Of a stretch of 64,000 nucleotides of DNA, positions 1 to 64,000 are shown piece by piece; positions within the stretch are counted from its first letter, which is position 1; each line of letters starts with the position of its first letter. The notes below the pieces were generated by a model. It was not told the DNA's origin. It searched no databases and was given only the letters and a program-made list of their open reading frames with translations. The stretch spans positions 354,175 to 418,174 of the forward strand of contig CAYWXV010000001.1 in assembly GCA_964462535.1 (NCBI GenBank). The letters are read 5' to 3'. The translations under genes and the position numbers were made by a program. This DNA is from an uncultured Alphaproteobacteria bacterium. Its GTDB lineage: Bacteria; Bacteroidota; Ignavibacteria; OLB7.

Positions 1-301
1 GTCGACGACTGTACCCGACCCCGCGTGCGCCCTCATCATCCTGTATTCCAGGGCTGCGGCCGCGGCCGCTCCGTCGTTACACGGTGCGTGATAGAAGCAG
101 ATAATGGATGTTCGATCGGACACGCTGCGGTTTGAGTAAGTGAATTGTTTCCAGGTTCGCGTGCTTCAGCACCCCCGACGGACTCGCACTTGCGGCCGGC
201 ACACACCCCGCCGCGCACGCCGAGTTTCGTTAGGTTTCCTTCTCCATTTGCCCCATATTGCCCTCCGCTACGCCCTCTGACAGACTGCTGGTCCGTGGTC
301 C

Positions 302-1024
302 ATGGTTGAGGTTCTCGAGAATCCACGATCGTCCCCTCTACTCTCTCGGCTCGTTGACGCGACCGCGGTTATCGTCGATGTTCTCCGCGCTTCCACCACG
401 GTGGTAGCAGCCCTGGAGGCAGGAGCCCGTGCAATCATTCCTGTCGGTTCTGGCGAGGAGGCACTCTCCCGCCGCTCCACACTTCCGGCGTCACTGGCAG
501 GCGGGGAGCGTGGTGGCGTCCGGTTGACGGGGTTCGATCTCGGGAACTCGCCGTTGGAATATACACCGGCTTCCGTCCGAGACAGAACGATCTTCATGAC
601 AACCTCGAACGGTGTCCCGCTTTATCAGAAGCTTTACTCAGCTCGGACAGTCTGTTGGGGTTGCGTGCGCAACGCGGGAGAAGTCGCCCGGCACATCCTC
701 AACGAAGGTCGCCCGGCAGTTATCGGGTGTGCCGGCACCGGCGATGCCCTCGCTCTGGAGGATATCATCGGGGCCGGAGCGATCGTGCACGAGCTTGCCC
801 TCATCTCCGACCAGTCGAGTCTACCGCTAAATGACGCTGCGCAGGTTGCATTGGCTTTGTTTACTGCAGCGCGCGACGACTTGCACAATGCCCTGTTGAA
901 GGGCACGCACGCACAGGCACTTGTACGCCTTGGATTCGCAGACGATGTCGCATACGCCTCGAACCTCAACGCCAGCTCCGGAATTCTCCCGATAGTACGT
1001 GATGGAGTCGTCACGTTGTTGTGA
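302..1024 (+). CDS. 2-phosphosulfolactate phosphatase family protein (ComB-like)
   Basis: 240 aa. N-terminal motif VIVDVLRASTTVVAALEAGARAIIPV matches the ComB family signature (DV[IL]RA[ST]T..V.AL..GA..I.PV). Confidence 0.6.
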   Translation: MVEVLENPRSSPLLSRLVDATAVIVDVLRASTTVVAALEAGARAIIPVGSGEEALSRRSTLPASLAGGERGGVRLTGFDLGNSPLEYTPASVRDRTIFMTTSNGVPLYQKLYSARTVCWGCVRNAGEVARHILNEGRPAVIGCAGTGDALALEDIIGAGAIVHELALISDQSSLPLNDAAQVALALFTAARDDLHNALLKGTHAQALVRLGFADDVAYASNLNASSGILPIVRDGVVTLL

Positions 1025-3810
1025 TCGGTGACCAGGTCCAAACTCCCCTACCGTCCAGAATCATGGCAGAACAACACGCACCCGAGATCACCTTTATTCG
1101 GAATAGACCGGCATCCAGAAAAGGGGCCGGCGACGAACCGTCTCAATCGGCCCGAAAGCGAAAGCCCTCGAAAGCATCCAAGGGTGAGTCGGCCAGCGCC
1201 GGCGGTCACAATACGAGGGAGCCGCGTGTTACGCCTGATGAGCGCCTGCGGCACGTACTCGCCATTGCCCTTATCGTCTCCGGCTTTCTCGTCCTTCTGT
1301 CAATCGTAAGCTATACTCCTCTCGATCAGGCCAACGCGGACCTCCGAATCTCGGACGTCAGCGGCTTGATGACGAATGATCCGGCTGTAATCGCCCGTGC
1401 GGACACCACCAATAACTGGCTCGGACTCGTTGGTGCTCTCGTTGCAAATTTCCTGATCAATGGCACGATTGGCTACTGGGTCATTATCATCCCCCTCCTG
1501 TTGGGACTCTGGGGGGTCACAACCTACCGGGCCAAGGAAGTTGAGCGGTCGACTCGGCTAACGCTATTCACGATTGGGATCACGGCAAACGTTGCCGCAA
1601 TTCTGGGGACGATGCAGCTCATCACGTGGCTCCCCGCGCCGTCGCACGAGTGGAGTGGTGCCATCGGCGCCTTCATTGCATACGTGCTGTCCGGGCTGAT
1701 TGGGACCGCCGGCTCGATGCTCGTGCTCCTTTCCGCGCTTGGAATAACACTGCTTTACGCCGTGGACCTCGACCTGAAGGACATTGTGGCGTTTGTGCGG
1801 AAGCACGGATCGGAACTGGCGAGAGGGGCCGCAAGCGTACGCGCCCGGTTCGACCGTCCCGGGGACGAGGGTGGTAGGGTCGCTCCCGACGTCGCCGTTG
1901 AGCCTGCCGAGGCTGGTCTTTCGGTCGACGAACCAGCCCGCATGATTCGACGACGGAAAGGTGTCGACACGCCGTTCACTGCAGTTGAGCCTCAGATCCG
2001 AACCGTCGACGACCGGGAGTTGAGAACGTCACGGTCACCGCTCCCCGATCTTCAACAAGCGGCACCGCCGGCCGTCCAAAGGCCCCGCGAGACCACATCC
2101 GAAGTGCGGACAGGTGACACCTCCGCGCCGAACGTCCCGAATGAGGCCGTTCGGTTGCGTGCACCTGAGGCCGTCGAGCAGGATACGTCCAACGTGGAAG
2201 TCGTGCGTGGCGAGGATCCGACACCCACCCCACCACCTGCAGCGCGCCTGACACTGAACGTGCAGGAGGGCGAGACGGAAGCAGACGTGGAATCGACGAA
2301 GGGTGACGCCCTCCTCTCGAGGATCAAGGACGAAGAGATCAAGTACGTGCCGCCGCCGGTACTACTCCTAACGCCGCAGAACGAGCACGAGGAAGTGCGG
2401 GATGAGGAACTGAAGGAGAATGGAAGAATTCTTCAGGAAAAGTTGGGAACGTTCAACATCCAGATCGAGAATCTCACGGTGACGCCCGGACCCGTTGTGA
2501 CTCTGTACGAGTTTGTGCCGGCAGCCGGGATCAAGATTTCACAGATCGAATCGCTCACGGACGACATTGCGCTCGCGATGAAGGCCCGAGGTATCCGTAT
2601 CATCGCCCCGATCCCCGGCAAAGGGACCGTTGGTGTTGAGATCCCAAACCATCGTCCGACGATGGTCCGCATTCGGTCGGTGTTGAACACTACAAAGTTC
2701 CGAGAGGCAGACCTCCGGCTCCCGCTCGCGCTGGGAAAGACAACTATAGGCGAGGTCTATTGCGACGACCTGACGAAGATGCCTCACCTGCTGATTGCAG
2801 GAGCAACCGGGTCAGGGAAGTCTGTCGGGATCAACGCGATACTGGCATCCCTCATTTACAAGATGCATCCGCGTGACCTGAAGCTGGTTATTGTCGACCC
2901 GAAGAAGATTGAGCTTACGCAGTACCGGACGCTGGCGTCGCACTTCCTGGCGCAGTGCCCCGACATCGACGAGGACATCATCACAACGCCCCAGAACGCC
3001 GTGATGGCTCTCAAGTCGCTCGAGATGGAGATGGATCGACGATACGATATCCTTGCCAAGGGGCGGCAGCGGAACATCGCAGACTACAATCAGAAGATCG
3101 CCGAAGGAGCGTACGCGTCTGTAGCGGACTTCGATCACAGGAAGCTCCCCTACATCGTGCTGATTCTCGATGAGCTGGCTGACCTTATGATCACCGCACG
3201 TGGGGAGGTCGAAGAGCCAATTGCGCGTCTGGCGCAACTTGCACGCGCCGTTGGTATTCACATGGTCGTGGCAACGCAGCGGCCGTCTGTCGACGTGCTA
3301 ACGGGTACCATCAAGGCCAACTTCCCTGCCCGCATCGCCTACCAGGTCGCCTCCAAGATTGACTCGCGAACGATTCTCGATATGTCCGGGGCGGAGTACC
3401 TCCTTGGGAATGGTGATATGCTCTATCTGCCTGGCGGATCTCCCAAACCCATCCGACTGCAGAATGCGTTCATATCCACGGAAGAGGTTGAAGCGATCTG
3501 TGACCACGTTGGCGATCAGCAAGGTTTCACAACGCCCTACATGCTCCCGTCGATGCTGGACCGGCGTCGCGCTGGCAGCTCAGGGGGCGACGATTCCAGG
3601 GACGAACTGTTCGAGGATGCGGCGAAGCTGGTGGTGCGTCATCAGCAGGGATCCGTATCGCTCGTGCAGCGCCGGCTGAAGGTCGGCTACTCGCGAGCTG
3701 CGCGGATTATCGATGAGCTTGAGATGGCTGGAATCGTGGGACCGTTCGACGGATCGAAGGCCAGGCAGGTGTTGGTCGAGGACGAGGACGATCTGGATCT
3801 CTACCTCTGA
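1021..3810 (+). CDS. ftsK: DNA translocase FtsK/SpoIIIE
   Basis: 929 aa. N-terminal TM helices, a Pro/Glu-rich linker, Walker A GATGSGKSVGINAILASL, Walker B LILDELADLM, and a C-terminal winged-helix gamma domain (RRLKVGYSRAARIIDELEMAGIVGP). A GTG start at 1021 overlaps the comB stop; an alternative ATG lies at 1063. Confidence 0.9.
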   Translation: MIGDQVQTPLPSRIMAEQHAPEITFIRNRPASRKGAGDEPSQSARKRKPSKASKGESASAGGHNTREPRVTPDERLRHVLAIALIVSGFLVLLSIVSYTPLDQANADLRISDVSGLMTNDPAVIARADTTNNWLGLVGALVANFLINGTIGYWVIIIPLLLGLWGVTTYRAKEVERSTRLTLFTIGITANVAAILGTMQLITWLPAPSHEWSGAIGAFIAYVLSGLIGTAGSMLVLLSALGITLLYAVDLDLKDIVAFVRKHGSELARGAASVRARFDRPGDEGGRVAPDVAVEPAEAGLSVDEPARMIRRRKGVDTPFTAVEPQIRTVDDRELRTSRSPLPDLQQAAPPAVQRPRETTSEVRTGDTSAPNVPNEAVRLRAPEAVEQDTSNVEVVRGEDPTPTPPPAARLTLNVQEGETEADVESTKGDALLSRIKDEEIKYVPPPVLLLTPQNEHEEVRDEELKENGRILQEKLGTFNIQIENLTVTPGPVVTLYEFVPAAGIKISQIESLTDDIALAMKARGIRIIAPIPGKGTVGVEIPNHRPTMVRIRSVLNTTKFREADLRLPLALGKTTIGEVYCDDLTKMPHLLIAGATGSGKSVGINAILASLIYKMHPRDLKLVIVDPKKIELTQYRTLASHFLAQCPDIDEDIITTPQNAVMALKSLEMEMDRRYDILAKGRQRNIADYNQKIAEGAYASVADFDHRKLPYIVLILDELADLMITARGEVEEPIARLAQLARAVGIHMVVATQRPSVDVLTGTIKANFPARIAYQVASKIDSRTILDMSGAEYLLGNGDMLYLPGGSPKPIRLQNAFISTEEVEAICDHVGDQQGFTTPYMLPSMLDRRRAGSSGGDDSRDELFEDAAKLVVRHQQGSVSLVQRRLKVGYSRAARIIDELEMAGIVGPFDGSKARQVLVEDEDDLDLYL

Positions 3811-4520
3811 TCATCGTCGAGCAGAACCAGACGATCACCGGTCGTCTGTTCTGGCTTCCGCCCGCGAACCTCGCGAATGACGACGTCCGGCCGGTCGACA
3901 CGCGCACGATGGGGCATCGGTGCGCCTCGATGGTCACCGTCGTAGTAGTGAAGCGTTCGACCTCTAGTTGTCTGAATCATCAGGAGGGGCCCACGCCCCT
4001 CATCTTGCACGAACACCACCTCCCCCTTTCCCATTTCGCCTCGCTCCCCTGGGCTGAGCTGCGATAACACCAGTTCGAACGATGCAGTCGCAACAAGATG
4101 GTGACAGCATCGCGAAATGAATTCAACACCCGATGGCGCGCCCTGGTCCGACGGCATCATGATGGATATTGGAGTCTTTCGTCCGAGTACGCGTGAGTAG
4201 TTGACGAACGCACAGACACCCCTGGCGTACGAAACCGAGGCCGAGGTCAGGATGATCCCCCGGATTCCGAGGAGTCGTTTCAGTTTTGACTCCTGATACA
4301 ACGCCGACAACATATGTGAGGTCGGATTGATCAGAACGACAGCACCTTCGTACGCAACGAGTGTCCCGATGGTCGTCACGTCGTCCATCAGGAAGACTTC
4401 GGCGAGATGGCGCTTATCGAACCAGACTCTTTTCGTGAACATGTACCGGGCGATGAGAGAGATTGGATGTTCGCGGCTATCGACTATATCCGGTGCGGAC
4501 ACGATTCGGGGTGCTCGCAT
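3801..4520 (-). CDS. hypothetical protein (alpha/beta-like; possibly a degenerate MBL-fold relative)
   Basis: 239 aa ORF with non-repetitive, protein-like composition. Co-directional with and downstream of fur. No confident family match by eye. Confidence 0.4.
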   Translation of the reverse strand: MRAPRIVSAPDIVDSREHPISLIARYMFTKRVWFDKRHLAEVFLMDDVTTIGTLVAYEGAVVLINPTSHMLSALYQESKLKRLLGIRGIILTSASVSYARGVCAFVNYSRVLGRKTPISIMMPSDQGAPSGVEFISRCCHHLVATASFELVLSQLSPGERGEMGKGEVVFVQDEGRGPLLMIQTTRGRTLHYYDGDHRGAPMPHRARVDRPDVVIREVRGRKPEQTTGDRLVLLDDDQR

Positions 4521-5065
4521 TCGGCAAAGATCTGGAACGAATGATCCACAACTTTCAAGCCGGCCTTCTCGGCGACCTGTTTACGAATGCTGAGAAGCTG
4601 CGGATGAACGAACTCAGAGATGTGCCCGCAGATGACACAGATCAGGTGATCGTGATGCGGCTCATCAAAGCCGACTTCGTAGTAGCTCCGACCACTCCGG
4701 AAGTTGTGCTTGATGATCAAACCAGCCTTCTCCAACAGCTCCAACGTCGAGTAGACAGTGGCACGGCTGATCGACTGCTTGTCGACCACCATGGACGCAT
4801 AGAGCTCATCCGCATTGAAGTGACCAACACGATTCAGGACCGCGTCGAGAATCTTGTACCGCTCTGGCGTTGAGCGATAGTGCCCGTTTGCCAGAAATCG
4901 TTGAAAGGTCTTGAGCGCCTGCTGCTTCAACTCGTCACTAAGCACGCGATCCGATTCCAACAGAGCTTTCGACTCCAACTCGTCGACCGGGACTGAATTT
5001 TCCCTGTGGTCGGTCTGAGTTGTCTCGCGACGGACTGTGGTTCGCTGGGTACCTGCCTGTTTCAT
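4484..5065 (-). CDS. fur: Fur family transcriptional regulator
   Basis: C-terminal HHDHLICVICG...CEHPESCPH metal-site motifs and a winged-helix region (ERYKILDAVL). Carries a ~45 aa N-terminal extension, so the true start may lie further in. Confidence 0.85.
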   Translation of the reverse strand: MKQAGTQRTTVRRETTQTDHRENSVPVDELESKALLESDRVLSDELKQQALKTFQRFLANGHYRSTPERYKILDAVLNRVGHFNADELYASMVVDKQSISRATVYSTLELLEKAGLIIKHNFRSGRSYYEVGFDEPHHDHLICVICGHISEFVHPQLLSIRKQVAEKAGLKVVDHSFQIFAECEHPESCPHRI

Positions 5066-5086
5066 CCTTTCTTCCTTACGTAGGCA

Positions 5087-7462
5087 TCACGAACGGATGT
5101 GTGCGTGGGCCGAACCTGGTGGCATGGATGTGAGGCCCTCGGCAACCTGCTCGGGGGCGGCATCCCCAATGACGAGCGCAACTTCGCGACGCCTGCGAAC
5201 AATGGCAAAAGCAAATCCACCGACCATGATAATCACGCCGGCCCAGACGAAGGAGATGAACGGTTTGACCGACACGTCGACTACGACAACGGGTTTTGAG
5301 GGGGGTGATGGCCGCGAAGACGACTTGAATGCAAGCACAACCTGCGAGTTCGCGAGGTTCTCTTGATCGCTGACGATCCCGGCCATGCCGACCGAAACAT
5401 CGGTCCCCGCAATCTTTTTCGGAATATAGGCGCCTGTCGACATCACATATTCCGTGGTTACGAAGAACGAGGTATCGGGCCGCGTAATCTCCAGAATCGC
5501 ACTCTGTTTCCCCTCGGTCTGGGCTCGACTCATGTCGAAGCGCTCGAAGCGAACCGAGATTGTTGAGTCAAACGGAACAGCAGCCCGTTCGCCCTTGCGC
5601 AGCTGTGCAGTTGGGTCACCACCATCGTCTTCAAGAGCCTTCGGGGAAACGTAAATGTCTCTGGATGGGTAGTAGAGAATACCCGGCTCCAGGAAGGGCG
5701 TCTCGCGCTTGTTGAAGTCACTTAGAAAAGTGACGGGACCGACGGTGTACGTGTCGTCGCCCCGCTTCAGCACAATGTTGTGCCGGTACTTCTCACGATC
5801 GGTCTTCTCGAGTTCGGTCCTTTCGGGACCGGTATACGTTGCCGTATAGTCGAACACTTTGGTGGGGACACCCTGGACCAATCGAACGTGCTGTGTTTCG
5901 GTATACCGTGCTGTGAATATGATGCCGAGCATCATGAGCGAGACGCCGGCGTGCGAAATGTATGCACCGATGAATCGAGGGTTCCCTCGGACAACGCGAG
6001 CGCCAACTTGCGTGTTGACAACGATGGCCAGAATGGACCCGAAGCCCAACGCAAGGTAGATGGGATCCGCAACTCCAAGGGCGAACAATCCGATCGTCCC
6101 GAGCAACGCGATACCCCCAGCGATCCACATTCCCTTCGCGAATTCCTCCCTCTCCGTGTTCCTCCACTTCAAACGCATGCTGATGCCATTCAGAAGGACG
6201 ATGGCGAGCGCAATGGGTAGATGAAGGTTGTTATAGAAATCGGTGGGTACAGCAGCCTTTGGCTTACCTATGAGCGGCATGATTAGCGGCCACGAGGTTC
6301 CAATCAGCACGACCGTTGAGGACGCAAGCAGCACCGCCGATCCAATCGCCAACGCGTTCTCGCGTGACAATAGTGGGAAGCGAATTGGGGCCTGTTGAAG
6401 CTCCTTCCAACGCATCAGCAGCAGGCCGAAGCCCAGGCCCAGAAACGTGAGGAGAATCACCAGCAACACGAAGTAGACGAAACCACCCGGTGATACGAAG
6501 CTATGCACAGAGGTATCGCCTAGGACACCGGAGCGCGTCAGGAAGGTCGAGTACAGGATCAAGCCCCATGCGGCAACGGCCAGCGCAAAATTTGTCCGCA
6601 CCAGACCACCCACGCGCATCTGGTCGCCAGGCTTCCTCGGAATGGCCCCGGTCCGCTTCTGTACAAGCATTGTGTGAACAAGCGCGACGCATGCAAGCCA
6701 CGGTATCAGGCTCGAGTTTTCGACGGGATCCCACGCCCAGAATCCTCCCCATCCAAGCGTCTCGTAGGCCCACCATCCACCCAGCATGATTCCAAAACCG
6801 AGCGCCATCGACGCAAAGAGCGCCCATGGCAACGATATCGTGATCCATCGTTGGTAATCGCGTTTCAGTAGCCCTGCAACAGCGAAGACAAACGGGACCG
6901 TCATAGATGCGAAGCCGAGGAAGAGTATTGGGGGGTGAATCGTAATCCAGAGGTTTTCCAGCTGTGGATTCAGGCCTCTTGGGGTCGGAATGAAGTCAGC
7001 GGGGATCTTCTCGTCGGGGAACGACTGAAAGATCGTGTGAAACGGAGACTTCACCGTCAGGATGACGAGCAGGAGCGAAATCACAAGCATGAGGGGGATC
7101 ATGGTGTGTGTCTCGTACCCAACTCGCTGCGAGTAACTGTAGACGAAGATCCCGATGATGCAGGTCATCAGCGTCCAGAGCATGAAACTTCCCTCCTGCC
7201 CTGCATAGAAAGAGGCTATCTGGAGCGGGCGCGAAAGGTTGCCAGAGGAATGCTGGTAGATGTACGTGAACTGATACTGGTGCGACAGAATCAAATACAT
7301 CAGGTACGCCGAAGCGCCCAGGAACGTGACGACCGAGAGGTGGAAGCAGGTTCGCGCTACCTGAAGGTCGCGGTGATCCTGTCGTCGCAGCGTCAGTACA
7401 TACGCCACCAACGAAGCAAGCGCGGATGCCAGTGACGCGGAAATCGCGAATGATCCAAACAT
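5087..7462 (-). CDS. ccmF: cytochrome c-type biogenesis protein CcmF (heme lyase)
   Basis: 791 aa polytopic membrane protein. WWD domain WWAYETLGWGGFWAWDPVENSSLIPWL. The N-terminus follows the CcmF pattern (...QHSSGNLSRPLQIASFYAGQEGSFMLWTL). Confidence 0.85.
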   Translation of the reverse strand: MFGSFAISASLASALASLVAYVLTLRRQDHRDLQVARTCFHLSVVTFLGASAYLMYLILSHQYQFTYIYQHSSGNLSRPLQIASFYAGQEGSFMLWTLMTCIIGIFVYSYSQRVGYETHTMIPLMLVISLLLVILTVKSPFHTIFQSFPDEKIPADFIPTPRGLNPQLENLWITIHPPILFLGFASMTVPFVFAVAGLLKRDYQRWITISLPWALFASMALGFGIMLGGWWAYETLGWGGFWAWDPVENSSLIPWLACVALVHTMLVQKRTGAIPRKPGDQMRVGGLVRTNFALAVAAWGLILYSTFLTRSGVLGDTSVHSFVSPGGFVYFVLLVILLTFLGLGFGLLLMRWKELQQAPIRFPLLSRENALAIGSAVLLASSTVVLIGTSWPLIMPLIGKPKAAVPTDFYNNLHLPIALAIVLLNGISMRLKWRNTEREEFAKGMWIAGGIALLGTIGLFALGVADPIYLALGFGSILAIVVNTQVGARVVRGNPRFIGAYISHAGVSLMMLGIIFTARYTETQHVRLVQGVPTKVFDYTATYTGPERTELEKTDREKYRHNIVLKRGDDTYTVGPVTFLSDFNKRETPFLEPGILYYPSRDIYVSPKALEDDGGDPTAQLRKGERAAVPFDSTISVRFERFDMSRAQTEGKQSAILEITRPDTSFFVTTEYVMSTGAYIPKKIAGTDVSVGMAGIVSDQENLANSQVVLAFKSSSRPSPPSKPVVVVDVSVKPFISFVWAGVIIMVGGFAFAIVRRRREVALVIGDAAPEQVAEGLTSMPPGSAHAHIRS

Positions 7463-7482
7463 GCTCTTCTTCCTGTCCCGAA

Positions 7483-7845
7483 CTAGTGAATGGTCATGCC
7501 TGTGGCGTGAAAGTAGTCTCCGTGCGAATGCCCCGATACCGAGACGGACACCTTCCCCTTGTACGCATTCTTGATGTCGGCCACCGACACCGGATCCTGT
7601 CCAGCATACTGGACCCTCGATGCCGTCCCCCCTGCATCCTTCATTGTAAACACGAGATCGCCATCCGCGTCCTCGACCTGATCAGAGGCAATCGTGCCGA
7701 CGACGATCACCTTCTTCTTCGAGTCGTTTACGGAAGCGGCCTGGCTGAATGTGAGCTCCGGAATGTCGACCGTGGCCAATCCATACCACGTCGTCAGGCC
7801 CGCAATGAGCACGAACGCCACGATGAACACGCTTCTTCTTGTCAT
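7483..7845 (-). CDS. CcmE-like heme chaperone paralog (His-type, truncated immediately after the His)
   Basis: OB-fold core (VIVVGTIASDQVEDADGDLVFTMKDAGGTASRVQYAGQDP) aligns with CcmE. The C-terminus reads GHSHGDYFHATGMTIH-stop, so the protein ends at the position of the heme-binding His and has no downstream Tyr. Start taken at Met21 (7845) of the ORF to avoid overlap with the upstream paralog. Confidence 0.55.
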   Translation of the reverse strand: MTRRSVFIVAFVLIAGLTTWYGLATVDIPELTFSQAASVNDSKKKVIVVGTIASDQVEDADGDLVFTMKDAGGTASRVQYAGQDPVSVADIKNAYKGKVSVSVSGHSHGDYFHATGMTIH

Positions 7846-7861
7846 TACATTCCCGGTAGTG

Positions 7862-8257
7862 TCAGCTTCCACTCTGCTTCTCAAATCCGGACGCATCCGA
7901 CTCATACTTCGACGGGCACTTCGTCAGAATGCTGGAGCAATGGAATGTGTTGTTCTCGACATATCCCGTCGCAACCATTGAGGTCGCCAATTCAAAGTTG
8001 TTTGGCTTGGCACCATCGTACTGCACCTGCATTGTACCACCCTTGTCGTCCCGCATGGTGAACTGGAAGAGGTTGTTCTGTGAATCGTACTGAGTCCCCT
8101 TGTTCTTGACCCAGGTCCCTGCAATCTGGACTTTGCGACCAGTCGATGCTGCGGATACGAAATCGGAGTATTCGATCTTCTTGTTCTCTAGCGTCAACAC
8201 CGTCGTGACCACAACGAGCATTGCCGCCAGCATTCCTATTACATACTTCATTCGCAT
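7862..8257 (-). CDS. ccmE: cytochrome c maturation heme chaperone CcmE, CXXXY variant
   Basis: 131 aa. N-terminal TM anchor and OB-fold core. C-terminal motif LTKCPSKYE (C-P-S-K-Y) sits where E. coli has LAKHDENY, i.e. the Cys-type CcmE described for archaea and Desulfovibrio. Confidence 0.85.
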   Translation of the reverse strand: MRMKYVIGMLAAMLVVVTTVLTLENKKIEYSDFVSAASTGRKVQIAGTWVKNKGTQYDSQNNLFQFTMRDDKGGTMQVQYDGAKPNNFELATSMVATGYVENNTFHCSSILTKCPSKYESDASGFEKQSGS

Positions 8258-8278
8258 TGTTGTTCTCCTCGTGCTGAA

Positions 8279-8443
8279 CTACCGTACTGAATCGTGACCA
8301 TTCGCTTGCACCACACGTGCCAGACTCGATTCCATCTTGCGAAGCCTTGCGTCAAGGCGGAGCAGATAGAACAGGACCCCCAGCATTACGATCAATGCCA
8401 CGACCAGCGCGGCGAACATTGAGTGATCTATGAAGAACTGCAT
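8279..8443 (-). CDS. ccmD: heme exporter protein CcmD (small membrane protein)
   Basis: Not in the ORF track (54 aa). Hand translation gives MQFFIDHSMFAALVVALIVMLGVLFYLLRLDARLRKMESSLARVVQANGHDSVR: one TM helix followed by a basic tail, located between ccmC and ccmE as in canonical ccm operons. Confidence 0.5.
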   Translation of the reverse strand: MQFFIDHSMFAALVVALIVMLGVLFYLLRLDARLRKMESSLARVVQANGHDSVR

Positions 8444-8448
8444 CGCTG

Positions 8449-9576
8449 CTATACCTCATTCCGAATTGTTGAGTGTTCAATATCCTGCAGCTGTGGCGCT
8501 GAGGTCTCTCGATCCGCCTCTTCTCCGGCAATCACTCGTCGCGCAAGACGATGATTCGCAATGGCCATTCGGACCGATACATTCACCGTCCAGAAGAAGA
8601 GGAGCGAAATGCTGAGCATCGAGAGCCCAAAGAGAATCTGCTTTACTGGATTGAGGGCGTCGGTATCGCTCGAGAGCACGGGACCACTATCTCCGCTCCC
8701 CATCGATCCCGGATGCAAACCGGCCTCGGTTCTTGGAAAGATGAAGATGAAGTATACCACGGGTAGGGCCAGAAGAAGGAGATAGACGGCCGACAGCCGT
8801 TTGCGGAGTTCTTCATCGCTCAACGCCGAGCGGAGGGCGAAATAGGCAGCGAAGATCACAAGGGTCGCAAAGATCGACACCTGGCGCGGATCGAAACTCC
8901 AGAATTCACCCCATTGCAAACGGGCCCAGAATGAACCCGAGACGGTCGCCAGGACACAGAAGAGAAGCCCGGCGGCGGCAGTCCCGGCCGCCTTCAGATC
9001 GTCCTCGGCGTCCTTCTTCCTGAGGTAGCGCATGCCAAAGAACGCAGCCACAAACCATGCTAGCGTCGCCACCCATGCGGCCGGAACGTGGAAATAGAGA
9101 TTCCGGGCCGTCTCCTCCAGTTGAGCGTTCAACGGAATCGTTGCAAACGGATTGACGTCTGACACGCGGCGCGCGTGGAAGTACCCATCGTCTTCGACGA
9201 ATCGGGAAACAAGAATGACCACGTCGCCAACGCGAAAGGGGAATCGCCCAGCCTCAAAGATCTCCCCCTCTGGTACCACCTCGTCCGTCTCCCCTCTCGA
9301 GTCCTTCAACAGGATCGTCGGCCTGGTGGAGGTCGGTAGCTCAACGACCGTCCCCTTGATCGACATCTCCGCGGTCGCCCCCCTATTCTTGGCCACTCTC
9401 TTTGCTGCGCCAAAATCGCCACCTGTTGGAATCGTAAAGACGAGGACGACGAGTGCAACATTGAGGAACACCGTCATCCATCGCCACCACGATGGATTCG
9501 GTCGCGAGAGTCCACCGGGCCAGAGCCCCAACACAACCCCCAGAATCGTGCCACCGGCGATGATTAGCGCCTTCAT
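8449..9576 (-). CDS. ccmC: heme exporter protein CcmC with N-terminal CcmE-like OB-domain extension
   Basis: The C-terminal ~225 aa carry CcmC hallmarks (YFHVPAAW; WWD motif LQWGEFWSFDPRQ). The N-terminal ~150 aa add two TM helices and a soluble domain (MSIKGTVVEL...RVGDVVILVSRFVEDDGYFHARRV) that resembles the CcmE OB core but has no His/Cys heme motif. Confidence 0.7.
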   Translation of the reverse strand: MKALIIAGGTILGVVLGLWPGGLSRPNPSWWRWMTVFLNVALVVLVFTIPTGGDFGAAKRVAKNRGATAEMSIKGTVVELPTSTRPTILLKDSRGETDEVVPEGEIFEAGRFPFRVGDVVILVSRFVEDDGYFHARRVSDVNPFATIPLNAQLEETARNLYFHVPAAWVATLAWFVAAFFGMRYLRKKDAEDDLKAAGTAAAGLLFCVLATVSGSFWARLQWGEFWSFDPRQVSIFATLVIFAAYFALRSALSDEELRKRLSAVYLLLLALPVVYFIFIFPRTEAGLHPGSMGSGDSGPVLSSDTDALNPVKQILFGLSMLSISLLFFWTVNVSVRMAIANHRLARRVIAGEEADRETSAPQLQDIEHSTIRNEV

Positions 9577-9582
9577 TTGGTA

Positions 9583-10257
9583 TCAGTCTCTCCAGAGATA
9601 GTCAAACAGGAAGTATCCAACGATAATGATTGCTGCGCTGTAGGCGGCCAGGAGCGCGATGTCGTCGCCGAGACTGGAAAAGGCGACCACCGACACCGTT
9701 CGGCGTATCAGGTCGACGCCAAGCAGAATTGTTGGCAGCAAGACCGGGAAGGCAAGGACAGGATACAGGGCCCCCTTGGCGCCGGCGCGAGCGATCAACG
9801 CCGCAATGAGCGTGAGTGCGCCGGCAAACGCAAAGCTCATCAGCACAACGACAAGAGCGAACGGAAGCGGAGATCCGATGCCCCGATCCGCAATCATGAT
9901 CGCGAAGAGGAACGCGAGGGCCCCGTTACCCAGCACGGCCAGAATGAGGTTGACACCAAGCTTTCCGACGAAGACGGGCGTGGGAGGAAGGAGGTGACGG
10001 AGCAGAAGCGAGGTCCCACGCTCCTCCTCGCTCACAAACGTCCGGGCGAGTCCGGTAACACCGGTGAAGAACATCGCGGTCCAGAACAGACCGGCTATAA
10101 CACCATTCGACAGACGTTCGCCCCAAGAACCAAAGGCCATAACGGAGACCACCACGACCACGAACATGCCCAGGGCATTCAGCGCATATCGGGTCCGAAA
10201 TTCGCCTCGTAAGTCCTTGCGTGCGACCGCAAGTGATTGCCGGAGGAGGGATGGCAT
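9583..10257 (-). CDS. ccmB: heme exporter protein CcmB (ABC permease)
   Basis: 224 aa, six TM helices, typical CcmB length and hydrophobicity. Immediately upstream of ccmC on the same strand. Confidence 0.75.
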   Translation of the reverse strand: MPSLLRQSLAVARKDLRGEFRTRYALNALGMFVVVVVSVMAFGSWGERLSNGVIAGLFWTAMFFTGVTGLARTFVSEEERGTSLLLRHLLPPTPVFVGKLGVNLILAVLGNGALAFLFAIMIADRGIGSPLPFALVVVLMSFAFAGALTLIAALIARAGAKGALYPVLAFPVLLPTILLGVDLIRRTVSVVAFSSLGDDIALLAAYSAAIIIVGYFLFDYLWRD

Positions 10258-10488
10258 GCGGGCAATTTAGACAACCGGGTCTAACCCGTACCCTTCAATC
10301 TGTTAGTGTGTATGTCTCCCGGATTTGCTATAGGCTTCAACACGCCCTCCGCGGGAGGCCGTTGAAAGACACGCGAGCTCAGGGTTGCGGTCCTCGTGGC
10401 GCTCTGCGGCGCGCCTCCGCTACCCATAACTCACTCCCTGTCACGCGACTTGAGCGCCAACTCGACGTGGGAGTCATTCGTCAGCCTC

Positions 10489-12543
10489 CTACCGCATTAC
10501 TTCAACCGCGCTCGACTCGACATATCGCCCACCCACCGAAAGCACGATGAAGTATCTTCCTGCACCTGCGCTACGCCCCAATCCATCGTTCCCATCCCAT
10601 CGCGTCGAATAGGTCCCACGACGGTGCTCGCCACAAACGAGCCTGCGAACAATCTGGCCGCGAATGTCGACCACGGTGAGGTCAACCAAACCTGACTCGC
10701 CTGCAACATAGCGTACTTCGGTCCCCTCCGTGAGCGGGTTGGGTACACACGATTCGATCCGCGTCGGCCCCAAGGAGATATCCTGCTCGAGCACGCCAAT
10801 CGTGTACCGGCCGAACAAACGTCCATACCCGGCCGCCAGAGAGTCGGCGAGGTCAAGATCGGAGCGCTCGTTCCACAGCCCGTAGTACCGGTCCTGCGTT
10901 CCGAACGCGGGCGCCTCCGGCGTGGAAGCGGCGGAGTTGCGTGAGCCCCGTCCATTCCGATGGCAACTTTCCGAGCACGTATTCAGCATTCCTCCTCTGA
11001 AATCACCGGCGTAGTCCAACGTCAGCGATGGAGGGAGCACTTTGAATCCGTGACTACTGAACTCGTACAGCCGTTTACCTGGAAGATCGACGAACCCGAT
11101 TGAGGCCGTCTTGGTGAAATGGCAATTGACGCACTGGGAAACCGCCTGATCGTGTTGTGAATGTAGGTTGACGATTCGGCCACCCCTCGCGAGGCTTGGC
11201 CCCGTGTCCCTCATGTCCGGGTGGCACGCACCGGCAACACAACCCGCGTTGGAATCAAGGCTATACCAGTTCCGGTTGAGCTGATACGGCAGCTCACCCC
11301 CGAACGAAGAATCGTATTTGTTGAAGTGAATCGTGTGACAACTCCAACATCCATTCGAGAAGACCTGGCGCGAATGGGGGACCGAAGTCCTGTAGTCCTG
11401 TCCCGTCTGATGATGCGCATACGAGGTGGTGTTATCGGCCCACGTCTGCCTACCGGTCACGGAATCCCGTCTGAACTGCCCGAGGGACACGCCTGGGACA
11501 TAATGTTGTGGTGTCGCATCATCGTACGCGAATGGATGCTTCCCCATCGTCGAAACGTATCGTTCGTGGCACTGGCCGCACAGATCAAGCTTGAGTTCCG
11601 TCCCCATGTACGTTCCGGGGAATTGAGCACTCTTGCCGGGTGACACAATGTTGTCTGACGTAGGTTGGGCAACGTGTTGGGATCCAGGTCCGTGGCAACT
11701 CTCACACCCGATCACGATGTTGGCATCGCGGGCCATCGAATCGGTCCCATACGATCCAGGATACTGGACGGTGAACACGTCGGCCGTATCAGCACGATCC
11801 ACCGTCAGCGTCGCGCCGTTCACATGACACGGGGCGCACGCCTCGTGCCAACTCTGCTTCCTGAATGTCGGAGACGTGAACTCGTAAAACCTTCCTTCGC
11901 CGGTGAGCGTGTCGATATCGAACCACCTCTTGAAGTCGAGGAAATAGAATGCCCCACCGTGCTCCGACCGCTGCTTGTAACCCGGGAGTGCGAATTGAAA
12001 TGGTGGGATATAGTAGCGGCCATCAATATCGACCAGGAATCTCTCGATCCAGGCACGCCCTCCGTATGTATACGCGACCCTCATGGGTGGCGTCGAGTCG
12101 CCCCCCCCGCTGAAGGACAATTGTATGGCGTAGTCCCGACCAATCCCCTGCTTGAAAAGTCGGATTCTGAGTGTGTCGCGTCCCGGGTAGCGAATCTGCA
12201 CGACCGGGGTAGAAATCATAGTGTCGCGCTCAAACATGCGGTCCAGTATCACCGTCTCAGGTGTTGGACGGAGATGGATCTGCTGGTGCACGGTCTGCTT
12301 GAAGAGGACAAGACCCTTGTAGTCGCTCGTCCCGGAGTAGCCTGCGAAGTGGCAGGCGGCAGTGACGCAGGTCTGTTGTCCAACGTACTCGCTAGGGCCG
12401 GGTCCGTCGAACGACTGCAGGGTGGTTACCCGGGTCAGCAATGCTGCGCCCGTCACCAACCCAACAAGTAGGATGAGCCTGTTCAATGTCACGACGTGTT
12501 TGTTCGAGCTACAGGCATGCGCCTTAACGAAAGAGGGACGCAT
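10489..12543 (-). CDS. octaheme c-type cytochrome with T9SS C-terminal sorting domain (paralog A)
   Basis: Signal peptide, five CXXCH motifs (CAPCH, CESCH, CGQCH, CWSCH, CVNCH), two CX4CH (CVTAACH, CVAGACH) and one CX3CH (CSESCH). C-terminal type-A T9SS CTD (CVPNPLTEGTEVRY...GTYSTRWDGNDGLGRSAGAGRYF...VEVMR). Confidence 0.8.
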   Translation of the reverse strand: MRPSFVKAHACSSNKHVVTLNRLILLVGLVTGAALLTRVTTLQSFDGPGPSEYVGQQTCVTAACHFAGYSGTSDYKGLVLFKQTVHQQIHLRPTPETVILDRMFERDTMISTPVVQIRYPGRDTLRIRLFKQGIGRDYAIQLSFSGGGDSTPPMRVAYTYGGRAWIERFLVDIDGRYYIPPFQFALPGYKQRSEHGGAFYFLDFKRWFDIDTLTGEGRFYEFTSPTFRKQSWHEACAPCHVNGATLTVDRADTADVFTVQYPGSYGTDSMARDANIVIGCESCHGPGSQHVAQPTSDNIVSPGKSAQFPGTYMGTELKLDLCGQCHERYVSTMGKHPFAYDDATPQHYVPGVSLGQFRRDSVTGRQTWADNTTSYAHHQTGQDYRTSVPHSRQVFSNGCWSCHTIHFNKYDSSFGGELPYQLNRNWYSLDSNAGCVAGACHPDMRDTGPSLARGGRIVNLHSQHDQAVSQCVNCHFTKTASIGFVDLPGKRLYEFSSHGFKVLPPSLTLDYAGDFRGGMLNTCSESCHRNGRGSRNSAASTPEAPAFGTQDRYYGLWNERSDLDLADSLAAGYGRLFGRYTIGVLEQDISLGPTRIESCVPNPLTEGTEVRYVAGESGLVDLTVVDIRGQIVRRLVCGEHRRGTYSTRWDGNDGLGRSAGAGRYFIVLSVGGRYVESSAVEVMR

Positions 12544-12609
12544 GCAGGATCGCGTATAGCACCTGATGCGCCCCTCAGCTGAGATTCGTGATGGACGTCC
12601 GAACCAACC

Positions 12610-14607
12610 CTATCTCACGAGCACTACTTGCTCCCCGGTCATCACACCGTTGGAGCTGAGCATTCGAACGAGGTAGGTGCCATTCGGGAGCATATGCCCT
12701 CCGTCGTCAGACCCGTACCACACGCACGTATAGGTGCCCCGGTCATGATCGGAGGCGATCAGCGTTCGAACACGCGCGCCGTTCGTGTTGAATATCTGTA
12801 TGGAGACGGCGCCCGGAACGGTAACGTCGTAACGAATCTCGGTCCGGTTCACCATAGGGTTCGGCGCGATCGTCTTGAGACCAGACCCACCACCCGCATG
12901 CGCGGAAAGACGCACACCTCCGACACTCGGCCAGAAGTCCTTGTAGTACTTCAGCAGCGAGTCAGCCAACCTCTTGTCCGTGATCTCTCCCCACAGCCCG
13001 ATTAGCTGGTCGTTGATACCGAACGAAGGAGCGACCGGTGTCGAGTCTGCAAAATTCCTCGAACCCCTGCCATTGCGGTGACAGCTTGCCGCACATGTGT
13101 TCATCATTCCAAGACCACCCGTGTTGAAGTAGTCTATCGTGATCTGAGGCGATAAGACGCGGAAGTTGTGGTTGCTGAACTCCTGAAGTGGCTTCTGCGG
13201 CAGATCGACGAATCCAATGGATGCTGTCTTGGTGAAGTGGCAGTTGACGCATTGCGATATCTCCTGCGCGTGTTGCGTGTGGAGATTGACCATCATGCCG
13301 TTGCGAAGAGGGCTCGGCCCGACCTCGCGCTTATCAGGGTGACACCCGGACGCAACGCATCCCTGGTTCTCGGCGAGACTATACCAGTTCCGATCAAGCT
13401 GGTAGGGTAGTTCCCCGCCAAACGAGGAGTCATACTTGTTGTAGTGAACAGTATGACAACTCCAGCAGCCGTCCGAGAAGACGTGCGCCAGGTAGGGTTT
13501 CGAGAAACGGAAGTCCTGACCCGTCTGGTGGTGCGCGTACGACGTGACCCCATCCGGCCACCTGTTCATTCCGGTCAGTGAGTCCTTCTGGAAGAGTCGG
13601 AGCGATGAGCCTGGGATAAATGGCTGATCGTTGACTTCATCGTATGCAAAGTTATGTGTCCCACCCGTCGACTTGAACCGCTCGTGACATTGCCCGCAAA
13701 GGTCAAGCTTGAGATCGATGCCGGCCGGCGTCCGGGGAAACTGGCTGCTCTTACCCGGGGAGACAATGTTCTCGGCGGTTGGATTTGCAACGTGCTCCGA
13801 TCCGGGCCCGTGACAGCTCTCGCACCCGATCAGGATGTTCTCGTGCAAGGCCAGAGAATCGGCTCCATCCGATCCAACGAAGTTGAGCGTATAGATCTTC
13901 GCTGTATCACCATCCACGTACGAACGCGTCATACCGTTTATGTGACACGAGGCGCATTGCTCATCCCATGCCTGCTTCTTGAAGGTCGTGGAGCCGAACT
14001 CGTAGAAGACCCCCTCCTGGTTTGACTGGTCGATGCCATACCACTTGCTGAAGTCCAACCAGTAGAACCAACCACCTGTGTCTGCCCGCTCCTTGTACCG
14101 CGGAAGCGAATACTGGAACGGCGGGACGTAATGCCGGCCATCGACTTCGACCAGGTATCGTTCAATCCATCCGCGACCGCCGTAGGTAAATGCCACCTTC
14201 ATCGCGGGCGTGGAGTCACCGCCACCAGAAAAGAAGAGCTGTACGTAATAGTCCTTCTTGTCAGGACTCTTGAAGAGGCGGGCGTTCAACGTGTCGCGTC
14301 CAGGATATCTGATCTGAACGATCGGCGTCGAGATCACCGTGTCCTTGTCGAACATCCGATCGATCACCACCGTCTCTGGTGTTGGGCGCAGGTGAATCTG
14401 CTGATGGAGGGTCTTCTTGAACTCGGCCAGCCCCTTGTAGTCGCTGGCACCGCTATACCCCGATTCATGACAATTGGCCGTGACGCACGTCTGCTGACCC
14501 ACGTATTCACGAGGCGCAGGTCCAGGTTTCGAGTCCACGCTGAACGCGAACGCAGCAACGCCTGCGACGGCGATCGCAAGCGACGCAAGAAGTTTGGGAC
14601 GTTTCAT
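12610..14607 (-). CDS. octaheme c-type cytochrome with T9SS C-terminal sorting domain (paralog B)
   Basis: About 70% identical by eye to paralog A over long stretches, with the same eight heme motifs (CVTANCH, CASCH, CESCH, CGQCH, CWSCH, CVASGCH, CVNCH, CAASCH). Signal peptide MKRPKLLASLAIAVAGVAA; the start is trimmed to that Met (14607). T9SS CTD ends ...NGTYLVRMLSSNGVMTGEQVVLVR. Confidence 0.8.
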   Translation of the reverse strand: MKRPKLLASLAIAVAGVAAFAFSVDSKPGPAPREYVGQQTCVTANCHESGYSGASDYKGLAEFKKTLHQQIHLRPTPETVVIDRMFDKDTVISTPIVQIRYPGRDTLNARLFKSPDKKDYYVQLFFSGGGDSTPAMKVAFTYGGRGWIERYLVEVDGRHYVPPFQYSLPRYKERADTGGWFYWLDFSKWYGIDQSNQEGVFYEFGSTTFKKQAWDEQCASCHINGMTRSYVDGDTAKIYTLNFVGSDGADSLALHENILIGCESCHGPGSEHVANPTAENIVSPGKSSQFPRTPAGIDLKLDLCGQCHERFKSTGGTHNFAYDEVNDQPFIPGSSLRLFQKDSLTGMNRWPDGVTSYAHHQTGQDFRFSKPYLAHVFSDGCWSCHTVHYNKYDSSFGGELPYQLDRNWYSLAENQGCVASGCHPDKREVGPSPLRNGMMVNLHTQHAQEISQCVNCHFTKTASIGFVDLPQKPLQEFSNHNFRVLSPQITIDYFNTGGLGMMNTCAASCHRNGRGSRNFADSTPVAPSFGINDQLIGLWGEITDKRLADSLLKYYKDFWPSVGGVRLSAHAGGGSGLKTIAPNPMVNRTEIRYDVTVPGAVSIQIFNTNGARVRTLIASDHDRGTYTCVWYGSDDGGHMLPNGTYLVRMLSSNGVMTGEQVVLVR

Positions 14608-14804
14608 AAGGCAACGGCAGGGAATTGATGGAGAATGACCGAGCGGGGACCGTCGGCCATTCAAGGCTGAGCGTGGGGGCATGGGGGTGCGTCACGACAA
14701 ACCGGCACTTCTCGCATGCAGTGTTCCAACCGGCCCCAGCGTCTCCACTATGAAAGACACACCAGGCAGTCAGAGGTCGCGCGCCTGATCTCAGATATGT
14801 TGAT

Positions 14805-15683
14805 CTATCGGACTACAGTCAGGCGCCGTGAGAGCGTCCGACCACCTTGAGACATCACGTAAATGTACTCCCCCGCGGGGAGTGATGAAACTACGACGTC
14901 CACTGAGAACGAACCGGGCTCGACGAAACGATCAAACGCTGTCAGCAGGCGATTGCCGGCAAGGCCGAACAATTTAATTGTCACTTGACCCGACTCTTTC
15001 ACAGCGAAGGGAATCATAGTGTTTCGGCTACATGGATTTGGCAGATTCTGCGCCAGTGACATCCCAGTGGGAGGCGCCGAGTCCGTATCCGCACTGGCCG
15101 GCTGCGTATCGATCGTGACGGTGTTGTCACCATCGAATGAGGCGCGGAACTTCCGTAATCCATTCCTGACTGTGCCCGTTCTGGGGGCATCGCGATCGCC
15201 CGCCGGTGGTGTGATCCATGTCCCATCGGGCTCAAAGTTGCTCCCCTGATGACAACAGTGGAAACGGAACTCGAGCGGATCGAAGCTCACCTGGTAATCA
15301 TTCCCATGCGGACAGTACGTTGAAACCGCCGTGAACGCATTCTCCCCCACATCCGCGACACGTGTCACCGCTATCGGGTACCATCCTCTCTTGCACGAAA
15401 ACGCCTCGGTCTCGGCTCTCAACGACGCGGATCCGAGCTCCACGTGATCCGGGTTCAGCAGGAGTTCCTCATCTCTGATCAGTTTGATTGACCCGCCCAC
15501 CTGCGCGAGATCAGGGTAATCGCTCAACCGGATCTGAATCAGCGTGGACAGCTTTCCGGGCACGTCGCCTGGTAGTGAAAGCCGTCCCAGCACGACACCG
15601 CGCGCTGCAACGGAGACGACCACAAGACCGGCAGCCCGCTTGAGGAAGTCCCGTCGGGAATCATCGGCAGTATTCTCCTTCAT
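14805..15683 (-). CDS. Rieske-like [2Fe-2S] domain protein with Tat signal and T9SS C-terminal domain
   Basis: Twin-arginine signal SRRDFLKRAAGLVVV. Rieske-like box I CPHGN; after 15 residues comes HCCHQGSNFEPDG, where a canonical protein would have CPCHGS. C-terminal T9SS CTD (LAQNLPNPCSRNTMIPFAV...GEYIYVMSQGGRTLSRRLTVVR). Start trimmed to the Met preceding the RR motif. Confidence 0.55.
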   Translation of the reverse strand: MKENTADDSRRDFLKRAAGLVVVSVAARGVVLGRLSLPGDVPGKLSTLIQIRLSDYPDLAQVGGSIKLIRDEELLLNPDHVELGSASLRAETEAFSCKRGWYPIAVTRVADVGENAFTAVSTYCPHGNDYQVSFDPLEFRFHCCHQGSNFEPDGTWITPPAGDRDAPRTGTVRNGLRKFRASFDGDNTVTIDTQPASADTDSAPPTGMSLAQNLPNPCSRNTMIPFAVKESGQVTIKLFGLAGNRLLTAFDRFVEPGSFSVDVVVSSLPAGEYIYVMSQGGRTLSRRLTVVR

Positions 15684-15820
15684 CGCCACGTACTTTATCA
15701 TCCGAGGACCAGCCCGAGAGAGGCGCAATTGCGCTGAGCGTGCCCCTTTCTTGGAAGACCCTGATCATACCAATTGGTTACCGAACCCGGTCACCTGGAA
15801 ACGTCTCGAAACGATTGCGT

Positions 15821-16972
15821 CTACGCGGGCGCCACGGCAGGCCGCTGGCACAGATCTTCGATGACGTTGACGAAGGAGTCCCAACTGTACTTGGCGAGCT
15901 CTCCTTCAATGCCCCTTGCGAATTCCTCAATCCGACCCGGTCGGAAGATCTTCTCCACGGCCGTCGCTATCGTATTGGGCGAGCCATCCGGAATCACATA
16001 GCCTGTCTTCCCATCCAGGACTACTTCCGAGAGACTCCCAACATCCGTGACAATCGCTGGTACGGAGAAGTTGTACGCTATCTGCACGATTCCGCTGTTT
16101 GTAGCGGTGCGGTACGGGAGCACAACGACATCCGATGCCGAAAACCACTCTTTCACCTCTTCATTTGGCACGTAATCCGCATGAAGCGTGATACGATCTT
16201 TAAGCCCGCTTGCCGCTATCGCCGCGTCGTACTGTCCTCTGTCATCGTAGAACTCCCCTGCAATCAAGAGGTGTGCATCCGGAAGTCTGCGAGTGATCTC
16301 CGGCATAGCCTCGATGAGCCTGTCGAGGCCCTTGTACCGCCGAATAAGACCGAAGAACAGAATCACCTTCCGGTTCTCGATACCGAGCTGCTTCCGAAGA
16401 GGACTACCGTCCACACGCTCGCCGAAGTTCTCGTACACCGGATGTGGCTGCATCCTCATTGGGAGTTCAGGATAGGCCGCGGCGAGCTGCCGCTCAACCG
16501 TTGTGCTTTGCGTGATTGCAGACGTGCAGTGGCGAAGGAAGTGGTCCGTGAGAAACCGATCACCCTTCCGGCTCTCGTGGTGAATGAAGTTGTGGACGAT
16601 CGCCATCACCTCACCGCGGCTTCTCTTGCGAACTCGCTTCGCGATAGAACCGAAGCATGGGCCAAAGAAGGGATGCCAGTGTTGAAACAGGTAGAGATCG
16701 TACCCACCCTGCGCAGTCAACAGGCGCGCCGTCTTCCACCATGTGAGAGGATTTATCGAATCGATCGTGCGTCTCCCCTCTCCCCCGGCGGCGGTTCCCG
16801 ACTCCGGCTCCTCCTGGGTCTTGCCGGGAAAGAGAAGACCGGGGTACTGCCTGGAGAATGTGTAGTTGTCCACCACATGTCCGTGACGTCTGAGGTAGGC
16901 CGTCAGCATGTTCGTATGATGGGCGATGCCGCCCCGAAACGGGTAGACCGGACCGATGAGGGCTATCTTCAC
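15821..16972 (-). CDS. glycosyltransferase family 4 (GT-B, group 1)
   Basis: C-terminal GT4 core LLIAGE...DVVVLPYRTATNSGIVQIAYNFSVPAIVTDVGSLSEVV. The ORF-track N-terminus would overlap purF, so the start is trimmed to the in-frame GTG at 16972 (VKIALIGPVYPFRGG). Confidence 0.75.
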   Translation of the reverse strand: MKIALIGPVYPFRGGIAHHTNMLTAYLRRHGHVVDNYTFSRQYPGLLFPGKTQEEPESGTAAGGEGRRTIDSINPLTWWKTARLLTAQGGYDLYLFQHWHPFFGPCFGSIAKRVRKRSRGEVMAIVHNFIHHESRKGDRFLTDHFLRHCTSAITQSTTVERQLAAAYPELPMRMQPHPVYENFGERVDGSPLRKQLGIENRKVILFFGLIRRYKGLDRLIEAMPEITRRLPDAHLLIAGEFYDDRGQYDAAIAASGLKDRITLHADYVPNEEVKEWFSASDVVVLPYRTATNSGIVQIAYNFSVPAIVTDVGSLSEVVLDGKTGYVIPDGSPNTIATAVEKIFRPGRIEEFARGIEGELAKYSWDSFVNVIEDLCQRPAVAPA

Positions 16973-17072
16973 GATTTCACTGCCGGTTCGTTGTTCGATA
17001 CACGTCTGAGATCTGTAACGCAGTGTCCGACTGCATAATGGTTCGGACCTCGGTTGTAGATTTGAGCCTCCT

Positions 17073-18575
17073 ATGAAGCCACAAGAGATCGACAAGCCCC
17101 TCTGCAATTGCGGTGTTGTCGGGGTCTATAACCACCCCCAAGCCGCGGTCATGACCTACTACGCACTCCACGCGCTTCAACACCGGGGGCAGGAGTCGGC
17201 CGGCATAGCGACGTCACGCAGAAGCGCTTCCGCACCGGACAAGAGGAAGTTCTCGGTCCACAAGGACCACGGGTTGGTCCTGGATATCTTCAGTGATGAG
17301 CAGATCCTCCTTGAGTATCTCAAAGGGGATCATGCCATCGGACACAATCGGTATTCAACCACGGGGGCCACAAGGAAGCGAGCGAACATACAGCCATTCT
17401 ATGTCTCGAATCATCACGGCAATCTGGCACTCGCTCACAACGGAAACCTGACGAACACGATCACACTCCGGAATAATCTTAGCCGGGAAGGGGCCCTGTT
17501 TCAGACCAGCACGGACTCGGAGATTATTCTCCATCTCGCCGCGCGAAGTTCTGAGGAGCGCCCGGAAATGAGGATTCGGGACGCGCTGCGTCAGGTTCGC
17601 GGCGCATACTCCATTGCGCTGTTGACCGACACAGCCCTCATTGCCGCTCGTGATCCCCACGGATTCCGCCCACTCTGCATCGGACGTCTCGATGATGCCT
17701 ATGTCATCGCTTCGGAAACGTGCGCCCTCGACATTATCTCCGCCGAGTACGTCCGCGACGTCCTCCCGAACGAGATCGTCGTCATCGATGATCATACGAT
17801 AGCAACCGGCGAGATCCGTTCGTACACGATCGACGATGTCACCCCGAAGCCGACCTACTGCATTTTCGAGTACGTCTACTTCTCCCGTCCCGACAGCCGC
17901 ATTTTCGGACATTCGGTCGACAAGGTGAGGCGTAGGCTTGGAAAACGACTGGCGGAAGAATCGGGGATGAAAGCCTCGCAGCCCGAGAATCGTGTGATCG
18001 TCATCAACGTTCCCGACTCATCCAATACAGCAACGCTCGGCTACGCCTATGTCAACCAGCAGTTGAACGAACCGTCAACGAAATACGAGATTGGGCTGAT
18101 CCGAAGCCACTACGTCGGACGAACGTTTATTGCCCCAGGGCAATCGAACAGGGAGTTCAAGGTCAAGACGAAGTTCAATGTAGTTAAAGGTGTGCTCGAG
18201 GGTCAACAGGTTGTGGTCGTCGACGACTCAATCGTCCGTGGGACGACATCGAAGGCGCTGGTCAACCTTATTCGCGAGGCACATCCTGCGGAGATCCACC
18301 TTCGGATCACGTCGCCTCCAATCACCCACCCATGCAAGTATGGGATGGATTTCCCGTCGACCGAGGAGCTCATCGCCAACCAGCTGAACCTCGATGTGGA
18401 CCAGATTCGGAAGGCTCTCGGGGTCGATTCGCTGCACTACCTGTCCATCGAAGGACTCCTTGATGCGGTGCCGCACGATGATGGTGAGGGGTACTGCACC
18501 GCCTGCTTCACGGGGAATTACCCTGTTGAGATTGACACCGACGCGACGAAGCTTGCACTCGAGGAGCTAGGCTAA
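17073..18575 (+). CDS. purF: amidophosphoribosyltransferase
   Basis: 500 aa. N-terminal Ntn Cys (CGVVGV), glutamine amidotransferase class II domain, PRTase domain (VVVVDDSIVRGTTS) and C-terminal Fe-S cysteines (CTACFTGNYP). Confidence 0.95.
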   Translation: MKPQEIDKPLCNCGVVGVYNHPQAAVMTYYALHALQHRGQESAGIATSRRSASAPDKRKFSVHKDHGLVLDIFSDEQILLEYLKGDHAIGHNRYSTTGATRKRANIQPFYVSNHHGNLALAHNGNLTNTITLRNNLSREGALFQTSTDSEIILHLAARSSEERPEMRIRDALRQVRGAYSIALLTDTALIAARDPHGFRPLCIGRLDDAYVIASETCALDIISAEYVRDVLPNEIVVIDDHTIATGEIRSYTIDDVTPKPTYCIFEYVYFSRPDSRIFGHSVDKVRRRLGKRLAEESGMKASQPENRVIVINVPDSSNTATLGYAYVNQQLNEPSTKYEIGLIRSHYVGRTFIAPGQSNREFKVKTKFNVVKGVLEGQQVVVVDDSIVRGTTSKALVNLIREAHPAEIHLRITSPPITHPCKYGMDFPSTEELIANQLNLDVDQIRKALGVDSLHYLSIEGLLDAVPHDDGEGYCTACFTGNYPVEIDTDATKLALEELG

Positions 18576-18578
18576 GCA

Positions 18579-19280
18579 ATGCTGACGGCATTGTTCGTCG
18601 GCATCGTAGTCGGCCTGGTTCTTTCGCTCCCACCCGGCCCCATCTCCGTCGCGGTCATGCGCCATGCACTTGCCGGCGAATTCCGCTACGGGTTACTGAT
18701 CGGTGTCGGTGCCGCCACCATGGACACGTTCTATTCTCTGGCCGCTATCTTCGCCAGCACTGCCCTTATTGTGGCCGTCAAGGAGACCGTCATGTCGAAT
18801 GGTTGGCTCCTGTTGATACTCCAGATAGCTGCAGTTGGAGTCATGGTCAACCTGGGTTTCAAGTACATGAAACCGACGCAGGCGGACGTGCAGGAGACGG
18901 CGAGGAAGGAGGCCTCCTCCGAGGCCCGGGCCGAGAAGATCGGCGGACGCAGACCATACGTCGTGGGGATTTTCATGTCGGTCGTCAATCTGCCGAGTCC
19001 AACATTTCTTCCATCTCTGATTGCCGTCGCTACCTACCTTCATGCGAACAACTGGGTTGATTCAAGTGTCACGGAAAGCGTGTCGTATGCAATCGGATTC
19101 GGAATCGGAGCAGCCGTCTGGTTCGGCACTGTGCTGCGAACGCTCCACACCGTAAGAACGCGAATCTCGCCAACGTTCATTGGCCGGATCTACACGTTCA
19201 CTGGTGCCTCGTTCTTTCTTTTCGCCGTAGTGCTGGTGTACAACATTGTGCGAACCACCTCGTGGGAAACGCTCTGGTAG
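18579..19280 (+). CDS. LysE/RhtB family amino-acid exporter
   Basis: 233 aa, six TM helices, N-terminal SLPPGPISVAV motif typical of LysE-type translocators. Confidence 0.6.
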   Translation: MLTALFVGIVVGLVLSLPPGPISVAVMRHALAGEFRYGLLIGVGAATMDTFYSLAAIFASTALIVAVKETVMSNGWLLLILQIAAVGVMVNLGFKYMKPTQADVQETARKEASSEARAEKIGGRRPYVVGIFMSVVNLPSPTFLPSLIAVATYLHANNWVDSSVTESVSYAIGFGIGAAVWFGTVLRTLHTVRTRISPTFIGRIYTFTGASFFLFAVVLVYNIVRTTSWETLW

Positions 19281-19307
19281 TATCGGGCGATTGCGCGCGA
19301 ACAGCGC

Positions 19308-20180
19308 CTACACTGATGTCTCGATGTCAAGTGAGATGTCGGCGGCGGGAGCTGAGTGTGTCAGTGCCCCTACACTTATGAAATCCACACCGGTTGCCGC
19401 TATTTCGCGTATCGAATCGAGCGTAACGCCTCCACTCGCCTCTGTAACGAGCCTTCCTCCCACCATACGCACACCGGCCGCTATCTCACTGCAGGTCATG
19501 TTGTCGAACATGATTCGCGTGATACCGGGACACTCAACGGCTTCCGCGACCTGATCGAGCGACGCAACTTCGACCTCAATGGATGGCGGTGCGGTTCCGG
19601 GTTTCGACATCGATTCCACGGTTCGCCGAACGGCCGCGGCAATCGACCCGCACGCCGCGATGTGATTGTCCTTGATCATCGCCATGTCGTACAGCCCGAT
19701 GCGATGGTTTACTCCTCCGCCCACCAACACGCTGTACTTATCCAGCCGTCGCCAGCCGGGGATCGTCTTTCGCGTATCGGTGACCTTTGCCGCCGACCCG
19801 GCCACGGCATCGACATACTTGCGGGTCAGCGTCGCAACGCCGCTCATCCTCTGCAGAAAGTTGAGAATCGTCCTCTCGGCGGTCAGCAGTGAACCAAGCG
19901 GGCCAGCAACAAGGGCAATCGAGGTCCCGCGCGGTATGGACGCCCCCTCGATGCTGGTCCAGGTTATTGACAGGTCTCGATCAACTTCCGATGCAACCAA
20001 CTGCGCGACCAAGGTCCCGCAAAGCACGCCATCTGTCTTCATTCGAATGATCGCCCGTGCGGTACGATCCGGATCCACTGTAGCCTCAGCTGTGACATCA
20101 CCTGTACCGATATCTTCGGCCAGGGCAATCTGTACCAGGCGAACGATGGACATGTCCTGGTCCAATGGCGTTTGCTTCAT
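19308..20180 (-). CDS. nadC: nicotinate-nucleotide pyrophosphorylase (carboxylating)
   Basis: 290 aa. Motifs TRKTIPGWR, GGGVNHRIGLYDMAMIKDNHI and MFDNM match quinolinate phosphoribosyltransferase. Confidence 0.9.
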   Translation of the reverse strand: MKQTPLDQDMSIVRLVQIALAEDIGTGDVTAEATVDPDRTARAIIRMKTDGVLCGTLVAQLVASEVDRDLSITWTSIEGASIPRGTSIALVAGPLGSLLTAERTILNFLQRMSGVATLTRKYVDAVAGSAAKVTDTRKTIPGWRRLDKYSVLVGGGVNHRIGLYDMAMIKDNHIAACGSIAAAVRRTVESMSKPGTAPPSIEVEVASLDQVAEAVECPGITRIMFDNMTCSEIAAGVRMVGGRLVTEASGGVTLDSIREIAATGVDFISVGALTHSAPAADISLDIETSV

Positions 20181-20266
20181 GCGCCTCTCAACTATCGTGA
20201 TTTCTTTTTGATCGTTGTGTCCAACAGGGAATATCTTGCGGTCCTCAGTAAAGAACCAGCGACCGG

Positions 20267-21811
20267 ATGCCTAGATACATAGAACCATCATATGCCCCCA
20301 ATCGAATGATGCGCCTGGCGTGCACGCTCGCGCTCCTTGTCCTTGTTGTATCACAATGGGGCATGGCGCAAGGGTCGGAATATACATTGGTCTACACTTC
20401 GACTATCACGGTGGGCAACTACGCCGGCGACGCCGACGTGGTGGAGTGTCGTGTACACGACAACGGCATGACTTCCCATCCAGTAGACACTCCGCGGGCA
20501 ATTGCAGCTCAAACGATACGCGAGTTCGAACCAAGCGCAGCGGCCATCTGTCCTGGGGGATATGTGCTTGCGTACACGGTTGAGCGTCGCGACTCGGCTG
20601 GGAACATCGATCGCGACGTGTATGCGCGACGAGTGGACTCGACTGGTTCCGATGTATGGTCAATCGACGGCCATCCGGTTGCCGTGATCGCGCAGTCACG
20701 TGTCATTGAGGAGCATCCAACCGTCCTCGCGTTGTCGGACGGGTCGTTCTTGATCGCCTATGAAGTCCGATATGGGCTTGCACGCGCAGCTGATGTAGAC
20801 ATAGCTGTCAGTCACGTTTCTGCCGACGGATCCCCCGTCGGATCCCCGTTCTGGGCCGTGAAGTCCAAGAAGGTCGAGCGAATAGCCTCCCTTGTTTCCA
20901 ACGGGAGTGACGGGGCCTACCTGGTTATCAACGTTGAAGTCTACCGTGACACCACGCTCACCAACGCCGACGTGGTCCTGCAGCGAATCGCATCTGATGG
21001 TGTTGTCGGATGGAAGGACTCGCCCGATCCGGTATCTGTTGCCACATCAAAGCACTTCGAGAGAAATGCCGTCGCGACTGCCGACGGTCAACATGGAGTT
21101 TACATCGCATACGAGCTGGAGTACGTGGGCGAAGGGCGGGATGGTGAAGTGGATATCCTCGCGCAGCGAATCGGTGAGTTTGGGCGTCGAATGTGGATCG
21201 ACGACGCATCGCTCCCCATCGTCAGCTCGTCCCCAAAGGCTCACGAAACGGAGCCAGTCATAGCAAATGTCGGGAGCGGGATCATTGTCGCATTCGAGTT
21301 CAACAGCGTTGCTGCGAGAGGAAAGGGAATCTCAGCAATCGGGCTTCAGTACCTGGACACCAACGGGCACCCAATGTGGAACGAAGGTCGGCGCTCGAAA
21401 CTCCTGGGTGTCACTGGCTCCACCGTTTCCAATCCATTAATAGCGAGCGACAACCGCGGTGGAGCATTCGCTCTGTTCGAGGCACTGGATACGGCGACGG
21501 GGAACAGGGATGTCGCTCTCCAGCACGTGACGGCGATTGGTGAAGAACTCTACGGCGACGGAAACGGCGCGATCCCTGTGTTCGATAGTGAGGAAAGCGA
21601 ATCCAAGGCCGCAATGACGACCGACCCCGCGGGGAACGTCACGATCTTTGCCGTTCGCGAGCCGAACGTAATTGGACCCGGTGCCTATACAGCCCTTGTC
21701 GGCGCCCGACTATCGTTCGATGGAGACAGATTGTGGGCAGATGGTCCGCGTGTGGTCGTCACGACGCCAACCGTCAAGTCGAGACCGTTGGTTCTGCAGT
21801 GCAGGTGGTAG
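20267..21811 (+). CDS. secreted repeat protein (about 7 x ~45-aa blades, probable beta-propeller)
   Basis: Signal peptide LALLVLVVSQWGMAQG. Recurring motif D[VI]xxQR[IV]...G...W (DVYARRVDSTGSDVW, DVVLQRIASDGVVGW, DILAQRIGEFGRRMW, DVALQHVTAIGEELYGDG...). No T9SS CTD. Confidence 0.5.
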   Translation: MPRYIEPSYAPNRMMRLACTLALLVLVVSQWGMAQGSEYTLVYTSTITVGNYAGDADVVECRVHDNGMTSHPVDTPRAIAAQTIREFEPSAAAICPGGYVLAYTVERRDSAGNIDRDVYARRVDSTGSDVWSIDGHPVAVIAQSRVIEEHPTVLALSDGSFLIAYEVRYGLARAADVDIAVSHVSADGSPVGSPFWAVKSKKVERIASLVSNGSDGAYLVINVEVYRDTTLTNADVVLQRIASDGVVGWKDSPDPVSVATSKHFERNAVATADGQHGVYIAYELEYVGEGRDGEVDILAQRIGEFGRRMWIDDASLPIVSSSPKAHETEPVIANVGSGIIVAFEFNSVAARGKGISAIGLQYLDTNGHPMWNEGRRSKLLGVTGSTVSNPLIASDNRGGAFALFEALDTATGNRDVALQHVTAIGEELYGDGNGAIPVFDSEESESKAAMTTDPAGNVTIFAVREPNVIGPGAYTALVGARLSFDGDRLWADGPRVVVTTPTVKSRPLVLQCRW

Positions 21812-21849
21812 GTCGTGCCGGCGAAGTGCCGCGCGCGCTCCTCAGCATA

Positions 21850-22887
21850 TCAAATCAGCACTTGCTGATCGGACTCCTGCCGGGGGCTGCGGCCGAAATG
21901 ACGCCAGGCCAGTGGCGTCGCTTCTCGACCACGTGGTGTTCGCTGCAGGAATCCTTCCTGAATCAGATAGGGCTCGTAGACATCCTCGACTGTACCAGCC
22001 TCCTCCCCCACAGCAACCGCAAGCGTGTTAAGCCCCACGGGCCCGCCATTGTACTTGTCGATGATTGCGAGAAGGATTCTCTTGTCCATATCGTCGAGAC
22101 CGTGCTCATCCACCTCCAAAGCCGTCAGCGCCATTTCTGCGATGGCTTTTGTGACGCGGCCGTCACCACGCACGTCCGCATAGTCTCGTGTTCTGCGAAG
22201 CAGCCGGTTGGCAATACGCGGAGTTCCCCTGGCGCGCCGAGCAATCTCCTCCCCCCCATCCCGCTCCATTTCAATCCCCAGGATGGCCGCGGACCGTCGC
22301 ACGACCTTGAAGAGATCGTCGATCGAGTAATAGTCGAGTCGATGGGTGATGCCGAATCGGCTCCTCAGCGGAGCCGTTAACAGACCCTGTCTGGTCGTAG
22401 CGCCAATGAGCGTAAATGGCTTCAACGTCAACTGAACGCTGCGGGCGTTTGGCCCGCTGTCGATCATGATATCGATGCGAAAGTCCTCCATCGCCGAATA
22501 GAGGTACTCCTCGACGACGGGTCCGAGCCGGTGGATCTCGTCAATGAACAGGACGTCCCCCTCGCCAAGGCTTGTAAGGAGGCCGGCCAGATCGCCTGGC
22601 TTTTCAAGCACCGGACCCGATGACGTCTTTATCGACGCCCCCATCTCGTTGGAGATAATGTGTGAGAGGGTGGTTTTTCCCAGGCCGGGTGGGCCGGTCA
22701 GCAGCACATGATCGAGAGCCTCACCTCGCTTACGCGCCGCCGCAATGAACACCTGCAAATTCTCCACAACCTTTGGCTGGCCAACAAATTCGCCGAACGC
22801 CCCCGGTCGGAGCGCCACGTCAACATCGGTTTCAACCGGGCTGATCCGCGCTCCGGACGTCATGTCCGACCGTGATTGCTCACTCAT
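21850..22887 (-). CDS. ruvB: Holliday junction branch migration ATPase RuvB
   Basis: Walker [13 protein letters not shown], Walker [11 protein letters not shown], full-length AAA+ RuvB pattern. Confidence 0.95.
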
Positions 22888-22942
22888 AGTGGTGGTCCGA
22901 CCTTCGGCAAAGCCATAGTCACAGCACTCTCATTGGGCCGGA

Positions 22943-23533
22943 TCAATTCTCGTCCAGCCGATCGAGTTCGTCCCGAAGCTGCGCGGCGCGCTCGTAGTCC
23001 TCGTTGCGGACAGCCTCCTCTAGCTTCTGCTGCAGCGACTCCCGCTCGGTGCGTGGTTGATCGGTGTCGGGCGGTTCGTCTGCCACGTCGCTATCATCCC
23101 CTTCGTCCTCATCCTCATCCTGCGGTACGACCGACGCCTCCTCCATCACCTCTTCCGTGACAAAAATCGGCGCGCCACAACGAATCGCCAACGCGATGGC
23201 GTCGGATGGGCGTGCATCCAGTTGAGTATCAGTGGAGTCGAGAGCGATTGTCGCGTAGAAGGTCCCTTCTTCAAGGTCGGTGATCGTAACGTCCACAACG
23301 CGTGCGCCTAGCGCATCCAGTATGCTCTTCAACAAATCGTGCGTTACCGGTCGAGGTGGTTTGATTGCTTCGAGTTCGACCGCGATGTTTTGCGCGGCCT
23401 CTTGCCCGATGAGGATCGAAAGGCGACGGGGTCCGGCGGTCTCCTGCAGAATAAGAGCGTATGACCCCGAACTTTGGGGACTTGCGGTGAGTCCCAGTAT
23501 TTCCATCTGAACCTTGTCCACCATATCTCCCAT
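22943..23533 (-). CDS. bifunctional nuclease family protein with C-terminal UVR domain
   Basis: The N-terminal ~130 aa match the DUF151/BFN fold pattern. An acidic linker is followed by a UvrB/C-like motif (LQQKLEEAVRNEDYERAAQLRDELDRL). Confidence 0.65.
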   Translation of the reverse strand: MGDMVDKVQMEILGLTASPQSSGSYALILQETAGPRRLSILIGQEAAQNIAVELEAIKPPRPVTHDLLKSILDALGARVVDVTITDLEEGTFYATIALDSTDTQLDARPSDAIALAIRCGAPIFVTEEVMEEASVVPQDEDEDEGDDSDVADEPPDTDQPRTERESLQQKLEEAVRNEDYERAAQLRDELDRLDEN

Positions 23534-23610
23534 CTGGATGAAGCGTGGCCCGTGTGCGTCCCCCCTACAGCCGGGTCCAACGATCCGAAACCGCAGGACA
23601 CGTCATACGG

Positions 23611-24585
23611 TCAGTGTCCGTGCAGCGCCTTCACTTCGTCGGTTAGCAGCGGCAGGACTTCAAAGACATCACCTACAATGCCGTAGTCGGCTACGGAGAA
23701 GATCGGAGCGTCCTTATCCTTGTTGATCGCCACAATATATTTCGAGCTGGACATGCCAGCAAGATGCTGAACTGCGCCGCTAATCGCACACGCAACATAG
23801 AGAGACGGCGATACGGTCTTCCCCGTCTGACCAACCTGTTCCGCGTGCGGTCTCCATCCCGCGTCAACCACCGCGCGCGACGCTCCGACCGCTGCTCCCA
23901 GCGCCCCCGCGAGATTCTCAACCAGATAGAAATTCTCTGGCCCTTTGAATCCACGACCGCCGCTGACAATGATGTCGGCCTCGGCAACGTCCTTCTTCCC
24001 CGTATTGACGAGCGTCTCAACTACGCGTGAAGCAAAATCACGCTCTTCGAGTGTCACAGATGCACTTCGGACCGAAGGGGCGGCTCCGTTGGCCGAACGA
24101 GCTGTGAAGACGTTGGGGCGAAGAGAATAGACCTTCACGGGCGTAGAGATGTTGACATCAATGAAAGCCTTGCCGGCGAAGACCGGTCGTGTGGCCACGG
24201 TGGTTCCATTGACCCATGCGAGCTTGACGACGTCTGGTGCCAGCCCGGCGCTCAAGCGTACTGCAACGCGTGGCGCAAGATCCTTTCCATGCGATGTATT
24301 CGATATCAATACGACATCGGCCCCTTCGCTGGCTGCAACCTGTGCAATAGCTGACGACCACGCGCCCGGCGCAAATCTGTCGAGCCGGTCGTCCTCGACG
24401 ACAATGACATCGGCGCACCCATATGCGCCCAGCTGTTCGGCAAGCCCGCTAACCCCTGCGCCAATCAAGACGCACGCGAAGCTACCACCCGACGCGCCTG
24501 CCAGGTCGGCGGCGGCCGTCACCGTCTCAAACGCGTTCTTCTTCAACTCGCCGGCGCGCTGTTCTATATACGCTACAATCTTCAT
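23611..24585 (-). CDS. etfA: electron transfer flavoprotein subunit alpha
   Basis: FAD-binding C-terminal domain (IIVSGGRGF...SRAVVDAGWRPHAEQVGQTGKTVSPSLYVACAISGAVQHLAGM). Confidence 0.9.
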   Translation of the reverse strand: MKIVAYIEQRAGELKKNAFETVTAAADLAGASGGSFACVLIGAGVSGLAEQLGAYGCADVIVVEDDRLDRFAPGAWSSAIAQVAASEGADVVLISNTSHGKDLAPRVAVRLSAGLAPDVVKLAWVNGTTVATRPVFAGKAFIDVNISTPVKVYSLRPNVFTARSANGAAPSVRSASVTLEERDFASRVVETLVNTGKKDVAEADIIVSGGRGFKGPENFYLVENLAGALGAAVGASRAVVDAGWRPHAEQVGQTGKTVSPSLYVACAISGAVQHLAGMSSSKYIVAINKDKDAPIFSVADYGIVGDVFEVLPLLTDEVKALHGH

Positions 24586-24641
24586 TGCTTCTGGTCTGTT
24601 CTAAAGATGATTCCGATTCTTCAGGGGGCACATATCTCAGG

Positions 24642-25388
24642 TCAGATGACCTTCGCCTCTTCGTGCAGGAGCCTGACGAGCTCCTTGACGTTCTCGGGCG
24701 AGTAGTCAAGAATCTTCCCACCCTGTTTCTTCTCCGGCAGTCGCATCGAGATGGTCTCCACTCGCGTCTCCACACCCGTTGGAGCGAACTCCTCGATGGG
24801 CTTCGACTTTGCCTTCATAATATCCGGGAGCTTTGGATAGCGGGGATCGTTTAGTCCCTTTTGCGTGGTGATAATACATGGGAGCGATGCCTCAACGACC
24901 TCACGCCCACCCTCGATATCACGAACGGCGCGTACGCTGTCTCCATTGATCTCCAACTCAACGACGAATGAGACGCACGGATAGCCAAGCAACTCAGCCA
25001 ACATCGGTCCGATCTGTGCCGAGTCGTAGTCCACCGATTGACGACCGGCCAAAATGAGGTCGGCGCCACTCGCCTCGATTGCCTGAGCAAGCGCTGACGC
25101 CACCGCGAAGGAATCCGCCTTTGCATCGTCGCGAATCAACACCCCTTTGTCGGCTCCCATCGCAAGTCCCAGTCGAACCGCCTCCTTTGCTCCATCCCCC
25201 CCGACGGTCAGCAGCGTAACCGTGCCACCATCTGCCTCGCGACGGCGAAGCGCTTCTTCAACGGCGAACTCGTCATAAGGATTGAGAACGTACTTGACCC
25301 CCTTTGGGTCGATGTTCCGCCCGTCGCCGTCCACGGCAATCTTCGTGGCGGTATCGGGAGTCTGGCTGATGCAGACGACAATGTTCAT
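24642..25388 (-). CDS. etfB: electron transfer flavoprotein subunit beta
   Basis: N-terminus MNIVVCISQTPDT and the overall EtfB pattern; immediately upstream of etfA. Confidence 0.9.
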   Translation of the reverse strand: MNIVVCISQTPDTATKIAVDGDGRNIDPKGVKYVLNPYDEFAVEEALRRREADGGTVTLLTVGGDGAKEAVRLGLAMGADKGVLIRDDAKADSFAVASALAQAIEASGADLILAGRQSVDYDSAQIGPMLAELLGYPCVSFVVELEINGDSVRAVRDIEGGREVVEASLPCIITTQKGLNDPRYPKLPDIMKAKSKPIEEFAPTGVETRVETISMRLPEKKQGGKILDYSPENVKELVRLLHEEAKVI

Positions 25389-25430
25389 GACAGATCGGAA
25401 TCAACTGGTAGGTGCTCTATTAAGGCCGCG

Positions 25431-25468
25431 CAAATATAAACCCGACCGGAGTATGAACCCCGGTCGGG
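25431..25468 (-). terminator. rho-independent terminator downstream of the BNR/T9SS gene
   Basis: 9-bp perfect stem (cccgaccgg / ccggtcggg) followed, on the minus strand, by TTTATATTTG. The same T-rich tract is a TAnnTTTG-like element 43 nt upstream of the etfB ATG. Confidence 0.5.
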
Positions 25469-25539
25469 CGGATGGAAATCAGGCGCAATGGGCCCAATCC
25501 GGCTGTAACAGTGAGTTGCTCCCGCGGGCCGTGACGACA

Positions 25540-28389
25540 CTATCGATGGATCACCAGACGGGAACGGAGACGTTGTGAGCCGCTGCTGGCCTGGACGACG
25601 TACGCCCCCGGTGCAAGCGACGCCAGGTCCAGAGTACAATCGAACGATCCATCGTCGCGTGCGCCACACGTGGCGTTCATTACCTCGCGTCCAAAAAGAT
25701 CGAGGACGACGACCTCAACAACGAGCGCTCGCTGGAAAGCGCCCGTTATGATCGCAGACTCGTGCGCCGGATTCGGATAGAGGGACAACCGATTCTGCAG
25801 GCGGTCTGCCTCGTTGCCTACCGACGACGGCTGCCCGAACTCGACGTCGTCGACGTACCAGCCGTCAGCGTTGTTGAACGACCCGGTCTGCAGACGGAAT
25901 CGCACGAGCAACATCGAGGGTGATGCGGGAGGGACAATGCGTTGCCGAACTGGGAGCCAATCTCCAGCGTCGGCGGTGCGATCACCCCAACCCGCTTGGT
26001 CCGTCAGGCGATACCGTGCCAAGACAGTCCACGTAGCGCCGCTGTCATACGACACCTCGGTCACGGCCGAATCGCCCGCATCCACGATAGCTATCGTGTT
26101 AAAGGATAGTTCGATCGGTCCGTTGGCGACAACCGGCCAGATCCACGAGGAGGTATTGAGGCGTGGTTTGTAGTCACCCTGGGGGGAGTCAGTCCATGAA
26201 TGCGTCCCACTGACCGCCACCGTGGTTGTCAATCCCCACAGCGAATCAGTTCGAAAGCGAGGTTGTTCTCCTTCAAACGTCACCAGATAGGAATCGAACG
26301 ACCCGACGTATGCCAAAACCGTCTCCGAGCTCCGGCTCACATTCGCGGGGGATGCGCCGTCGGAGACCGTAGCCGAGTAGCGATAGTAGCCCCGTGACGG
26401 CGGCACGTCGGTCATCGTGATGGTGGACCCAGTATCAGACGTGGCGAGCGTTCGAGTCTCTATCGCGACACCGTCACGGTACAGCGTTACGCTCGCCAGG
26501 TTTTCGAGGGGAGAGACTGAATCCCCCCGTCGGGTGGGGAGCATTAGGTCGATCGATGAACTCGTCGCGAAGCGGTCGTAACGTTGGATAGCAGGTCCCA
26601 GGGGTGGCACCAGATCCCGTGGAATGTAGCAGACAGTGCTTACACCGCTCGTGTCAGTTTCAGTTGCAGCTACAACGCGGTACGTGTAGATCGTATCCAC
26701 CGATAGACCGGAGTCATCGTATGACCGCGTGGTTCCCGGGACCGTGCCAACAATTGCACCATCTCGGTATATCACAAACGACAAGTCGGATATCGGCTTC
26801 CCGAACAGGCTTCGTGACACATCACCGTACGCCCACGACAAGTGTGCCTTGTCGCGCGCATCCAGCCGACTTCCTACTGTCAGGTTTTCAACCGGCGCCG
26901 GAGTGTTGATGCCAACAAGCGACGTGTAGACATCGTTGTCGTCGCGCGTATCCAGGTATGATGGGTAGATCTTCCCTGCATGAAATGCGTTGCCCGAGTA
27001 GTCGCCGGCGAAGATCCTGCTTGTGTAGGGGTTGTTCCTGAAATCCGAACGCGTGTCCGTTGCGCGCCTGTCGATCCACGTCTCTCCCCCGTCGGAGCTG
27101 TATGACACGTATTGATCGATGAGGATGTTGTCGGGATCATCGCGGCTGTCGGAGTACATGACCGCTACGTCTCCGTTCGTCTGATCGACCGATATCCACG
27201 GCCACCACTGATCACCACGCGATTCAGAATGAACGACACGGGGCGCCGACCACGAGGCACCTTTGTCCGTGGACTTCTGGAAGAAGACATCAGGATTCGT
27301 ACCGGCCGCCCAACAGAGGTACAGGGTCCCGGCCCTTGGCGACGGTGAATTATCGACGGCAAGCGTCGGATATGATTCAGCACGAAACGTTTGCTTCAAC
27401 ACGTGATAGATGCTCCCAGCAGCACCTCGAGCCGTGCCATGTGTTGCATACGAGCGCACCACGTACGTCGGGGCGGTCCACGTCACGCCCGCGTCGCTCG
27501 ACCGCGCGAAGCCAATGGACCGGGCAGGGCCGTCGTTCCACACGACGTACACCGTACCGTCCGGACCCGTTGACATAAGTGGAAAGCTCTGCCCGAACGT
27601 CGTGTCGAGGCTCGTCCCCGTCTTTCGCGGACTGACGGGAATCGGTGCCGACCAATTCAGGCCCCAATCCGTCGACCGTGACATCATGATCTGCGTCGAG
27701 CTGTCGCGGTCTACGACCCTTTTCCACGGCGTGTACATATACCCACGGAATGGTGACGACGCGGAGTTGTCAATCTGGATGTAGTACTTGTCCTCAAACG
27801 CGGAGTCGGCCGTCATCGTACCCACGTGTTCAATCACCGGGATATGTGCTTCCCAGGTCTCTCCGTTGTCCGTTGAACGGGCAACGTAGATCCCCGACTG
27901 TCCCCCCTTACCCACGGTAAACGGCGGGAACGCACCGTACATCAGGTAGGCCCGCCCCAGGTAATCCCACGCAACTGAAGGGTCGTTGCCGGAGAGCCAG
28001 TTCGGTCGCACGTCACCAAGGTTCTTATTCCTCCACGACCGCCCTCCGTCGCTCGATACGTAGACGAAGGCCCCGGTCCTCGCATCCACTGCCGACGAGA
28101 TGAGGTAGTTAGGTGCAATCGGATTCACCGCGATCGACGACTCGTTCTGAGGAAACTGGTTGCTCGCAGGCTCATCGATCATGTTCCTGTTGACATAATA
28201 CCATGTGGTCCAGGAGGTTGACGACGATTGCAGCCACGGCCGGCCATCCCACTTCTCCTTTCGTTGCTCCCACTCGGGATCCAATGACGGGCGCGCCCGC
28301 TCGGCGTGATCTGGGCGTGCTACGTCTTGCCCATAGGAAATTGAGCTCGCTAGCAGGAGAAGTGCGGTGAAGAGGAGCCGGTTGCGCAT
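25540..28389 (-). CDS. BNR/Asp-box repeat (sialidase-like) protein with FN3-like region and T9SS C-terminal domain
   Basis: Signal peptide MRNRLLFTALLLLASSISYGQ; start trimmed to this Met at 28389. At least seven S-x-D-x-G-x-(T/S)-W Asp-box repeats (SSDGGRSW, STDNGETW, STDWGLNW, SSDAGVTW, STDKGASW, SSDGGETW, YDSGATW). T9SS CTD ...LSLYPNPAHESAIITG...GAYVVQASSGSQRLRSRLVIHR. Confidence 0.8.
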   Translation of the reverse strand: MRNRLLFTALLLLASSISYGQDVARPDHAERARPSLDPEWEQRKEKWDGRPWLQSSSTSWTTWYYVNRNMIDEPASNQFPQNESSIAVNPIAPNYLISSAVDARTGAFVYVSSDGGRSWRNKNLGDVRPNWLSGNDPSVAWDYLGRAYLMYGAFPPFTVGKGGQSGIYVARSTDNGETWEAHIPVIEHVGTMTADSAFEDKYYIQIDNSASSPFRGYMYTPWKRVVDRDSSTQIMMSRSTDWGLNWSAPIPVSPRKTGTSLDTTFGQSFPLMSTGPDGTVYVVWNDGPARSIGFARSSDAGVTWTAPTYVVRSYATHGTARGAAGSIYHVLKQTFRAESYPTLAVDNSPSPRAGTLYLCWAAGTNPDVFFQKSTDKGASWSAPRVVHSESRGDQWWPWISVDQTNGDVAVMYSDSRDDPDNILIDQYVSYSSDGGETWIDRRATDTRSDFRNNPYTSRIFAGDYSGNAFHAGKIYPSYLDTRDDNDVYTSLVGINTPAPVENLTVGSRLDARDKAHLSWAYGDVSRSLFGKPISDLSFVIYRDGAIVGTVPGTTRSYDDSGLSVDTIYTYRVVAATETDTSGVSTVCYIPRDLVPPLGPAIQRYDRFATSSSIDLMLPTRRGDSVSPLENLASVTLYRDGVAIETRTLATSDTGSTITMTDVPPSRGYYRYSATVSDGASPANVSRSSETVLAYVGSFDSYLVTFEGEQPRFRTDSLWGLTTTVAVSGTHSWTDSPQGDYKPRLNTSSWIWPVVANGPIELSFNTIAIVDAGDSAVTEVSYDSGATWTVLARYRLTDQAGWGDRTADAGDWLPVRQRIVPPASPSMLLVRFRLQTGSFNNADGWYVDDVEFGQPSSVGNEADRLQNRLSLYPNPAHESAIITGAFQRALVVEVVVLDLFGREVMNATCGARDDGSFDCTLDLASLAPGAYVVQASSGSQRLRSRLVIHR

Positions 28390-28561
28390 TGCGGGTCGCG
28401 GAAATGAAGTGGGAGGAGAACGCGCATCGCGGGGATGACCCCGGTACGCACCAAGGGGTTGGGTGTCGTTGAATGTACACCGGCGGGTGTCCTTGTCAAA
28501 GCCGACACCGCGGCAACAGAGTTGATCACCACGTGGCGCAGGCGAATGCCTATATTCGGGC

Positions 28562-29080
28562 ATGCATCGGATCAACTTCGCCCGAAACGCGGGTCTCCCT
28601 TCTATAGATGCCGGCTCGTTGAGATCGGCCTTGCGACAATTCGCGTCCGGAGTCACAATTGTCACTGCGGCGCATGAAGGAACGCTTTCAGGAATCACAG
28701 TCTCGGCGTTCAGCTCGATCTCACTAGAACCGCCGATCGTCATGGTCTCCATCAACAGCGAAAGCTCGCTCGTCGAGAACCTCCTTCAAGCGGAACATTT
28801 TGGAGTGAACGTGCTCCATGCATCTCAGGAGGAGCTTGCGCGGCGGTTCGCAGAGTCCATCCCCCCCAACGAAAAGTTCGATGGAGTGCAACTCGAGTTC
28901 GGCCGCAGTGGAGCACCGCGAATTGTCGGCGCCGTTGCCTGGCTCGATTGTGTTCTCGATCAGTCATTGAGAGTCGCAACGCACACACTGATGTTTGGAC
29001 GCGTTGTGGAGACGGTTACGCTCGACCATCCGGACGACCCCCTTCTCTACTACTTCAAGCACTATCGTCGACTGGCCTGA
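28562..29080 (+). CDS. flavin reductase family protein (NAD(P)H:FMN oxidoreductase domain)
   Basis: 172 aa. FASGVTIVTAAHEGTLSGITVSAFSSISLEPPIVMVSI is typical of HpaC-like flavin reductases. Confidence 0.75.
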   Translation: MHRINFARNAGLPSIDAGSLRSALRQFASGVTIVTAAHEGTLSGITVSAFSSISLEPPIVMVSINSESSLVENLLQAEHFGVNVLHASQEELARRFAESIPPNEKFDGVQLEFGRSGAPRIVGAVAWLDCVLDQSLRVATHTLMFGRVVETVTLDHPDDPLLYYFKHYRRLA

Positions 29081-29192
29081 CCTAGCCGCTGGGCAGGTTG
29101 TCCGATCCCCCCCTATGTGCTAGTTTCGCGCCGGTTTCCGCACGTGAGTTCTCAGCTCCGCACTTCCCGACCAATCCAACGCTTTACCCAAC

Positions 29193-30356
29193 ATGAAGTC
29201 ATTGACGCTACTTGCAGCCGCATTGCTGGTTCTTTCAACCGCCGGTTGTGGCAAGGAGGGCGATACGCCAAAGGGAGACGATGGCACTGGGCCGATCAAG
29301 ATTGGTCACTACGCCTCGCTCACAGGGGCTGAGGCAACGTTCGGGCAGCAGGTCGACAAAGGGATCAAGCTGGCAGTGGAAGAAATCAACGCTGCCGGGG
29401 GTATAAACGGTCGGAAGCTCGAGCTTATCACAGAGGATACACAATCCCAGACTCAGCCCTCCATCAACGCTGCCGAGAAGCTGATTGGCAAGGACAACGT
29501 GGTGTGTCTTCTTGGTGAAGTTGCCTCGAGCAGATCGCTTGCCGCAGCTGACGTAGCACAACGTTCCAAGGTCCCCATGCTGACCCCCGCCTCGACCAAT
29601 GCGAAGGTTACGCAGAAGGGAGACTACATCTTTCGTATCTGCTTCATCGACCCATTCCAAGGTGCTGTCATTGCGCGCTTTGTGGCCGAGAACCTGAAGG
29701 CCAAGAACGTGGCTATCCTGCGCGACCAGGGGAGCGACTATTCCGTTGGACTGGCGGACGGATTCATCACAAAATTCAAGGCGCTTGGAGGGACCGTTGT
29801 TGAGGAGCAGTCCTACGTCGGGACGGACAAGGACTTTCGAGCACAGTTGACGGCTATCAAGGCCAAGAACCCGGAAGCGATCATCATCCCCGGTTACTAT
29901 ACCTCCGTTGGTCTGATCGCAGCTCAGGCCCGCGAACTCGGCATAACCGTTCCACTGATCGGCGGAGATGGGTGGGATTCGCCGGAGCTGGCAACTGGAA
30001 GCGCGAAGGCAGCCCTTGAGGGATGCTTCTTCACGAACCACTACGCGTTTGACGACACGACAAAGCTGGTGCAGGACTTCAACGCGAAGTATCAAGCGAA
30101 GTGGAATGAGATCCCCGGCGCCATGTCGGCCCTCGGTTACGATGCGATGAACATTGTGGCGAAGATTATCAAGGATGCTGGTGGAAAGTCAGATCCGGAG
30201 ACCATCCGCACCGGCCTGGCCGCATTGAAGAATTACCCGGGCGTAACGGGCGCCATCTCGATCAATCCTGAACGAAACGCGTCCAAGTCGGTAGTGGTGA
30301 TCCAGATAAAGGACGGCAAGTTCACCTACTACACCAAGTTCGACCCCGAGAGCTGA
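29193..30356 (+). CDS. branched-chain amino acid ABC transporter substrate-binding lipoprotein
   Basis: Lipoprotein signal LSTAGC. LivJ/LivK-type periplasmic binding fold pattern. First gene of a livHMGF operon. Confidence 0.85.
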   Translation: MKSLTLLAAALLVLSTAGCGKEGDTPKGDDGTGPIKIGHYASLTGAEATFGQQVDKGIKLAVEEINAAGGINGRKLELITEDTQSQTQPSINAAEKLIGKDNVVCLLGEVASSRSLAAADVAQRSKVPMLTPASTNAKVTQKGDYIFRICFIDPFQGAVIARFVAENLKAKNVAILRDQGSDYSVGLADGFITKFKALGGTVVEEQSYVGTDKDFRAQLTAIKAKNPEAIIIPGYYTSVGLIAAQARELGITVPLIGGDGWDSPELATGSAKAALEGCFFTNHYAFDDTTKLVQDFNAKYQAKWNEIPGAMSALGYDAMNIVAKIIKDAGGKSDPETIRTGLAALKNYPGVTGAISINPERNASKSVVVIQIKDGKFTYYTKFDPES

Positions 30357-30402
30357 GTCGCAGGAAACATTCACGCCCTCGTCACGCGGCGCGCCCCGAA
30401 CA

Positions 30403-31311
30403 ATGAGCGAATTCCTGCAACAGCTTCTTAATGGTCTGACGCTTGGAGCGATCTACGCTCTGATAGCGCTTGGCTATACGATGATCTACGGTGTCCTGCG
30501 CTTCATCAACTTTGCGCATGGCGATGTGTTCATGGTTGGTGCCTACGTTGGGTTCTTTGTCTTCCCCTCCATCGCGTCGGCCGTTGGAGAGGGATATCTC
30601 GCCGCGATCCTGGTTCTGATCGCCTCGATGATCGCCTGCGGACTACTGGGTGTGACAATCGAGTACCTCGCCTACCGCCCTCTCCGATCTCGTCCGAAGC
30701 TGACCGTTCTGATTACCGCAATCGGCGTCTCTCTGTTTCTGGAATACACTGGACAGCTCCCTATCGTGTTCGGTGCGGAGTACCGCACGTACCCGACTCT
30801 TGTCGAGAACACGGCGGTCGCCTCGGTTGGCGACGTTCAGATCGGAAGCGTTGCCGTAATCCTGCTGGGAACTGCGATTGGTCTGATGCTCCTTCTCCGT
30901 GTAATCGTGATGCGGACGAAGATCGGAACAGCACTGCGCGCTGTGTCGATGAACATCAACGCCGCGGCACTGATGGGAATCAACACAAACAGTGTTATCT
31001 CCTTCACGTTCTTCGTTGGGTCCGCACTTGCTGGAGCTGGGGCAACGCTCTACGCGGTCAGCTATCCGAAGATCGATCCGTTGATGGGGATCATGCCGGG
31101 ACTGAAGGCGTTCGTCGCCGCCGTTCTCGGTGGAATCGGCAACATACCTGGCGCCGCGTTGGGCGGTTTCATTATTGGTATTCTGGAGACGCTGACAGCG
31201 GGGTATGTCGATCCGAACTTTCGTGACGCAATCGTCTTCGCCGTTCTGATCGTGATCCTGATCGTCAGGCCGTCAGGACTCCTTGGGCGCGCGGGAGGTG
31301 AGAAGGTATGA
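30403..31311 (+). CDS. livH: branched-chain amino acid ABC transporter permease LivH
   Basis: 302 aa with 8-10 TM helices and a LivH-like pattern. Confidence 0.85.
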   Translation: MSEFLQQLLNGLTLGAIYALIALGYTMIYGVLRFINFAHGDVFMVGAYVGFFVFPSIASAVGEGYLAAILVLIASMIACGLLGVTIEYLAYRPLRSRPKLTVLITAIGVSLFLEYTGQLPIVFGAEYRTYPTLVENTAVASVGDVQIGSVAVILLGTAIGLMLLLRVIVMRTKIGTALRAVSMNINAAALMGINTNSVISFTFFVGSALAGAGATLYAVSYPKIDPLMGIMPGLKAFVAAVLGGIGNIPGAALGGFIIGILETLTAGYVDPNFRDAIVFAVLIVILIVRPSGLLGRAGGEKV

Positions 31312-32318
31312 GTGCTGCAGTTCGTCCTTACATCTACCTGCTTGCTGGCGTTGTCGTTGTAGTCCTTCTCTCCTTCGCGACATCGGGTCTCAATTTCTAC
31401 GATCAGCGCATCGTCATCACGATCGGGATTTCGATGATCCTCGCGACGTCGTTGAATCTCATCAACGGCTTCACGGGACAGTTCTCGCTGGGCCACGCCG
31501 GCTTCATGTCGATCGGCGCGTACGCTTCAGCCTCGTTGTCGACGATGCTCCTCCCGGCTCTCGGCGTCGAACTGGATGGCGGACTTACAGGGGGCGTCGC
31601 CTTCCTGCTTCTACTCATAGGTGGAGGCGTAGCCGCGGCCATCGCCGGGCTACTAGTTGGCATTCCGTCCCTTCGGTTGAAGGGTGATTACCTGGCGATC
31701 GTCACGCTTGGCTTTGGAGAGATCATTCGCGTCGTTCTCCAGAACGTCAACACAGGTTCCATAGCTGGTCCGCTTGGCATTTCAAGTATCCCCCACGTAA
31801 CGACATTCCTCTGGGTCTTCTCTCTCCTCATCGTGGTCGTGTTTCTGATCCAGATGATCATGCGAACGACGTACGGCAAAGGGTTTCTGGCGGTGCGTGA
31901 TGATGAGATTGCGGCCGAGTCGCTTGGTATCGACACTACACGCTACAAGGTGGTCGCCTTTGTCGTTGGTGCTTTCTTTGCGGGGATGGCCGGCGGGCTT
32001 TACGCGCACTACAATGGCCTGATCCGGCCCGACGACTTCAACTTTCTGAAGTCTGTCGAGATTGTCGTGATGGTGATCCTCGGAGGGATGGGATCCACGT
32101 GGGGGGTCATCTTTGCTGCCGCCATTCTAACCTACCTCCCGGAGTGGCTGCGGGGCATCAAGATCGGCGAGCTGAATCTTGGGGATTTCCGAATGACGAT
32201 CTACGCGCTCGTGTTGATCATTCTGATGATAGTGAGACCTCAAGGACTCTTCGGGGGGGGTACGTTCGCGGCTGCTTTGGAACGGTTCCGGAAGAAGCGA
32301 ACCGCTCCCTCTCATTAA
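31308..32318 (+). CDS. livM: branched-chain amino acid ABC transporter permease LivM
   Basis: 336 aa polytopic permease. Overlaps livH by 4 nt. Confidence 0.85.
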   Translation: MSAAVRPYIYLLAGVVVVVLLSFATSGLNFYDQRIVITIGISMILATSLNLINGFTGQFSLGHAGFMSIGAYASASLSTMLLPALGVELDGGLTGGVAFLLLLIGGGVAAAIAGLLVGIPSLRLKGDYLAIVTLGFGEIIRVVLQNVNTGSIAGPLGISSIPHVTTFLWVFSLLIVVVFLIQMIMRTTYGKGFLAVRDDEIAAESLGIDTTRYKVVAFVVGAFFAGMAGGLYAHYNGLIRPDDFNFLKSVEIVVMVILGGMGSTWGVIFAAAILTYLPEWLRGIKIGELNLGDFRMTIYALVLIILMIVRPQGLFGGGTFAAALERFRKKRTAPSH

Positions 32319-32338
32319 AACCCAATGCCTTCCACGTC

Positions 32339-33106
32339 GTGGCTCTCCTCCAGCTTGAAGACATAACGATGAGGTTCGGTGGCCTGACTGCCGTAGGGAA
32401 CTTCAGCGAAACGGTCGAGGAGAACGCGTTGCTCGGTCTGATCGGCCCTAACGGTGCCGGAAAGACCACCATCTTCAACGTCATCACCGGCGTGTACGCT
32501 CCGACGGAAGGACGCCTTACATTCAACGACCGCACCATTGCCGGGCATCGTCCGTCGCAGATTGCCGTCGCAGGTATCGCCAGGACATTCCAGAACATTC
32601 GCCTCTTCCCCAGCCTCACGGTATCTCAGAACATTCAGGTTGGCTTCAACAAGATTGCCAGAACACGCTTCTTCGGCGCGATCGTGCAGACAGCTTCGTA
32701 CCACGCAGAGGAGCGTGAGTTCAGCCGGAAGTCTGACGAGCTACTCGACATGTTCGGATTGCTGGATGCACGCGGGGAACTCGCTCGTAACCTCAGTTAT
32801 GGCGACCAACGTCGCGTTGAAATAGTGCGTGCAATGGCGACCAATCCGAAACTCCTCCTGCTTGACGAACCAGCCGCCGGAATGAACCCCACGGAGAAGG
32901 CTGACCTGATGGGCCTGATACGATACCTGCGTGCGCAATTCGGTGTGGCCATCATGTTGATTGAGCACGACATGAAGGTCGTCATGGGGATATGCGAGAG
33001 GGTTACCGTTCTCGACTACGGCGTGAAGATCGCCTCGGGCACGCCGGAGGAGGTGAAAAGCAATCCCCGCGTCGTGGAGGCCTATCTGGGGGAGTCCTCA
33101 ACGTAG
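32339..33106 (+). CDS. livG: branched-chain amino acid ABC transporter ATP-binding protein LivG
   Basis: Walker A GPNGAGKTT, signature LSYGDQRRVEI, Walker B LLLLDEP. The ORF-track start at 32099 lies inside livM, so the start is trimmed to the in-frame GTG at 32339 (VALLQLEDITMRFGG). Confidence 0.85.
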   Translation: MALLQLEDITMRFGGLTAVGNFSETVEENALLGLIGPNGAGKTTIFNVITGVYAPTEGRLTFNDRTIAGHRPSQIAVAGIARTFQNIRLFPSLTVSQNIQVGFNKIARTRFFGAIVQTASYHAEEREFSRKSDELLDMFGLLDARGELARNLSYGDQRRVEIVRAMATNPKLLLLDEPAAGMNPTEKADLMGLIRYLRAQFGVAIMLIEHDMKVVMGICERVTVLDYGVKIASGTPEEVKSNPRVVEAYLGESST

Positions 33107-33263
33107 TCGTTCATCGGGTGTCGCTGGGGCCAGCGTTGCCGTTTGAGACGGTGGGCATATGGTCAGAGCTATAGGATGAACCTACCCATTCGCTTCGCCC
33201 GATCACGGCGTCCATGAATATCCGACACACTCCTGCGGCCGCACGCCGCAGCAATACTCGCCC

Positions 33264-33971
33264 ATGCTCCAGGTAGAATCTCTCTCGGTCAGCTATGGCG
33301 CCATTTCGGCGCTCAAGGGAATCAGCTTCACGGTTCCTGATAGGTCGATCGTGACTCTGATTGGTGCGAACGGGGCGGGCAAGACGACAACACTGCGCAC
33401 GATCTCGGGACTCGTTCCTGCTCTCTCCGGTCGTATTGTGTTTAACGGCGAGGACATTCTGAATCGTCCCCCCCACCTGGTCGTCGCGCGTGGTATCAGC
33501 CAGTCCCCTGAAGGGAGAATGATCTTCCCCGGTTTGAGCGTTCAGGAGAATCTGATGCTTGGGGCGTACCTGAGGAAGGATCGGGTGGAAATAGATCGCG
33601 ACCTCGAGTATTGCTACACCATCTTCCCCAGGCTTAAGGAACGGATGAAGCAGGCCGGCGGGACCTTGTCGGGAGGCGAGCAACAGATGCTGGCGATAGC
33701 ACGTGCTCTGATGTCGCGGCCGAAGGTGCTGCTGCTGGACGAACCAAGTCTCGGTATTGCGCCAATACTCGTGAAGCTGATCTTCGAGAAGGTGGTTGAG
33801 ATCAACCGTGACCTCGGGACGACGATTCTGCTGGTCGAACAGAACGCGAACATGGCGTTACAAACCGCCTCGTACGCCTACGTCCTGGAAACGGGCGAGA
33901 TAACTATCGAAGGACCGGCGAGCGATCTGGCCTCAAACGAAGAAGTCCAAAAAGCCTACCTTGGCATGTAG
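33264..33971 (+). CDS. livF: branched-chain amino acid ABC transporter ATP-binding protein LivF
   Basis: Walker A GANGAGKTT, signature LSGGEQQMLAIARAL, Walker B LLLLDEPS. Confidence 0.9.
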   Translation: MLQVESLSVSYGAISALKGISFTVPDRSIVTLIGANGAGKTTTLRTISGLVPALSGRIVFNGEDILNRPPHLVVARGISQSPEGRMIFPGLSVQENLMLGAYLRKDRVEIDRDLEYCYTIFPRLKERMKQAGGTLSGGEQQMLAIARALMSRPKVLLLDEPSLGIAPILVKLIFEKVVEINRDLGTTILLVEQNANMALQTASYAYVLETGEITIEGPASDLASNEEVQKAYLGM

Positions 33972-34736
33972 ATGACCGTGTCGTCCGGTTCGGCTCCAAC
34001 CTCCACGCTACTCGACCCATCACGGATCGCGCGCGCCAAAGCGACGCATCGCGTAGCCGTCATTATCCCTGCATACAACGAAGAGCAGTCGATCGGGAAC
34101 GTGATTGCAGCGATCCCCGACGGACTTGTGGACGAGGTAATCGTCGTTGACAACGGATCGACGGATTCAACCTCATCCGTCGCACGCATGGCCGGGGCAA
34201 CGATTGTGACAGAAGCTCGCCGGGGTTACGGGTCGGCGTGTCTGGCCGGTCTCAAGTACGTCTACTCAAGAGATATTGACGTCGTTGTGTTCCTGGACGG
34301 TGACTTCTCGGATCACCCCGAAGAGATGACACTTCTCATAGAGGACCTGACGGTGAACCGCAGCGAGCTGGTCATAGGATCGAGGACCGCATCCGCGCGA
34401 AGCACGGGGGCGATTCCCCCACATGCCAGGTTCGGCAATTGGCTGGCGACTCGGCTGCTCCGGCTTGTGTGGGGTGTCGCGTATACAGATCTGGGTCCGT
34501 TCCGGGCAGTACGTGTCGCTCCCCTTCAGCGCCTTGGCATGCGCGACACGAACTTCGGATGGACCGTTGAGATGCAGGCGCGCGCCGCCCGTATCGGCCT
34601 GCGCCATTCGGAGATTCCGGTGAGCTATCGACATCGCATTGGCGAGTCCAAGATCAGCGGCACCATTGTCGGGTCGGTTCGTGCCGGCTGGAAAATCCTG
34701 TACACCATCGCCCGTGTAGCGCTTGAGCGGAAATAA
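33972..34736 (+). CDS. glycosyltransferase family 2 (DPM1/ArnC-like)
   Basis: VAVIIPAYNEEQSIG...VVDNGSTDST...DGDFS are GT-A/DxD hallmarks. Confidence 0.8.
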   Translation: MTVSSGSAPTSTLLDPSRIARAKATHRVAVIIPAYNEEQSIGNVIAAIPDGLVDEVIVVDNGSTDSTSSVARMAGATIVTEARRGYGSACLAGLKYVYSRDIDVVVFLDGDFSDHPEEMTLLIEDLTVNRSELVIGSRTASARSTGAIPPHARFGNWLATRLLRLVWGVAYTDLGPFRAVRVAPLQRLGMRDTNFGWTVEMQARAARIGLRHSEIPVSYRHRIGESKISGTIVGSVRAGWKILYTIARVALERK

Positions 34737-34741
34737 AGGCA

Positions 34742-37700
34742 ATGCCAGAATTCATTCATCTCCATAATCACACCCACTATTCACTCCTCGACGGTGCATG
34801 CACCGTAGACGGACTGATTGATGCCGCCCTTGCGAACAACATGTCGTCGGTCGCACTGACCGACCATGGTGTCAACTTCGGGTTGATGGAGTTCTACAAG
34901 AAGGCGAAGAAGCGTGGTGTTCGACCCATACTGGGCTGTGAGGTCTACGTGGCCGAGGAATCCCGCTTCACACACCAGGCCACGAACCGTGCAACCGGCA
35001 AGCGCAACTACTATCACCTGATCCTCCTTGCCAAGAGCTTTGAGGGCTATCAGAACCTGAATCGCCTGACAAGTCGCGCTCACACGGAGGGCTTTTACTA
35101 CAAACCGCGCGTGGATCGCGAGCTACTCGCGGAACTGAAAGATGGGTTGATCGCCCTCTCCGCCTGCGCAGGCGGTGTGGTTTCAGCCCATCTGGTTTCC
35201 GGCGACTACGATCGCGCTCGCGAGGCCGCGATCTGGTATCGTGACACATTCGGAAGCGATTTCTTCCTGGAGCTTCAAGATCATGGTATTCCCGTCGATC
35301 CTCCGGTGTTGGAGGGGATACCAAGGTTGTCCGCCGAGCTCGGCATACCAATGGTGGCGACAAACGACTGCCACTATATCGATCGCGAGCACGCTGTCGC
35401 CCACAACGTGCTGCTCCACATTCGAGATTCCAGCAAGAGTGGCGCGCTCGTCGACGTTGAGTCGGAGCTTCGATACGGCGCACCGAACTTCTATTTCAAG
35501 TCCGCGGATGAGATGGCGAGTCTCTTCCGGAGGCATCCCGAGGCAATCGAGAACACGCTGGCAATCGCGGAAAAGTGCAACGTAGAAATCCCCAACGGCT
35601 TCTACATGCCCCGCTTCCCCATCCCGGCCGACTCCAACGCGAAAAGCCTCGAGGACTACATCGTCGAGTTGACATGGAAAGGGATGGGGCGACGATATGC
35701 CCAGATCGACTCCGATCTGCGCCAGCGGACCGATTTCGAACTCTCGGTCATCAACTCGATGGGGTTTGCGGGGTACTTCCTCATTGTGCAGGACTTCATC
35801 GCCGCGGCCCGCGCACAAGGCGTCTCTGTTGGACCGGGACGCGGTAGCGCCGCAGGGAGCGTTGTCGCATACGCGCTCGGGATCACGAACATCGACCCGA
35901 TCAAATACGACCTTCTGTTCGAACGCTTCCTCAACCCCGACCGCATATCGATGCCCGACATCGACATCGATTTTGCCGATGACAAACGCGAGAAGGTGAT
36001 CGACTATGTGAAGCAGAAGTATGGTGAGGAGGCGGTGTCGCAGATTATCACGTTCGGAACACTTTCGTCCCGTGCCGTTCTGAAGGACGTTGGTCGCGTT
36101 CTTGGCATTCCCCTATCGACGATCAACTCAATCACGGACAAGATCGAGGTGAAGTTCGGCAAGGTGACGCCACTGAAAGAGGCGATCGAGACGGCAGAGC
36201 TCCGATGGGTGAAGGAGTCGGCAGACCCCCAACTCCGGAAGTTGATCACGTACTCCACAGTACTCGAAGGGTTCAACCGTAACGCCTCGCTCCATGCTGC
36301 CGGCGTTGTGATAGCCCCAGGTCCACTCGAGGATTACATTCCACTCTACAAGACGCCTGATTCAGGGCTTGCCTCGCAATACCAGATGAAGTATCTGGAA
36401 GAGGCAGGTCTGTTGAAGATGGATTTCCTCGGGTTGCGGACGCTCACGATTATCGACACGACCGTGGAACTTGTCCGGCAACGACATGGTGTTGAGATCG
36501 ATATCGACGCGATCCCGCTGGACGACGAGAAGACCTACGAGCTCTTTGGCAACGGACTTACAACGGCAATCTTTCAGTTCGAATCTCCGCCGATGCAGAA
36601 GTACCTGCGGGAGCTGAAACCATCGGTGATCGAGGACCTGATAGCCATGAACGCCCTGTACAGACCGGGGCCAATGGACAACATTCCCGATTTCATTGAC
36701 CGGAAGAGGGGTCGCAAGCCGATTGAGTACCTCCACCCGATGCTCGAACCGATCCTGAGCAAGACGTACGGCGTCTGCGCGTATCAGGAGCAGGTGATGC
36801 AGATCGCACAGCAGGTCGGAGGGCTCACTCTTGCTCAGGCGGATTCACTCCGCCGAGCCATGGGCAAGAAGAACATCGGGGAGATGGAAGGGATGATGCC
36901 CGCCTACTTCGAGGGGTGTGGTTCCAAGGGCATTGACAAGAAGACGGCCGAGGCGATCTGGGACATGATGCTCAAGTTCGCCAACTACGGATTCAACAAA
37001 TCGCATTCGGCAGCCTATGCCTACATCGCGTATCAAACAGCGTGGTTGAAGGCGAACTACACCGCCGAGTTCATGGCGGCCAACATGACCGCGGAGTCCG
37101 GTACCCTTGAGAAGGTAGTCAAGCTGATCGACGACTGCAGGCGTTTCGACATTCGCGTCCTCCCTCCGGATGTGAACGAGTCACAGCAGGATTTCAGCGT
37201 CACCGACGCCGGTATTCGATTCGGGCTGGCGGCGATCAGGAATGTTGGTGGAAACGCGGTCGCGGCAATCATTAGCGAACGATCAGCTAGCGGACCGTTC
37301 ACGACCCTGTTCAATTTCACGCGGAGAATGGCCTCGACCCCCCTTGTCAACAAGAGGCTTGTGGAGAGTCTTGTGCTTTCGGGCGCGTTCGACGGATCGG
37401 GCTTTAACAGGCGTGCTAACTTCGAGGCGATCGATGCAGCCGTGAATTACGCTTCGGCGTGTGCAAGCACCCGGGCCACGGGTATGACCTCACTGTTCGC
37501 CAGTGAGGACGAGGATTCCGACGTCGCCATACCGGAACCCCCGATGACGGACCTCCCCGAGTGGCCCAGAATGGAGCGTCTCCGACGGGAGAAGGATGTT
37601 CTCAACTTCTACGTCAGTGGACACCCGCTTCAGGACTACGAATTGGAGGTTGAAGCATTCTCTCAGCTACGATTGGGAGAGTCCACGGATGAGTCGTCGG

Positions 37701-38212
37701 TCCAGAATGCCGTCAGGGTGTGTGGCATCATATCAGCTGTCCGGACGAAGCTTGACAAGCGGGAGAACACGATAGCCTTTGTCGGCATCGAGGACTTCTC
37801 GGGAAAAGGGGAGGTCGTATTCTGGAGCGACGCCTACCGGAAATTTGCGCCTTTACTGACCGTCGGTGAGGTGATCTTCGTAATTGGCAAGGCTGAATCG
37901 AACGGATCGGAAGGGTTGAAGATCATTGCGGATGATGTGATCCCCGTGCGAGATGCCTCGGGACGTTTCGCAAATGCCATCGTCATCTCTGTAGAGTTGA
38001 ACACACTTGACGAATCAGCGGCCGTCGCTACGCGAGACCTCTTTCGCCAGAATCAAGGCGACCTGCAGTGCATCTTCCGCGTCTACAACGAGAACCGTGA
38101 GCTGTCGCGCAAGTATGTTGCAAGAAACTACACCGTCTCGCCGACCAAGGATTTGATCGATGGTCTGCGAAGCCTTTATGGCCGAGCAAATGTTGCACTG
38201 GTCGGTGCATAG
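34742..38212 (+). CDS. dnaE: DNA polymerase III subunit alpha
   Basis: 1156 aa. N-terminal PHP domain (HLHNHTHYSLLDGA), polymerase core, and an OB domain near the C-terminus. Confidence 0.95.
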   Translation: MPEFIHLHNHTHYSLLDGACTVDGLIDAALANNMSSVALTDHGVNFGLMEFYKKAKKRGVRPILGCEVYVAEESRFTHQATNRATGKRNYYHLILLAKSFEGYQNLNRLTSRAHTEGFYYKPRVDRELLAELKDGLIALSACAGGVVSAHLVSGDYDRAREAAIWYRDTFGSDFFLELQDHGIPVDPPVLEGIPRLSAELGIPMVATNDCHYIDREHAVAHNVLLHIRDSSKSGALVDVESELRYGAPNFYFKSADEMASLFRRHPEAIENTLAIAEKCNVEIPNGFYMPRFPIPADSNAKSLEDYIVELTWKGMGRRYAQIDSDLRQRTDFELSVINSMGFAGYFLIVQDFIAAARAQGVSVGPGRGSAAGSVVAYALGITNIDPIKYDLLFERFLNPDRISMPDIDIDFADDKREKVIDYVKQKYGEEAVSQIITFGTLSSRAVLKDVGRVLGIPLSTINSITDKIEVKFGKVTPLKEAIETAELRWVKESADPQLRKLITYSTVLEGFNRNASLHAAGVVIAPGPLEDYIPLYKTPDSGLASQYQMKYLEEAGLLKMDFLGLRTLTIIDTTVELVRQRHGVEIDIDAIPLDDEKTYELFGNGLTTAIFQFESPPMQKYLRELKPSVIEDLIAMNALYRPGPMDNIPDFIDRKRGRKPIEYLHPMLEPILSKTYGVCAYQEQVMQIAQQVGGLTLAQADSLRRAMGKKNIGEMEGMMPAYFEGCGSKGIDKKTAEAIWDMMLKFANYGFNKSHSAAYAYIAYQTAWLKANYTAEFMAANMTAESGTLEKVVKLIDDCRRFDIRVLPPDVNESQQDFSVTDAGIRFGLAAIRNVGGNAVAAIISERSASGPFTTLFNFTRRMASTPLVNKRLVESLVLSGAFDGSGFNRRANFEAIDAAVNYASACASTRATGMTSLFASEDEDSDVAIPEPPMTDLPEWPRMERLRREKDVLNFYVSGHPLQDYELEVEAFSQLRLGESTDESSVQNAVRVCGIISAVRTKLDKRENTIAFVGIEDFSGKGEVVFWSDAYRKFAPLLTVGEVIFVIGKAESNGSEGLKIIADDVIPVRDASGRFANAIVISVELNTLDESAAVATRDLFRQNQGDLQCIFRVYNENRELSRKYVARNYTVSPTKDLIDGLRSLYGRANVALVGA

Positions 38213-38241
38213 AATTGCATAACACACCAACTCCGTCATCC

Positions 38242-39438
38242 ATGGCCGTGTCCGGAATGCTCCACATTTCCCGCCGAGCGCTGTCGATCCAGGAATCGGC
38301 CACGCTGGCAATTGCTGCAGAAGCAAAACGTATGTCGGCAGCTGGCATCGACGTCGTCTCCCTCAGCACCGGGGAGCCGGACTTTCCAACCCCCGATGTT
38401 GTAAAGCGGGCAGCCATCGAGGCGATACACAGCAACTTCACGCACTACACGCAGTCGGATGGAATGCCGGTACTGCGCGAGGCTGTGGCAAGAAAATTTG
38501 AGACCGAGAACAGTATCCCGACAACGGCAGACAGGGTAATAATCACGTGTGGTGGGAAGCATGCGCTCCATTCGACGATCATGGCGATCGTAGACGATGG
38601 GGACGAGGTATTGATCCCGGCACCCTACTGGACCAGCTATCCGGATCTGGTCCTGTTGGCCGGTGGCGTTCCAATCATCTTGCCAACCACCGAGGCCGAC
38701 CGGTACAAGATCAGCGTTGACAAGCTTGCTGCGGCCAGCTCAGAGCGCACGCGCGCGCTGATAATCAACTCGCCGTCAAATCCCACCGGCGTCATGTACG
38801 ATCAGGAGGAACTGGAGGCGATTGGACGGTGGGCGGCCGACAATGGCGTGGTCGTCATTTCGGACGAGCTGTACGAAAGGATCATCTACGACGGACGAAG
38901 ACATTTTTCGATCGGTTCGATGCCCGAGCTCCGTGATCTTGCCGTGACTGTTAACGGTGTATCAAAAGCCTACTCGATGACAGGGTGGCGAATCGGGTTC
39001 ATGACCGGACCAGCCGAGATTGTGGCGGCCGTGAGTAGAATCCAGAGTCAGGCGACATCTAATCCCTGTTCAATTAGCCAGGCAGCATCGTTGGCAGCGC
39101 TCACCAAGACGACGGACGAGGTCGAGCGAATGCGAGCGACCTTTGCGGAGAGACGCGACCTGGCAATTCGGACTGCCCGCGATATTCCCGACGTGACCTT
39201 TCCCACGCCCGACGGTGCCTTCTATCTCCTGATCGATGTCACCAGACACCTGGGCAATGCGGCCGCGGACGACAGTGCACTCTCACGCCACTTGCTGTCG
39301 CGGCATCATGTTGCTGTGGTTCCCGGAACGGCGTTTGGCGCACCAGGTACGATTCGCATGTCGTATGCATGCAGTGACCGTGACATCGTCGAGGGGTTGC
39401 GGCGGGTCAGGCGCGGCATCGAAGAGCTCTCGCAGTAG
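38242..39438 (+). CDS. pyridoxal-phosphate-dependent aminotransferase, class I (aspartate aminotransferase-like)
   Basis: GEPDFPTP, the PLP-lysine region NGVSKAYSMTGWRIG and the NPTG motif. The ORF-track start at 38215 is a TTG; start trimmed to the ATG at 38242. Confidence 0.85.
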   Translation: MAVSGMLHISRRALSIQESATLAIAAEAKRMSAAGIDVVSLSTGEPDFPTPDVVKRAAIEAIHSNFTHYTQSDGMPVLREAVARKFETENSIPTTADRVIITCGGKHALHSTIMAIVDDGDEVLIPAPYWTSYPDLVLLAGGVPIILPTTEADRYKISVDKLAAASSERTRALIINSPSNPTGVMYDQEELEAIGRWAADNGVVVISDELYERIIYDGRRHFSIGSMPELRDLAVTVNGVSKAYSMTGWRIGFMTGPAEIVAAVSRIQSQATSNPCSISQAASLAALTKTTDEVERMRATFAERRDLAIRTARDIPDVTFPTPDGAFYLLIDVTRHLGNAAADDSALSRHLLSRHHVAVVPGTAFGAPGTIRMSYACSDRDIVEGLRRVRRGIEELSQ

Positions 39439-39452
39439 TGCCGTTGCCGTCG

Positions 39453-40394
39453 TTAGAAGATATCCACGTCGACCTTCGCCTTGATCCCATTTCGCTCGAT
39501 GTCCTGCAGAAGCGATCGCACTGCCTCGATTGTTGCCTGCAGTTCGTCCGCAGTCTTTCGGTCAAAGAGCAATCGTGACGCTGCCCCCTTTCCATTTCGC
39601 AGGTCCTCCACAACTCGGTCGATGTGCAGAATCAACGAGTCGGCCCCCCGCAGCGTTCCCCGCAATTGACGCGACGTCGCTTTCGCCTCCGCTCCAAGAG
39701 TATCGACGGTTGAGAGGGTTCGGTCAATTGAGGGACGAATCTCGCGAACGAGCGATCGTAGGTCGGAACTGAGGGCTGCCAGGTCTTGTATGGCCGACTG
39801 AATCTGTGGTCGATTCTGTTGGAGCAGGTCGCGAACGTCACGCGAGGCTGTTGCCAGATCACCCACTGCCGCCTCGATCTCCCCTTTCGCGCCACGATTG
39901 ATCAGCATGTCGGAGAGCGCGGCAACGACCGTGTCGACCCTGCGAACCAGGCGCGCGGCATCATCGCCCAGGGCCGCGGTACTTGAGAGCAACGCACCCA
40001 GATCCTCAACTCTCCCTGGAATTGTCCCGCCATCAGCAAGCTGACGCTTGGAGACCCCTGGGTCCACCTCTAGCGCCTTACCCCCTGTAAGTTCGAGCAT
40101 TCGGACAGTCGCCGTGGCGTCGTCGTACATGCGAATCGAGCTTGAGATAATCACGGTCAACAGGACGTGCTTCCGATCCACGGTTACCGCGACGACAGAA
40201 CCGACTCGCACACCTCGAATCGAAACGATTGTCCCGGCATCCACTCCCGCCGCATCAGGAAGCGAGACCTGATAACGATGGTTCTCTATGCCAAAACCGC
40301 AACCCTTCCCCCATACGATCCCGAGGACGATGGCCACGATGGCAACGAACGCGACTACCCCAACGCGAATGTCTTCTGTCGAACGTGCGGGCAT
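39453..40394 (-). CDS. MlaD/MCE domain protein
   Basis: N-terminal TM helix, MCE domain (YQVSLPDAAGVDAGTIVSIRGVRVGSVVAV), C-terminal coiled-coil. Confidence 0.75.
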   Translation of the reverse strand: MPARSTEDIRVGVVAFVAIVAIVLGIVWGKGCGFGIENHRYQVSLPDAAGVDAGTIVSIRGVRVGSVVAVTVDRKHVLLTVIISSSIRMYDDATATVRMLELTGGKALEVDPGVSKRQLADGGTIPGRVEDLGALLSSTAALGDDAARLVRRVDTVVAALSDMLINRGAKGEIEAAVGDLATASRDVRDLLQQNRPQIQSAIQDLAALSSDLRSLVREIRPSIDRTLSTVDTLGAEAKATSRQLRGTLRGADSLILHIDRVVEDLRNGKGAASRLLFDRKTADELQATIEAVRSLLQDIERNGIKAKVDVDIF

Positions 40395-40521
40395 GGTCTG
40401 GTTTACGGCGTGAGAGAAGTGAACGAAAGCGACGTCGCGGGCGGAAACGATCGACCCCGAGGAGCCTGCCCCCCGGGGTCGACATATCTAGCCAGACGCT
40501 GTCATCTTGATGATCAAGCTA

Positions 40522-40977
40522 TTAGAACGGAAGATCGTCGTCCTGCACGGCCGTCGCTCCGCCTGCCGTCGCGCCCGTGGAGTTTGACTCCGCATGCACT
40601 GGGGCACGGCCACCATCCTCGGCGCCTCCACCCCCGCCGCGACCTCCATCCAGGAAGCAGAAATCGGATATGTTGATCTCCGTAATGTATCTGGTCTGCC
40701 CTTCCTTGTCCTCGTACTTGCGGGACTGGATCCTCCCCTCCAGGTAGATCTGACGCCCCTTTTTTGTGTACTGGGCGATGATCTCCCCTACTTTACCCCA
40801 TGCGACGCAGTTGTGCCACTCAGAGCGCTCGACCATGTTGCCATCTCTGTCCTTGTAGCTTTCATCCGTAACGAGCTTGAACGAGCACACCGCCTGTCCG
40901 CTCTGCGTATAGCGGAGCTCAGGATCATTCGGCTGCACATGCCCGATCAGCATGACCTTGTTCAGTCCACGTGCCAT
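40522..40977 (-). CDS. ssb: single-stranded DNA-binding protein
   Basis: OB fold (VMLIGHVQPNDPELRYTQSG...), Gly-rich linker, acidic C-terminal tail DDDLPF. Confidence 0.95.
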   Translation of the reverse strand: MARGLNKVMLIGHVQPNDPELRYTQSGQAVCSFKLVTDESYKDRDGNMVERSEWHNCVAWGKVGEIIAQYTKKGRQIYLEGRIQSRKYEDKEGQTRYITEINISDFCFLDGGRGGGGGAEDGGRAPVHAESNSTGATAGGATAVQDDDLPF

Positions 40978-41045
40978 TGATACACCTCGCGTGAATAGAC
41001 TGAGTGGAAGTTGTGGTGAATTCGCCTCCCACCGGAGGCGCGCCC

Positions 41046-41074
41046 AATATAGCCCTTGATAAGGGGACCGACAA
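41046..41074 (-). promoter_or_regulatory. sigma70-like promoter candidate for ssb (-35 TTGTCG, 17 nt spacer, -10 TATATT)
   Basis: Read on the minus strand: TTGTCG, 17 nt, TATATT, lying 70-100 nt upstream of the ssb ATG. The -10 sits inside the 15-mer GGGCTATATTGGGC, which is also found upstream of the E1 gene. Confidence 0.4.
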
Positions 41075-41121
41075 GGGAGCGGGAGTAACGCTGCTGCCCG
41101 AAAAAAACATGTTGCACCCTG

Positions 41122-41349
41122 TCAAGGTGGAGGCGTATTTTTCAGCGTTTCCCGCAGATGCCCTGCCTCCATTCCCGTGACCACACCGCAACGCTTCAGA
41201 GCGTTGTACGTGGTCGTTGGCTTTCCCATAAGGACCCTGGGTCTCCGGAATCCCTCATCGTCATCGTAATCGTGCGGATCGAACGAGCGCGTAACCCACA
41301 ACACCCCAAGCTCGAAACGACCGGCGTTACATAACAGAAACAGCATCAA
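41122..41349 (-). CDS. small hypothetical protein (about 75 aa)
   Basis: The internal-Met part of ORF 41122..41472 (MLFLLCNAGRFELGVLWVTRSFDPHDYDDDEGFRRPRVLMGKPTTTYNALKRCG...). The upstream part of that ORF is antisense to the start of the 41349 gene. No family recognised. Confidence 0.25.
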   Translation of the reverse strand: MMLFLLCNAGRFELGVLWVTRSFDPHDYDDDEGFRRPRVLMGKPTTTYNALKRCGVVTGMEAGHLRETLKNTPPP

Positions 41350-42548
41350 TGAGCTCCAAAGCCGAAAAGTACGCCGGCAACATCGCGCAGTACATCGTGT
41401 TCCTCGCGGTACTTGCCGCTGGCGCCTATTTCTTCCAAACGGTCCCGATCCGCGGAGGATTCCACGTCGCAATCGTCAGCCTCTTCGCACCCGATGAGGT
41501 CAAGAACTCTGCGAAGGGTGAATCGGATTACATCCATACCGCCGAGTTCATTCTGGACATGTCATCGAAAGAGCGCACACCGGCCAACACGGAAGGGGCA
41601 GAAGGCGAGGGCTATACAAAGAGTGCGGGTGAGTGGATCATCAAGTCCGAGAAGCTCGGCGAGGAACCGATCCACATCAATCCGGAGCTCACGTTTGGCA
41701 TCGTGTCGATCTTCTTCGGGTTCATTATCGCGATCATTGTTACCGCCATGCTCCCAAGGCAATTGGGTTACGTGGCGAACAAGATTGAGCGCGAGATCGA
41801 CGCGACGATCAATCGAATCGACGAACAGACGGGCGACAAGATCTCACGCGAGGAGATTGAACGGATAACGTCGCCTGGATCGCGCGATGACCTGACCCCG
41901 ATCGAGAAGCAGTTTGGTCCGGTTATCGTCAACGAAATCGAAGACGTCCGACAGGCACGAGCATGGAAGCGGAACAGACTCCTTGTCACAAAGGGGCTGC
42001 GTCTGTACATGACTCGTCACTTCGCCGAGAAGTACTCGAACAACGTCCAGGGCTTCGCGTACGGCGGCGCCGCTATTCTGATCGTTGTTATCGGTATTCG
42101 TGGTCTGAAGTTCATTCCCCCCACGCAGCCATCGATCCTCCTCACGGCCATTACGCTCGAGTTTACAATGCTCCTCCTGCTGGCCGTGACTCTCTTCTAT
42201 ACAGAAGAAGAACAGCGCATGGACAAGCTGATTCGCAACCTGGAGGAGAGCTCGGAGGGTCAGAAATTCGAACTCATCAACCTTGTGCGGACGTCGCAGC
42301 AGCAACAGCGCGACATGGCCGCGATGGTCGACTACATTCAGCGACAGAGCGACAACCTCCAGCGCATGGCAGACGCCCTGACGGGCGCAAACCGTGAATA
42401 CATCATTCAGGTCGCTCAACGGGCGGTTGCCGAATACATCACGGCCGAAACGAGCCGCGAGATTACCGAGAAGGTAATTCGCGAGAAGATCGAAGGTGCC
42501 ATGAAGCAGATGTTTGGCGGTGACGCTCCGAAAGAGCTGAACACCTAG
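41349..42548 (+). CDS. hypothetical membrane protein with four TM helices and a C-terminal coiled-coil
   Basis: 399 aa. TM helices near aa 15, 120, 235 and 260. The last ~130 aa are predicted coiled-coil (heptad-like, Q/E/R-rich). Confidence 0.5.
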   Translation: MSSKAEKYAGNIAQYIVFLAVLAAGAYFFQTVPIRGGFHVAIVSLFAPDEVKNSAKGESDYIHTAEFILDMSSKERTPANTEGAEGEGYTKSAGEWIIKSEKLGEEPIHINPELTFGIVSIFFGFIIAIIVTAMLPRQLGYVANKIEREIDATINRIDEQTGDKISREEIERITSPGSRDDLTPIEKQFGPVIVNEIEDVRQARAWKRNRLLVTKGLRLYMTRHFAEKYSNNVQGFAYGGAAILIVVIGIRGLKFIPPTQPSILLTAITLEFTMLLLLAVTLFYTEEEQRMDKLIRNLEESSEGQKFELINLVRTSQQQQRDMAAMVDYIQRQSDNLQRMADALTGANREYIIQVAQRAVAEYITAETSREITEKVIREKIEGAMKQMFGGDAPKELNT

Positions 42549-42627
42549 AGAGTAACCAAGATCTCGTAACGAACAAGGGGAGTCCGCCATGCGGATTCCC
42601 CTTGTTGGTTTGCGCAGTGTTACGTGG

Positions 42628-43566
42628 TCAATGGAGGCCGCCGATCCACCGAGCAACCTGCGTTGCGTCACTGGCATCGACTCCCCGGACGAGTTCCGTA
42701 TCGTCCATCCCACGAATCCACGTGTACTGGCGCTTGGCGTACCGACGTGTTTCCTGCTTGCCAAGCTCGAGCAATCTGTCGAGAGTCAGACTCCCCTTCA
42801 GATAACCCAGAGCCTCTCGATATCCGACGCCCTGGAGTGCATGCGCCGCATCACCGAATATCTCCGCCAGACGTCGCGTCTCCTCGATCAACCCTTCGTC
42901 CACCATCCGTTCGAAGCGTCGGTTTATGGCCTCATACAGGAGAGGCCGCGGTGGCGCAAGAACCAGGATCCGTGCACGAAGCCTCGTGTTCCCCGAATCC
43001 GGGCTGCGAAATGATGAGAACGCGCGGCCGGTATGGTGGTAGCATGCCAGGGCCCTGACAACCCTCACCTTGTTTTCTGGATCGATGGATGAAGCGGACA
43101 CGGGATCACACTCGCTCAGTTCGCGAGCGATGACATCGAATCCCACTTCGTTTGCTCGCGCCCAGATCGCAGCCTCAACTGAAGGGTCACTCAGTGGTGC
43201 ATCCAGACCGTGGAAGAGCGCGCGTACGTAGAACCCCGTCCCCCCAACCAGGAACGGAATGGACCCGCGCGACACGATATCGTGAATGACGTCGTTCGCC
43301 AGAAGTGCGTATGCCCCGGCAGAATAGCGTTCGGTAGGTTTGATGATATCGATGCAGTGGTGACGTACGTGGTCCCGATCGGCCCGACTGGGCTTGGCCG
43401 TCCCGACGTCCATGCCTATGTATATCTGACGCGAATCCGCAGACACAATCTCGACGCGTCCAACCATACTGGCCACCTCGAGCGCAAGCCGACTCTTCCC
43501 CGACGCTGTTGGGCCGAAGAGAACCGGGACCTCGATCACTCTCCCCCTTCCTCCCCCCCGCTCCAC
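42628..43566 (-). CDS. miaA: tRNA dimethylallyltransferase
   Basis: P-loop GPTASGKS and the DSRQIYIGMDVGTAKP motif. Confidence 0.9.
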   Translation of the reverse strand: MERGGGRGRVIEVPVLFGPTASGKSRLALEVASMVGRVEIVSADSRQIYIGMDVGTAKPSRADRDHVRHHCIDIIKPTERYSAGAYALLANDVIHDIVSRGSIPFLVGGTGFYVRALFHGLDAPLSDPSVEAAIWARANEVGFDVIARELSECDPVSASSIDPENKVRVVRALACYHHTGRAFSSFRSPDSGNTRLRARILVLAPPRPLLYEAINRRFERMVDEGLIEETRRLAEIFGDAAHALQGVGYREALGYLKGSLTLDRLLELGKQETRRYAKRQYTWIRGMDDTELVRGVDASDATQVARWIGGLH

Positions 43567-44222
43567 CCGGTCCGACCGATCAATGGGACGAAGCGATACT
43601 CCCCGTAGTCAAACACGTCGTACTCACTACGATCGCCGTGACGCACCACAACCTCCATGCGCTGCGTGGTTCTGTCACCAATCGGAATGACCAGTCGACC
43701 ATCAGGTGCGAGTTGCTTCAACAGAACGGTCGGCACTTCCGGAGCGCCGGCGGTCACGATGATTCGATCATAAGGTGCATTGAGCGACCACCCGACAGAG
43801 CCGTCCCCATGAAGGAGTGAAACGTTGCATCCAAGATGTTCCAGCGTCGCCCGCGCCCTCTCGTGAAGCGCACGATGCCGCTCAATCGAATAGACTCTCA
43901 GCCCCATCAGCGATAGGACCGCCGCCTGGTATCCCGACCCAGTTCCTATTTCCAATACGCTCATTCCCGGTTCCGCCTCAAGCGCTTGTGACATCGAGGC
44001 CACCGTGTACGGCTGAGAAATTGTCTGGCCTGCACCGATCGGGAGGGCGGAGTCAGAGTAGGCACGCGTTCGAAACGTCGGCTCGACGAAGTCCTCTCGC
44101 GGAATCAGCGACATCGCCTGGAGTACTCGTTCATCGGTGATTCCCCGCGTGCGGAGGTCCTCTATCATTGACCGCCGCTCGGCCGACGACTGTGTACGTA
44201 CGAGATTCGGTGCGTTTGTCAT
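43536..44222 (-). CDS. pcm: protein-L-isoaspartate O-methyltransferase
   Basis: QTISQPYTVASM, the SAM motif VLEIGTGSGYQAAVL and the APYDRIIVTAGA motif. Confidence 0.9.
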   Translation of the reverse strand: MTNAPNLVRTQSSAERRSMIEDLRTRGITDERVLQAMSLIPREDFVEPTFRTRAYSDSALPIGAGQTISQPYTVASMSQALEAEPGMSVLEIGTGSGYQAAVLSLMGLRVYSIERHRALHERARATLEHLGCNVSLLHGDGSVGWSLNAPYDRIIVTAGAPEVPTVLLKQLAPDGRLVIPIGDRTTQRMEVVVRHGDRSEYDVFDYGEYRFVPLIGRTGWSGGEEGGE

Positions 44223-45118
44223 GTGTGATTCTCGTGTTTCGAGCTTCGTGGACCCCTCCTGAACCTCTTCCGGCCCCGTGCCCCATGGGCACCTTCGCCC
44301 CCTCGCCGCGTGACGATATCTGTGATGCGGTGAAACAGTTCGCTGCGTGAAGGAGTCTGCATCCCTCTCATTGCGTCGAGAAGTGCGAGGCGAATAGTAT
44401 CAAGCGTCTGATCAACGTGCAGCTCACCATCGAATGCATAGGAGGTTGTACCGCGTTCCTCACTGACGACGACTACGAATACGTCCGCTTGTTCTGCGAT
44501 GCCTAGGGCGGCCCGGTGTCTGGTCCCGAGAAGTCGGTCGCCGATACGCGTGGTTGCTGAGAGGGGGAGGACAACACGGGCCGAACGTACTTCCGTTCCC
44601 GTCACGACCACGGCACCGTCGTGCAGGGGTGATCGCGGGTTGAAGATCGAGACCAGCAATTCCTGAGAGAGGCGCGAATCCAGGGACATGCCCGTCTCGA
44701 AGCTGAAGCTGAGGTTGCTCGTTCGGGTGATGACGATTAGTGCACCGAATTTCCGAAGAGCGAGATCCTCGGCCGCACCGACAATTTCATCGACCATCAT
44801 GTTGAGGTCGTTCCGTCCAGAGGTCAGGGAACCTCCACGTCTACCTATCAAGAGCAGGATTCGCCTGAGCTCCGGTTGAAAGAGTACGACGAGGGCGATG
44901 ACCCAAATGTCGCTGACTATGCCGAGGACGCGGCTCAGCAGACGCATGTCCAGCGCCTGACTGACAAACGAAACCCCGAGAATCAAAAGGAGCCCGACAA
45001 AGATCTGACCGGCGATCGTTCCCTGCATCACCACGTAGAGCCGATACAGTATGAACGCCACGATGACGATGTCGACAATATCGACGATCCTGACCTTGAT
45101 GAAGAGGATGTCGAACAT
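44219..45118 (-). CDS. cdaA: diadenylate cyclase CdaA (membrane-anchored DAC domain)
   Basis: Three N-terminal TM helices. DAC-domain motifs HDGAVVV and TRHRAALG. Confidence 0.85.
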   Translation of the reverse strand: MFDILFIKVRIVDIVDIVIVAFILYRLYVVMQGTIAGQIFVGLLLILGVSFVSQALDMRLLSRVLGIVSDIWVIALVVLFQPELRRILLLIGRRGGSLTSGRNDLNMMVDEIVGAAEDLALRKFGALIVITRTSNLSFSFETGMSLDSRLSQELLVSIFNPRSPLHDGAVVVTGTEVRSARVVLPLSATTRIGDRLLGTRHRAALGIAEQADVFVVVVSEERGTTSYAFDGELHVDQTLDTIRLALLDAMRGMQTPSRSELFHRITDIVTRRGGEGAHGARGRKRFRRGPRSSKHENHT

Positions 45119-45126
45119 GTATCGCT

Positions 45127-46104
45127 CTACACGCCTCCCATTATACCGTGTTGTTCGTACGCGCGAATGATATCCTTGACCAACCGATGCCTTACGACGT
45201 CTGCTTTGTCGAAATAGACGAAGCCGATTCCTTCGATTCCCTGCAGGATCGACTCGGCTTGAACAAGCCCACTCTCGACATTCTTCGGAAGATCAATCTG
45301 CGTCAGGTCGCCGGTCACGATTGCACGACTGTTTGCGCCGAGCCGGGTCAGGAACATTTTCATTTGCATCGTTGTGGCGTTCTGCGCCTCGTCAAGGATG
45401 ACGTAGGCGTTGTTGAGCGTCCGACCGCGCATGTATGCGAGCGGAACAACCTCAATACCGCGCCGCTCCATCATCGCCTTGAGCTTGTCGGCCGGAATCA
45501 TCTCCTCAAGCGCATCATATAGGGGGCGAAGGTATGGATCGATCTTCTCCTTCAAGTCGCCTGGGAGGAACCCAAGACTTTCCCCTGCCTCTACGGCAGG
45601 GCGCGCCAACACGAGCTTCGTCACCTCGCGATTTCGGTAGGCAGCAACAGCCATGGCAACGGCGAGGTAGGTCTTGCCCGTCCCAGCAGGACCTATCGAG
45701 AAAACGATGTCGTTTTCGCGGACGATTCGATAGTACTCACGCTGCCGATCTGTGCGCGCTCTGACAACGGTATCGCGCGCAACGAGGATTACATCGTCCA
45801 GGTCCTCACCGTTTAGCGGTGCGTCTCCCCGGCTCCCCTGTACCAGATCTATCACGGCCTCAACATCCTTGGGAACCAGTGTTCCGTTCCGTTGCACCAG
45901 ATAGACCATCTCATTGATCACTTTCTCGATGACGGCCACCTCGGCTGGTTCGCCCCGAAGCGCGACAGTATCCCCTCGTACTGAAATGGCTGCATCGAAG
46001 CGCCCCTCGAGCACTGTAAGATTGGCGTCGTTGAAACCGACGAAGGCAAGTTGATCGACGCCGGAGAGTTTGATCTTCTTTTCTACGATTTCCATGAACT
46101 GCAA
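45127..46104 (-). CDS. phoH: PhoH family ATPase
   Basis: Walker A GPAGTGKTYLAVAMAV and the Walker B IVTGDLTQIDL region. Confidence 0.9.
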   Translation of the reverse strand: MQFMEIVEKKIKLSGVDQLAFVGFNDANLTVLEGRFDAAISVRGDTVALRGEPAEVAVIEKVINEMVYLVQRNGTLVPKDVEAVIDLVQGSRGDAPLNGEDLDDVILVARDTVVRARTDRQREYYRIVRENDIVFSIGPAGTGKTYLAVAMAVAAYRNREVTKLVLARPAVEAGESLGFLPGDLKEKIDPYLRPLYDALEEMIPADKLKAMMERRGIEVVPLAYMRGRTLNNAYVILDEAQNATTMQMKMFLTRLGANSRAIVTGDLTQIDLPKNVESGLVQAESILQGIEGIGFVYFDKADVVRHRLVKDIIRAYEQHGIMGGV

Positions 46105-46140
46105 AGATAGTATACCGACGGCGGGGCGGGCGGAAAAGCC

Positions 46141-46180
46141 AGGAAAAGAAAAAGAGCCTTCCGACTTTCGCGGAAGGCTC
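46141..46180 (-). terminator. rho-independent terminator downstream of the LysM protein gene
   Basis: 10-bp perfect stem (gagccttccg / cggaaggctc) with a 7-nt loop, followed on the minus strand by TTTTTCTTTTCC. Confidence 0.65.
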
Positions 46181-46220
46181 TTCGACGTATACGTTTCAAC
46201 GAGACCCGCTACGAACAGGG

Positions 46221-47045
46221 TTAGCGGTTTCCGCTACCTGCATCACGCTGATCAACCTGCTGTGAACGCTCCACGGCGATGCGGGTTCCCATCTTCTTGC
46301 GCCGATAGTAGAGACGCTCGGCACGAAGCTCCTCGTCCGTCTTCGGACCCGCCGGCGGGATATTCAACACCTGACCAGGATAGATGAGATCGGGATTTCG
46401 AATCTTGTCGGTGTTTGCCTGCCAGATCTTTGGCCACATGAACGGATCGTTGTAGATCTGCTCCTTGCCGGCGATGTTCCAGAGGCAGTCCCGATCCTCC
46501 TTCCATGTCCCAACCGTATAGGTATTGGTCCGTGCCCGGCCGCGGATGTCGTTGATCTCCTTCTGGATCGCGATGATCTTGTTGTAAAACTCTGGCAACA
46601 GGGCCAGCTTCTCGCGGCGCATGGCCGTAAGCGAGTCCTCCAAGGTCTGGAGTTCGCCCAGGTAGGCGCCAATCTGGTTGTCGCTCATGCGGCCAATCTC
46701 ACGAACGCGCGATTCGATGCGCCCCAGGCGCTCGCGGAATCGCTGAGCGTCAGCCTCGGTAGCTCCCAGCATGGCGTAGATCTCATCACGGCATTTCTTG
46801 GTGTCCGCCTTGATCTGCTCCATCTGCTGATTCATCGCGGCGACTTCCTTTCCGGCCGCGTCAAGCTCGGTCTGCAGCGCCTTTACCTTGGCCTCCCATT
46901 CGGCGATGCGAAGGTCGGCCTCACTCTTTGTAAGATCTTCGTCCCTCTTATTTGGGTCGGGTGGCTGCGCGATGGCAGATCCGACAGCAAGGAGGAAGAC
47001 GAGGGTCAGAATGGATATCTTCATGATTGGATGCTCCTCATTCAT
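46221..47045 (-). CDS. secreted coiled-coil protein with C-terminal LysM-like domain
   Basis: Signal peptide, long coiled-coil (EADLRIAEWEAKVKALQTELDAAGKE...), C-terminal LysM-like segment (DLIYPGQVLNIPP). Confidence 0.55.
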   Translation of the reverse strand: MNEEHPIMKISILTLVFLLAVGSAIAQPPDPNKRDEDLTKSEADLRIAEWEAKVKALQTELDAAGKEVAAMNQQMEQIKADTKKCRDEIYAMLGATEADAQRFRERLGRIESRVREIGRMSDNQIGAYLGELQTLEDSLTAMRREKLALLPEFYNKIIAIQKEINDIRGRARTNTYTVGTWKEDRDCLWNIAGKEQIYNDPFMWPKIWQANTDKIRNPDLIYPGQVLNIPPAGPKTDEELRAERLYYRRKKMGTRIAVERSQQVDQRDAGSGNR

Positions 47046-47065
47046 TGTTCAACAGTCTTCCTCGA

Positions 47066-47395
47066 TTAACGACGGGGCTTGCTCTCGGTGGGAGCTGCTG
47101 CCGGCGGAACGTACTTCCAATCTGGCCACACGTCCGGCCATTGCGCCAGCTTGCTCTGGACGAACGCTCTATCCTTGGAGCATTGATCCAGATCCGCCCG
47201 AAGCCTGTTGATTTCACCCTGCAGTCGAGATTTCTCGTCCTGCTTCGATTTGATTTGCTGCCGAAGCGTTGACTCCTCCTGCCTCAACTGGCGAAGACGG
47301 GCAAGCTGCTCATCAGTAATCTTGCTAGAGCAACCGGCCAGAGCTACGCCGGCGATCACGCCGATCATCGCCACGAACCGCATTGATCCTTTCAT
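47066..47395 (-). CDS. coiled-coil lipoprotein
   Basis: Lipobox VALAGC after MKGSMRFVAMIGVIAG (start trimmed to 47395). Short coiled-coil region followed by a Pro-rich tail. Confidence 0.5.
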   Translation of the reverse strand: MKGSMRFVAMIGVIAGVALAGCSSKITDEQLARLRQLRQEESTLRQQIKSKQDEKSRLQGEINRLRADLDQCSKDRAFVQSKLAQWPDVWPDWKYVPPAAAPTESKPRR

Positions 47396-47616
47396 GAATC
47401 TCTCCTCCTCTGTTGGGATCGTTTTCAACGGGAGATGGTTACTGTACGCCTTGTTCTCCTGTACGAACTGCGCGAAGATACACCGGGCACTCGAACTTTC
47501 TCAAAGAATTAGCAGGAAACAGAACATTTCATCCACCCGTCGGAGGGACAAACGGCAGGGAGCATTCGAAGGTTAGTCGAGGTGTGGCAGGAAGGACATG
47601 TCGAAGCCAGTCATTG

Positions 47617-48846
47617 CTATTCGTAACGGAGTGCCTCGATTGGGTCAAGTTGCGCCGCGCGCCATGCCGGATAGAGGCCGAATACAAGCCCGATAGCCGT
47701 ACACACGAGGAACGATATCACAACCCAGTTCCACGGGATCTGTGGATCGACGTTCATCATTGACGAAAGTCCCGCCCCGGCACCAACCCCAATGCCGATG
47801 CCAACGATAGCACCTAGCTGACTGAGCGTAAGCGCCTCGACAACGAACTGGTACATGATGTGAACGCGAGTCGCCCCCAGCGCCTTTCTCACACCAATCT
47901 CCCTCGTCCTCTCCTTGACACTCACCAGCATGATATTCATGATACCTACACCGGCGGCAAGCAGGGCGATCATACCACAACCGAGCCCGAAATACCCTGC
48001 ATATGAAGTCAATGCACCAAACGTCTCCGCGATTGATTCGTTTGTCTCCACCTCGAAATTATCCGGTATTCCGACGTCCAATCGGCGAAGCGTGCGCATT
48101 TCGACAACGGCCCTGCTCATCGTTTCGTCCGCAAGATCGGCGCGCTCCGGGCGGATAGTGATTGAGACGGACGACGACCAATCGTCGAAGAAGTACTTCG
48201 TTGCGCTCGTGATGGGAATCAGGAGAAAGTTATCCTGGCTTCCAGCCATGGACGCACCCTTCGACCCAAAACGACCAATAATGTGATACCGGTGTCCCTC
48301 AATCGATATAGAGCGCCCCACGGCCGCTCCGTTTCGAAATAGTCGCGTTGCAAGGTCACTTCCGATCACGGCAACGTCAGCCGCACTCTGAACGTCCGCG
48401 TCCGAGAGGCTTCGTCCCTCAGCGAGCGTGAAGTCCCTAAGGGACGTCCATCCCTCGTCAGCACCGATGACGCTTACGTTCGGGTCGGTCGTGATGTCGT
48501 CGTATCGAACTACTTTTCCTGGCGCATCTCGACGTATCGAGACGAGGGCCATGCCACCCATTCTCTTCTTGAGATCGAGACCCTGACGGAGCGTTATGTC
48601 AGGTCGGTTCCGGTACCGGCGCCACCCGTGCCCCATTTGCACCGACGGTGTTCGATTAATCGAAAACGTCGTCGACCCCAACGATTCAAGCTGTCCGGCA
48701 AGCGTTTGCTGCAGCGCGAGGGCGACCATTGCAACACCCACGATTGCAAAAACGCCAATGGAAATTGAGAGGAGCGTCAGTCCCGTCCGAAGCTTGTTCG
48801 AACTTATTGACGACAGCGCCATCTGTATGGGTTCCGTCAGCTTCAA
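47617..48846 (-). CDS. ABC transporter permease, FtsX/MacB family
   Basis: 409 aa. N-terminal TM helix, large periplasmic domain, C-terminal FtsX 3-TM bundle. Confidence 0.85.
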   Translation of the reverse strand: MKLTEPIQMALSSISSNKLRTGLTLLSISIGVFAIVGVAMVALALQQTLAGQLESLGSTTFSINRTPSVQMGHGWRRYRNRPDITLRQGLDLKKRMGGMALVSIRRDAPGKVVRYDDITTDPNVSVIGADEGWTSLRDFTLAEGRSLSDADVQSAADVAVIGSDLATRLFRNGAAVGRSISIEGHRYHIIGRFGSKGASMAGSQDNFLLIPITSATKYFFDDWSSSVSITIRPERADLADETMSRAVVEMRTLRRLDVGIPDNFEVETNESIAETFGALTSYAGYFGLGCGMIALLAAGVGIMNIMLVSVKERTREIGVRKALGATRVHIMYQFVVEALTLSQLGAIVGIGIGVGAGAGLSSMMNVDPQIPWNWVVISFLVCTAIGLVFGLYPAWRAAQLDPIEALRYE

Positions 48847-48869
48847 CGTTGTTTGTTTGAATACTTCAT

Positions 48870-50096
48870 TTACTCTGCGCGAAGCGCCTCGACAGGATCA
48901 AGTCGGGACGCTCGAATTGCCGGTATGACGCCCGCCAGCACCCCAACGACTGCTGTGACGAGTATTGCTATCTGAACTTGAGACAGGGGAACCGTTGACG
49001 AGAGGAAATCCAGGTCGAGTGCCTTCTTCGTAAAGACCACAATAACCGATGTCAATGCTGTCGCAACGACGGCCCCCATAGCCGAGAGCATTACCGACTC
49101 GATCAGGAATTGCATTAGAATTCTCTTCCTGGTTGCCCCAACGGCTTTCCGAATCCCTATTTCCTTTGTTCGTTCCGTCACGGATACGAACATGATATTC
49201 ATAATCCCGATCGTTCCCACAAGGAACGACAGTCCGGTCAGGGCCAACCCCACGGTGAATACACTCATGCGAATGGCGTCGATGAAGACACGAAAGGTCT
49301 CCTGACTGTTCACGCCGAAGTCGTCGTCGGCGCCTGGCGGAACGGATCGGATCTGTCTCATCGCACCAATCGTCTCGTACTTCACGTCCTCCAATCGATC
49401 GGTCGACCCGGCTTTCACCATGATGATGAGCGAACGGAGTGAGCCCGGCATGCTCAGTACCCGTCGGATGGGGACGACAATTTGATTGTCGGGTGAGTTA
49501 TCACCGAGGATCGCTCGCTTGGGAAGAACGCCCACGACGGTAAACGGGAGTCCGTTCACCCGTATCACACGACCGATTGGATCACCCCCAGGGATCAGAT
49601 TATCCGCCACCATTGCGCCGATGACAGCCACTGACGCCCCTCCCTGATCCTCAACGTCCGAGAAGAACCTGCCGCTTGCGACAGATCCTCCCATCGAATG
49701 GACGTAGTCGGCGGTGGATGCTGTTACTACCGTGTTCGTGAGTTCCAGGTCACCATACCGAACAGATCTGGCCATGAGGCGTGTCGCGGGAATGACATAC
49801 TCCGCACCGGCAATTCGCCGTCGCGCTTCGGTGTACTGCGCCATTGTGATTGGCTTCCGATTCCGCTGCGCCAGCCAGTCGGTTGCTGTCCAGTCGAAAC
49901 GATCAACGTACAGGATGTCGTCGCCGAACATGGAGAGAGTATCGTCGACAACACTGTTGAGTCCTGCGATGAACCATCCCATCAAGAGCACTGTCGTGAT
50001 ACCGATTACGATACCAAGAGTCGTCAGCATCGCCCGCAGCTTGTTGGATGCGAGGGCGGCAATGGCCATCCGTATCGATTCAATCAGTGCGCTCAT
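48870..50096 (-). CDS. ABC transporter permease, FtsX/MacB family (second copy)
   Basis: 408 aa with the same architecture as the preceding permease. Overlaps the ATPase gene by 4 nt. Confidence 0.85.
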
Positions 50097-50830
50097 ATTG
50101 ACGGTGCCGCCACCCCCACGTTTGGTCCATCGCTCTCTATTAGGCCGTCGCGGACTCGGATAATGCGATGGGCGTGGCGAGCGATGTCCTCCTCGTGCGT
50201 TACCAGGATGATTGTGTTCCCCGCCTCCCAGAGCTCCTCGAACAGATTAAGAATGTCGAGTCCGGTTTTCGTATCGAGGTTGCCAGTTGGTTCGTCGGCG
50301 AGAATCAATGATGGTCTCGTTACCAGGGCACGCGCTATGGCAACGCGCTGTCTCTGCCCCCCCGACATCTCGTTCGGCTTGTGAGACATTCTGTCCCCAA
50401 GGCCCACGCGCTCCAGGGCCTCGATGGCCCTCTCACGCCTCTCACTTGATGACATCCCCGAATAGATGAGGGGGAGTTCGACGTTCCTAAGCGCGTCGTT
50501 CCGCGGAAGGAGATTGAACGTCTGGAATACGAATCCGATCTCCCGGTTACGAACACGAGCGAGATCTCTGTCCCCCATCTCGGACACCAGCTCGCCGTTG
50601 AAATAGTACTCCCCGGATGTGGGCGAGTCGAGACAGCCAATGATGTTCATCAGCGTCGATTTGCCGGACCCGGAGGGTCCCATGATCGCCACGTATTCGT
50701 TTCGATCGATCGTAACAGAGACTCGTCGAAGGGCATGAATGACTTCAGATCCCATCGCGTATCGCCTCCCGACGCCATGCAATTCAATCAGTCGGCTGTC
50801 GGTCGCTGAGAGCTCGCTGGATTCTGTCAT
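50093..50830 (-). CDS. ABC transporter ATP-binding protein (MacB/LolD-type)
   Basis: Walker [10 protein letters not shown], signature [15 protein letters not shown], Walker [13 protein letters not shown]. Start trimmed to the Met at 50830 to avoid overlap with the adaptor gene. Confidence 0.9.
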
Positions 50831-50834
50831 CACA

Positions 50835-52247
50835 CTATTCCTTGTTCCGTCCCTTGGGCTCCTCCCTGGGAGCATCAATTACGGCACTCTTGTCCTCAAG
50901 GTCTTTTGCGATTGCCTTGTACGTCCCTGAAACAACGCGCTCACCCCCCTTAAGGCCCGACACAATTTCGATGAACTCGTTGTCTCTAATACCGGTGTTG
51001 ACCGTCACCATTCGGACGGAGTCCCCTTGTCTCACGAAGACGACCGGCTTGGGCCTTTCGTCCCGCAGCTCCTGGGCGCGCTCAACGGCTCTGTTCCTGG
51101 CAACATCATCCTCCTCTTCCTCTGTTTTCCTGTCCGTTGTATCTCGGGTCGTGACCGATTGAATCGGAACAGCAAGGACATCGCTCTTGCTGGCAACACG
51201 GATCGTCGACGTTGCCGTCATACCCGGGCGGAGCCTTGTGTCAGGATCGACGAAACGAACACGCACCTCGAAATTCGTTACCTGGTCCTGCGAGCCCACG
51301 CCCGTCTGCTTCGGCGAATTGGCAATCCGACTGACGAAGGCCACAAACTTCCGAGCGGGCATCGCGTCCACCTCAACCTCTGCCGTATCGCCGAGCGAAA
51401 CAGAAACGACGTCGGTCTCAGATACGTCCACCACGGCCTCGATTACCGATAGGTCAGCAATCGTCATGATCTCGGTTCCAGTCATTTGAATCGCCCCCAC
51501 GACTTTCTCGCCGACCTTGGAATTCAGCTTCGTGACGACCCCAGAGATTGGGGCATATATCGACGTGCGGGCAAGCGATTCACGAATTCGCCGGAGGCCA
51601 GCCTCTGCCTGTCGTGTAGAGTACTGCGCTCCCTCAAGCTCCGCCTTGGATATGCTTACGCTTGCATTGGCGGCATCAAGCTCTTGTTGGGTTGCGAGCT
51701 TTCGCTCAAACAGTTGCTGTATCCGCACGAGATCCTGCTGATTCCTAAGGAGCGAGGCCTTTGCCTGTGACTCACGTGATCTGGCCCCCAGGATTCCGGC
51801 TCTCGCCTCGTCCACCTGCGCGGTGATGGACTCGGGATTGATCCGGACAAGCAACTGCCCCTTCTTGACGGACTCACCCTCCTCAACGCCGATGAACACT
51901 ATTTCGCCGCTCACCTCGGACGATATCTTCACTTGTGTTTCGGGATCGATCACTCCGGTGGCCGTCACGGTCTGCACGATGGAGCGCTTTGAAACGACCA
52001 CGGTTTCAACGGGAATCCCATCCTTGGATGAACTGGAGCTCATCATGACAACAATCACGGTACCCACCACCAGCACGGCGATCAAGAGCGTGACGATGAG
52101 GCCCGTGCGACGCTTCTTTCGTTTCCGTGGGGGTCGCGGCGGGGGTGCCGCCACGCGCTCGGCAGGCGCCGGCTCCATTGCATCGGCCTCTGGCCGTGGT
52201 TGAGATGTATGCTGTCGAAGAAGGTCTGACGGAGATGGAGTCGGCAT
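50835..52247 (-). CDS. efflux transporter periplasmic adaptor subunit (HlyD/MFP family)
   Basis: N-terminal TM anchor, coiled-coil hairpin, beta-barrel and membrane-proximal domains typical of MacA/AcrA-type adaptors. Confidence 0.85.
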
Positions 52248-52328
52248 CGTTCTCTGTGCTCAAGTAGTGTGCTGTGGTGCCACGTGACGAACTCACGCCG
52301 CGTCCGGCGATGCCGGCTTCTGTACTGA

Positions 52329-53672
52329 CTACTGTCCCAGCTCGTACTTCAGTTCGTAGACGACCTGTCGGTAGTTGAAGACGGCGTTGATTTGATTGAT
52401 CTGCGCGGTGAGATACTGGGAGTTGGCAAGGATGTAATCGGCTTCAGTCCCGGCGCCCAGACGGTAGCGCTCATCCGACGAGAACCTATTCTGTCGTGCG
52501 GCTGCAAGTGCCTTTCCGGCGGCACGAATCTGCCGCTCGGCTCCGTCAAGGCGGGCGAGGACGTTGCGGAGACGACTCCGAACGTCAGCAACTTTGGCCT
52601 GGTATTCTACCTCGGCCTGGAGCTTGCGCGCCTGGGCAAGTTCAACCTGCTCGCTCGTACGAAACCCGTCGAACGGGGAGTATCTGAGATCGAGTGAGAG
52701 TGCCGCGTTTCCGCTCGGGTCCCGGCCCGCCGACCGACTCCAATCATACCCCAGAGATGTCGATACCGTCGGCCAGAAGCCTGAGCGCGATGCTTCGATC
52801 GAGGCGTCCGCGGCCTCGATATCGAGACGAAGGGCAGCCAGGTCGCGACGTGTGTCACGCTGGCTGTTAAGCATCTGCTCCAGGGTCCCAAACCGCGCCC
52901 GCGTTGAAGCCATCTCGGCATCGTCGATCGCATCCGCCAGCCCCACCGCGGAGAGTTGCACATCTGCCCCAGGGTCGGCGTTCATGATCACACTGAGGTT
53001 ATTCCGCGCAACCAGAGCATCGGTCAGGGACTGCTCCAGCTCAAGCTCGCGGTTGGCAACCTCGGCTTCCTGGGAGTAGACCTGCGACTCCAGCCCAGTT
53101 CCTACCTCAACCATTCCCTTGATCCTCTCCAACCTGTCGCGCGCGACCTCCAGATCAGATCGGCGGACATCGACGATTTGCTGGCTGCGCAGTGCCGTCA
53201 GGTATGCCTGTCGCGCGTTGAATTCGATTTGCGAGCGGGTGTGTGCGAGTGATTCGACCGCGGAGTTGTAGCCATGGCGTGCCGCCCCATAAGAGGCCGA
53301 GTTGCCGAAACCGTCGAACAGCACGAGACTGGTGGAGGCTGAGGCGCTAACGACGTTGTCGGGGCGGTTGGTTGAAATGGGGACACCTCCGATCACAACC
53401 GTTTCTCCCGCGGTCAACTGCTTTGTGTATCCCCCTGAAACCGAGACTGTGGGGAGGAACGTGCCGAAAGCCCCGGTGACGCGGGCCTCCGATGTCTCGA
53501 CGCTTGACCGGGCGAGAGCGATTTGAAGATTTCGTTCGAGCGCAATCTGTACCGCCTGCTCAATTGTGAGCTGCTGCGGTGGGTCTCCAGGTCGTTGCGC
53601 TAATGCGACCGTGGAAATCGCACAGAACAACAGCCAGAACGTGCTTCGTTTCTTGATACTTCTTGCGTTCAT
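52329..53672 (-). CDS. TolC family outer membrane efflux protein
   Basis: Signal peptide and the tandem-repeat alpha/beta-barrel pattern of outer membrane factors. First gene of the efflux operon. Confidence 0.85.
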   Translation of the reverse strand: MNARSIKKRSTFWLLFCAISTVALAQRPGDPPQQLTIEQAVQIALERNLQIALARSSVETSEARVTGAFGTFLPTVSVSGGYTKQLTAGETVVIGGVPISTNRPDNVVSASASTSLVLFDGFGNSASYGAARHGYNSAVESLAHTRSQIEFNARQAYLTALRSQQIVDVRRSDLEVARDRLERIKGMVEVGTGLESQVYSQEAEVANRELELEQSLTDALVARNNLSVIMNADPGADVQLSAVGLADAIDDAEMASTRARFGTLEQMLNSQRDTRRDLAALRLDIEAADASIEASRSGFWPTVSTSLGYDWSRSAGRDPSGNAALSLDLRYSPFDGFRTSEQVELAQARKLQAEVEYQAKVADVRSRLRNVLARLDGAERQIRAAGKALAAARQNRFSSDERYRLGAGTEADYILANSQYLTAQINQINAVFNYRQVVYELKYELGQ

Positions 53673-53761
53673 GGTGGCCCGGCTACGACGGTGTTTGATT
53701 CAGGTTGCGAAGTGGGTGATTGGTCGACGCTTCGGTGCAGAATGAATGAACAATGATACTC

Positions 53762-53816
53762 CCCAAAACAACACGAACCGACTTCGTCACATATCGATGC
53801 GATCGAAGTCGGTTCG
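53762..53816 (-). terminator. rho-independent terminator downstream of the E1 gene
   Basis: 13-bp perfect inverted repeat (cgaaccgacttcg ... cgaagtcggttcg), followed on the minus strand by TGTTGTTTTGGGG. Confidence 0.55.
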
Positions 53817-53869
53817 TTTGAAGCCGCATGGCCGGATCGATGCAAACAGATACGGTCCGGAAGGCGATA

Positions 53870-56035
53870 TCAGAATGTGATGACCTTCTTCACAGCCCCC
53901 ACTACATCGTCTGCGTTCAACAGAATAGCCAGCTCAAGTATCCTCGAGAATCCAACGGGAACAGGCTTGCTTCCAATCTGGACGATTGGCGCGTCGAGAT
54001 TCTGAAATGCGTTATCCATGATCACTCTCACGATATCGCCTCCCACGCCCCCCAGCACACGGTCCTCGTGGGCAACCACAACTCGAGAGCACTTCCGCGC
54101 CACCGCGACGATGGCCTCCTCATCCATTGGTTTGATCGTCCTCAGGTCAAGAATCTCGACCTCGATTCCCTCGCTGGCCAGTCGCTCGGCTGCCTCCATC
54201 GATATGTGCACAGCGTTGCCATAGGTAATGATGCCAACGTCAGATCCCGAGCGTCGCGTTCGTGCCACGCCAAAGGGCACTTCGTATCCAGCTGGGACGA
54301 AGGCTTTGGCATGACCGTGATTGTAGAGGAACTTGGGCTCGAGGTAGACAGACATCCCTCTTGATCTAAGACAGGTCCGAAGGAGGCCGGCGGCATCATC
54401 GGCGAACGCAGGATAAACAATTCGCATACCGGGCAATGTCTGCAGGGCACCTTCGATGTTCTGCGAATGATAAAGGCCACCTGTAATGTACCCGCCGGAT
54501 GCAATGCGGATGGTGACGTTGGGTGAGAACTGCCCTCGCGTTCGCCAATACTCGTGCCCCATCTCCACACACTGTTCCATGCCCGGCCAGAAATAGTCCG
54601 CGAATTCAGCCCCCTCAACAAGGACCCGGATATCGTCATTGAATCTCGAGAATCCGTTCGCGCTTCCGACGATGTAGTCCTCGGCAATCGGAGCGTTATG
54701 CACACGATCAAAACCGAATTCCTGCTGCATTCCCTTCGAGACGTTGAAGACGCCCCCCTTCTCCTTCGTGGCAACATCCTGTCCCCACATGAAGGTGTCA
54801 GGATTGTGACGGAACTCCTCCTTCATCGTCGTGTTTAACGCCTGCAGCAGGGTCAGCTCCTCCCCTTCAGAAGAGGTCCGCTCCACAGCCGGATACGGGT
54901 CCGGGATCAAGTACTCGCTCCATGACTCCGGAGATGGATCCGACATGACTTCCGCCTGATCGGCGGCAGCAAAGAGCGCCTCCTTGTTCGCCTTCTCCAC
55001 TTTGACAAGCTCCGCCTCACTGGAAACACCTGCCTCCAGAATGAGCGCCCGCAGCTTCTTCAGCGGATCCTGGGTACGCGCCTGCTCCAGTTCTTCAGCC
55101 GAACGATAGAGCTCATGTCGATCCGAGTTCGAGTGCGAACCTATCCGAACACATTGAGCATGGACCATGGCAGGGCCGTTGCCTGATTGCACCCACGCAA
55201 CCGCCTCCTGCATGCCACGCCAGGAATCGACGACGTCAGTTCCGTCAACCTCGACAATGAACAGGTTCTTGAATCCCGAGAAGTTCCGACTGACAACGGT
55301 ATTGGCGGTCGCTTCTTCTATCGGAACGCTGATCCCATACCCGTTGTTCTGAATAACGAAGATGACGGGATACTTCCCGGTGGTGGCGCCGTTCACCGCC
55401 TCGTAAAAGAACCCCTCGGAACAAGCCGACTCGCCCCCTGAGTAGTACGAAATCGCGTCGGCCTTGTAGTACTTGATGGCCTTCGCCAGACCAACCGCAT
55501 GGAGCGAATGATTACCGGTAGCGCTGCTAACATTCTGGATATGAATGGAGGGCTTGGCGAAGTGGTTTGACATGTGCCTCCCGCCACCCGCCACGTCCGC
55601 ATCCTTTGACAGGCCGTTGAGAATAATCTCCAGCGGAGTAAGCCCGGCCGCGAGCGACGTCAAGAGGTCGCGATAGTACGGAAAGAGATAGTCAACGCTC
55701 TGGCGAAACGAGAGCCCAAGAGCAAGCTGAATTCCTTCGTGCCCGGCGCATGGCGCGTGATAGCTCCACCCCTTTGCCTGCTTGAGGTAGTTGGCCGCCT
55801 TCTCATCCAGGATTCGACCAAGGTGCATGATCCGGTACCACTCGCGAAGCGTAGCGTCATCCGGGCGCCCAGACTTGGACTCCTTCATCGCACCTGCACC
55901 GTTCGTACTGGTTGCACCTGATTCAACGTGGAGTCTCGATTCCGCGACTCGCGATGCTCCTTCATTTCCGGCCCCACGCCGCGGGGCTCTTGTCGGTTGT
56001 CCGGTGCGCTTCCCTTTCGATGGACTACTGGCCAT
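53870..56035 (-). CDS. 2-oxoacid dehydrogenase E1 component, fused alpha and beta subunits
   Basis: Single ~720 aa ORF. The N-terminal TPP-binding alpha region (YHAPCAGHEGIQLALG...) is continuous with the transketolase-like beta region. Start trimmed to the Met at 56035; another candidate Met at 55888 would drop a low-complexity N-terminus. Confidence 0.85.
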   Translation of the reverse strand: MASSPSKGKRTGQPTRAPRRGAGNEGASRVAESRLHVESGATSTNGAGAMKESKSGRPDDATLREWYRIMHLGRILDEKAANYLKQAKGWSYHAPCAGHEGIQLALGLSFRQSVDYLFPYYRDLLTSLAAGLTPLEIILNGLSKDADVAGGGRHMSNHFAKPSIHIQNVSSATGNHSLHAVGLAKAIKYYKADAISYYSGGESACSEGFFYEAVNGATTGKYPVIFVIQNNGYGISVPIEEATANTVVSRNFSGFKNLFIVEVDGTDVVDSWRGMQEAVAWVQSGNGPAMVHAQCVRIGSHSNSDRHELYRSAEELEQARTQDPLKKLRALILEAGVSSEAELVKVEKANKEALFAAADQAEVMSDPSPESWSEYLIPDPYPAVERTSSEGEELTLLQALNTTMKEEFRHNPDTFMWGQDVATKEKGGVFNVSKGMQQEFGFDRVHNAPIAEDYIVGSANGFSRFNDDIRVLVEGAEFADYFWPGMEQCVEMGHEYWRTRGQFSPNVTIRIASGGYITGGLYHSQNIEGALQTLPGMRIVYPAFADDAAGLLRTCLRSRGMSVYLEPKFLYNHGHAKAFVPAGYEVPFGVARTRRSGSDVGIITYGNAVHISMEAAERLASEGIEVEILDLRTIKPMDEEAIVAVARKCSRVVVAHEDRVLGGVGGDIVRVIMDNAFQNLDAPIVQIGSKPVPVGFSRILELAILLNADDVVGAVKKVITF

Positions 56036-56081
56036 AGGTATATTCTTGATCGATCTTTCCTGGTTGTTCCTTGCGAAGGAG

Positions 56082-56096
56082 GCCCAATATAGCCCT
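56082..56096 (-). promoter_or_regulatory. conserved 15-mer GGGCTATATTGGGC-containing element upstream of the E1 gene (promoter -10 candidate)
   Basis: The exact 15-mer gcccaatatagccct is shared with 41042..41056 upstream of ssb. It contains a TATATT -10-like hexamer and lies 47-61 nt upstream of the E1 start. Confidence 0.35.
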
Positions 56097-56136
56097 CGCA
56101 CATCCAACCTGCCACGTTCACTCAGTAACGGCCCGC

Positions 56137-58221
56137 ATGACGTCTCGCCTTCTTGGGCTCATCATTGTCGTCGCCACGGTGGCGTCCTCGTCATCGATGC
56201 TGCGCGCACAGGACTCAACTCGTTACTATCGCGTATTCTTCCACGACAAGGGTGTTCCTGAACGATTTATTACGCAAGGAGACAGTCTGTTCCAGAGCGC
56301 GCGCCGCATGATCGGCGATCGAGCGTTTGCAAGGAGATCCAGAACGCTTCCTCCCAACGCTCTCCTGTCAACGGACGACCTCCCGGTCCCCCCTTCGTAC
56401 CTCGACGACATCACCCGATCTGGCGGTGTCGTGTTGCGAACGTCACGGTGGATGAACTCGGCAATGATTATTGCGGACACACCAGCATACACGAGAATAC
56501 TCCAACTCCCGTTTGTCGATTCCGTGGTGGCCGTCCGGGCCAGACGCCGCTCTGCGGAACCAATCATGAAGCAGAGCTCAGGATCAGAGCGCCAGACAAG
56601 CGATTCGCTTACGATGCTTGGTCTATGTATCTCGGAGCGAATGGGCGAGGCCGCAACGCAGAATCGGTCGATTGGCCTTGATGAAACGCTTCGGTTGGGA
56701 TTTGCAGGCGACGGTGTGCTCGTGGGCATTCTGGACGCTGGATTTGATTGGAGGAATCACGATGCTCTTCGAAGCAGTCGAGTAGTTGCCGAGCGTGATT
56801 TCGTGTTCAACGACGACAGCACGTTTGATCAGGGAACCGAGGATGGCGCCGAGTCCCATGGCACACAGGTGATGAGCCTGATCGCGGGCGGACTGGATGG
56901 ATCGTTTGTTGGTGGCGCACCTCACGCGACCTTCGTTCTCGCGAAAACAGAAGACATCCGGTCGGAGAAGCACATCGAGGAAGACAACTTTGTTGCCGCG
57001 CTCGAATGGATGGAGAGTCTCGGTGTGGACGTGACCAACACATCGCTCTCGTACACAACGTTTGATAGCCCTGAGCAACCGCATGAATACGCCGAGCTGA
57101 ACGGCCATACTGCGTTTGCTTCGCGGGCCGTGAACAAAGCAGTGCGCCTCGGTATGATTTGCGTCCTGGCGGCTGGTAATGACGGCGCCAAGGCGTATCG
57201 ATACGTCGGCGTTCCGGCGGAGGCAGACTCGGCGATCGCCGCAGCTGCGGTCGATTCAAACGGCATCATCGCACGCTTCAGCAGTCGCGGCATTCCCAAC
57301 TTCGGACGATTGAAGCCAGATCTGGCAGCCATGGGTGTAGCTAACCGCGCCGCCAATCACCGGGTTCCAAACGAGTATGTTGGCGGACAGGGGACGTCAT
57401 ATGCCTCACCCCTTGTGACGGCTGGGGTGGCGGTACTCCTCTCGGCCCGACCAGATCTCCGGCCGTGGGAGGTGCGGCAGATTCTGTATGCAACGGCCAG
57501 CCACGCAGCCGCCCCGGACACAGCATATGGACATGGAATCGTCAGCCTCCCACGCGCGCTCGACATGTTGTCGGAGTCACGTCCAATCGTCGGCGTTCCC
57601 AGGATACGGACCACATCAACTGCCCTTTCCGTCTACGCCTTCGTTCAGTATCGCGGCAACGATCCGGCGGCAGCGGGGTCAAAGCTCATTCTGCGAGTCA
57701 GTCCACAACGGGGCGTACCCGTCGACGTCACGGGGGACGTGACCCTGAACGGGATCGCCCATTGGCAGGTGCCAGCGTCCGGATTTCCGCAAGCGTTACA
57801 GGCAGGTGATACGGTGGACATACAGGTTCTGTGGGGAATTGATGGCAGCATCCTCCGTCGATCCGCCGTTCCGGTTGACATGGTCGGTGAGAATCTGACC
57901 GGCCCCGCCTGGGATGCACTGCGAAGCACACTCTGCTATGTCATCACCGCCCAGCCAACCGACATTCTTGGCGCCACTCCGAATCCCTTTATTGGAACAA
58001 CCAGCATCGCGTTCCAGACGGACACCCGCGGCACCGTGCTGCTAGTGGTCTACTCAACAACGGGCGAGGAAGTCGCGCGACTAATTGACGATGGCGATTT
58101 TCCTGCCGGGGCACACGTCATCGATATGCAGTCAGCTGGACTTGCAGCTGGGCCTTACTTCTACGCCATCATTCATGATAATCACATCAAAACGGGCAAG
58201 GTCATTGTTCTCGGAAACTGA
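56137..58221 (+). CDS. S8 family subtilisin-like serine peptidase with T9SS C-terminal domain
   Basis: Signal peptide MTSRLLGLIIVVATVASSSSMLRAQ (start trimmed; the ORF-track start is an upstream TTG). Catalytic motifs DAGFD, HGTQVMSL and GTSYASPLVTAG. T9SS CTD ...ATPNPFIGTTSIAF...GPYFYAIIHDNHIKTGKVIVLGN. Confidence 0.85.
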   Translation: MTSRLLGLIIVVATVASSSSMLRAQDSTRYYRVFFHDKGVPERFITQGDSLFQSARRMIGDRAFARRSRTLPPNALLSTDDLPVPPSYLDDITRSGGVVLRTSRWMNSAMIIADTPAYTRILQLPFVDSVVAVRARRRSAEPIMKQSSGSERQTSDSLTMLGLCISERMGEAATQNRSIGLDETLRLGFAGDGVLVGILDAGFDWRNHDALRSSRVVAERDFVFNDDSTFDQGTEDGAESHGTQVMSLIAGGLDGSFVGGAPHATFVLAKTEDIRSEKHIEEDNFVAALEWMESLGVDVTNTSLSYTTFDSPEQPHEYAELNGHTAFASRAVNKAVRLGMICVLAAGNDGAKAYRYVGVPAEADSAIAAAAVDSNGIIARFSSRGIPNFGRLKPDLAAMGVANRAANHRVPNEYVGGQGTSYASPLVTAGVAVLLSARPDLRPWEVRQILYATASHAAAPDTAYGHGIVSLPRALDMLSESRPIVGVPRIRTTSTALSVYAFVQYRGNDPAAAGSKLILRVSPQRGVPVDVTGDVTLNGIAHWQVPASGFPQALQAGDTVDIQVLWGIDGSILRRSAVPVDMVGENLTGPAWDALRSTLCYVITAQPTDILGATPNPFIGTTSIAFQTDTRGTVLLVVYSTTGEEVARLIDDGDFPAGAHVIDMQSAGLAAGPYFYAIIHDNHIKTGKVIVLGN

Positions 58222-58287
58222 ACGCTCCAAGCGACGCGCAGAACCTGATCCGAAGACGGACTCGCGTCACGTGGTGGACATACGACT

Positions 58288-60132
58288 ATGATGCGACCCA
58301 GAGGGGCTGCTGACAACGCGCCAGTAGCTCGATTCACGCTATCCCGCGAATCGCTTTCCGGAGCACGATTCCTGTTGGGATTCCTTGCACCCTACAAGTG
58401 GCGCTTCACGCTCGCGATACTCGCGTTGCTGGGATCATCACTCGCGGGATTGGCCTTCCCTGCAATGACAGGGATGATGATTGACGCCGCTACGCACAGG
58501 CATGAGTCGATCTTCGGTGGCCTGGGTGGGGTCACGCTCGTCTTTCTGGGCATCCTGGGCGCACAGGCCCTGCTCGGGTTCCTCCGTGTCTACCTGAGTA
58601 CAATGGTCGCGGAGCGCGTCATTGCCGACATCCGTTTGCGGCTGTACGCCCGGCTGCTGAAGATGTCCATGACCTTCTTCCACACGCATCGAGTTGGTGA
58701 GTTGACGAGCCGGCTGGGGTCGGACGTGGCGCAGGTCCAGTTCATGATTACGACGGCGCTCGCCGAGTTAATGCGCCAGACAATTCTCCTGATCGGTGGC
58801 ATTGCGCTGGTCACGTGGATCTCACCGCGACTAACGCTGGTCGTGGCTGTGGCAATCCCAATTGTGGTGGTTGTCGCCGTACTCTTTGGTCGACTCTTGC
58901 GCAAGGCCGGACGGAAGATTCAGGACCTCTACGCCAACCTCAATACTGTGGCGGAGGAGACATTCCAGGGCATCGCCGCAGTCAAGGCGTTTACGGCGGA
59001 ACGCCAGGAAACAGAGCGATACGGAAGCACGATTCGGTCAATTATTGCCCTCTCTGTTCGAATGGCCGCCGCCAGGGGTGGGTTCGCCGCCTTTATATCG
59101 TTCGTCCTGTTCGGTGGCGTCGTGGGCATTGTCTGGTACGGCGGCCGCATGGTGGTTGATGGCGCGCTCTCGATCGGTGAGTTGACGTCCTTTGTACTCT
59201 ACGCTCTCTTCGTCGGAGCAGCTATGGGGAGCTTTGCGGATCTCTACGGTTCGTTTCAAGGAGCGCTTGGAGCAAGTGAACGAATCCGCGCACTCTTCAA
59301 CGACGAGACAGAGCGCCTTGACGAGCAAGGGGACGAGATTACTCACGGAACGATCGCGTACCGCGACGTCTCGTTCGCGTATCCAACCCGGCCCGATACG
59401 CAGGTCGTCGACGGAGTGTCGTTCCACGTGGATGCTGGGCGGAGCATCGCACTGGTGGGACCGTCAGGGTCAGGCAAGTCGACCGTCGCCTCGCTGCTAA
59501 TGCGATTTCATGAACCGACGTCGGGGACCATCCTTGTGGACGGGATGAATGCGTCGGACTATCGGCTGGAATCGTACCGCAAGGGAATTGCAATCGTCCC
59601 GCAGGACGTCTTTCTGTTCGGTGGGAGCATCGAGGAGAACATCCGCTATGGGAAACCAGGTGCGTCCGAGGGCGATGTGGTGGCCGCTGCCGAAATGGCG
59701 AACGCACTGGAGTTCATCAACAGACTTCCAGACGGTTTCGGGACTATCGTCGGCGAGCGTGGAGTGCAACTGTCGGGGGGACAACGACAGAGAATTGCAA
59801 TAGCGCGTGCGATCCTGAAGGATCCCAGGGTTCTGATTCTGGACGAGGCAACGAGTTCGTTGGATTCCGAGTCGGAGCGACTGGTTCAGCAGGCACTTGA
59901 CAGAGCGGCAACGGGCCGAACCACGATCATCATTGCTCACAGGCTTAGCACTGTGCGCAATGCTGACACCATTGTGGTGATGCGAAGCGGGCGTGTAATC
60001 GAACGTGGTGCGTATCGGGAGTTGATTGAGGCTGGAGGGGTCTTCGCCCGGCTCGTTGCCCTACAGACCGATGACAACGGGGACGACCTGGATACCACGG
60101 TACTCGAGGACAGGTCTGGCGCGACAGGATGA
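58288..60132 (+). CDS. ABC transporter ATP-binding protein/permease (MsbA-like exporter)
   Basis: Six-TM domain followed by an NBD with Walker [10 protein letters not shown], signature LSGGQRQRIAIARA and Walker B ILILDEATS. Confidence 0.85.
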   Translation: MMRPRGAADNAPVARFTLSRESLSGARFLLGFLAPYKWRFTLAILALLGSSLAGLAFPAMTGMMIDAATHRHESIFGGLGGVTLVFLGILGAQALLGFLRVYLSTMVAERVIADIRLRLYARLLKMSMTFFHTHRVGELTSRLGSDVAQVQFMITTALAELMRQTILLIGGIALVTWISPRLTLVVAVAIPIVVVVAVLFGRLLRKAGRKIQDLYANLNTVAEETFQGIAAVKAFTAERQETERYGSTIRSIIALSVRMAAARGGFAAFISFVLFGGVVGIVWYGGRMVVDGALSIGELTSFVLYALFVGAAMGSFADLYGSFQGALGASERIRALFNDETERLDEQGDEITHGTIAYRDVSFAYPTRPDTQVVDGVSFHVDAGRSIALVGPSGSGKSTVASLLMRFHEPTSGTILVDGMNASDYRLESYRKGIAIVPQDVFLFGGSIEENIRYGKPGASEGDVVAAAEMANALEFINRLPDGFGTIVGERGVQLSGGQRQRIAIARAILKDPRVLILDEATSSLDSESERLVQQALDRAATGRTTIIIAHRLSTVRNADTIVVMRSGRVIERGAYRELIEAGGVFARLVALQTDDNGDDLDTTVLEDRSGATG

Positions 60133-60156
60133 CGTTGGGTCTTGTTTGATGGGCTT

Positions 60157-60185
60157 TTGCCGTGCGACGGTTCCGGGGTTATATT
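60157..60185 (+). promoter_or_regulatory. sigma70-like promoter candidate for tRNA-Ser (-35 TTGCCG, 17 nt spacer, -10 TATATT)
   Basis: TTGCCG at 60157..60162, a 17-nt spacer, and TATATT at 60180..60185. The tRNA 5' end is 18 nt downstream of the -10. Confidence 0.4.
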
Positions 60186-60202
60186 GAACCACTCAAGCGC
60201 TT

Positions 60203-60284
60203 GGAGGGCTCGCATAATGGTATTGCAGCGGTCTTGAAAACCGCCGGGCGCAAGCCTGTGGGGGTTCGAGTCCCTCGCCCTCCG
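60203..60284 (+). tRNA. tRNA-Ser (anticodon TGA)
   Basis: Hand fold: acceptor ggagggc/gccctcc, D-arm, anticodon stem gcggt/accgc with loop cuUGAaa (U33, A37), a 15-nt variable arm (type II), T-arm ggggg-ttcgagt-ccctc, discriminator G. CCA is not encoded. Lies inside the N-terminus of ORF 60162..60956. Confidence 0.85.
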
Positions 60285-60347
60285 CTCCTGTTTTCCAAAG
60301 ATTCCGTCGCGTCAATCCCGACGCCAGTTCACGCTTACATTCTCCGA

Positions 60348-60956
60348 GTGCCAATTCGCTCCATCGCGGCCGAAGTCGTCTGCAGACTCCGATCCCTCTC
60401 GCCCATCCTTCTCCTTTGTGTAGCACTTACCGTTTCCGGCTGCCTGACAGCTCAACGGAAGACCATGAGCTACACCATCAACCCCGATGGTTCCGGCACC
60501 GGCCGAATCGTCTTCCAGAATCTCATGTCGATGGAGGCGGGGGACGGTGATGTTAGCGTGCAGGACTATGGCGAGCTCATCACCTCGTACGTCCAGGGAA
60601 ACCGGTTCGGAGAGACAAACCCCGGACTTGACAGCATCGCCACCAGGCTCTTCGAAAAGGATGGGGCGCTGTTTGGCGAGGTGACCTTCACGTTTACCTC
60701 GTACAACGCTGTTGGCCTCTATCGCTTCAATGGATTGGGCCCCTTCATGTTCCATGTGGGCAGTACGTCGGACGTCACGACTGAACGATTTGAGTCAAGC
60801 AACGGCACACTGGGCGGCGACAAAATGCCGGTTGTGTTCTGGCCCGATACGACGACCTCCTTCACAGTTGTCGCTAGTATACAGGAGCCCGAACCTGACA
60901 CGCATTCGCTCCTTCCGCTCTATCGACGGTACGGCCTGAAAGGCGCGGACAAATGA
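60348..60956 (+). CDS. hypothetical lipoprotein
   Basis: The ORF-track N-terminus (60162) runs through the tRNA. The in-frame GTG at 60348 gives a lipoprotein signal (PIRSIAAEVVCRLRSLSPILLLCVALTVSGC). The start is uncertain; an ATG at MSYTINPDG is also possible. Confidence 0.45.
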   Translation: MPIRSIAAEVVCRLRSLSPILLLCVALTVSGCLTAQRKTMSYTINPDGSGTGRIVFQNLMSMEAGDGDVSVQDYGELITSYVQGNRFGETNPGLDSIATRLFEKDGALFGEVTFTFTSYNAVGLYRFNGLGPFMFHVGSTSDVTTERFESSNGTLGGDKMPVVFWPDTTTSFTVVASIQEPEPDTHSLLPLYRRYGLKGADK

Positions 60957-61762
60957 CGATCAGTTCGTTCATCAGCCTGATTCAGAGCGAGCTACCCCTC
61001 CAAATGGCCATGGCGGACGACCCCGTAGGGACCCAGCTCCTCCCCGACGACCGGCCCGTCTCCCGCGTCGCGGCCGTCTATGAGATCGACGACCATGTTG
61101 CGGCTCTAGCCATCCAACGGCAGGTCGACCTCCTTGTCGTGTTTCACCCGCTCATTTACGAAGGGCTGACGACAATTGGACAGAAGACTCGTGTCGAAAG
61201 GGTAGTCGTGGATTTGATCCGGGCTGGCGTGGCGGTATATGTGGTGCACACCGCATTCGACTCCCACCCGGCCGGGACGAGCTTCCTGCTCGCCTCAGAA
61301 CTTGGCCTGGAGGGTATTGAGCCGCTTTTACCTGACGATCGTCATCCAGGATGGGGCATGGGCTCAATGGGATGGCTCGCCGAACCGTTGCCACTGACCG
61401 AGGTTGCAGATCTCGTGCGGCGAACATGCGGCGCATCAGCCGTCAAGTACTCACGCGGGACGCGATTCCGGGATGACTACGAAGTGCGGCGCATAGCGTG
61501 CGTCGGCGGTAGCGGAATGTCATTGTACGGTGAGGCCGTCCGACGTGGAGCGCATGCGTTCGTGACCGCGGACGTTCGATACCACGCGTTCCACTCCGCC
61601 AACGATGCCATTCCGGTCATCGATCCTGGGCATGCCGAGTCTGAACGCTTTGTCGTATCGGGTCTCCACGAGTTACTCGCTCGTATCATCCATACTTCGG
61701 AGGTCGGCATTGAACTCGTGACAGTCGAGGCGCACACGAACCCTGTGAATGTGGTCGCGTGA
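60953..61762 (+). CDS. Nif3-like dinuclear metal center protein (YqfO family)
   Basis: VVFHPLIYEG...GVAVYVVHTAFDSHPAGTS...HAESE pattern typical of NIF3/GTP cyclohydrolase 1 type 2 homologs. Confidence 0.8.
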   Translation: MTISSFISLIQSELPLQMAMADDPVGTQLLPDDRPVSRVAAVYEIDDHVAALAIQRQVDLLVVFHPLIYEGLTTIGQKTRVERVVVDLIRAGVAVYVVHTAFDSHPAGTSFLLASELGLEGIEPLLPDDRHPGWGMGSMGWLAEPLPLTEVADLVRRTCGASAVKYSRGTRFRDDYEVRRIACVGGSGMSLYGEAVRRGAHAFVTADVRYHAFHSANDAIPVIDPGHAESERFVVSGLHELLARIIHTSEVGIELVTVEAHTNPVNVVA

Positions 61763-61819
61763 TAAGCAGTATTTGAAAAAGTAGAATCTAGCCAGCTTAC
61801 TATTCGGAGGCACAACATC

Positions 61820-62545
61820 GTGGAAGAAGAACTTCGTGCGCTCTACCGACTCCAGCAGGTCGACCTTGAACTCGACGAGCTGAACGACGGTGGAAACGAC
61901 CTTGGCGAAGAGATCGCGGTTCTCGAGAGGAAAGTCAACGACCTGACAACCCTCCTGGGAACTGAGGAAGCGAAGCTCAAGGAGATTCGTTCGGCGCGCG
62001 CAAATGAGGTAACGACGATCGCCGACTTGCGCGAACGCCTGCGAAACCTCAACGAACGTTTGCGAACTGTGCGCAATAACAAAGAGTACGAGGCGACGAC
62101 GAACGAAATCGCGGCCACCGAGCAGGAGATTGCCGCACTGGAACGGACTGCCGTAACGGGCAACACGCTCGAGGCGAATGCGATTCGTGAAATCGAATCC
62201 ATCTCGAAACAGAAGGAAGAGGCGAACGCGGAGCTTGAAGAGAAGCGCGAAATGCTGTCGACGATTCAGTCCACGCACGCGGATGAGATCGCAGCCCTTC
62301 AGGCCGCGCGCGCGGAGGCGTTGGGGGTCGTCACGGACGAGGTGATGAAGCGTTATGATTTCGTCCGCACGGCCCATCCGGATGCGGTCGTTCGAGTGCG
62401 TAAGGGGGCTTGTTCCGGTTGTTACCGAGCGCTTCCTCCTCAGATGCTCGTTGAGATGCGCAGGCTGGAGCGGCTCTTCACTTGTGAGCATTGTGGCCGC
62501 ATTGTCATTGACGAAGATGTCGCGGCCTCGGTGACCGTGGAGTAG
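61820..62545 (+). CDS. zinc-ribbon domain protein with coiled-coil (COG1579-like Nif3 partner)
   Basis: GTG start after a GGAGG RBS. ~200 aa of coiled-coil, then a C4 ribbon (CSGCYRALPP...CEHCGRIV). This gene family is commonly found next to nif3. Confidence 0.75.
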   Translation: MEEELRALYRLQQVDLELDELNDGGNDLGEEIAVLERKVNDLTTLLGTEEAKLKEIRSARANEVTTIADLRERLRNLNERLRTVRNNKEYEATTNEIAATEQEIAALERTAVTGNTLEANAIREIESISKQKEEANAELEEKREMLSTIQSTHADEIAALQAARAEALGVVTDEVMKRYDFVRTAHPDAVVRVRKGACSGCYRALPPQMLVEMRRLERLFTCEHCGRIVIDEDVAASVTVE

Positions 62546-62579
62546 GTTGCTGCAACGGCTTAGCGGTAGTGAACGTGGT

Positions 62580-63012
62580 GTCGGAGTCGGTCGGGCAGTC
62601 GCCCGGTTGGGCATCGAGCGCAATCGGGAGGAACGTCCGAACTCCAGGGGCAGCGTGCCGGCTAACGGCCGGGCGTCCAATCCGGGTGTGCCACGCGCAC
62701 GCACGGAGAGACGACGGAAAGTGCAACAGAAAACATACCGCCTCCTTCGGCAACGCTTGGGGGTAAGGGTGAAATGGCGAGGTAAGAGCTCACCGCGTCA
62801 ACGGTAACGTTGGCGGCATTGCAAACCCCACGCGGAGCAAGGCCAAATAGGGTGTCGTAATGAGGACCGCCCCCTTCTTCGTCCGGCCTTTGCGGCTGGC
62901 CGAACGGCACCGGGTAGGCTGCTCGAGGCCGCGAGCAATCGTGGTCCCAGATACATGACTGCCTCCGGGTACGCGCACGACGCGTCTCGCAGACAGAATT
63001 CGGCGTACAGAC
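62580..63012 (+). ncRNA. rnpB: RNase P RNA, bacterial type A
   Basis: Conserved blocks are present: gggaggaacgtccgaactcc (P4 5' strand), acagaaaacataccgcc, gggtaagggtgaaatggcgaggtaagagctcaccg, caaaccccacgcggagcaaggccaaatagggt, and agacagaattcggcgtacagaccggcttcgac (P4 3' strand plus P1). P4 shows compensatory changes (CCGAA/TTCGG against E. coli CCGGG/CCCGG). The P1 strands gtcggagtcggtc and gaccggcttcgac pair with each other. All overlapping ORFs on both strands are short and low-complexity. Confidence 0.85.
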
Positions 63013-63084
63013 CGGCTTCGACACTTCTTTGTTCTGGTTCGCGGCGGTAGTTGGAACACTCCCGCGATCACCAACCACCTACCC

Positions 63085-63951
63085 CTATTGAGTTTCTTCC
63101 AGGCCGCCAAGCTCTGTGCCAACACGCATGGCGGTCGCACGCGCGAGAGCAAGCGCCAGGGGAAGCCACTCGGGTGCACGACGTTCAATCGCCTCTATGT
63201 GGCCACGAACCACCTCCGTGTCACCTCTCACAATCGGACCGGTTATCGCCCCCCTCCCTCCAACCTCAACAGCGTTACGATTGACCTGTTCGACAAACGA
63301 GGCTACGACCTCCCTCGCGGTCGCGGAATCAATTCCGGCACGTACGTACAGGTCGTGCGCCATCGTAACTAGCAAGGCCACATAGTTGGACGAGACAGAC
63401 GCAGCGGCGTGATAGAGCTCTCTATCCGCGTCACGCACTCGTATCAATCGCGGCCGCATTGGACCAAGAACGTCGTTCACTCGCTCAAGTGCGGCATCGT
63501 CGATTTCGCTGGAGATTCCCCAGAATAGGTCTTCGGGAATGGGGGCGTTTCCAGAAAAAGTTCCGTTGGGGTGTACGACCGCAGTAACGCTTCCGAGGTT
63601 CGCGAGTGCAAGCATCGCTTTCGCCGTTCCGGCCCCACTGGAGTGCATTATCAGACGACCGCTCCAGTCCAACGGAACTCTTGACAATTCGTCCGCAACA
63701 CCTGCGATCAGTCGATCCTGGACTAGAATCCAGGCAGTGTCGAAGTCGATATTGCGAAGGGAGTCCAATGCATCGATGACGCGGATGGAGTCCGACGGGT
63801 CCCCGTTTCTCAGGGTCGCCCCGGGACGCACGACAACCCCAACGACGAGATTGGGGATGGTTCGCATTAGCGCCCGGGCAAGGCGCCCTGCTCCAATCAG
63901 AACCACGCGAGGTCGCGGATTAACAGTCATTCCGTTACACATTTGTGTCAA
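63085..63951 (-). CDS. Rossmann-fold protein, DUF2520-like putative oxidoreductase
   Basis: N-terminal dinucleotide-binding motif VVLIGAGRLARAL. The remainder has an alpha-helical dimerisation-domain-like pattern. Weak family assignment. Confidence 0.4.
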   Translation of the reverse strand: MTQMCNGMTVNPRPRVVLIGAGRLARALMRTIPNLVVGVVVRPGATLRNGDPSDSIRVIDALDSLRNIDFDTAWILVQDRLIAGVADELSRVPLDWSGRLIMHSSGAGTAKAMLALANLGSVTAVVHPNGTFSGNAPIPEDLFWGISSEIDDAALERVNDVLGPMRPRLIRVRDADRELYHAAASVSSNYVALLVTMAHDLYVRAGIDSATAREVVASFVEQVNRNAVEVGGRGAITGPIVRGDTEVVRGHIEAIERRAPEWLPLALALARATAMRVGTELGGLEETQ

Positions 63952-64000
63952 TTGCGGATCGTGCGAAACACCTAACTTTGCCGCTTGTTTGTCGGAGCCG

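Follow-up and report, generated by a model that had tools for sequence, protein, structure and literature searches.

Gene content of the locus

The interval 7483-8257 of the window (the whole 64-kb stretch of DNA analyzed here) lies inside a ccm operon on the minus strand, in which the genes follow one another in the order ccmB-ccmC-ccmD-ccmE-X-ccmF, and is filled by two co-directional minus-strand open reading frames (Table 1). The upstream frame is predicted to encode a Cys-type CcmE, referred to below as CcmE*, and the downstream frame, here called gene X, a putative tail-less paralogue of CcmE. The gap between ccmE* and X is 16 nt, and that between X and ccmF is 20 nt. A gene for a Fur-family regulator lies beyond ccmF at 4484-5065, and such a gene is found immediately downstream of ccmF in several other loci. 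On the upstream side are two paralogous octaheme cytochromes (10489-12543 and 12610-14682) with T9SS-type C-termini, each of which has five CXXCH sites, one CX3CH site and two CX4CH sites. These T9SS-sorted octahemes probably have a role in extracellular electron transfer.

None of ccmG, ccmH and ccmI is present in the ccm operon of the window, and several other operons containing X likewise lack ccmG and ccmH. This fits System I* (PMC3601427), a variant with a Cys-type CcmE in which CcmH and CcmG are usually absent (PMC3601427, PMC9084895). A ccmA gene was not found within the 64-kb window; an ABC ATPase encoded at 33264-33971 was considered as a candidate for CcmA and ruled out, as it is LivF/UrtE-like.

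Table 1. Features of the ccm operon, with positions in the window.
Feature	Position	Strand	Description
ccmB	9583..10257	-	224 aa; Pfam CcmB, 4.9e-10
ccmC	8449..9576	-	375 aa; His60, His184 and WWD motif kept
CcmE-like OB domain in CcmC (predicted)	9157..9372	-	about residues 69-140, periplasmic loop 1; hhalign
ccmD, alternative CcmD family	8279..8443	-	54 aa; Pfam CcmD_alt and TIGR04391 matched weakly, below threshold; position conserved
ccmE* (System I*, Cys-type)	7862..8257	-	131 aa; N-terminal anchor, OB domain, tail ...ILTKCPSKYESDASGFEKQSGS; Pfam CcmE, 3.4e-16
CPSKY motif of CcmE* (Cys114...Tyr118)	7904..7918	-	column of E. coli His130...Tyr134
Gene X, putative tail-less CcmE paralogue	7483..7845	-	120 aa; belongs to a family without annotation
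N-terminal transmembrane anchor of X, residues 3-26 (predicted)	7768..7839	-	Arg-Arg before the anchor; AF2 helix 3-26; conserved MxRR and hydrophobic stretch
GHSHGDYFH of X, residues 105-113	7507..7533	-	His/Cys cluster on the β4-turn-β5 hairpin; H106, H/C108, H113
Terminal His120 codon (CAC) and TAG stop of X	7483..7488	-	conserved in the window, L014 (CAT) and L015
ccmF	5087..7462	-	791 aa; start 20 nt past the X stop; His173, His261, His303 and His491 kept

The upstream gene encodes a Cys-type CcmE

Judged from its sequence, the product of 7862-8257 is a clear and ordinary System I* CcmE. With the Pfam CcmE model (PF03100), for which the cutoff is 24.6, it scores 59.9 bits (E 3.4e-16), and it can be aligned with the solved CcmE structures PDB 2KCT, 1J6Q and 1SR3. 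In the multiple alignment its ILTKCPSKY segment is paired with VLAKHDENY of E. coli and LMTKCP of 2KCT, with Cys114 and Tyr118 standing in the columns of E. coli His130 and Tyr134; a Cys in the His130 column within a CXXXY motif is the mark of System I*, and CPSKY is the majority motif in that system (PMC3601427). The earlier note had recognized a Cys-type CXXXY CcmE by the string ...LTKCPSKYE, which is indeed present, but had let the protein end at ...KYE, whereas the chain continues for 12 further residues, SDASGFEKQSGS.

Gene X is intact and under purifying selection

The start of X is the ATG at 7845, which gives a protein of 120 aa with a conserved MxRR N-terminus. A longer reading of 140 aa from the ATG at 7905 was rejected, since the orthologues and the gene calls all begin at MxRR and the longer frame would overlap ccmE by 44 nt. 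At the other end, the frame closes with a His codon followed directly by the stop (GHSHGDYFHATGMTIH-stop), leaving no Tyr-containing tail, just as had been described. A word-indexed search of 5.8 billion proteins retrieved four orthologous proteins, all of 120 aa and all ending in SGHSHG[DE]YFHATGMT[IL]H. In these four closest orthologues the terminal His never varies and the last 19 residues hardly do, and the stop falls at the identical position at 58-77% identity.

The DNA sequences of the window, L014 and L015 all have the His codon (CAC or CAT) and then TAG, with the ATG of ccmF 16-20 nt further on. The identical 120-aa product was called on the 16 contigs examined, which come from many independent sequencing runs, and dN/dS between X of the window and that of L015 is 0.14, the other pairs having saturated synonymous sites. 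The conserved stop and start, the dN/dS value and the 16 contigs together exclude frameshift and pseudogene explanations of X, including a frameshift or sequencing error hiding a normal C-terminus, which the earlier note had itself raised. X is a conserved component of the ccm operon under purifying selection.

X as a strongly diverged relative of CcmE

The relationship between X and CcmE can be detected in sequence comparisons. BLASTP aligns X with the neighboring CcmE* over 96 aa at 24% identity (E 5e-8), and hhalign aligns a profile of 18 X-family members with the CcmE alignment at 97.6% (E 4.7e-12, 108 columns). That the second gene is a relative of CcmE, as had been proposed, is thus borne out, but its designation as a His-type paralogue is not: X has no pairwise similarity to the His-type CcmE of E. 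coli (E = 9), has no HXXXY, has no Pfam or NCBIfam match, and is closer to its Cys-type neighbor. The family profile aligns with E. coli CcmE in the OB core only (76%). Because X is closer to the neighboring Cys-type CcmE than to His-type CcmE, the comparison suggests that X may be an old derivative of the Cys-type CcmE lineage that arose by tandem duplication.

The divergence is such that a CcmE search with the protein of the window is empty at E ≤ 1, leaving it short of the curated threshold of PF03100; matches to Pfam CcmE are obtained for 4 of 18 family members, with a best E of 1.3e-6. A phmmer search of X against PDB sequences gave chance matches only. The AF2 model of X (pLDDT 89.2) consists of a transmembrane helix (residues 3-26) and an OB barrel in the order β1-3/helix/β4-5, with strands at 46-52, 58-70 and 75-80, a helix at 88-96 and strands at 100-107 and 111-119. 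In a Foldseek search with this model, generic OB folds (RPA32, PolD DP1, LysRS) rank above CcmE; CcmE 1LM0 is found with E 1.3e-3, an rmsd of 3.1 Å and the best target-normalized TM-score, 0.63, and CusF is absent from the best 50 matches.

Taken together, AF2, hhalign and BLASTP give an N-terminal anchor and a periplasmic OB-fold domain homologous to CcmE. X is encoded, as a CcmE should be, between ccmD and ccmF in the window, L001-L005, L010-L012, L014, L015, L017 and L018. What X lacks is the attachment residue, a His or Cys just past the last strand with XXXY behind it: the chain ends at His120, with no Tyr. These comparisons predict that X is anchored in the membrane in type-II orientation, has a periplasmic OB fold and is a paralogue of CcmE that has diverged strongly.

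Distribution of the X family

Searched exhaustively with an HMMER profile of the family, 1.84 billion cluster representatives yielded 22 matches, of which three (P0021, P0023 and P0026) were rejected as spurious, being long FctA/SdrD_B repeat proteins. Wherever a source names an X-family protein, the name is "hypothetical protein", and the labelled relatives come from Bacteroidota, Chlorobiota and Ignavibacteria MAGs, with identity to the protein of the window falling to about 27%. Eleven distinct loci have X immediately before ccmF, namely the window (with L001-L004), L005, L010, L011, L012, L014, L015, L016, L017, L018 and the contig of P0030, and the X stop sometimes overlaps the ccmF start. 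The order ccmD(alt)-ccmE(CPSKY)-X-ccmF is kept in every locus with enough DNA; in L016 the X-ccmF junction is all that is visible. A subgroup of 115-aa proteins from Ignavibacteria (L006-L009) is the only group of the family outside ccm operons. Three loci, L012, L017 and L018, have ccm operons with X and no adjacent cytochrome.

Our literature searches found no CcmE paralogue like X, no OB insertion in CcmC and no description of the ccm genes of Ignavibacteria or Bacteroidota, and nothing usable on the handling of CX3-4CH motifs by Ccm. The X family is small, derived from CcmE and without annotation, and it marks out a variant of System I* that is specific to this lineage.

The terminal histidine and the His/Cys cluster

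Which residues of X matter? The earlier note had put weight on the terminal His, placing it in the column of E. coli His130 and taking it as the heme-binding residue of a second chaperone type. When the profile alignment is anchored on the F-H-[A/C] strand motif, YFHATGMTIH of X is paired with TFHCSSILTK of CcmE*, and His120 meets Lys113 of CcmE*. In E. coli this column holds Lys129, one residue before His130. A one-residue offset at the end of a chain is within the tolerance of the alignment and is not decisive alone. A census of 35 family sequences settles the point: the position of the last His is occupied by His in 4, Pro in 8, Lys in 8 and Asn in 4, with other residues, including Tyr, in the remainder. 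With His in only 4 of 35 and with no HXXXY, a second type of chaperone that would be distinguished by a terminal His binding heme is not supported.

The same census brings out a different element, the nearby run GHSHGDYFH to which attention had also been drawn. Gly105 is invariant, His106 is found in 32 of the 35 sequences, Phe112 in 33, His113 in 31 and Ala114 in 32, and at position 108 His occurs 23 times and Cys 8 times. These residues span the last β-hairpin (strands 100-107 and 111-119) in the pattern G-H106-x-[H/C]108...F-H113-A, and they are not conserved in the CcmE* partners of X. In one member (P0014), H106, H/C108 and H113 are all lost together. Three members, P0025, P0032 and P0033, have His-rich inserts in the L12 loop (HNHEGH, HEHEGH and HNHEEGDGHSH). 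The scarcity of the terminal His and the near-invariance of the cluster in this census indicate that the functional element of the family is the cluster, not the terminal His.

An additional OB domain in CcmC

CcmC in the operons of the X family has 340-376 aa, the E. coli protein 245. The additional stretch, conserved in the orthologues, is inserted after TM1, just before the loop of the heme ligand His60. By hhalign it scores 89.9% against CcmE and 93.7% against the X family, and the attachment column is filled by neither Cys nor His. The heme ligands themselves are invariant in both CcmF and CcmC (His173, His261, His303 and His491 of CcmF; His60 and His184 of CcmC), and the idea that X supplies His ligands lost from CcmF or CcmC was dropped because all of their own are retained.

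Possible functions of X

The most economical reading, we infer, is that X is an accessory subunit of System I* that acts in the step from CcmE* to CcmF, its His/Cys cluster either ligating heme iron non-covalently or docking a partner; we hold this with moderate confidence. X has lost the H/CXXXY tail to which heme is covalently attached in CcmE. In the standard topology of the OB fold, ligands are bound at a canonical face that has the β4-β5 hairpin (L45) on one side and the L12 loop on the other. The cluster would lie on this L12/L45 face, at the end of the last strand opposite to the attachment site of CcmE, and the His-rich L12 inserts of some members would enlarge the same site. The terminal His may be a clade-specific, optional extra, perhaps adding a ligand near the classical CcmE site. 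X is probably a lineage-specific helper and not a second classical chaperone. The handoff entertained in the earlier note, or some other role in heme handling, is kept as plausible, X being conserved and selected within the ccm operon, and the second chaperone type that went with it is given up. The System I* of Desulfovibrio is functional in a heterologous host without any X-like protein (PMC3601427), so X is not generally required. Against heme handling stand the 115-aa Ignavibacteria subgroup, which lies outside ccm operons, and the faint CcmE character of X, for which Foldseek prefers generic OB folds and which in the window is missed by the Pfam and NCBIfam CcmE models.

Unlikely, in our judgment, but worth keeping in mind is that X is a periplasmic OB protein for a transition metal (Zn, Cu, Ni or Fe), comparable to CusF, and that its place in the ccm operon is regulatory or protective. 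Protection here would mean keeping metals away from apocytochrome thiols or heme. The cluster offers three His/Cys residues with alternation at position 108, and the His-rich L12 inserts, the Fur-family regulator gene immediately downstream of ccmF in several loci and the orphan subgroup outside ccm point in the same direction; the inserts and the alternation suit a transition-metal site as well as they suit heme. However, a function within the Ccm machinery is favored by the strict placement of X immediately before ccmF in 11 loci, where stop and start codons often overlap or lie close together. X descends from CcmE, and no Met/Trp motif of the CusF type is present, nor is CusF among the best 50 Foldseek matches.

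X might instead be a pseudo-chaperone without any ligand, a docking or scaffold module in which the cluster makes protein-protein or peptide contacts, which we consider quite unlikely. Such a module could, for example, occupy the CcmE-binding site on CcmF or form part of the missing CcmH/CcmI apocytochrome presentation. The CcmE-like OB domain in loop 1 of CcmC, which is free of attachment residues, suggests that OB domains are put to structural use in this lineage, the operon has no ccmH, ccmI or ccmG, and X always lies directly upstream of ccmF. But His residues that hardly vary, and a His/Cys alternation, are expected at a site of ligand or metal chemistry more than at a simple contact surface, and X has none of the CXXC or TPR features of CcmH and CcmI.

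It is more speculative, and to us decidedly doubtful, that the X family is a second heme carrier in which heme is attached or ligated at the β4-β5 hairpin instead of the C-terminal tail, and that heme would pass along a relay of OB domains from that of CcmC to CcmE*, then to X and finally to CcmF. His and Cys, which alternate at position 108, are the same two residues that alternate at the attachment site of CcmE. If this were true, the three-station relay would compensate for the missing CcmH and CcmG and would aid the release of heme from the otherwise very stable thioether of CcmE*.

The original proposal, in which X is a true second chaperone that carries heme covalently at its terminal His and works in parallel with the Cys-type CcmE, the one serving CX3-4CH and the other CXXCH substrates, now appears very unlikely. 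It drew on the invariance of the His in the four closest orthologues with their near-invariant last 19 residues, on the position of the His within one residue of the His130 column, and on the CX3CH and CX4CH sites that the neighboring octahemes do carry, as had been reported. Yet in the wider family the chain ends in Pro, Lys, Asn, Tyr and other residues, with His in 4 of 35; the offset by one column comes with no HXXXY and no Tyr ligand; and X has no similarity to His-type CcmE. Partitioning of substrates is further weakened because ccm operons with X and without an adjacent cytochrome exist, and what spoke for it is a co-location seen in one orthologous type of locus. Cytochromes c3 with CX4CH sites are matured by the System I* of Desulfovibrio and by the Ccm system of E. 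coli, neither of which is known to use a dedicated chaperone or X.

Finally, that X is a decaying duplicate, or a CcmE whose C-terminus was lost through a frameshift or a sequencing or assembly error, as the absent tail and the sub-threshold Pfam score could be taken to mean, is extremely improbable given the same 120-aa product on 16 contigs from many independent runs, the stop shared at 58-77% identity with a dN/dS of 0.14 and a synonymous difference in the His codon, the 20 nt between the X stop and the ccmF start, and a family conserved down to 27% identity.

System I* poses two questions: how heme is released from a CcmE that holds it by a Cys thioether, and how the system functions without CcmH and CcmG. 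The lineage described here offers two candidates for compensation, X directly before ccmF and the OB insert of CcmC next to His60, both of which are currently annotated as hypothetical or go unrecognized. Should X bind heme, it would found a new class among the periplasmic proteins that handle heme; should it bind metal or be purely structural, the minimal parts list of this Ccm variant would still be redefined. Any such effect would concern a single lineage, since the System I* of Desulfovibrio does without X.

Comparison with known systems

CusF-type metallochaperones are small, soluble OB-fold proteins of the periplasm whose ligand cluster includes His, with a His/Met/Met(/Trp) site for Cu(I)/Ag(I). 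X resembles them in being a small periplasmic OB fold with a His-containing cluster, a likeness that may serve as a lead only, and differs in being membrane-anchored, derived from CcmE and without the Met/Met/Trp site, no Met-rich motif being visible. With CcmH/CcmI and NrfF/NrfG there may be an analogy of function only, in that X would be an anchored periplasmic accessory protein beside ccmF in a system without ccmH. The folds are unrelated, X being an OB barrel and the others either a three-helix bundle with CXXC or TPR, and X has no conserved Cys pair.

The classical His-type CcmE (E. coli 1SR3; Shewanella 1J6Q/1LM0; CcmABCDE complex 8CE8) shares overall architecture and fold class with X, but X lacks HXXXY and the flexible C-terminal domain, and its terminal His falls at Lys129. 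The remaining comparison is with the CcmE* of System I*, known from Desulfovibrio (2KCT) and from archaea such as Methanosarcina acetivorans, of which the upstream gene is a straightforward member. X departs from this CcmE in stopping 6 residues past FHA, with neither the Cys of the attachment column nor the Tyr ligand, in having a helix between β3 and β4, and in its conserved His/Cys cluster; it shares with it the anchor, the OB core motifs F-x-M-x-D-x-x-G...V-x-Y-x-G and the F-H-A strand.

An OB domain within CcmC

The CcmC encoded by the minus-strand ccm operon has been found to carry, in its periplasmic loop 1 and right ahead of the His60 heme-ligand motif, a CcmE-like OB insertion of ~95 aa, which is matched by hhalign to CcmE at 89.9% and to the X family (homologues of X, the tail-less CcmE paralogue of the operon) at 93.7%. 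In the column of the heme-attachment residue, His130 of E. coli CcmE, the insertion has neither Cys nor His. It is kept in the orthologous CcmCs of seven of the loci with X-family genes (L005, L010, L011, L014, L015, L017 and L018).

Features of the window and of loci with X-family genes (L006-L009)
Feature	Coordinates	Strand	Remarks
Protein of ~210 aa	3801-4520	minus	no family match; after ccmF
Fur-family regulator, 193 aa	4484-5065	minus	N-terminal extension; after ccmF
CcmF	5087-7462	minus	insertion at columns ~650-765 of A6, the alignment with CcmF
CcmE* Cys107	7937-7939	minus	in 'FHC' motif
CcmE-like OB domain of CcmC	9157-9372	minus	residues ~69-140; hhalign
Octaheme cytochrome, first paralogue	10489-12543	minus	
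Octaheme cytochrome, second paralogue	12610-14682	minus	
Protein of 307 aa	14805-15728	minus	weak Rieske and Por_Secre_tail matches
tRNA gene	60203-60284	+	
Bacterial class A RNase P RNA	62583-63023	+	271 bits
115-aa X-family gene, L006	7884-8231		
115-aa X-family gene, L007	7902-8249		
115-aa X-family gene, L008	7815-8162		
115-aa X-family gene, L009	~5836-6183		

Genes around the ccm operon

Neither ccmA, ccmG nor ccmH could be found beside the operon in the window (1-64000), and the sole small ABC ATPase of the window (33264-33971), considered as a CcmA candidate, is LivF/UrtE-like. Ahead of ccmB lie cytochrome genes: two octaheme paralogues, each with five CXXCH, one CX3CH and two CX4CH heme sites, followed by the 307-aa protein. 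Both octaheme cytochromes have FlgD_ig / T9SS-type C-termini, and their MtrC/MtrF-like matches are weak; together with the 307-aa protein, they are probably surface-exposed electron-transfer proteins. On the other side, the pair of the Fur-family regulator and the ~210-aa protein also follows ccmF in L001, L010, L011 and L014, an arrangement suggestive of a ccm locus controlled in response to metal or heme.

Variation within the X family

Some members have His-rich inserts (HNHEGH, HEHEGH, HNHEEGDGHSH) in the β1-β2 loop (L016, 565-957; P0025, P0032 and P0033), which, from the OB topology, should neighbour the conserved His cluster. In another member, P0014, His106, His108 and His113 are all gone at once (GRWM-GDHFVA), a joint loss consistent with these three acting as a single functional unit.

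A 115-aa subgroup from Ignavibacteria/Chlorobiota MAGs retains the GHSHGDYFHA motif, and no ccm gene lies near its genes in L006-L009; in L007 and L008 the adjacent genes encode an S9 peptidase along with T9SS proteins, and in L006 they are SDR and GDH genes.

Peculiarities of CcmE* and CcmF

The Cys-type chaperone CcmE* of the window's clade, together with those of L014 and L015, has an extra Cys seven residues ahead of the attachment Cys (TFHCSSILTKC), at a position (Cys107) occupied by Ala in other orthologues. The CcmF insertion, missing in the shorter CcmF of L012 and common to L005, L010 and L011, adds ~100 residues to the C-terminal periplasmic region relative to E. coli CcmF.

Follow-up and report, generated by a model that had tools for sequence, protein, structure and literature searches.

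Predicted type IX secretion domains on OcwA-like octahaem cytochromes and a Rieske-like protein encoded next to a ccm operon

A locus of a Kapabacteria-like bacterium, contained in the 64-kb window (the whole 64,000-nucleotide stretch of DNA that was analysed), may encode redox proteins that are loaded with their cofactors in the cell envelope and then exported by type IX secretion (the T9SS) for electron transfer at the cell surface. We put the probability of this whole chain at about one half. We are considerably more confident of one part of it, namely that both cytochromes of the locus are T9SS-tagged, OcwA-like cytochromes, which we regard as very probable. The genes lie on the minus strand in the order Rieske-fold gene, cytochrome B, cytochrome A, ccmB, ccmC, ccmD, ccmE, ccmE-like and ccmF, and a Fur-family gene comes last; all are co-oriented, and the gene content, orientation and order claimed in the first-pass annotation of this DNA were confirmed.

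Cytochrome A (10489..12543, minus strand, 684 amino acids) is a tandem paralogue of cytochrome B (12610..14607, minus strand, 665 amino acids from the true start; the long ORF extends to 14682). The two are 59% identical overall, and the same eight haem motifs, five CXXCH, two CX4CH and one CX3CH, are present in both as candidate sites. All eight were found to be invariant or nearly so in an alignment of 74 homologues, and all eight align with eight of the nine CXXCH sites of OcwA from Thermincola potens (PDB 6I5B), the CX3CH and both CX4CH motifs falling on ordinary CXXCH sites of that protein. Because the three oddly spaced sites align in this way, the label "octahaem" that had been given to the cytochromes is reasonable, although only five of the eight motifs have the canonical spacing. 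Cytochrome B begins with a putative Sec-type signal and haem 1 (CX4CH); next come a beta-rich domain, then haems 2-8 and a short helical region, and the T9SS domain is last. Inspection of the cytochrome N-termini identified a basic N-region and then a hydrophobic stretch (for example, MKRPKLLASLAIAVAGVAAFAFS), and no lipobox cysteine was found in the signal region.

The nearest solved relatives of the cytochromes are OcwA and OmhA; no other surface reductases of Gram-positive bacteria have a known structure. OcwA, from an electroactive Gram-positive bacterium, is a characterised terminal reductase of the cell surface and can also reduce nitrite and hydroxylamine (PMC6703420). The haem-site alignment and the fold of the window cytochromes are OcwA-like. 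An additional beta-sheet domain, common to OcwA and MccA (PMC6703420), is likewise present in them. OcwA has been shown, and the cytochromes described here are predicted, to face outward. The identity between them is, however, only 22%. The unmatched OcwA site lies within its residues 33-126 and is haem 2 by sequence order. Thus, of the two high-spin, open-coordination haems of OcwA (2 and 5), the first is missing from this eight-site family, whereas the second has a counterpart with the identical motif, CGQCH. Furthermore, the beta-rich segment inserted between haems 1 and 2 far exceeds that of OcwA in size, the C-terminal three-helix bundle of OcwA is reduced, and a T9SS C-terminal domain has been added. 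Unlike OcwA, these cytochromes would have to cross an outer membrane, because the host is diderm. OmhA of Carboxydothermus ferrireducens (PDB 6QVM) has eleven haems, is S-layer-associated in a monoderm host and lacks a T9SS tag; shearing released it from cell surfaces, and it was also recovered on biogenic magnetite (PMC7829351).

One interpretation of this kinship is that the cytochromes are exported by the T9SS but, instead of being respiratory mineral reductases, work at the surface or as secreted enzymes that reduce or detoxify soluble substrates. Examples of such substrates would be nitrite, hydroxylamine, NO and sulfur oxyanions, which NrfA, MccA and the octahaem reductases handle and OcwA can handle. 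OcwA belongs structurally to the NrfA/c554/MccA group, but its turnover of nitrite is very slow (kcat 1 per minute; PMC6703420). The cytochromes gave weak Pfam and NCBIfam matches to Cytochrom_C552 and NrfA. Several homologues are in Chlorobi-named genomes, which presumably come from nitrogen-removal reactors, and analogous tagged cytochromes of Bacteroidia come after a NarL-type two-component system. Because the OcwA family consists mostly of soluble-substrate enzymes and the haem 5 counterpart is retained, a catalytic role is as compatible with these proteins as mineral reduction. On the other side, neither CXXCK nor any other hallmark catalytic motif was found in the cytochromes, and nine non-motif histidines conserved across the 74 homologues would permit bis-His ligation of all eight haems. 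An extracellular reductase of soluble substrates would also need electrons to be brought across the outer membrane. We consider this interpretation, with soluble compounds rather than minerals as substrates, unlikely.

The Shewanella decahaem cytochromes MtrC, OmcA and MtrF do the job proposed here, as outer-face cytochromes of a diderm cell that acquire haem from Ccm in the periplasm before they are taken through the outer membrane. They are lipoproteins that reach their site by way of the type II system and are connected through the MtrAB porin-cytochrome. Neither a Shewanella-type lipobox nor such a conduit was seen at this locus, and neither a porin-cytochrome nor any different conduit for electrons through the outer membrane was seen near it. 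This speaks against surface electron transfer, in that, if the cytochromes are surface-located, some carrier must bring electrons across the outer membrane. Membership of the MtrC/OmcA family itself was considered and rejected (PF22113 scores of 21.7 and 23.8 against a cutoff of 30; TIGR03507 matched by 1/74 members; eight haems; no lipobox).

The three redox proteins had been described as carrying T9SS C-terminal domains. The putative domains occupy 14808..15062 in the Rieske-like gene (about residues 214-298), 12613..12870 in the cytochrome B gene (about residues 580-665) and 10492..10743 in the cytochrome A gene (about residues 601-684), all on the minus strand. With TIGR04183, whose curated cutoff is 23 bits, the Rieske-like protein scored 24.7 bits and cytochrome B scored 23.0 bits from its true start (22.9 as the long ORF), whereas cytochrome A, at 16.8 bits, was under the cutoff, and PF18962 was under its cutoff in all three. 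The profile search that had been suggested as a check thus bears out the tag directly in two of the three proteins with one model and in none with the other. Pfam FlgD_ig was passed by both cytochromes (30.5 bits for cytochrome A).

These borderline scores leave room for a different view, in which the Ig-like C-terminal domain is not a secretion signal and the proteins are periplasmic respiratory or electron-storage cytochromes, co-transcribed with a general Ccm system as its major clients. The generic Ig-like family FlgD_ig outscores TIGR04183 in both cytochromes, and the adjacency of the ccm genes fits a periplasmic client. Moreover, the T9SS core genes (sprA/sov, porV, porU, and porK-N or gldK-N) were not found among the ORFs of the 64-kb window, nor were T9SS components found by NCBIfam scans of the unannotated ORFs of the window and of the related locus L010. 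An OmpA-domain protein in L010 is not PorE, since it scored 17.8 bits where the cutoff is 600.

The family-level and structural evidence argues against this view. Counting matches at E<=1e-3, TIGR04183 was matched by 70/74 members of the cytochrome family (best E 1.8e-11), and a Rieske-like relative in L011 scored 35.3 bits. The domain invariably forms the very end of the protein, and the C-terminal domain of the Rieske-like protein has its PNP and G-x-Y motifs and its basic final strand in common with four others in the window. The predicted C-terminal domains superpose at 2.0-2.4 Å on the bona fide T9SS domains of mirolase, NucA, PorU and PorZ, which places them in the beta-sandwich fold of the type A domains; these structural matches settle the identity of the domain. 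Between cytochromes A and B, the C-terminal domains are only 28% identical, against 59% for the overall proteins, which fits a signal that is constrained in fold and motifs only. Two further window proteins, one with BNR repeats and the other an S8 peptidase, are typical secreted T9SS-type cargo and end in a matching type A tag, which is the only indirect support for T9SS machinery in this genome. The known type A cargo (gingipains, mirolase, NucA and ChiA) has the same C-terminal family match and fold, and a putative N-terminal export signal is present here as well. Because the tag is conserved across both the cytochrome and the Rieske-like families, its chance co-occurrence with them is excluded. 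The claim of T9SS domains on all three proteins therefore stands, despite the window scores, and we consider periplasmic cytochromes with a domain of some other function very unlikely.

The Rieske-fold protein (14805..15701, minus strand, 298 amino acids; the first-pass annotation started it at 15683) carries a textbook twin-arginine motif, SRRDFLK, although TIGR01409 gave 14.9 bits against a cutoff of 16.7. It has the Rieske fold, but its match to Pfam Rieske (PF00355), at 16.2 bits, is under the gathering threshold of 20.3. Its ligand motif is C-P-H x16 C-C-H. Box II is thus C-x-H, whereas the [2Fe-2S] Rieske subunits of bc1 and b6f and the arsenite oxidase small subunit AioB, which lack the T9SS tag of this protein, have the canonical C-x-x-H. 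Since C-[C/P]-H replaces C-x-x-H, and does so in 12/12 close homologues, the box II histidine comes one residue early, and in the alignment to 5cxm a Q is found at the position of the canonical ligand histidine. The sub-threshold Pfam score and the non-canonical box II make the cofactor uncertain. The earlier description as a Tat Rieske-like protein is supported by the motif and the fold and not by either family score. Neither a partner cytochrome b nor a partner molybdoenzyme accompanies it. With 34 cluster representatives in a set of 1.84 billion proteins, the family is rare. Its gene lies next to the cytochromes in the window and in L009, and also in L011, where it is divergently oriented; two Bacteroidetes metagenome-assembled genomes have it without a cytochrome, and a metagenome scan with its profile returned three loci and no new cytochrome adjacency. 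Other Bacteroidota also encode Tat-Rieske proteins with a T9SS tag.

Downstream of cytochrome A are, all on the minus strand, ccmB (9583..10257; Pfam CcmB, 39.6 bits), ccmC (8449..9576; Pfam Cytochrom_C_asm, 72.9 bits, and a TIGR01191 match), whose product has an N-terminal extension of about 150 amino acids, and ccmD (8279..8443; a 54-amino-acid ORF, with a CcmD_alt match on the identical Logan gene). The CcmE gene (7862..8257; Pfam CcmE, 59.9 bits) encodes a protein of the Cys type, ending in ...TKCPSKYES (CxxxY), which we take to be the "variant System I" tail, as in archaea and Desulfovibrio. It is followed by a gene for a CcmE-like OB-fold paralogue (7483..7845; 120 amino acids; 24% identity to CcmE over 96 amino acids, E 5e-8) and by ccmF (5087..7462), which encodes a CcmF/NrfE-family haem lyase (CcmF_C, 110 bits; Cytochrom_C_asm, 90 bits; partial matches to TIGR03145 and TIGR00353). 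The paralogue has no Pfam CcmE match and no haem-binding tail. Its gene is kept in most syntenic loci and is absent from L010. Thus, ccmB, ccmC, ccmD, one ccmE and ccmF were correctly named, whereas the supposed second ccmE is a divergent paralogue. A canonical System I comprises ccmA-H with a His-type (HxxxY) CcmE; here, ccmA, ccmG and ccmH were not found in the operon.

The order cytochrome-ccm-Fur is conserved across Kapabacteria and Ignavibacteria genomes, and in several distinct genomes it is kept even with a differing upstream flank. In related genomes, the cytochrome-ccmBCDE-E'-F-Fur block is flanked by conserved housekeeping synteny (ETF, ruvB, nadC, purF and ftsK), and so the ccm operon looks like a general Ccm system; its adjacency, therefore, says little about the function of the cytochromes. 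The operon had been read as a dedicated haem-maturation operon, and its three redox neighbours as one extracellular electron-transfer module. The T9SS tags, the putative export signals and the kinship with OcwA and OmhA speak for that reading, but the housekeeping synteny speaks against a dedicated operon, and the three-gene unit breaks up, given that in some relatives a single cytochrome stands without the Rieske-like gene and that the latter also occurs without a cytochrome. In other words, the neighbourhood is conserved as cytochrome-ccm-Fur, and the Rieske-like gene is a rare add-on to it.

The Fur-family gene (4484..5065, minus strand; Pfam FUR, 108.8 bits) comes after ccmF in every related locus examined, and, the fold being that of a surface multihaem reductase, one could envision a Fur-controlled, extracellular assimilatory ferric reductase that solubilises Fe(III) for uptake, but this is improbable, as eight-haem proteins would be costly under iron starvation, the locus has no iron transporter, and Fur beside a haem-handling operon may simply link cytochrome maturation to iron supply.

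We return to export by the T9SS for surface electron transfer. In this scheme, cytochromes A and B would cross the inner membrane by Sec, and their eight haems would be attached in the periplasm by the adjacent Cys-type Ccm (CcmBCDE, the CcmE-like paralogue and CcmF). The Rieske-fold protein would gain its metal centre in the cytoplasm and cross folded by Tat. The folded holoproteins would then be recognised by their type A C-terminal domain and cross the outer membrane through the SprA/Sov translocon, after which the tag would be cleaved and the protein attached to the surface or released. Transport of folded proteins through the outer membrane has been described for the T9SS (PMC9251779), which makes cofactor-loaded cargo plausible. 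Outside, the cytochromes may function as outward-facing terminal oxidoreductases like OcwA and OmhA, giving electrons to or taking them from acceptors that are insoluble or chelated, such as flavins, humics and minerals of Fe(III) or Mn(IV), and with possible action on small N-oxides at the counterpart of the open-coordination haem 5 of OcwA. The Rieske-like protein might be an optional partner or entry point.

Two sources describe known T9SS cargo as hydrolases, adhesins and motility proteins and as Sec-dependent (PMC12618676; PMC9251779), and a 2023 review of T9SS effectors does not mention cytochromes, cofactors or Tat. In the present case, cytochromes with covalently attached haem and a metalloprotein exported by Tat would be carried. 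Our literature search, with many subscription journals outside it, found no publication linking the T9SS to multihaem or c-type cytochrome cargo and none dealing with the T9SS in Kapabacteria or OPB56. We tentatively suggest that the T9SS is a general route by which cofactor-loaded redox proteins reach the cell surface in Kapabacteria, Ignavibacteria and some Bacteroidia, with cargo that would include Ccm-matured multihaem cytochromes and Tat-exported Rieske-type iron-sulfur proteins. The latter would imply a Tat-to-T9SS relay. If this is true, haem- and metal-loaded electron carriers join the list of T9SS cargo, Tat-dependent entry is added to a pathway described as Sec-dependent, and Bacteroidota would have their own extracellular electron-transfer architecture that is distinct from the proteobacterial type II/MtrCAB and porin-cytochrome systems. 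It would also give a concrete answer to how Bacteroidota-lineage bacteria, which are common in sediments, aquifers and nitrogen-removal reactors, could expose multihaem cytochromes.

Genomes of Marinilabiliales and Bacteroidales encode independent tagged multihaem cytochromes (TIGR04183, 49.8 and 34.2 bits), and further ones occur in P0097-P0099. A contig scan for CESCHGPG, a pattern common to many multihaem cytochromes, returned one true family member (L012) among the matches listed. Scans of the locus for promoters, terminators and a -7 box were uninformative. About 100 homologues of the cytochromes are publicly labelled just "T9SS type A sorting domain" or "FlgD Ig-like domain" proteins, and, because they bear these labels alone, their cytochrome nature is masked in public annotation.

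On the minus strand between 4.4 and 15.8 kb of the window lies a run of co-oriented genes; genes predicted separately on identical Logan contigs served as a cross-check. The run comprises genes for a Rieske-like protein (298 aa; 14805-15701), cytochrome B (665 aa from its true start; 12610-14607) and cytochrome A (684 aa; 10489-12543), then ccmB (9583-10257), ccmC (8449-9576), ccmD (54 aa; 8279-8443), ccmE (7862-8257), a CcmE-like gene (7483-7845), ccmF (5087-7462) and a Fur-family regulator gene (4484-5065), with Pfam and NCBIfam matches confirming ccmB, ccmC, ccmE, ccmF and the Fur gene. The observation of the first-pass annotation, that redox proteins bearing C-terminal T9SS sorting domains (tags) are encoded upstream of ccm genes, was confirmed, all of the genes being found co-oriented.

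Cytochromes A and B (59% identity) each contain five CXXCH, two CX4CH and one CX3CH sites at matching positions. They had been described as octaheme cytochromes, and the count of eight sites holds, although only five of the eight are canonical CXXCH. A protein search returned approximately 100 clusters of full-length homologues with 37-67% identity, and in an alignment of 74 homologues all eight haem sites are invariant or nearly invariant and nine more histidines are conserved. The best solved relative of the alignment profile is OcwA of Thermincola (6I5B; E 3.3e-13), and the next is OmhA of Carboxydothermus (6QVM). All eight sites, the three irregular ones included, pair with ordinary CXXCH sites of OcwA in the profile alignment, whereas one haem site of OcwA, the second in sequence order, has no partner in the window cytochromes. 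We place the probability that cytochromes A and B are T9SS-tagged and OcwA-like at roughly 0.85. Public annotation of the family does not show its cytochrome nature, and NCBI names several homologues 'T9SS type A sorting domain-containing protein'. Membership of the MtrC/OmcA group was rejected, as scores against its family models fall short of threshold.

Experiments have characterised OcwA as a terminal reductase of the cell surface, with a haem arrangement of the NrfA/c554/MccA type and high-spin haems 2 and 5 (PMC6703420), and OmhA was the sole cytochrome obtained by shearing of cell surfaces and from biogenic magnetite (PMC7829351). OcwA also shows weak activity on nitrite and hydroxylamine (PMC6703420). 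One could envision that the window cytochromes are enzymes acting on soluble substrates, and this is a serious rival to surface electron transfer because the counterpart of the catalytic haem 5 of OcwA (CGQCH) is kept in them.

Taken singly, the TIGR04183 scores of the window proteins are borderline. Of the three redox proteins, the Rieske-like protein (24.7 bits) and cytochrome B from its true start (23.0 bits) reach the cutoff of 23, and cytochrome A (16.8 bits) lies below it. FlgD_ig passes in both cytochromes; PF18962 is below its cutoff in the Rieske-like protein and cytochrome B and is not reported for cytochrome A. TIGR04183 nevertheless matches 70 of the 74 cytochrome homologues (best E 1.8e-11), and we regard this family-level support for a predicted tag on the cytochromes as decisive. 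The tags of cytochromes A and B share 28% identity, against 59% for the whole proteins, as would be expected of a signal that is constrained solely in its fold and motifs. A 1071-aa BNR-repeat protein (25540-28755, minus strand; TIGR04183 26.1 bits, PF18962 28.8 bits) and a 716-aa S8 subtilase (56071-58221, plus strand; TIGR04183 21.4 bits) end in the same tag, with a PNP motif, a G-x-Y motif and a basic last strand, so that five tagged proteins are encoded in the 64-kb window. A periplasmic role of the cytochromes, which their position beside the ccm genes would fit, is less likely than either display at the surface or activity on soluble substrates.

The link between the cytochromes and the ccm genes is real. 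Two 'Chlorobi'-named assemblies (L005, L006), a JGI contig (L009), a Logan contig (L010) and a genome that goes by the name Ignavibacteriae or Ignavibacteria bacterium (L011) all carry the block cytochrome(s)-ccmB-C-D-E-(E')-F-Fur, with one or two adjacent cytochrome copies per locus. Most of these loci share the housekeeping synteny of the window (ETF, ruvB, nadC, purF, glycosyltransferase, ftsK); in L010 the upstream flank differs and cytochrome-ccm-Fur is retained. Because the block lies within this housekeeping synteny in related genomes, the operon looks like a general Ccm system, and the proposal that it is dedicated to the tagged proteins was not upheld. In addition to the two cytochromes next to ccm, the L011 genome has a third paralogue at another site (L012, 9941-11977; Ignavibacteria bacterium HK-STAS-BACT-82, contig JACKAE010000001.1). 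Its neighbours are an ECF sigma factor and tagged proteins, among them a DUF11/DUF7619 protein whose T9SS tag is strong (36.1 bits). The named cytochrome homologues come from metagenome-assembled Kapabacteria, 'Chlorobi' or Ignavibacteriae genomes, and the window RuvB shares 74-78% identity with proteins that bear the name Candidatus Kapabacteria or Kapaibacterium; on these grounds, the source organism is assigned by sequence to a Kapabacteria-like member of Bacteroidota.

The CcmE tail, ...TKCPSKYES, is of the CxxxY (Cys-type) haem-binding form and not HxxxY, and neither ccmA, ccmG nor ccmH was found in the window's ccm operon, which we take to resemble the 'variant System I' of archaea and Desulfovibrio. 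Two ccmE genes had been reported. One is ccmE; the second encodes an OB-fold paralogue that is CcmE-like but divergent (24% identity to CcmE, E 5e-8), has no haem-binding tail and is kept in most of the syntenic loci examined. CcmC (375 aa; 344-377 aa in related loci) has an extra N-terminal region of approximately 150 aa, consisting of one membrane helix and a soluble domain, before its Cytochrom_C_asm core. The Fur-family regulator has an N-terminal extension of approximately 55 aa, and its gene follows ccmF in all related loci examined (L001, L004-L006, L009-L011), which suggests a tie between iron status and either cytochrome maturation or the cytochromes themselves. A Fur-linked role in iron acquisition, to which this neighbour might point, is a less likely alternative.

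At the start of the Rieske-like protein is a canonical twin-arginine motif, SRRDFLK, that is kept in its homologues. Its candidate cluster-binding site has the form C-x-H/C-x-H. The family is rare, with 13 clusters in a set of 5.8 billion proteins and 34 representatives when 1.84 billion were searched exhaustively with HMMER. Its gene lies next to the cytochromes in the window and in L009, and also in L011, where it is divergently transcribed, and a further contig likely carries both; L004-L006 and L010 lack it, and in two Bacteroidetes genomes it occurs without the cytochrome and adjoins a thioredoxin-like [2Fe-2S] ferredoxin. Given this variation among loci, the protein is an accessory whose link to the cytochromes is recurrent and not obligatory. 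Distant relatives of approximately 250-270 aa combine a Tat motif, a canonical C-x-H...C-x-x-H domain and a strong TIGR04183 tag (up to 42.6 bits in metagenomic proteins P0145, P0154, P0161 and P0163, whose Rieske domain is bc1/b6f/AioB-like), so that proteins with all three features form a recurring class. If such proteins are secreted, a Tat-to-T9SS route is implied, which is absent from the T9SS reviews we read. Beside Rieske-like paralogues and the ferredoxin in two Bacteroidetes MAGs are proteins of approximately 137 aa (L007, 9295-9711; L008, 9243-9656) that comprise nothing but a (Tat-like) signal joined by a short linker to a T9SS-type C-terminal domain; they may derive from a Rieske-like gene by loss of its core, or be separate tag-only proteins.

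In the model that we propose, the apocytochromes would reach the periplasm by Sec and receive their haems there from the adjacent Cys-type Ccm system, and the Rieske-like protein would be exported folded via Tat. The type A tags would then be recognised by T9SS, leading to surface display or release and to an outward-facing transfer of electrons in the manner of OcwA and OmhA. T9SS is reported to move proteins in the folded state through the SprA barrel, which is very large (PMC9251779), and holoprotein cargo would therefore be feasible. Its substrates are described as Sec-dependent (PMC9251779; PMC12618676), and a 2023 review of T9SS effectors does not mention Tat, cytochromes or cofactors. 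No T9SS core genes were found within the 64-kb window, and no outer-membrane electron conduit is visible at the locus. We consider the chances of the full model to be evenly balanced. The earlier interpretation as a T9SS-exported redox module is partly supported: the tags speak for it, as does the kinship of the cytochromes with OcwA and OmhA, and the dedicated ccm operon is not upheld. The components (OcwA-like cytochrome, type A T9SS tag, Rieske fold, Ccm) are of known kinds; their combination was not found in full-text literature searches.

Strong T9SS tags also occur on multihaem cytochromes unrelated to this family: one with eight CXXCH in a Marinilabiliales MAG (L076, 8345-9856; 49.8 bits), one with nine or ten haems in a Bacteroidales MAG (L056, 5697-8381; 34.2 bits) and metagenomic proteins P0097-P0099 (38.7-45.2 bits). 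The L076 and L056 genes are each immediately preceded by genes for a HAMP-PAS-HisKA_3 kinase and a NarL/LuxR-type response regulator, and after the L076 cytochrome come two further proteins with tags, one transglutaminase-like and the other an M28 peptidase.

Elsewhere in the window, ORFs at 60162-60956 (plus), 61673-62704 (minus) and 63085-63951 (minus) have no NCBIfam match, and those at 41349-42548 and 20267-21811 (both plus) match neither NCBIfam nor Pfam. The last, of 514 aa, has equal-sized unannotated genes at the corresponding syntenic place in the 'Chlorobi' loci L004-L006, a match of size and position only.

Follow-up and report, generated by a model that had tools for sequence, protein, structure and literature searches.

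A Rieske-like protein combining a twin-arginine motif, an atypical second cluster box and a type IX secretion C-terminal domain

Introduction

Cargo of the type IX secretion machinery (T9SS) is described as Sec-dependent, and the system is known to transport folded proteins (PMC9251779). Since none of the 102 experimentally known cargoes, all of which carry a Sec signal, has a Tat signal, the prediction pipeline T9GPred excludes proteins with a Tat signal (PMC10515386). In other bacteria some Tat-exported proteins are secreted further (PMC4899797). Rieske proteins, in turn, are recognized by the canonical motif CXH-Xn-CXXH (PMC4433239, PMC9400863), and the solved Rieske proteins in our alignment all carry C-x-C-H at the second cluster box (box II).

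In the literature that we searched, we found no example of Tat-then-T9SS secretion, no Rieske protein whose box II reads C-x-H, and nothing relevant for Rieske proteins in combination with type IX secretion or Por_Secre_tail, for multihaem proteins in combination with T9SS or with Kapabacteria, or for Rieske proteins and extracellular electron transfer in Ignavibacteria. To our knowledge, no Rieske protein with a C-x-H box II is known either.

The present work concerns a 292-aa protein encoded in a stretch of 64,000 nucleotides, in the following called the window. The gene (14805..15683; ATG start, stop codon at 14805-14807) lies on the minus strand, like all features for which coordinates are given below, and its product consists of three parts, namely a twin-arginine motif (SRRDFLK), a Rieske-fold domain and a T9SS type A C-terminal domain (CTD). 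Where T9SS cargo would be expected to begin with a Sec signal peptide, this protein has an N-terminus of the twin-arginine type. The initial annotation had called such a pairing of Tat signal and T9SS CTD unusual, and both the described Sec-dependence of the cargo (PMC9251779) and the omission of Tat-signal proteins from the prediction pipeline (PMC10515386) agree with this judgement. The explanation that we favour, with a probability of about 0.5 for the explanation as a whole, is that the gene product is a divergent Rieske-type metalloprotein destined for the cell surface, where it would act as a cofactor-loaded redox protein, having passed first through Tat and afterwards through the T9SS, and as a partner of octahaem cytochromes.

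Architecture and fold

The protein (P0001) was found, identical to the product of 14805-15683, in an NCBI assembly and in several sequencing runs. The GC content amounts to 57.9% for the gene and 57.8% for the window, on the basis of which a recent horizontal acquisition was rejected. A scan for promoters and terminators around the gene returned nothing exceeding the shuffled expectation.

The central domain (residues ~46-195, 15099..15548) is followed by a low-complexity linker of low pLDDT (residues 196-214, 15042..15098). A domain-only AF2 model reached a pLDDT of 83.7 overall and of >90 over residues 46-195, and when this model was compared with the PDB using Foldseek, every one of the best 50 matches was a Rieske domain (lowest E 1.3e-4, highest target TM 0.64), including PetC3 (5cxm, E 1.3e-4), the C. 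tepidum Rieske protein (8hn2, TM 0.64), kuste4569, b6f and the arsenite oxidase small subunit. Together with the profile alignment to solved Rieske proteins, the Foldseek result bears out the Rieske-like assignment of the initial annotation, the Rieske fold being a beta-sandwich that carries the cluster-binding loops at one tip, and the outcome named there as a refutation, a domain without Rieske fold, did not materialize. At the sequence level, the similarity to solved Rieske proteins is marginal (E 0.05-0.2 in the profile alignment). Pfam PF00355 matches the window protein with an E-value of 0.0089 and 16.4 bits, below the gathering threshold of 20.3, and reaches E<=0.01 in 7 of the 14 family members tested (best 1.2e-4).

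Cluster boxes, relatives and the metal site

The family set comprises 33 distinct relatives whose identity to the window protein is 32-50% and which share the pattern C-x-H ... C-[C/P/S]-H. Box I, C124-P125-H126 (15306..15314), is the normal C-P-H that had been read from the sequence before, and box II, H142-C143-C144-H145 (15249..15260), comes after it, with 16 residues between H126 and C143 and with Q-G-S following H145. C124, H126, C143 and H145 are invariant in 33/33 family sequences, and in 32/33 of them box II has the form C-x-H (CCH, CPH or CSH) instead of the canonical C-x-x-H. The atypical character of box II is hence real and conserved, but what is conserved is not HCCH, as the conserved core is C143-x-H145 and the leading H142 occurs in the window protein and one other family sequence only.

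In the HMMER alignment, box I and the cysteine of box II align to the ligand columns of the solved Rieske proteins, and the box II histidine of the family falls in the canonical disulfide-Cys column; the length of the loop is unchanged and the histidine is shifted by one position. This agrees with the shifted Cys/His spacing described in the initial annotation. The canonical disulfide columns (CTHLGC ... CPCHGS) are occupied by Y130 and H145, and both canonical cysteines are absent. It had also been considered that the second cysteine of the pair could be ligating, for which we find no support, since the invariant cysteine is the first one, while C144 is clade-specific and strictly co-occurs with Cys97 (15393..15395; 8/8 vs 0/25), which is located in an insertion (xCKRGWYP) found in the CCH clade only. 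This strict co-occurrence suggests Cys97-Cys144 as a candidate disulfide. Neither H142 nor C144 is conserved across the family, and both are therefore rejected as ligands. A further family-specific feature is an L-N-P-D-H motif (residues 76-80, 15444..15458), in which N77 and D79 are invariant.

The combination of RR signal, Rieske domain and CTD recurs in uncultured bacteria that resemble Kapabacteria, Ignavibacteria or Chlorobi. A profile search with the full-length alignment against 1.84 billion representatives, which returned 402,135 matches, mostly via the CTD, brought up a wider group of proteins of ~250-270 aa (P0030-P0152), while scans with the domain alignment yielded 7 genome and 3 metagenome loci, all of the CPH clade; the species representatives do not include the window's own genome. 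The wider group has the same architecture as the window family and the same N-terminal P-x-x-x-L-G-[KR] segment, but its members mostly carry the canonical C-x-x-H, many of them being of the CTHxGC...CxCH disulfide type, and they have neither the LNPDH motif nor the Cys97 insertion. The box II spacing within the group is 1, 2, 3 or 6 residues, a variability that could point to a relaxed or altered metal site. In four relatives, the Tat signal and the domain are present and the CTD is absent, from which it follows that the CTD is an added module.

From the plasticity of the box II spacing one could conclude that the Rieske fold has been kept while the metal site has changed, in which case the shifted 2Cys/2His set would bind a single Zn, Fe or Cu ion, or be structural, and the protein would represent a secreted binding or adhesion module instead of an Fe-S carrier. 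We consider this unlikely: the deviation of box II from the defining C-x-x-H, the subthreshold Rieske HMM score and the fact that an extracellular setting is harsh for Fe-S clusters would all be in line with such a change, but all four ligand positions are invariant, the Tat signal is present in 31/31 sequences, relatives of the same architecture in the wider group carry the fully canonical CTHxGC...CxCH, and cytochrome genes and a Ccm operon are linked to the gene. The invariance of the four ligands, together with the Tat signal, fits a cofactor that is loaded in the cytoplasm.

Gene neighbourhood

The neighbours of the Rieske-like gene are a glycosyltransferase gene, two octahaem cytochrome genes and the ccm genes. 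A cytochrome b gene was found neither near the gene in the window nor at the other loci, for which reason an identity as a bc-complex subunit was rejected. The first octahaem c-type cytochrome (12610..14607; 665 aa from ATG 14607) bears a Sec-type signal and ends in a T9SS/FlgD-Ig-like CTD, and the second (10489..12543) is a paralogue with 58% identity to the first that likewise carries a CTD; relatives of these cytochromes are labelled 'T9SS type A sorting domain-containing' by NCBI. The block of cytochrome c maturation genes (5087..10257) comprises ccmB (9583-10257), ccmC (8449-9576), a ccmD-like gene (8279-8443), ccmE (7862-8257), a conserved 140-aa ORF (7483-7905), and ccmF (5087-7462), an order that is the same in the loci L002, L017 and L021-L023. 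The cluster ends distally with a gene for a Fur-family regulator (4484..5065), which is also present in L002, L021 and L022.

In five lineages, the Rieske-like gene adjoins T9SS-tagged octahaem cytochromes and the haem-attachment operon. In four lineages whose proteins are 47-50% identical, the glycosyltransferase gene is followed in order by the Rieske-like gene, a CTD-bearing octahaem cytochrome gene and ccmBCDE-F, and in an Ignavibacteriae MAG the family member is divergently placed beside the cytochrome pair and ccm. Members of the CPH clade are not adjacent to cytochromes, their neighbours in Kapabacteria being a gene for a 2Fe-2S thioredoxin-like ferredoxin and a small CTD-only ORF, and the related genomes L021 and L022 have kept the cytochrome-ccm locus without the Rieske-like gene; a partnership with the cytochromes is thus not obligatory. 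A decayed copy of the gene in L021 and L022 was rejected, as tblastn found none in the gap between the glycosyltransferase and cytochrome genes. The wider group differs in this respect as well, its gene neighbour being a second small Rieske protein, whereas that of the window gene is an octahaem cytochrome.

It could hence be argued that the protein is secreted as proposed and works alone or with other partners, the adjacency to the cytochromes being a matter of gene order only. The setting of the CPH clade beside the ferredoxin gene and the CTD-only ORF, the remnant-free loci of L021 and L022, and the pairing of wider relatives with a second Rieske protein would be expected from such a scenario, which we nevertheless regard as improbable, because the adjacency holds across 47-50% sequence divergence in four lineages and recurs in the other orientation in the Ignavibacteriae MAG.

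Export signals

The predicted Tat signal peptide (residues 1-33, 15585..15683) is composed of an n-region with SRRDFLK, the h-region AAGLVVVSVAA and a conserved (P)-x-x-V-L-G|R segment, in which LG[RK] is conserved within the family. The twin-arginine stretch S9-R-R-D-F-L-K15 (15639..15659) fits the consensus S/T-R-R-x-F-L-K perfectly, and no other ORF of the window shows [ST]RRxF[LI]K close to its beginning. The RR pair is kept in 31/31 family sequences having an N-terminus (33 distinct sequences in the set), and the twin-arginine motif described initially is supported; the TIGR01409 Tat-signal profile gave 15.0 bits, below its cut-off of 16.7. The uncharged h-region has a length of about 17 residues with a central Pro in the homologues and of merely 11 in the window protein, because R28 stands where the family has Pro. 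From the conserved segment, signal peptidase I would be expected to cleave after V-L-G33. A misassigned start codon, which had been raised as a possible objection to the signal, was rejected, since RR is present in all relatives, 5-14 residues from every candidate start. Homologues start 5-8 residues ahead of RR, and the choice of start is not critical, as the alternatives at ATG 15701 and TTG 15728 merely extend the n-region.

The C-terminal 78 residues (215-292, 14808..15041) constitute a sorting domain of T9SS type A. TIGR04183, whose cut-off is 23 bits, matches residues 215-290 of 292, and thus the extreme C-terminus, with a score of 24.8, as expected from the T9SS CTD that had been assigned to the protein, and it also matches 14/14 family members tested (best E 6.3e-11), while Pfam PF18962 reaches 18.3 bits and so stays under the gathering score of 27. 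In the AF2 model, the CTD is an Ig-like beta-sandwich of seven strands (pLDDT 76-88), with the mirolase CTD (8qb1) and DUF3244 as Foldseek matches and the Por CTD 8glj_D as profile match. Altogether, five CTD-bearing proteins are encoded in the 64-kb window, and the other four have Sec-type signals. This number, like the NCBI label given to relatives of the cytochromes, points indirectly to a T9SS in the genome.

Respiratory Rieske subunits retain their Tat signal, which anchors them in the membrane, and an uncleaved signal-anchor of the bc1/b6f type, which would tether the protein to the inner membrane with its domain facing the periplasm and reduce the beta-sandwich to a structural Ig-like domain without a working secretion function, could be read from a Pro directly after the A-x-A-like stretch of most homologues that blocks cleavage there, from the PF18962 score and from a weak UCR_Fe-S_N match, but is doubtful given that the hydrophobic stretch is short and resembles a signal peptide more than a transmembrane helix even at the length found in homologues, that the conserved P(-6)-x-x-[VTI](-3)-L-G(-1)|[RK] agrees with cleavage by signal peptidase I, that TIGR04183 is above its cut-off and matches all members tested, that no cytochrome b gene is located nearby, and that the CTD-less relatives identify the tail as an added module.

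Proposed route and function

The analysis establishes the gene, its motifs, the predicted fold, the conservation and the synteny. For the favoured explanation of a surface-located redox protein, we infer cluster binding, Tat dependence, signal cleavage, T9SS secretion and a redox partnership. The domain would fold and receive its cofactor in the cytoplasm. This cofactor would most likely be a [2Fe-2S] cluster with C124/H126 and C143/H145 as its ligands, so that two C-x-H loops would take the place of C-x-H plus C-x-x-H. Canonical Rieske proteins already use the C-x-H spacing of box I to reach both irons. The SRRDFLK signal would direct the folded protein through Tat and be removed, probably after V-L-G33. 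In the periplasm, the type A CTD would be recognized and the folded protein transported through the T9SS translocon across the outer membrane, and the CTD would be clipped. At the cell surface, the protein would exchange electrons with the two octahaem cytochromes that are encoded alongside it and sorted by the T9SS. These would have taken the Sec route and been supplied with haem by the Ccm system, whose genes lie immediately downstream. The Rieske-like protein and the cytochromes would then form a module for extracellular electron transfer that is possibly iron-regulated via the Fur gene of the cluster.

A more far-reaching version, which we put forward as tentative and hold to be rather doubtful at present, is that in the family and the wider group one meets, for the first time, a natural class of T9SS cargo that depends on Tat, that a pre-assembled Fe-S protein crosses both membranes to reach the cell surface, and that a pseudo-symmetric C-x-H/C-x-H Rieske centre and the octahaem cytochromes sorted by the T9SS act together as an extracellular electron-transfer chain in Kapabacteria-/Ignavibacteria-like bacteria. 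If these proposals hold, the T9SS would accept Tat-exported, cofactor-loaded passengers, and a class of cargo would currently be missed, as cargo predictors discard such proteins (PMC10515386). It would further mean that C-x-H is tolerated as the second box of the Rieske cluster motif, and would offer a natural test of the influence that ligand spacing and the loop disulfide have on the stability and the potential of the cluster. A surface Fe-S protein acting together with T9SS-sorted octahaem cytochromes would, lastly, represent a new design of extracellular electron transfer, in a lineage that is little studied and mostly uncultured. Each of these claims can be tested, owing to the small soluble domain and the existing genetics in Flavobacterium and E. 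coli.

Comparison with known systems

With small bc1/b6f-type Rieske proteins that have a soluble domain (PetC3, 5cxm; Chlorobaculum tepidum, 8hn2; Kuenenia kuste4569, 9rk4), the window protein shares the fold (Foldseek E 1e-4 to 5e-4, target TM 0.5-0.64), the alignment of the box I C-x-H and of the first box II cysteine to the ligand columns, and an N-terminal twin-arginine signal. It differs from them in that their box II is C-P-C-H, whereas that of the window protein is C-x-H with the His in their disulfide-Cys column, and in that it lacks both canonical disulfide cysteines and a cytochrome b partner gene and has a T9SS CTD attached. The latter it has in common with T9SS type A cargo of Bacteroidota (gingipains, mirolase, Flavobacterium cargo), which end in a terminal beta-sandwich matching TIGR04183/PF18962. 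The known cargo proteins of this type, however, carry Sec signal peptides, in contrast to the consensus twin-arginine signal and the cofactor-type redox passenger of the window protein.

In Shewanella, DmsAB brings its Fe-S clusters to the outer surface by Tat followed by the type II secretion machinery (T2SS). The Tat-dependent exoproteins of Pseudomonas aeruginosa follow the same logic, in which Tat exports a folded protein, in some cases with its cofactor already loaded, and a system that accepts folded substrates takes over (PMC4899797). The difference lies in the outer membrane step, which is performed by the T2SS in P. aeruginosa and for which we propose the T9SS and a cleavable CTD in the case of the window protein. 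Surface multihaem cytochromes (OcwA, 6i5b; OmhA, 6qvm; the MtrC/MtrF family), finally, are weak matches (E 0.002-0.016) to the octahaem neighbours, and not to the Rieske-like protein itself. Like them, these neighbours are predicted to be located at the surface, but their targeting would proceed via the T9SS CTD, whereas the cytochromes of metal reducers depend on the T2SS or on association with the S-layer.

Results

Predicted Rieske fold and metal-binding boxes

The minus-strand gene at window 14805-15683 is a 292-codon ORF with an ATG start; the same protein with a start six codons further upstream (P0001 in our searches) is present in an NCBI assembly (552-kb contig) and in several sequencing runs. 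After a short n-region, ending with S9-R-R-D-F-L-K15, come a hydrophobic stretch (AAGLVVVSVAA) and the conserved segment V-L-G-R; a domain of ~150 residues then holds C124-P-H126 (box I) and H142-C-C-H145-Q-G-S (box II), and a low-complexity linker leads to a C-terminal domain (CTD) of 78 residues. The nucleotide positions of the motifs were verified directly on the window sequence, from which the ORF, motifs and domain layout were re-read and found to be accurately described in the initial annotation. As two of the three domain labels (Rieske, Tat and T9SS) are sub-threshold profile matches, independent support was needed.

For the Rieske label, the Pfam profile PF00355 scored 16.4 bits (E 0.0089), below its cut-off of 20.3. 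The full-length AlphaFold2 model reached a pLDDT of 73.6 with an alignment of 13 homologues, and a domain-only model 83.7 (17 sequences), with blocks above 90 over residues 46 to 195. The best 50 Foldseek matches of the domain model in the PDB were all Rieske domains, the top list including the cyanobacterial plasma-membrane protein PetC3 (5cxm, E 1.3e-4); further matches were the soluble domain of the Chlorobaculum tepidum Rieske protein (8hn2, target TM 0.64, rmsd 4.2 Å), the arsenite oxidase small subunit (TM 0.57-0.60), kuste4569 (9rk4), b6f and bc1 subunits, and Rieske ferredoxins and oxygenases. A family profile found the same Rieske proteins among PDB sequences with marginal E-values (0.05-0.2). 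The initial Rieske-like call is hence supported by the model as an assignment of fold, but not as family membership at the HMM level.

The family set comprised 33 distinct sequences with 32-50% identity to the window protein, drawn from a search of 5.8 billion proteins (13 matches), a representative library, genome and metagenome scans, and ORFs of fetched loci. Box I reads C-x-H in all 33 and box II in 32, the exception being C-L-E-H; C124, H126, C143 and H145 are invariant. Box II is CCH in the clade of the window protein and CPH or CSH in other members. It is thus non-canonical, as initially proposed, but the first histidine of the 'HCCH' reading, H142, occurs only in the window protein and one other sequence. 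C144 is confined to the CCH clade and strictly paired with C97 of the insertion xCKRGWYP, this cysteine being found in 8/8 sequences with C144 and 0/25 without it; this covariation points to a candidate clade-specific C97-C144 disulfide.

Inspection of the aligned Rieske ligand columns, which the initial annotation had suggested, placed the box II cysteine in register and the histidine out of it: in HMMER, the family's 'vCcHqeS' aligns gap-free to the 'eCPCHGS' of solved Rieske proteins, so that the Cys ligand and the Ser after the box keep their columns, the family His falls in that of the canonical disulfide Cys, and Q, R or L, among others, occupy the canonical His column. Where canonical box I has its disulfide Cys (CTHLGC), a conserved Tyr or Phe stands instead. 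Given its box II spacing, the family misses, in a conserved manner, the CXXH that defines the canonical motif CXH-Xn-CXXH (PMC4433239, PMC9400863). Among the best 150 representative matches, ~80 share one layout, in which an RR motif precedes a Rieske-like core and a CTD, at a length of ~250-270 aa. Box II reads C-x-x-H in ~45 proteins of this wider group, many of them with the complete canonical disulfide-type motif CTHxGC...CxCH, C-x-x-x-H in six and C-x6-H in two; C-x-H occurs in 23, mostly the window protein's family plus two independent cases. The motif L-N-P-D-H (residues 76-80, nt 15444-15458), in contrast, is specific to the window protein's family. N77 and D79 never vary in it and H80 rarely does; the motif lies where a helix is inserted into the Rieske fold, and it may supply another ligand or a point of contact with a partner.

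Since Rieske box I reaches both irons with C-x-H spacing, a pseudo-symmetric cluster site built from two C-x-H boxes is plausible. A rival to such a cluster would be a metal site altered to a mononuclear or structural one; the changed motif and the plasticity of the spacing speak for it.

Cytochrome-ccm neighbourhood

On the minus strand, the Rieske-like gene is followed by genes for two octahaem c-type cytochromes with T9SS/FlgD-Ig-type tails (window 12610-14607 and 10489-12543), ccm genes and a Fur-family regulator (window 4484-5065), all on the same strand; a scan around the gene found no terminator-like site between it and the first cytochrome. The cytochromes are paralogues (58% identical, each with a CTD) with eight haem motifs each, the non-standard ones being two CX4CH and one CX3CH, and show weak similarity to OcwA, OmhA and NrfA. 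The ccm order is ccmB, ccmC, a ccmD-like ORF, ccmE, a conserved ~140-aa ORF overlapping the ccmE end (window 7483-7905, minus strand) and ccmF; the counterpart of the ~140-aa ORF in related loci (~120 aa) has no Pfam match, and it may encode an uncharacterised Ccm accessory protein. The Fur-family regulator, likewise present in the related loci L002, L021 and L022, hints, by its place at the distal end of the cluster, at metal-responsive control. Elsewhere, the window holds a bacterial RNase P class A RNA (62583-63023, plus strand, 271 bits) and one tRNA (60203-60284, plus strand).

Three other lineages (L002, L017, L019) repeat the order glycosyltransferase, Rieske-like gene, cytochrome and ccm, with proteins 47-50% identical, and in an Ignavibacteriae MAG (L023) a family member in divergent orientation (35% identical, RR, box II C-S-H, CTD) lies directly upstream of a cytochrome pair and ccm. 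The octahaem family is far larger (~100 clusters, named by NCBI as T9SS type A sorting proteins of Kapabacteria, Chlorobi(ota) and Ignavibacteriae MAGs) and adjoins the ccm operon in all loci examined (window, L002, L017, L019, L021-L023). The RuvB-to-FtsK neighbourhood is syntenic with L021 (Chlorobi-labelled MAG) and L022 (Candidatus Kapaibacterium MAG), which places the window in that group; in both, the Rieske-like gene is absent between glycosyltransferase and cytochrome, with no remnant found there, and the Kapaibacterium genome has CPH-type copies elsewhere (L007).

CPH-clade genes lack adjoining cytochromes and are preceded by a gene for a 2Fe-2S thioredoxin-like ferredoxin and a small CTD-only ORF. 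They are often tandemly duplicated (L001 8001-8831 and 9200-9988; likewise L007, L008 and L004), both paralogues carrying RR, the two C-x-H boxes and a CTD. The ~137-aa CTD-only ORF, always just upstream in Kapabacteria-type loci (L001 7295-7711; L003 7243-7656; also L004-L008, L010, L025 and L026), has no passenger domain: a short linker joins its N-terminal signal (SRRGFIRK in L003) directly to a T9SS CTD. It may be a paralogue in decay, or else encode a working protein with the CTD as its sole domain. Overall, the cytochrome link recurs in five lineages and two arrangements, yet is not universal. Another rival, namely that the protein is secreted with no functional link to the cytochromes, would accord with the CPH-clade loci and less readily with this recurrence.

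Predicted export signals

SRRDFLK fits the Tat consensus at 7/7 positions, RR is kept in 31/31 relatives with an N-terminus, and no other ORF in the window has such a motif. The twin-arginine motif is confirmed; two points weaken it as an export signal: the Tat profile TIGR01409 scored 15.0 bits (cut-off 16.7), and the uncharged stretch spans 11 residues versus ~17 in homologues, because R28 stands where the family has a conserved Pro. Cleavage straight after the A-x-A-like stretch of homologues is unlikely, since Pro comes next; a predicted signal peptidase I site after G33 fits the conserved segment P(-6)-x-x-[VTI](-3)-L-G(-1), then [RK], past the h-region. The wider group shares a similar N-terminal segment there (P-x-x-[VIL]-L-G-[KR]). 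Many of its proteins (P0030-P0152 in our searches) contain a C-P-H tripeptide within the signal region (…ACPHILLGK…), which might be a lipobox-like Cys.

The proposed T9SS CTD was borne out: TIGR04183 (T9SS type A sorting domain) scored 24.8 bits (cut-off 23) and matched 14/14 scanned family members (best E 6.3e-11), the CTD model is a beta-sandwich with Foldseek matches to the mirolase CTD and DUF3244 structures, and the family profile matches the solved Por sorting domain 8glj_D. Pfam PF18962 (Por_Secre_tail) stayed below its cut-off (18.3 versus 27 bits). The window encodes five CTD proteins in 64 kb, the others being the two cytochromes, a 1071-aa BNR-repeat protein (25540-28755, minus strand; Pfam 28.8, gathering score of 27 reached) and an S8 subtilase (56071-58221, plus strand); both cytochromes and the S8 peptidase have Sec-type N-termini. 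A further rival, in which the signal stays uncleaved as a membrane anchor and the CTD does not function, is made less likely by the shortness of the h-region, by the conserved motif resembling a cleavage site and by the strength of the matches to the CTD.

Four relatives within the window protein's family, 177-204 aa long, keep the RR signal and the domain but stop short of any CTD, which behaves as an add-on module for sorting. In two wider-group loci (L027 5844-8389 and L028 3353-4659), a canonical RR-Rieske-CTD gene has downstream of it another small Rieske gene, of 142-165 aa and without a CTD, and in L027 a CCP/MauG dihaem peroxidase gene lies upstream.

Discussion

From our point of view, the most economical reading of these sequences is a cofactor-bearing Rieske-type surface protein that would cross the inner membrane by Tat, which fits a cluster inserted in the cytoplasm, and the outer membrane by T9SS, which fits the CTD. 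At the surface its partners would be the two octahaem cytochromes, whose own route would be Sec, Ccm and then T9SS. What the analysis shows is the motifs with their conservation, the predicted fold and the synteny; the cluster, dependence on Tat, cleavage, secretion and the cytochrome partnership are inferred.

In the searchable literature, we found nothing relevant joining Rieske proteins or multihaem cytochromes to T9SS, and no description of a C-x-H/C-x-H Rieske site, of a Tat-dependent T9SS cargo or of a T9SS-sorted Rieske or multihaem protein; database annotations of relatives read 'Rieske 2Fe-2S domain-containing protein' or hypothetical only. Reviews describe T9SS cargo as proteins with Sec signals that are already folded when they pass the outer membrane (PMC9251779), and T9GPred accepts only proteins lacking a Tat signal, since such a signal is absent from all 102 cargoes known by experiment (PMC10515386), in line with the initial remark that a Tat-dependent cargo would be unusual. 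Onward secretion of Tat-exported proteins is described for other systems (PMC4899797).

In its working, the window protein may be likened to a small Rieske domain of the bc1/b6f or PetC3 type. It differs from the Rieske family in its sub-threshold profile score and in a box II that is not C-x-x-H, and from bc1/b6f Rieske proteins in having neither the canonical disulfide nor a partner cytochrome b. Its C-terminal tail is like that of T9SS type A cargo, whereas, unlike all known T9SS cargoes, it has no Sec signal.
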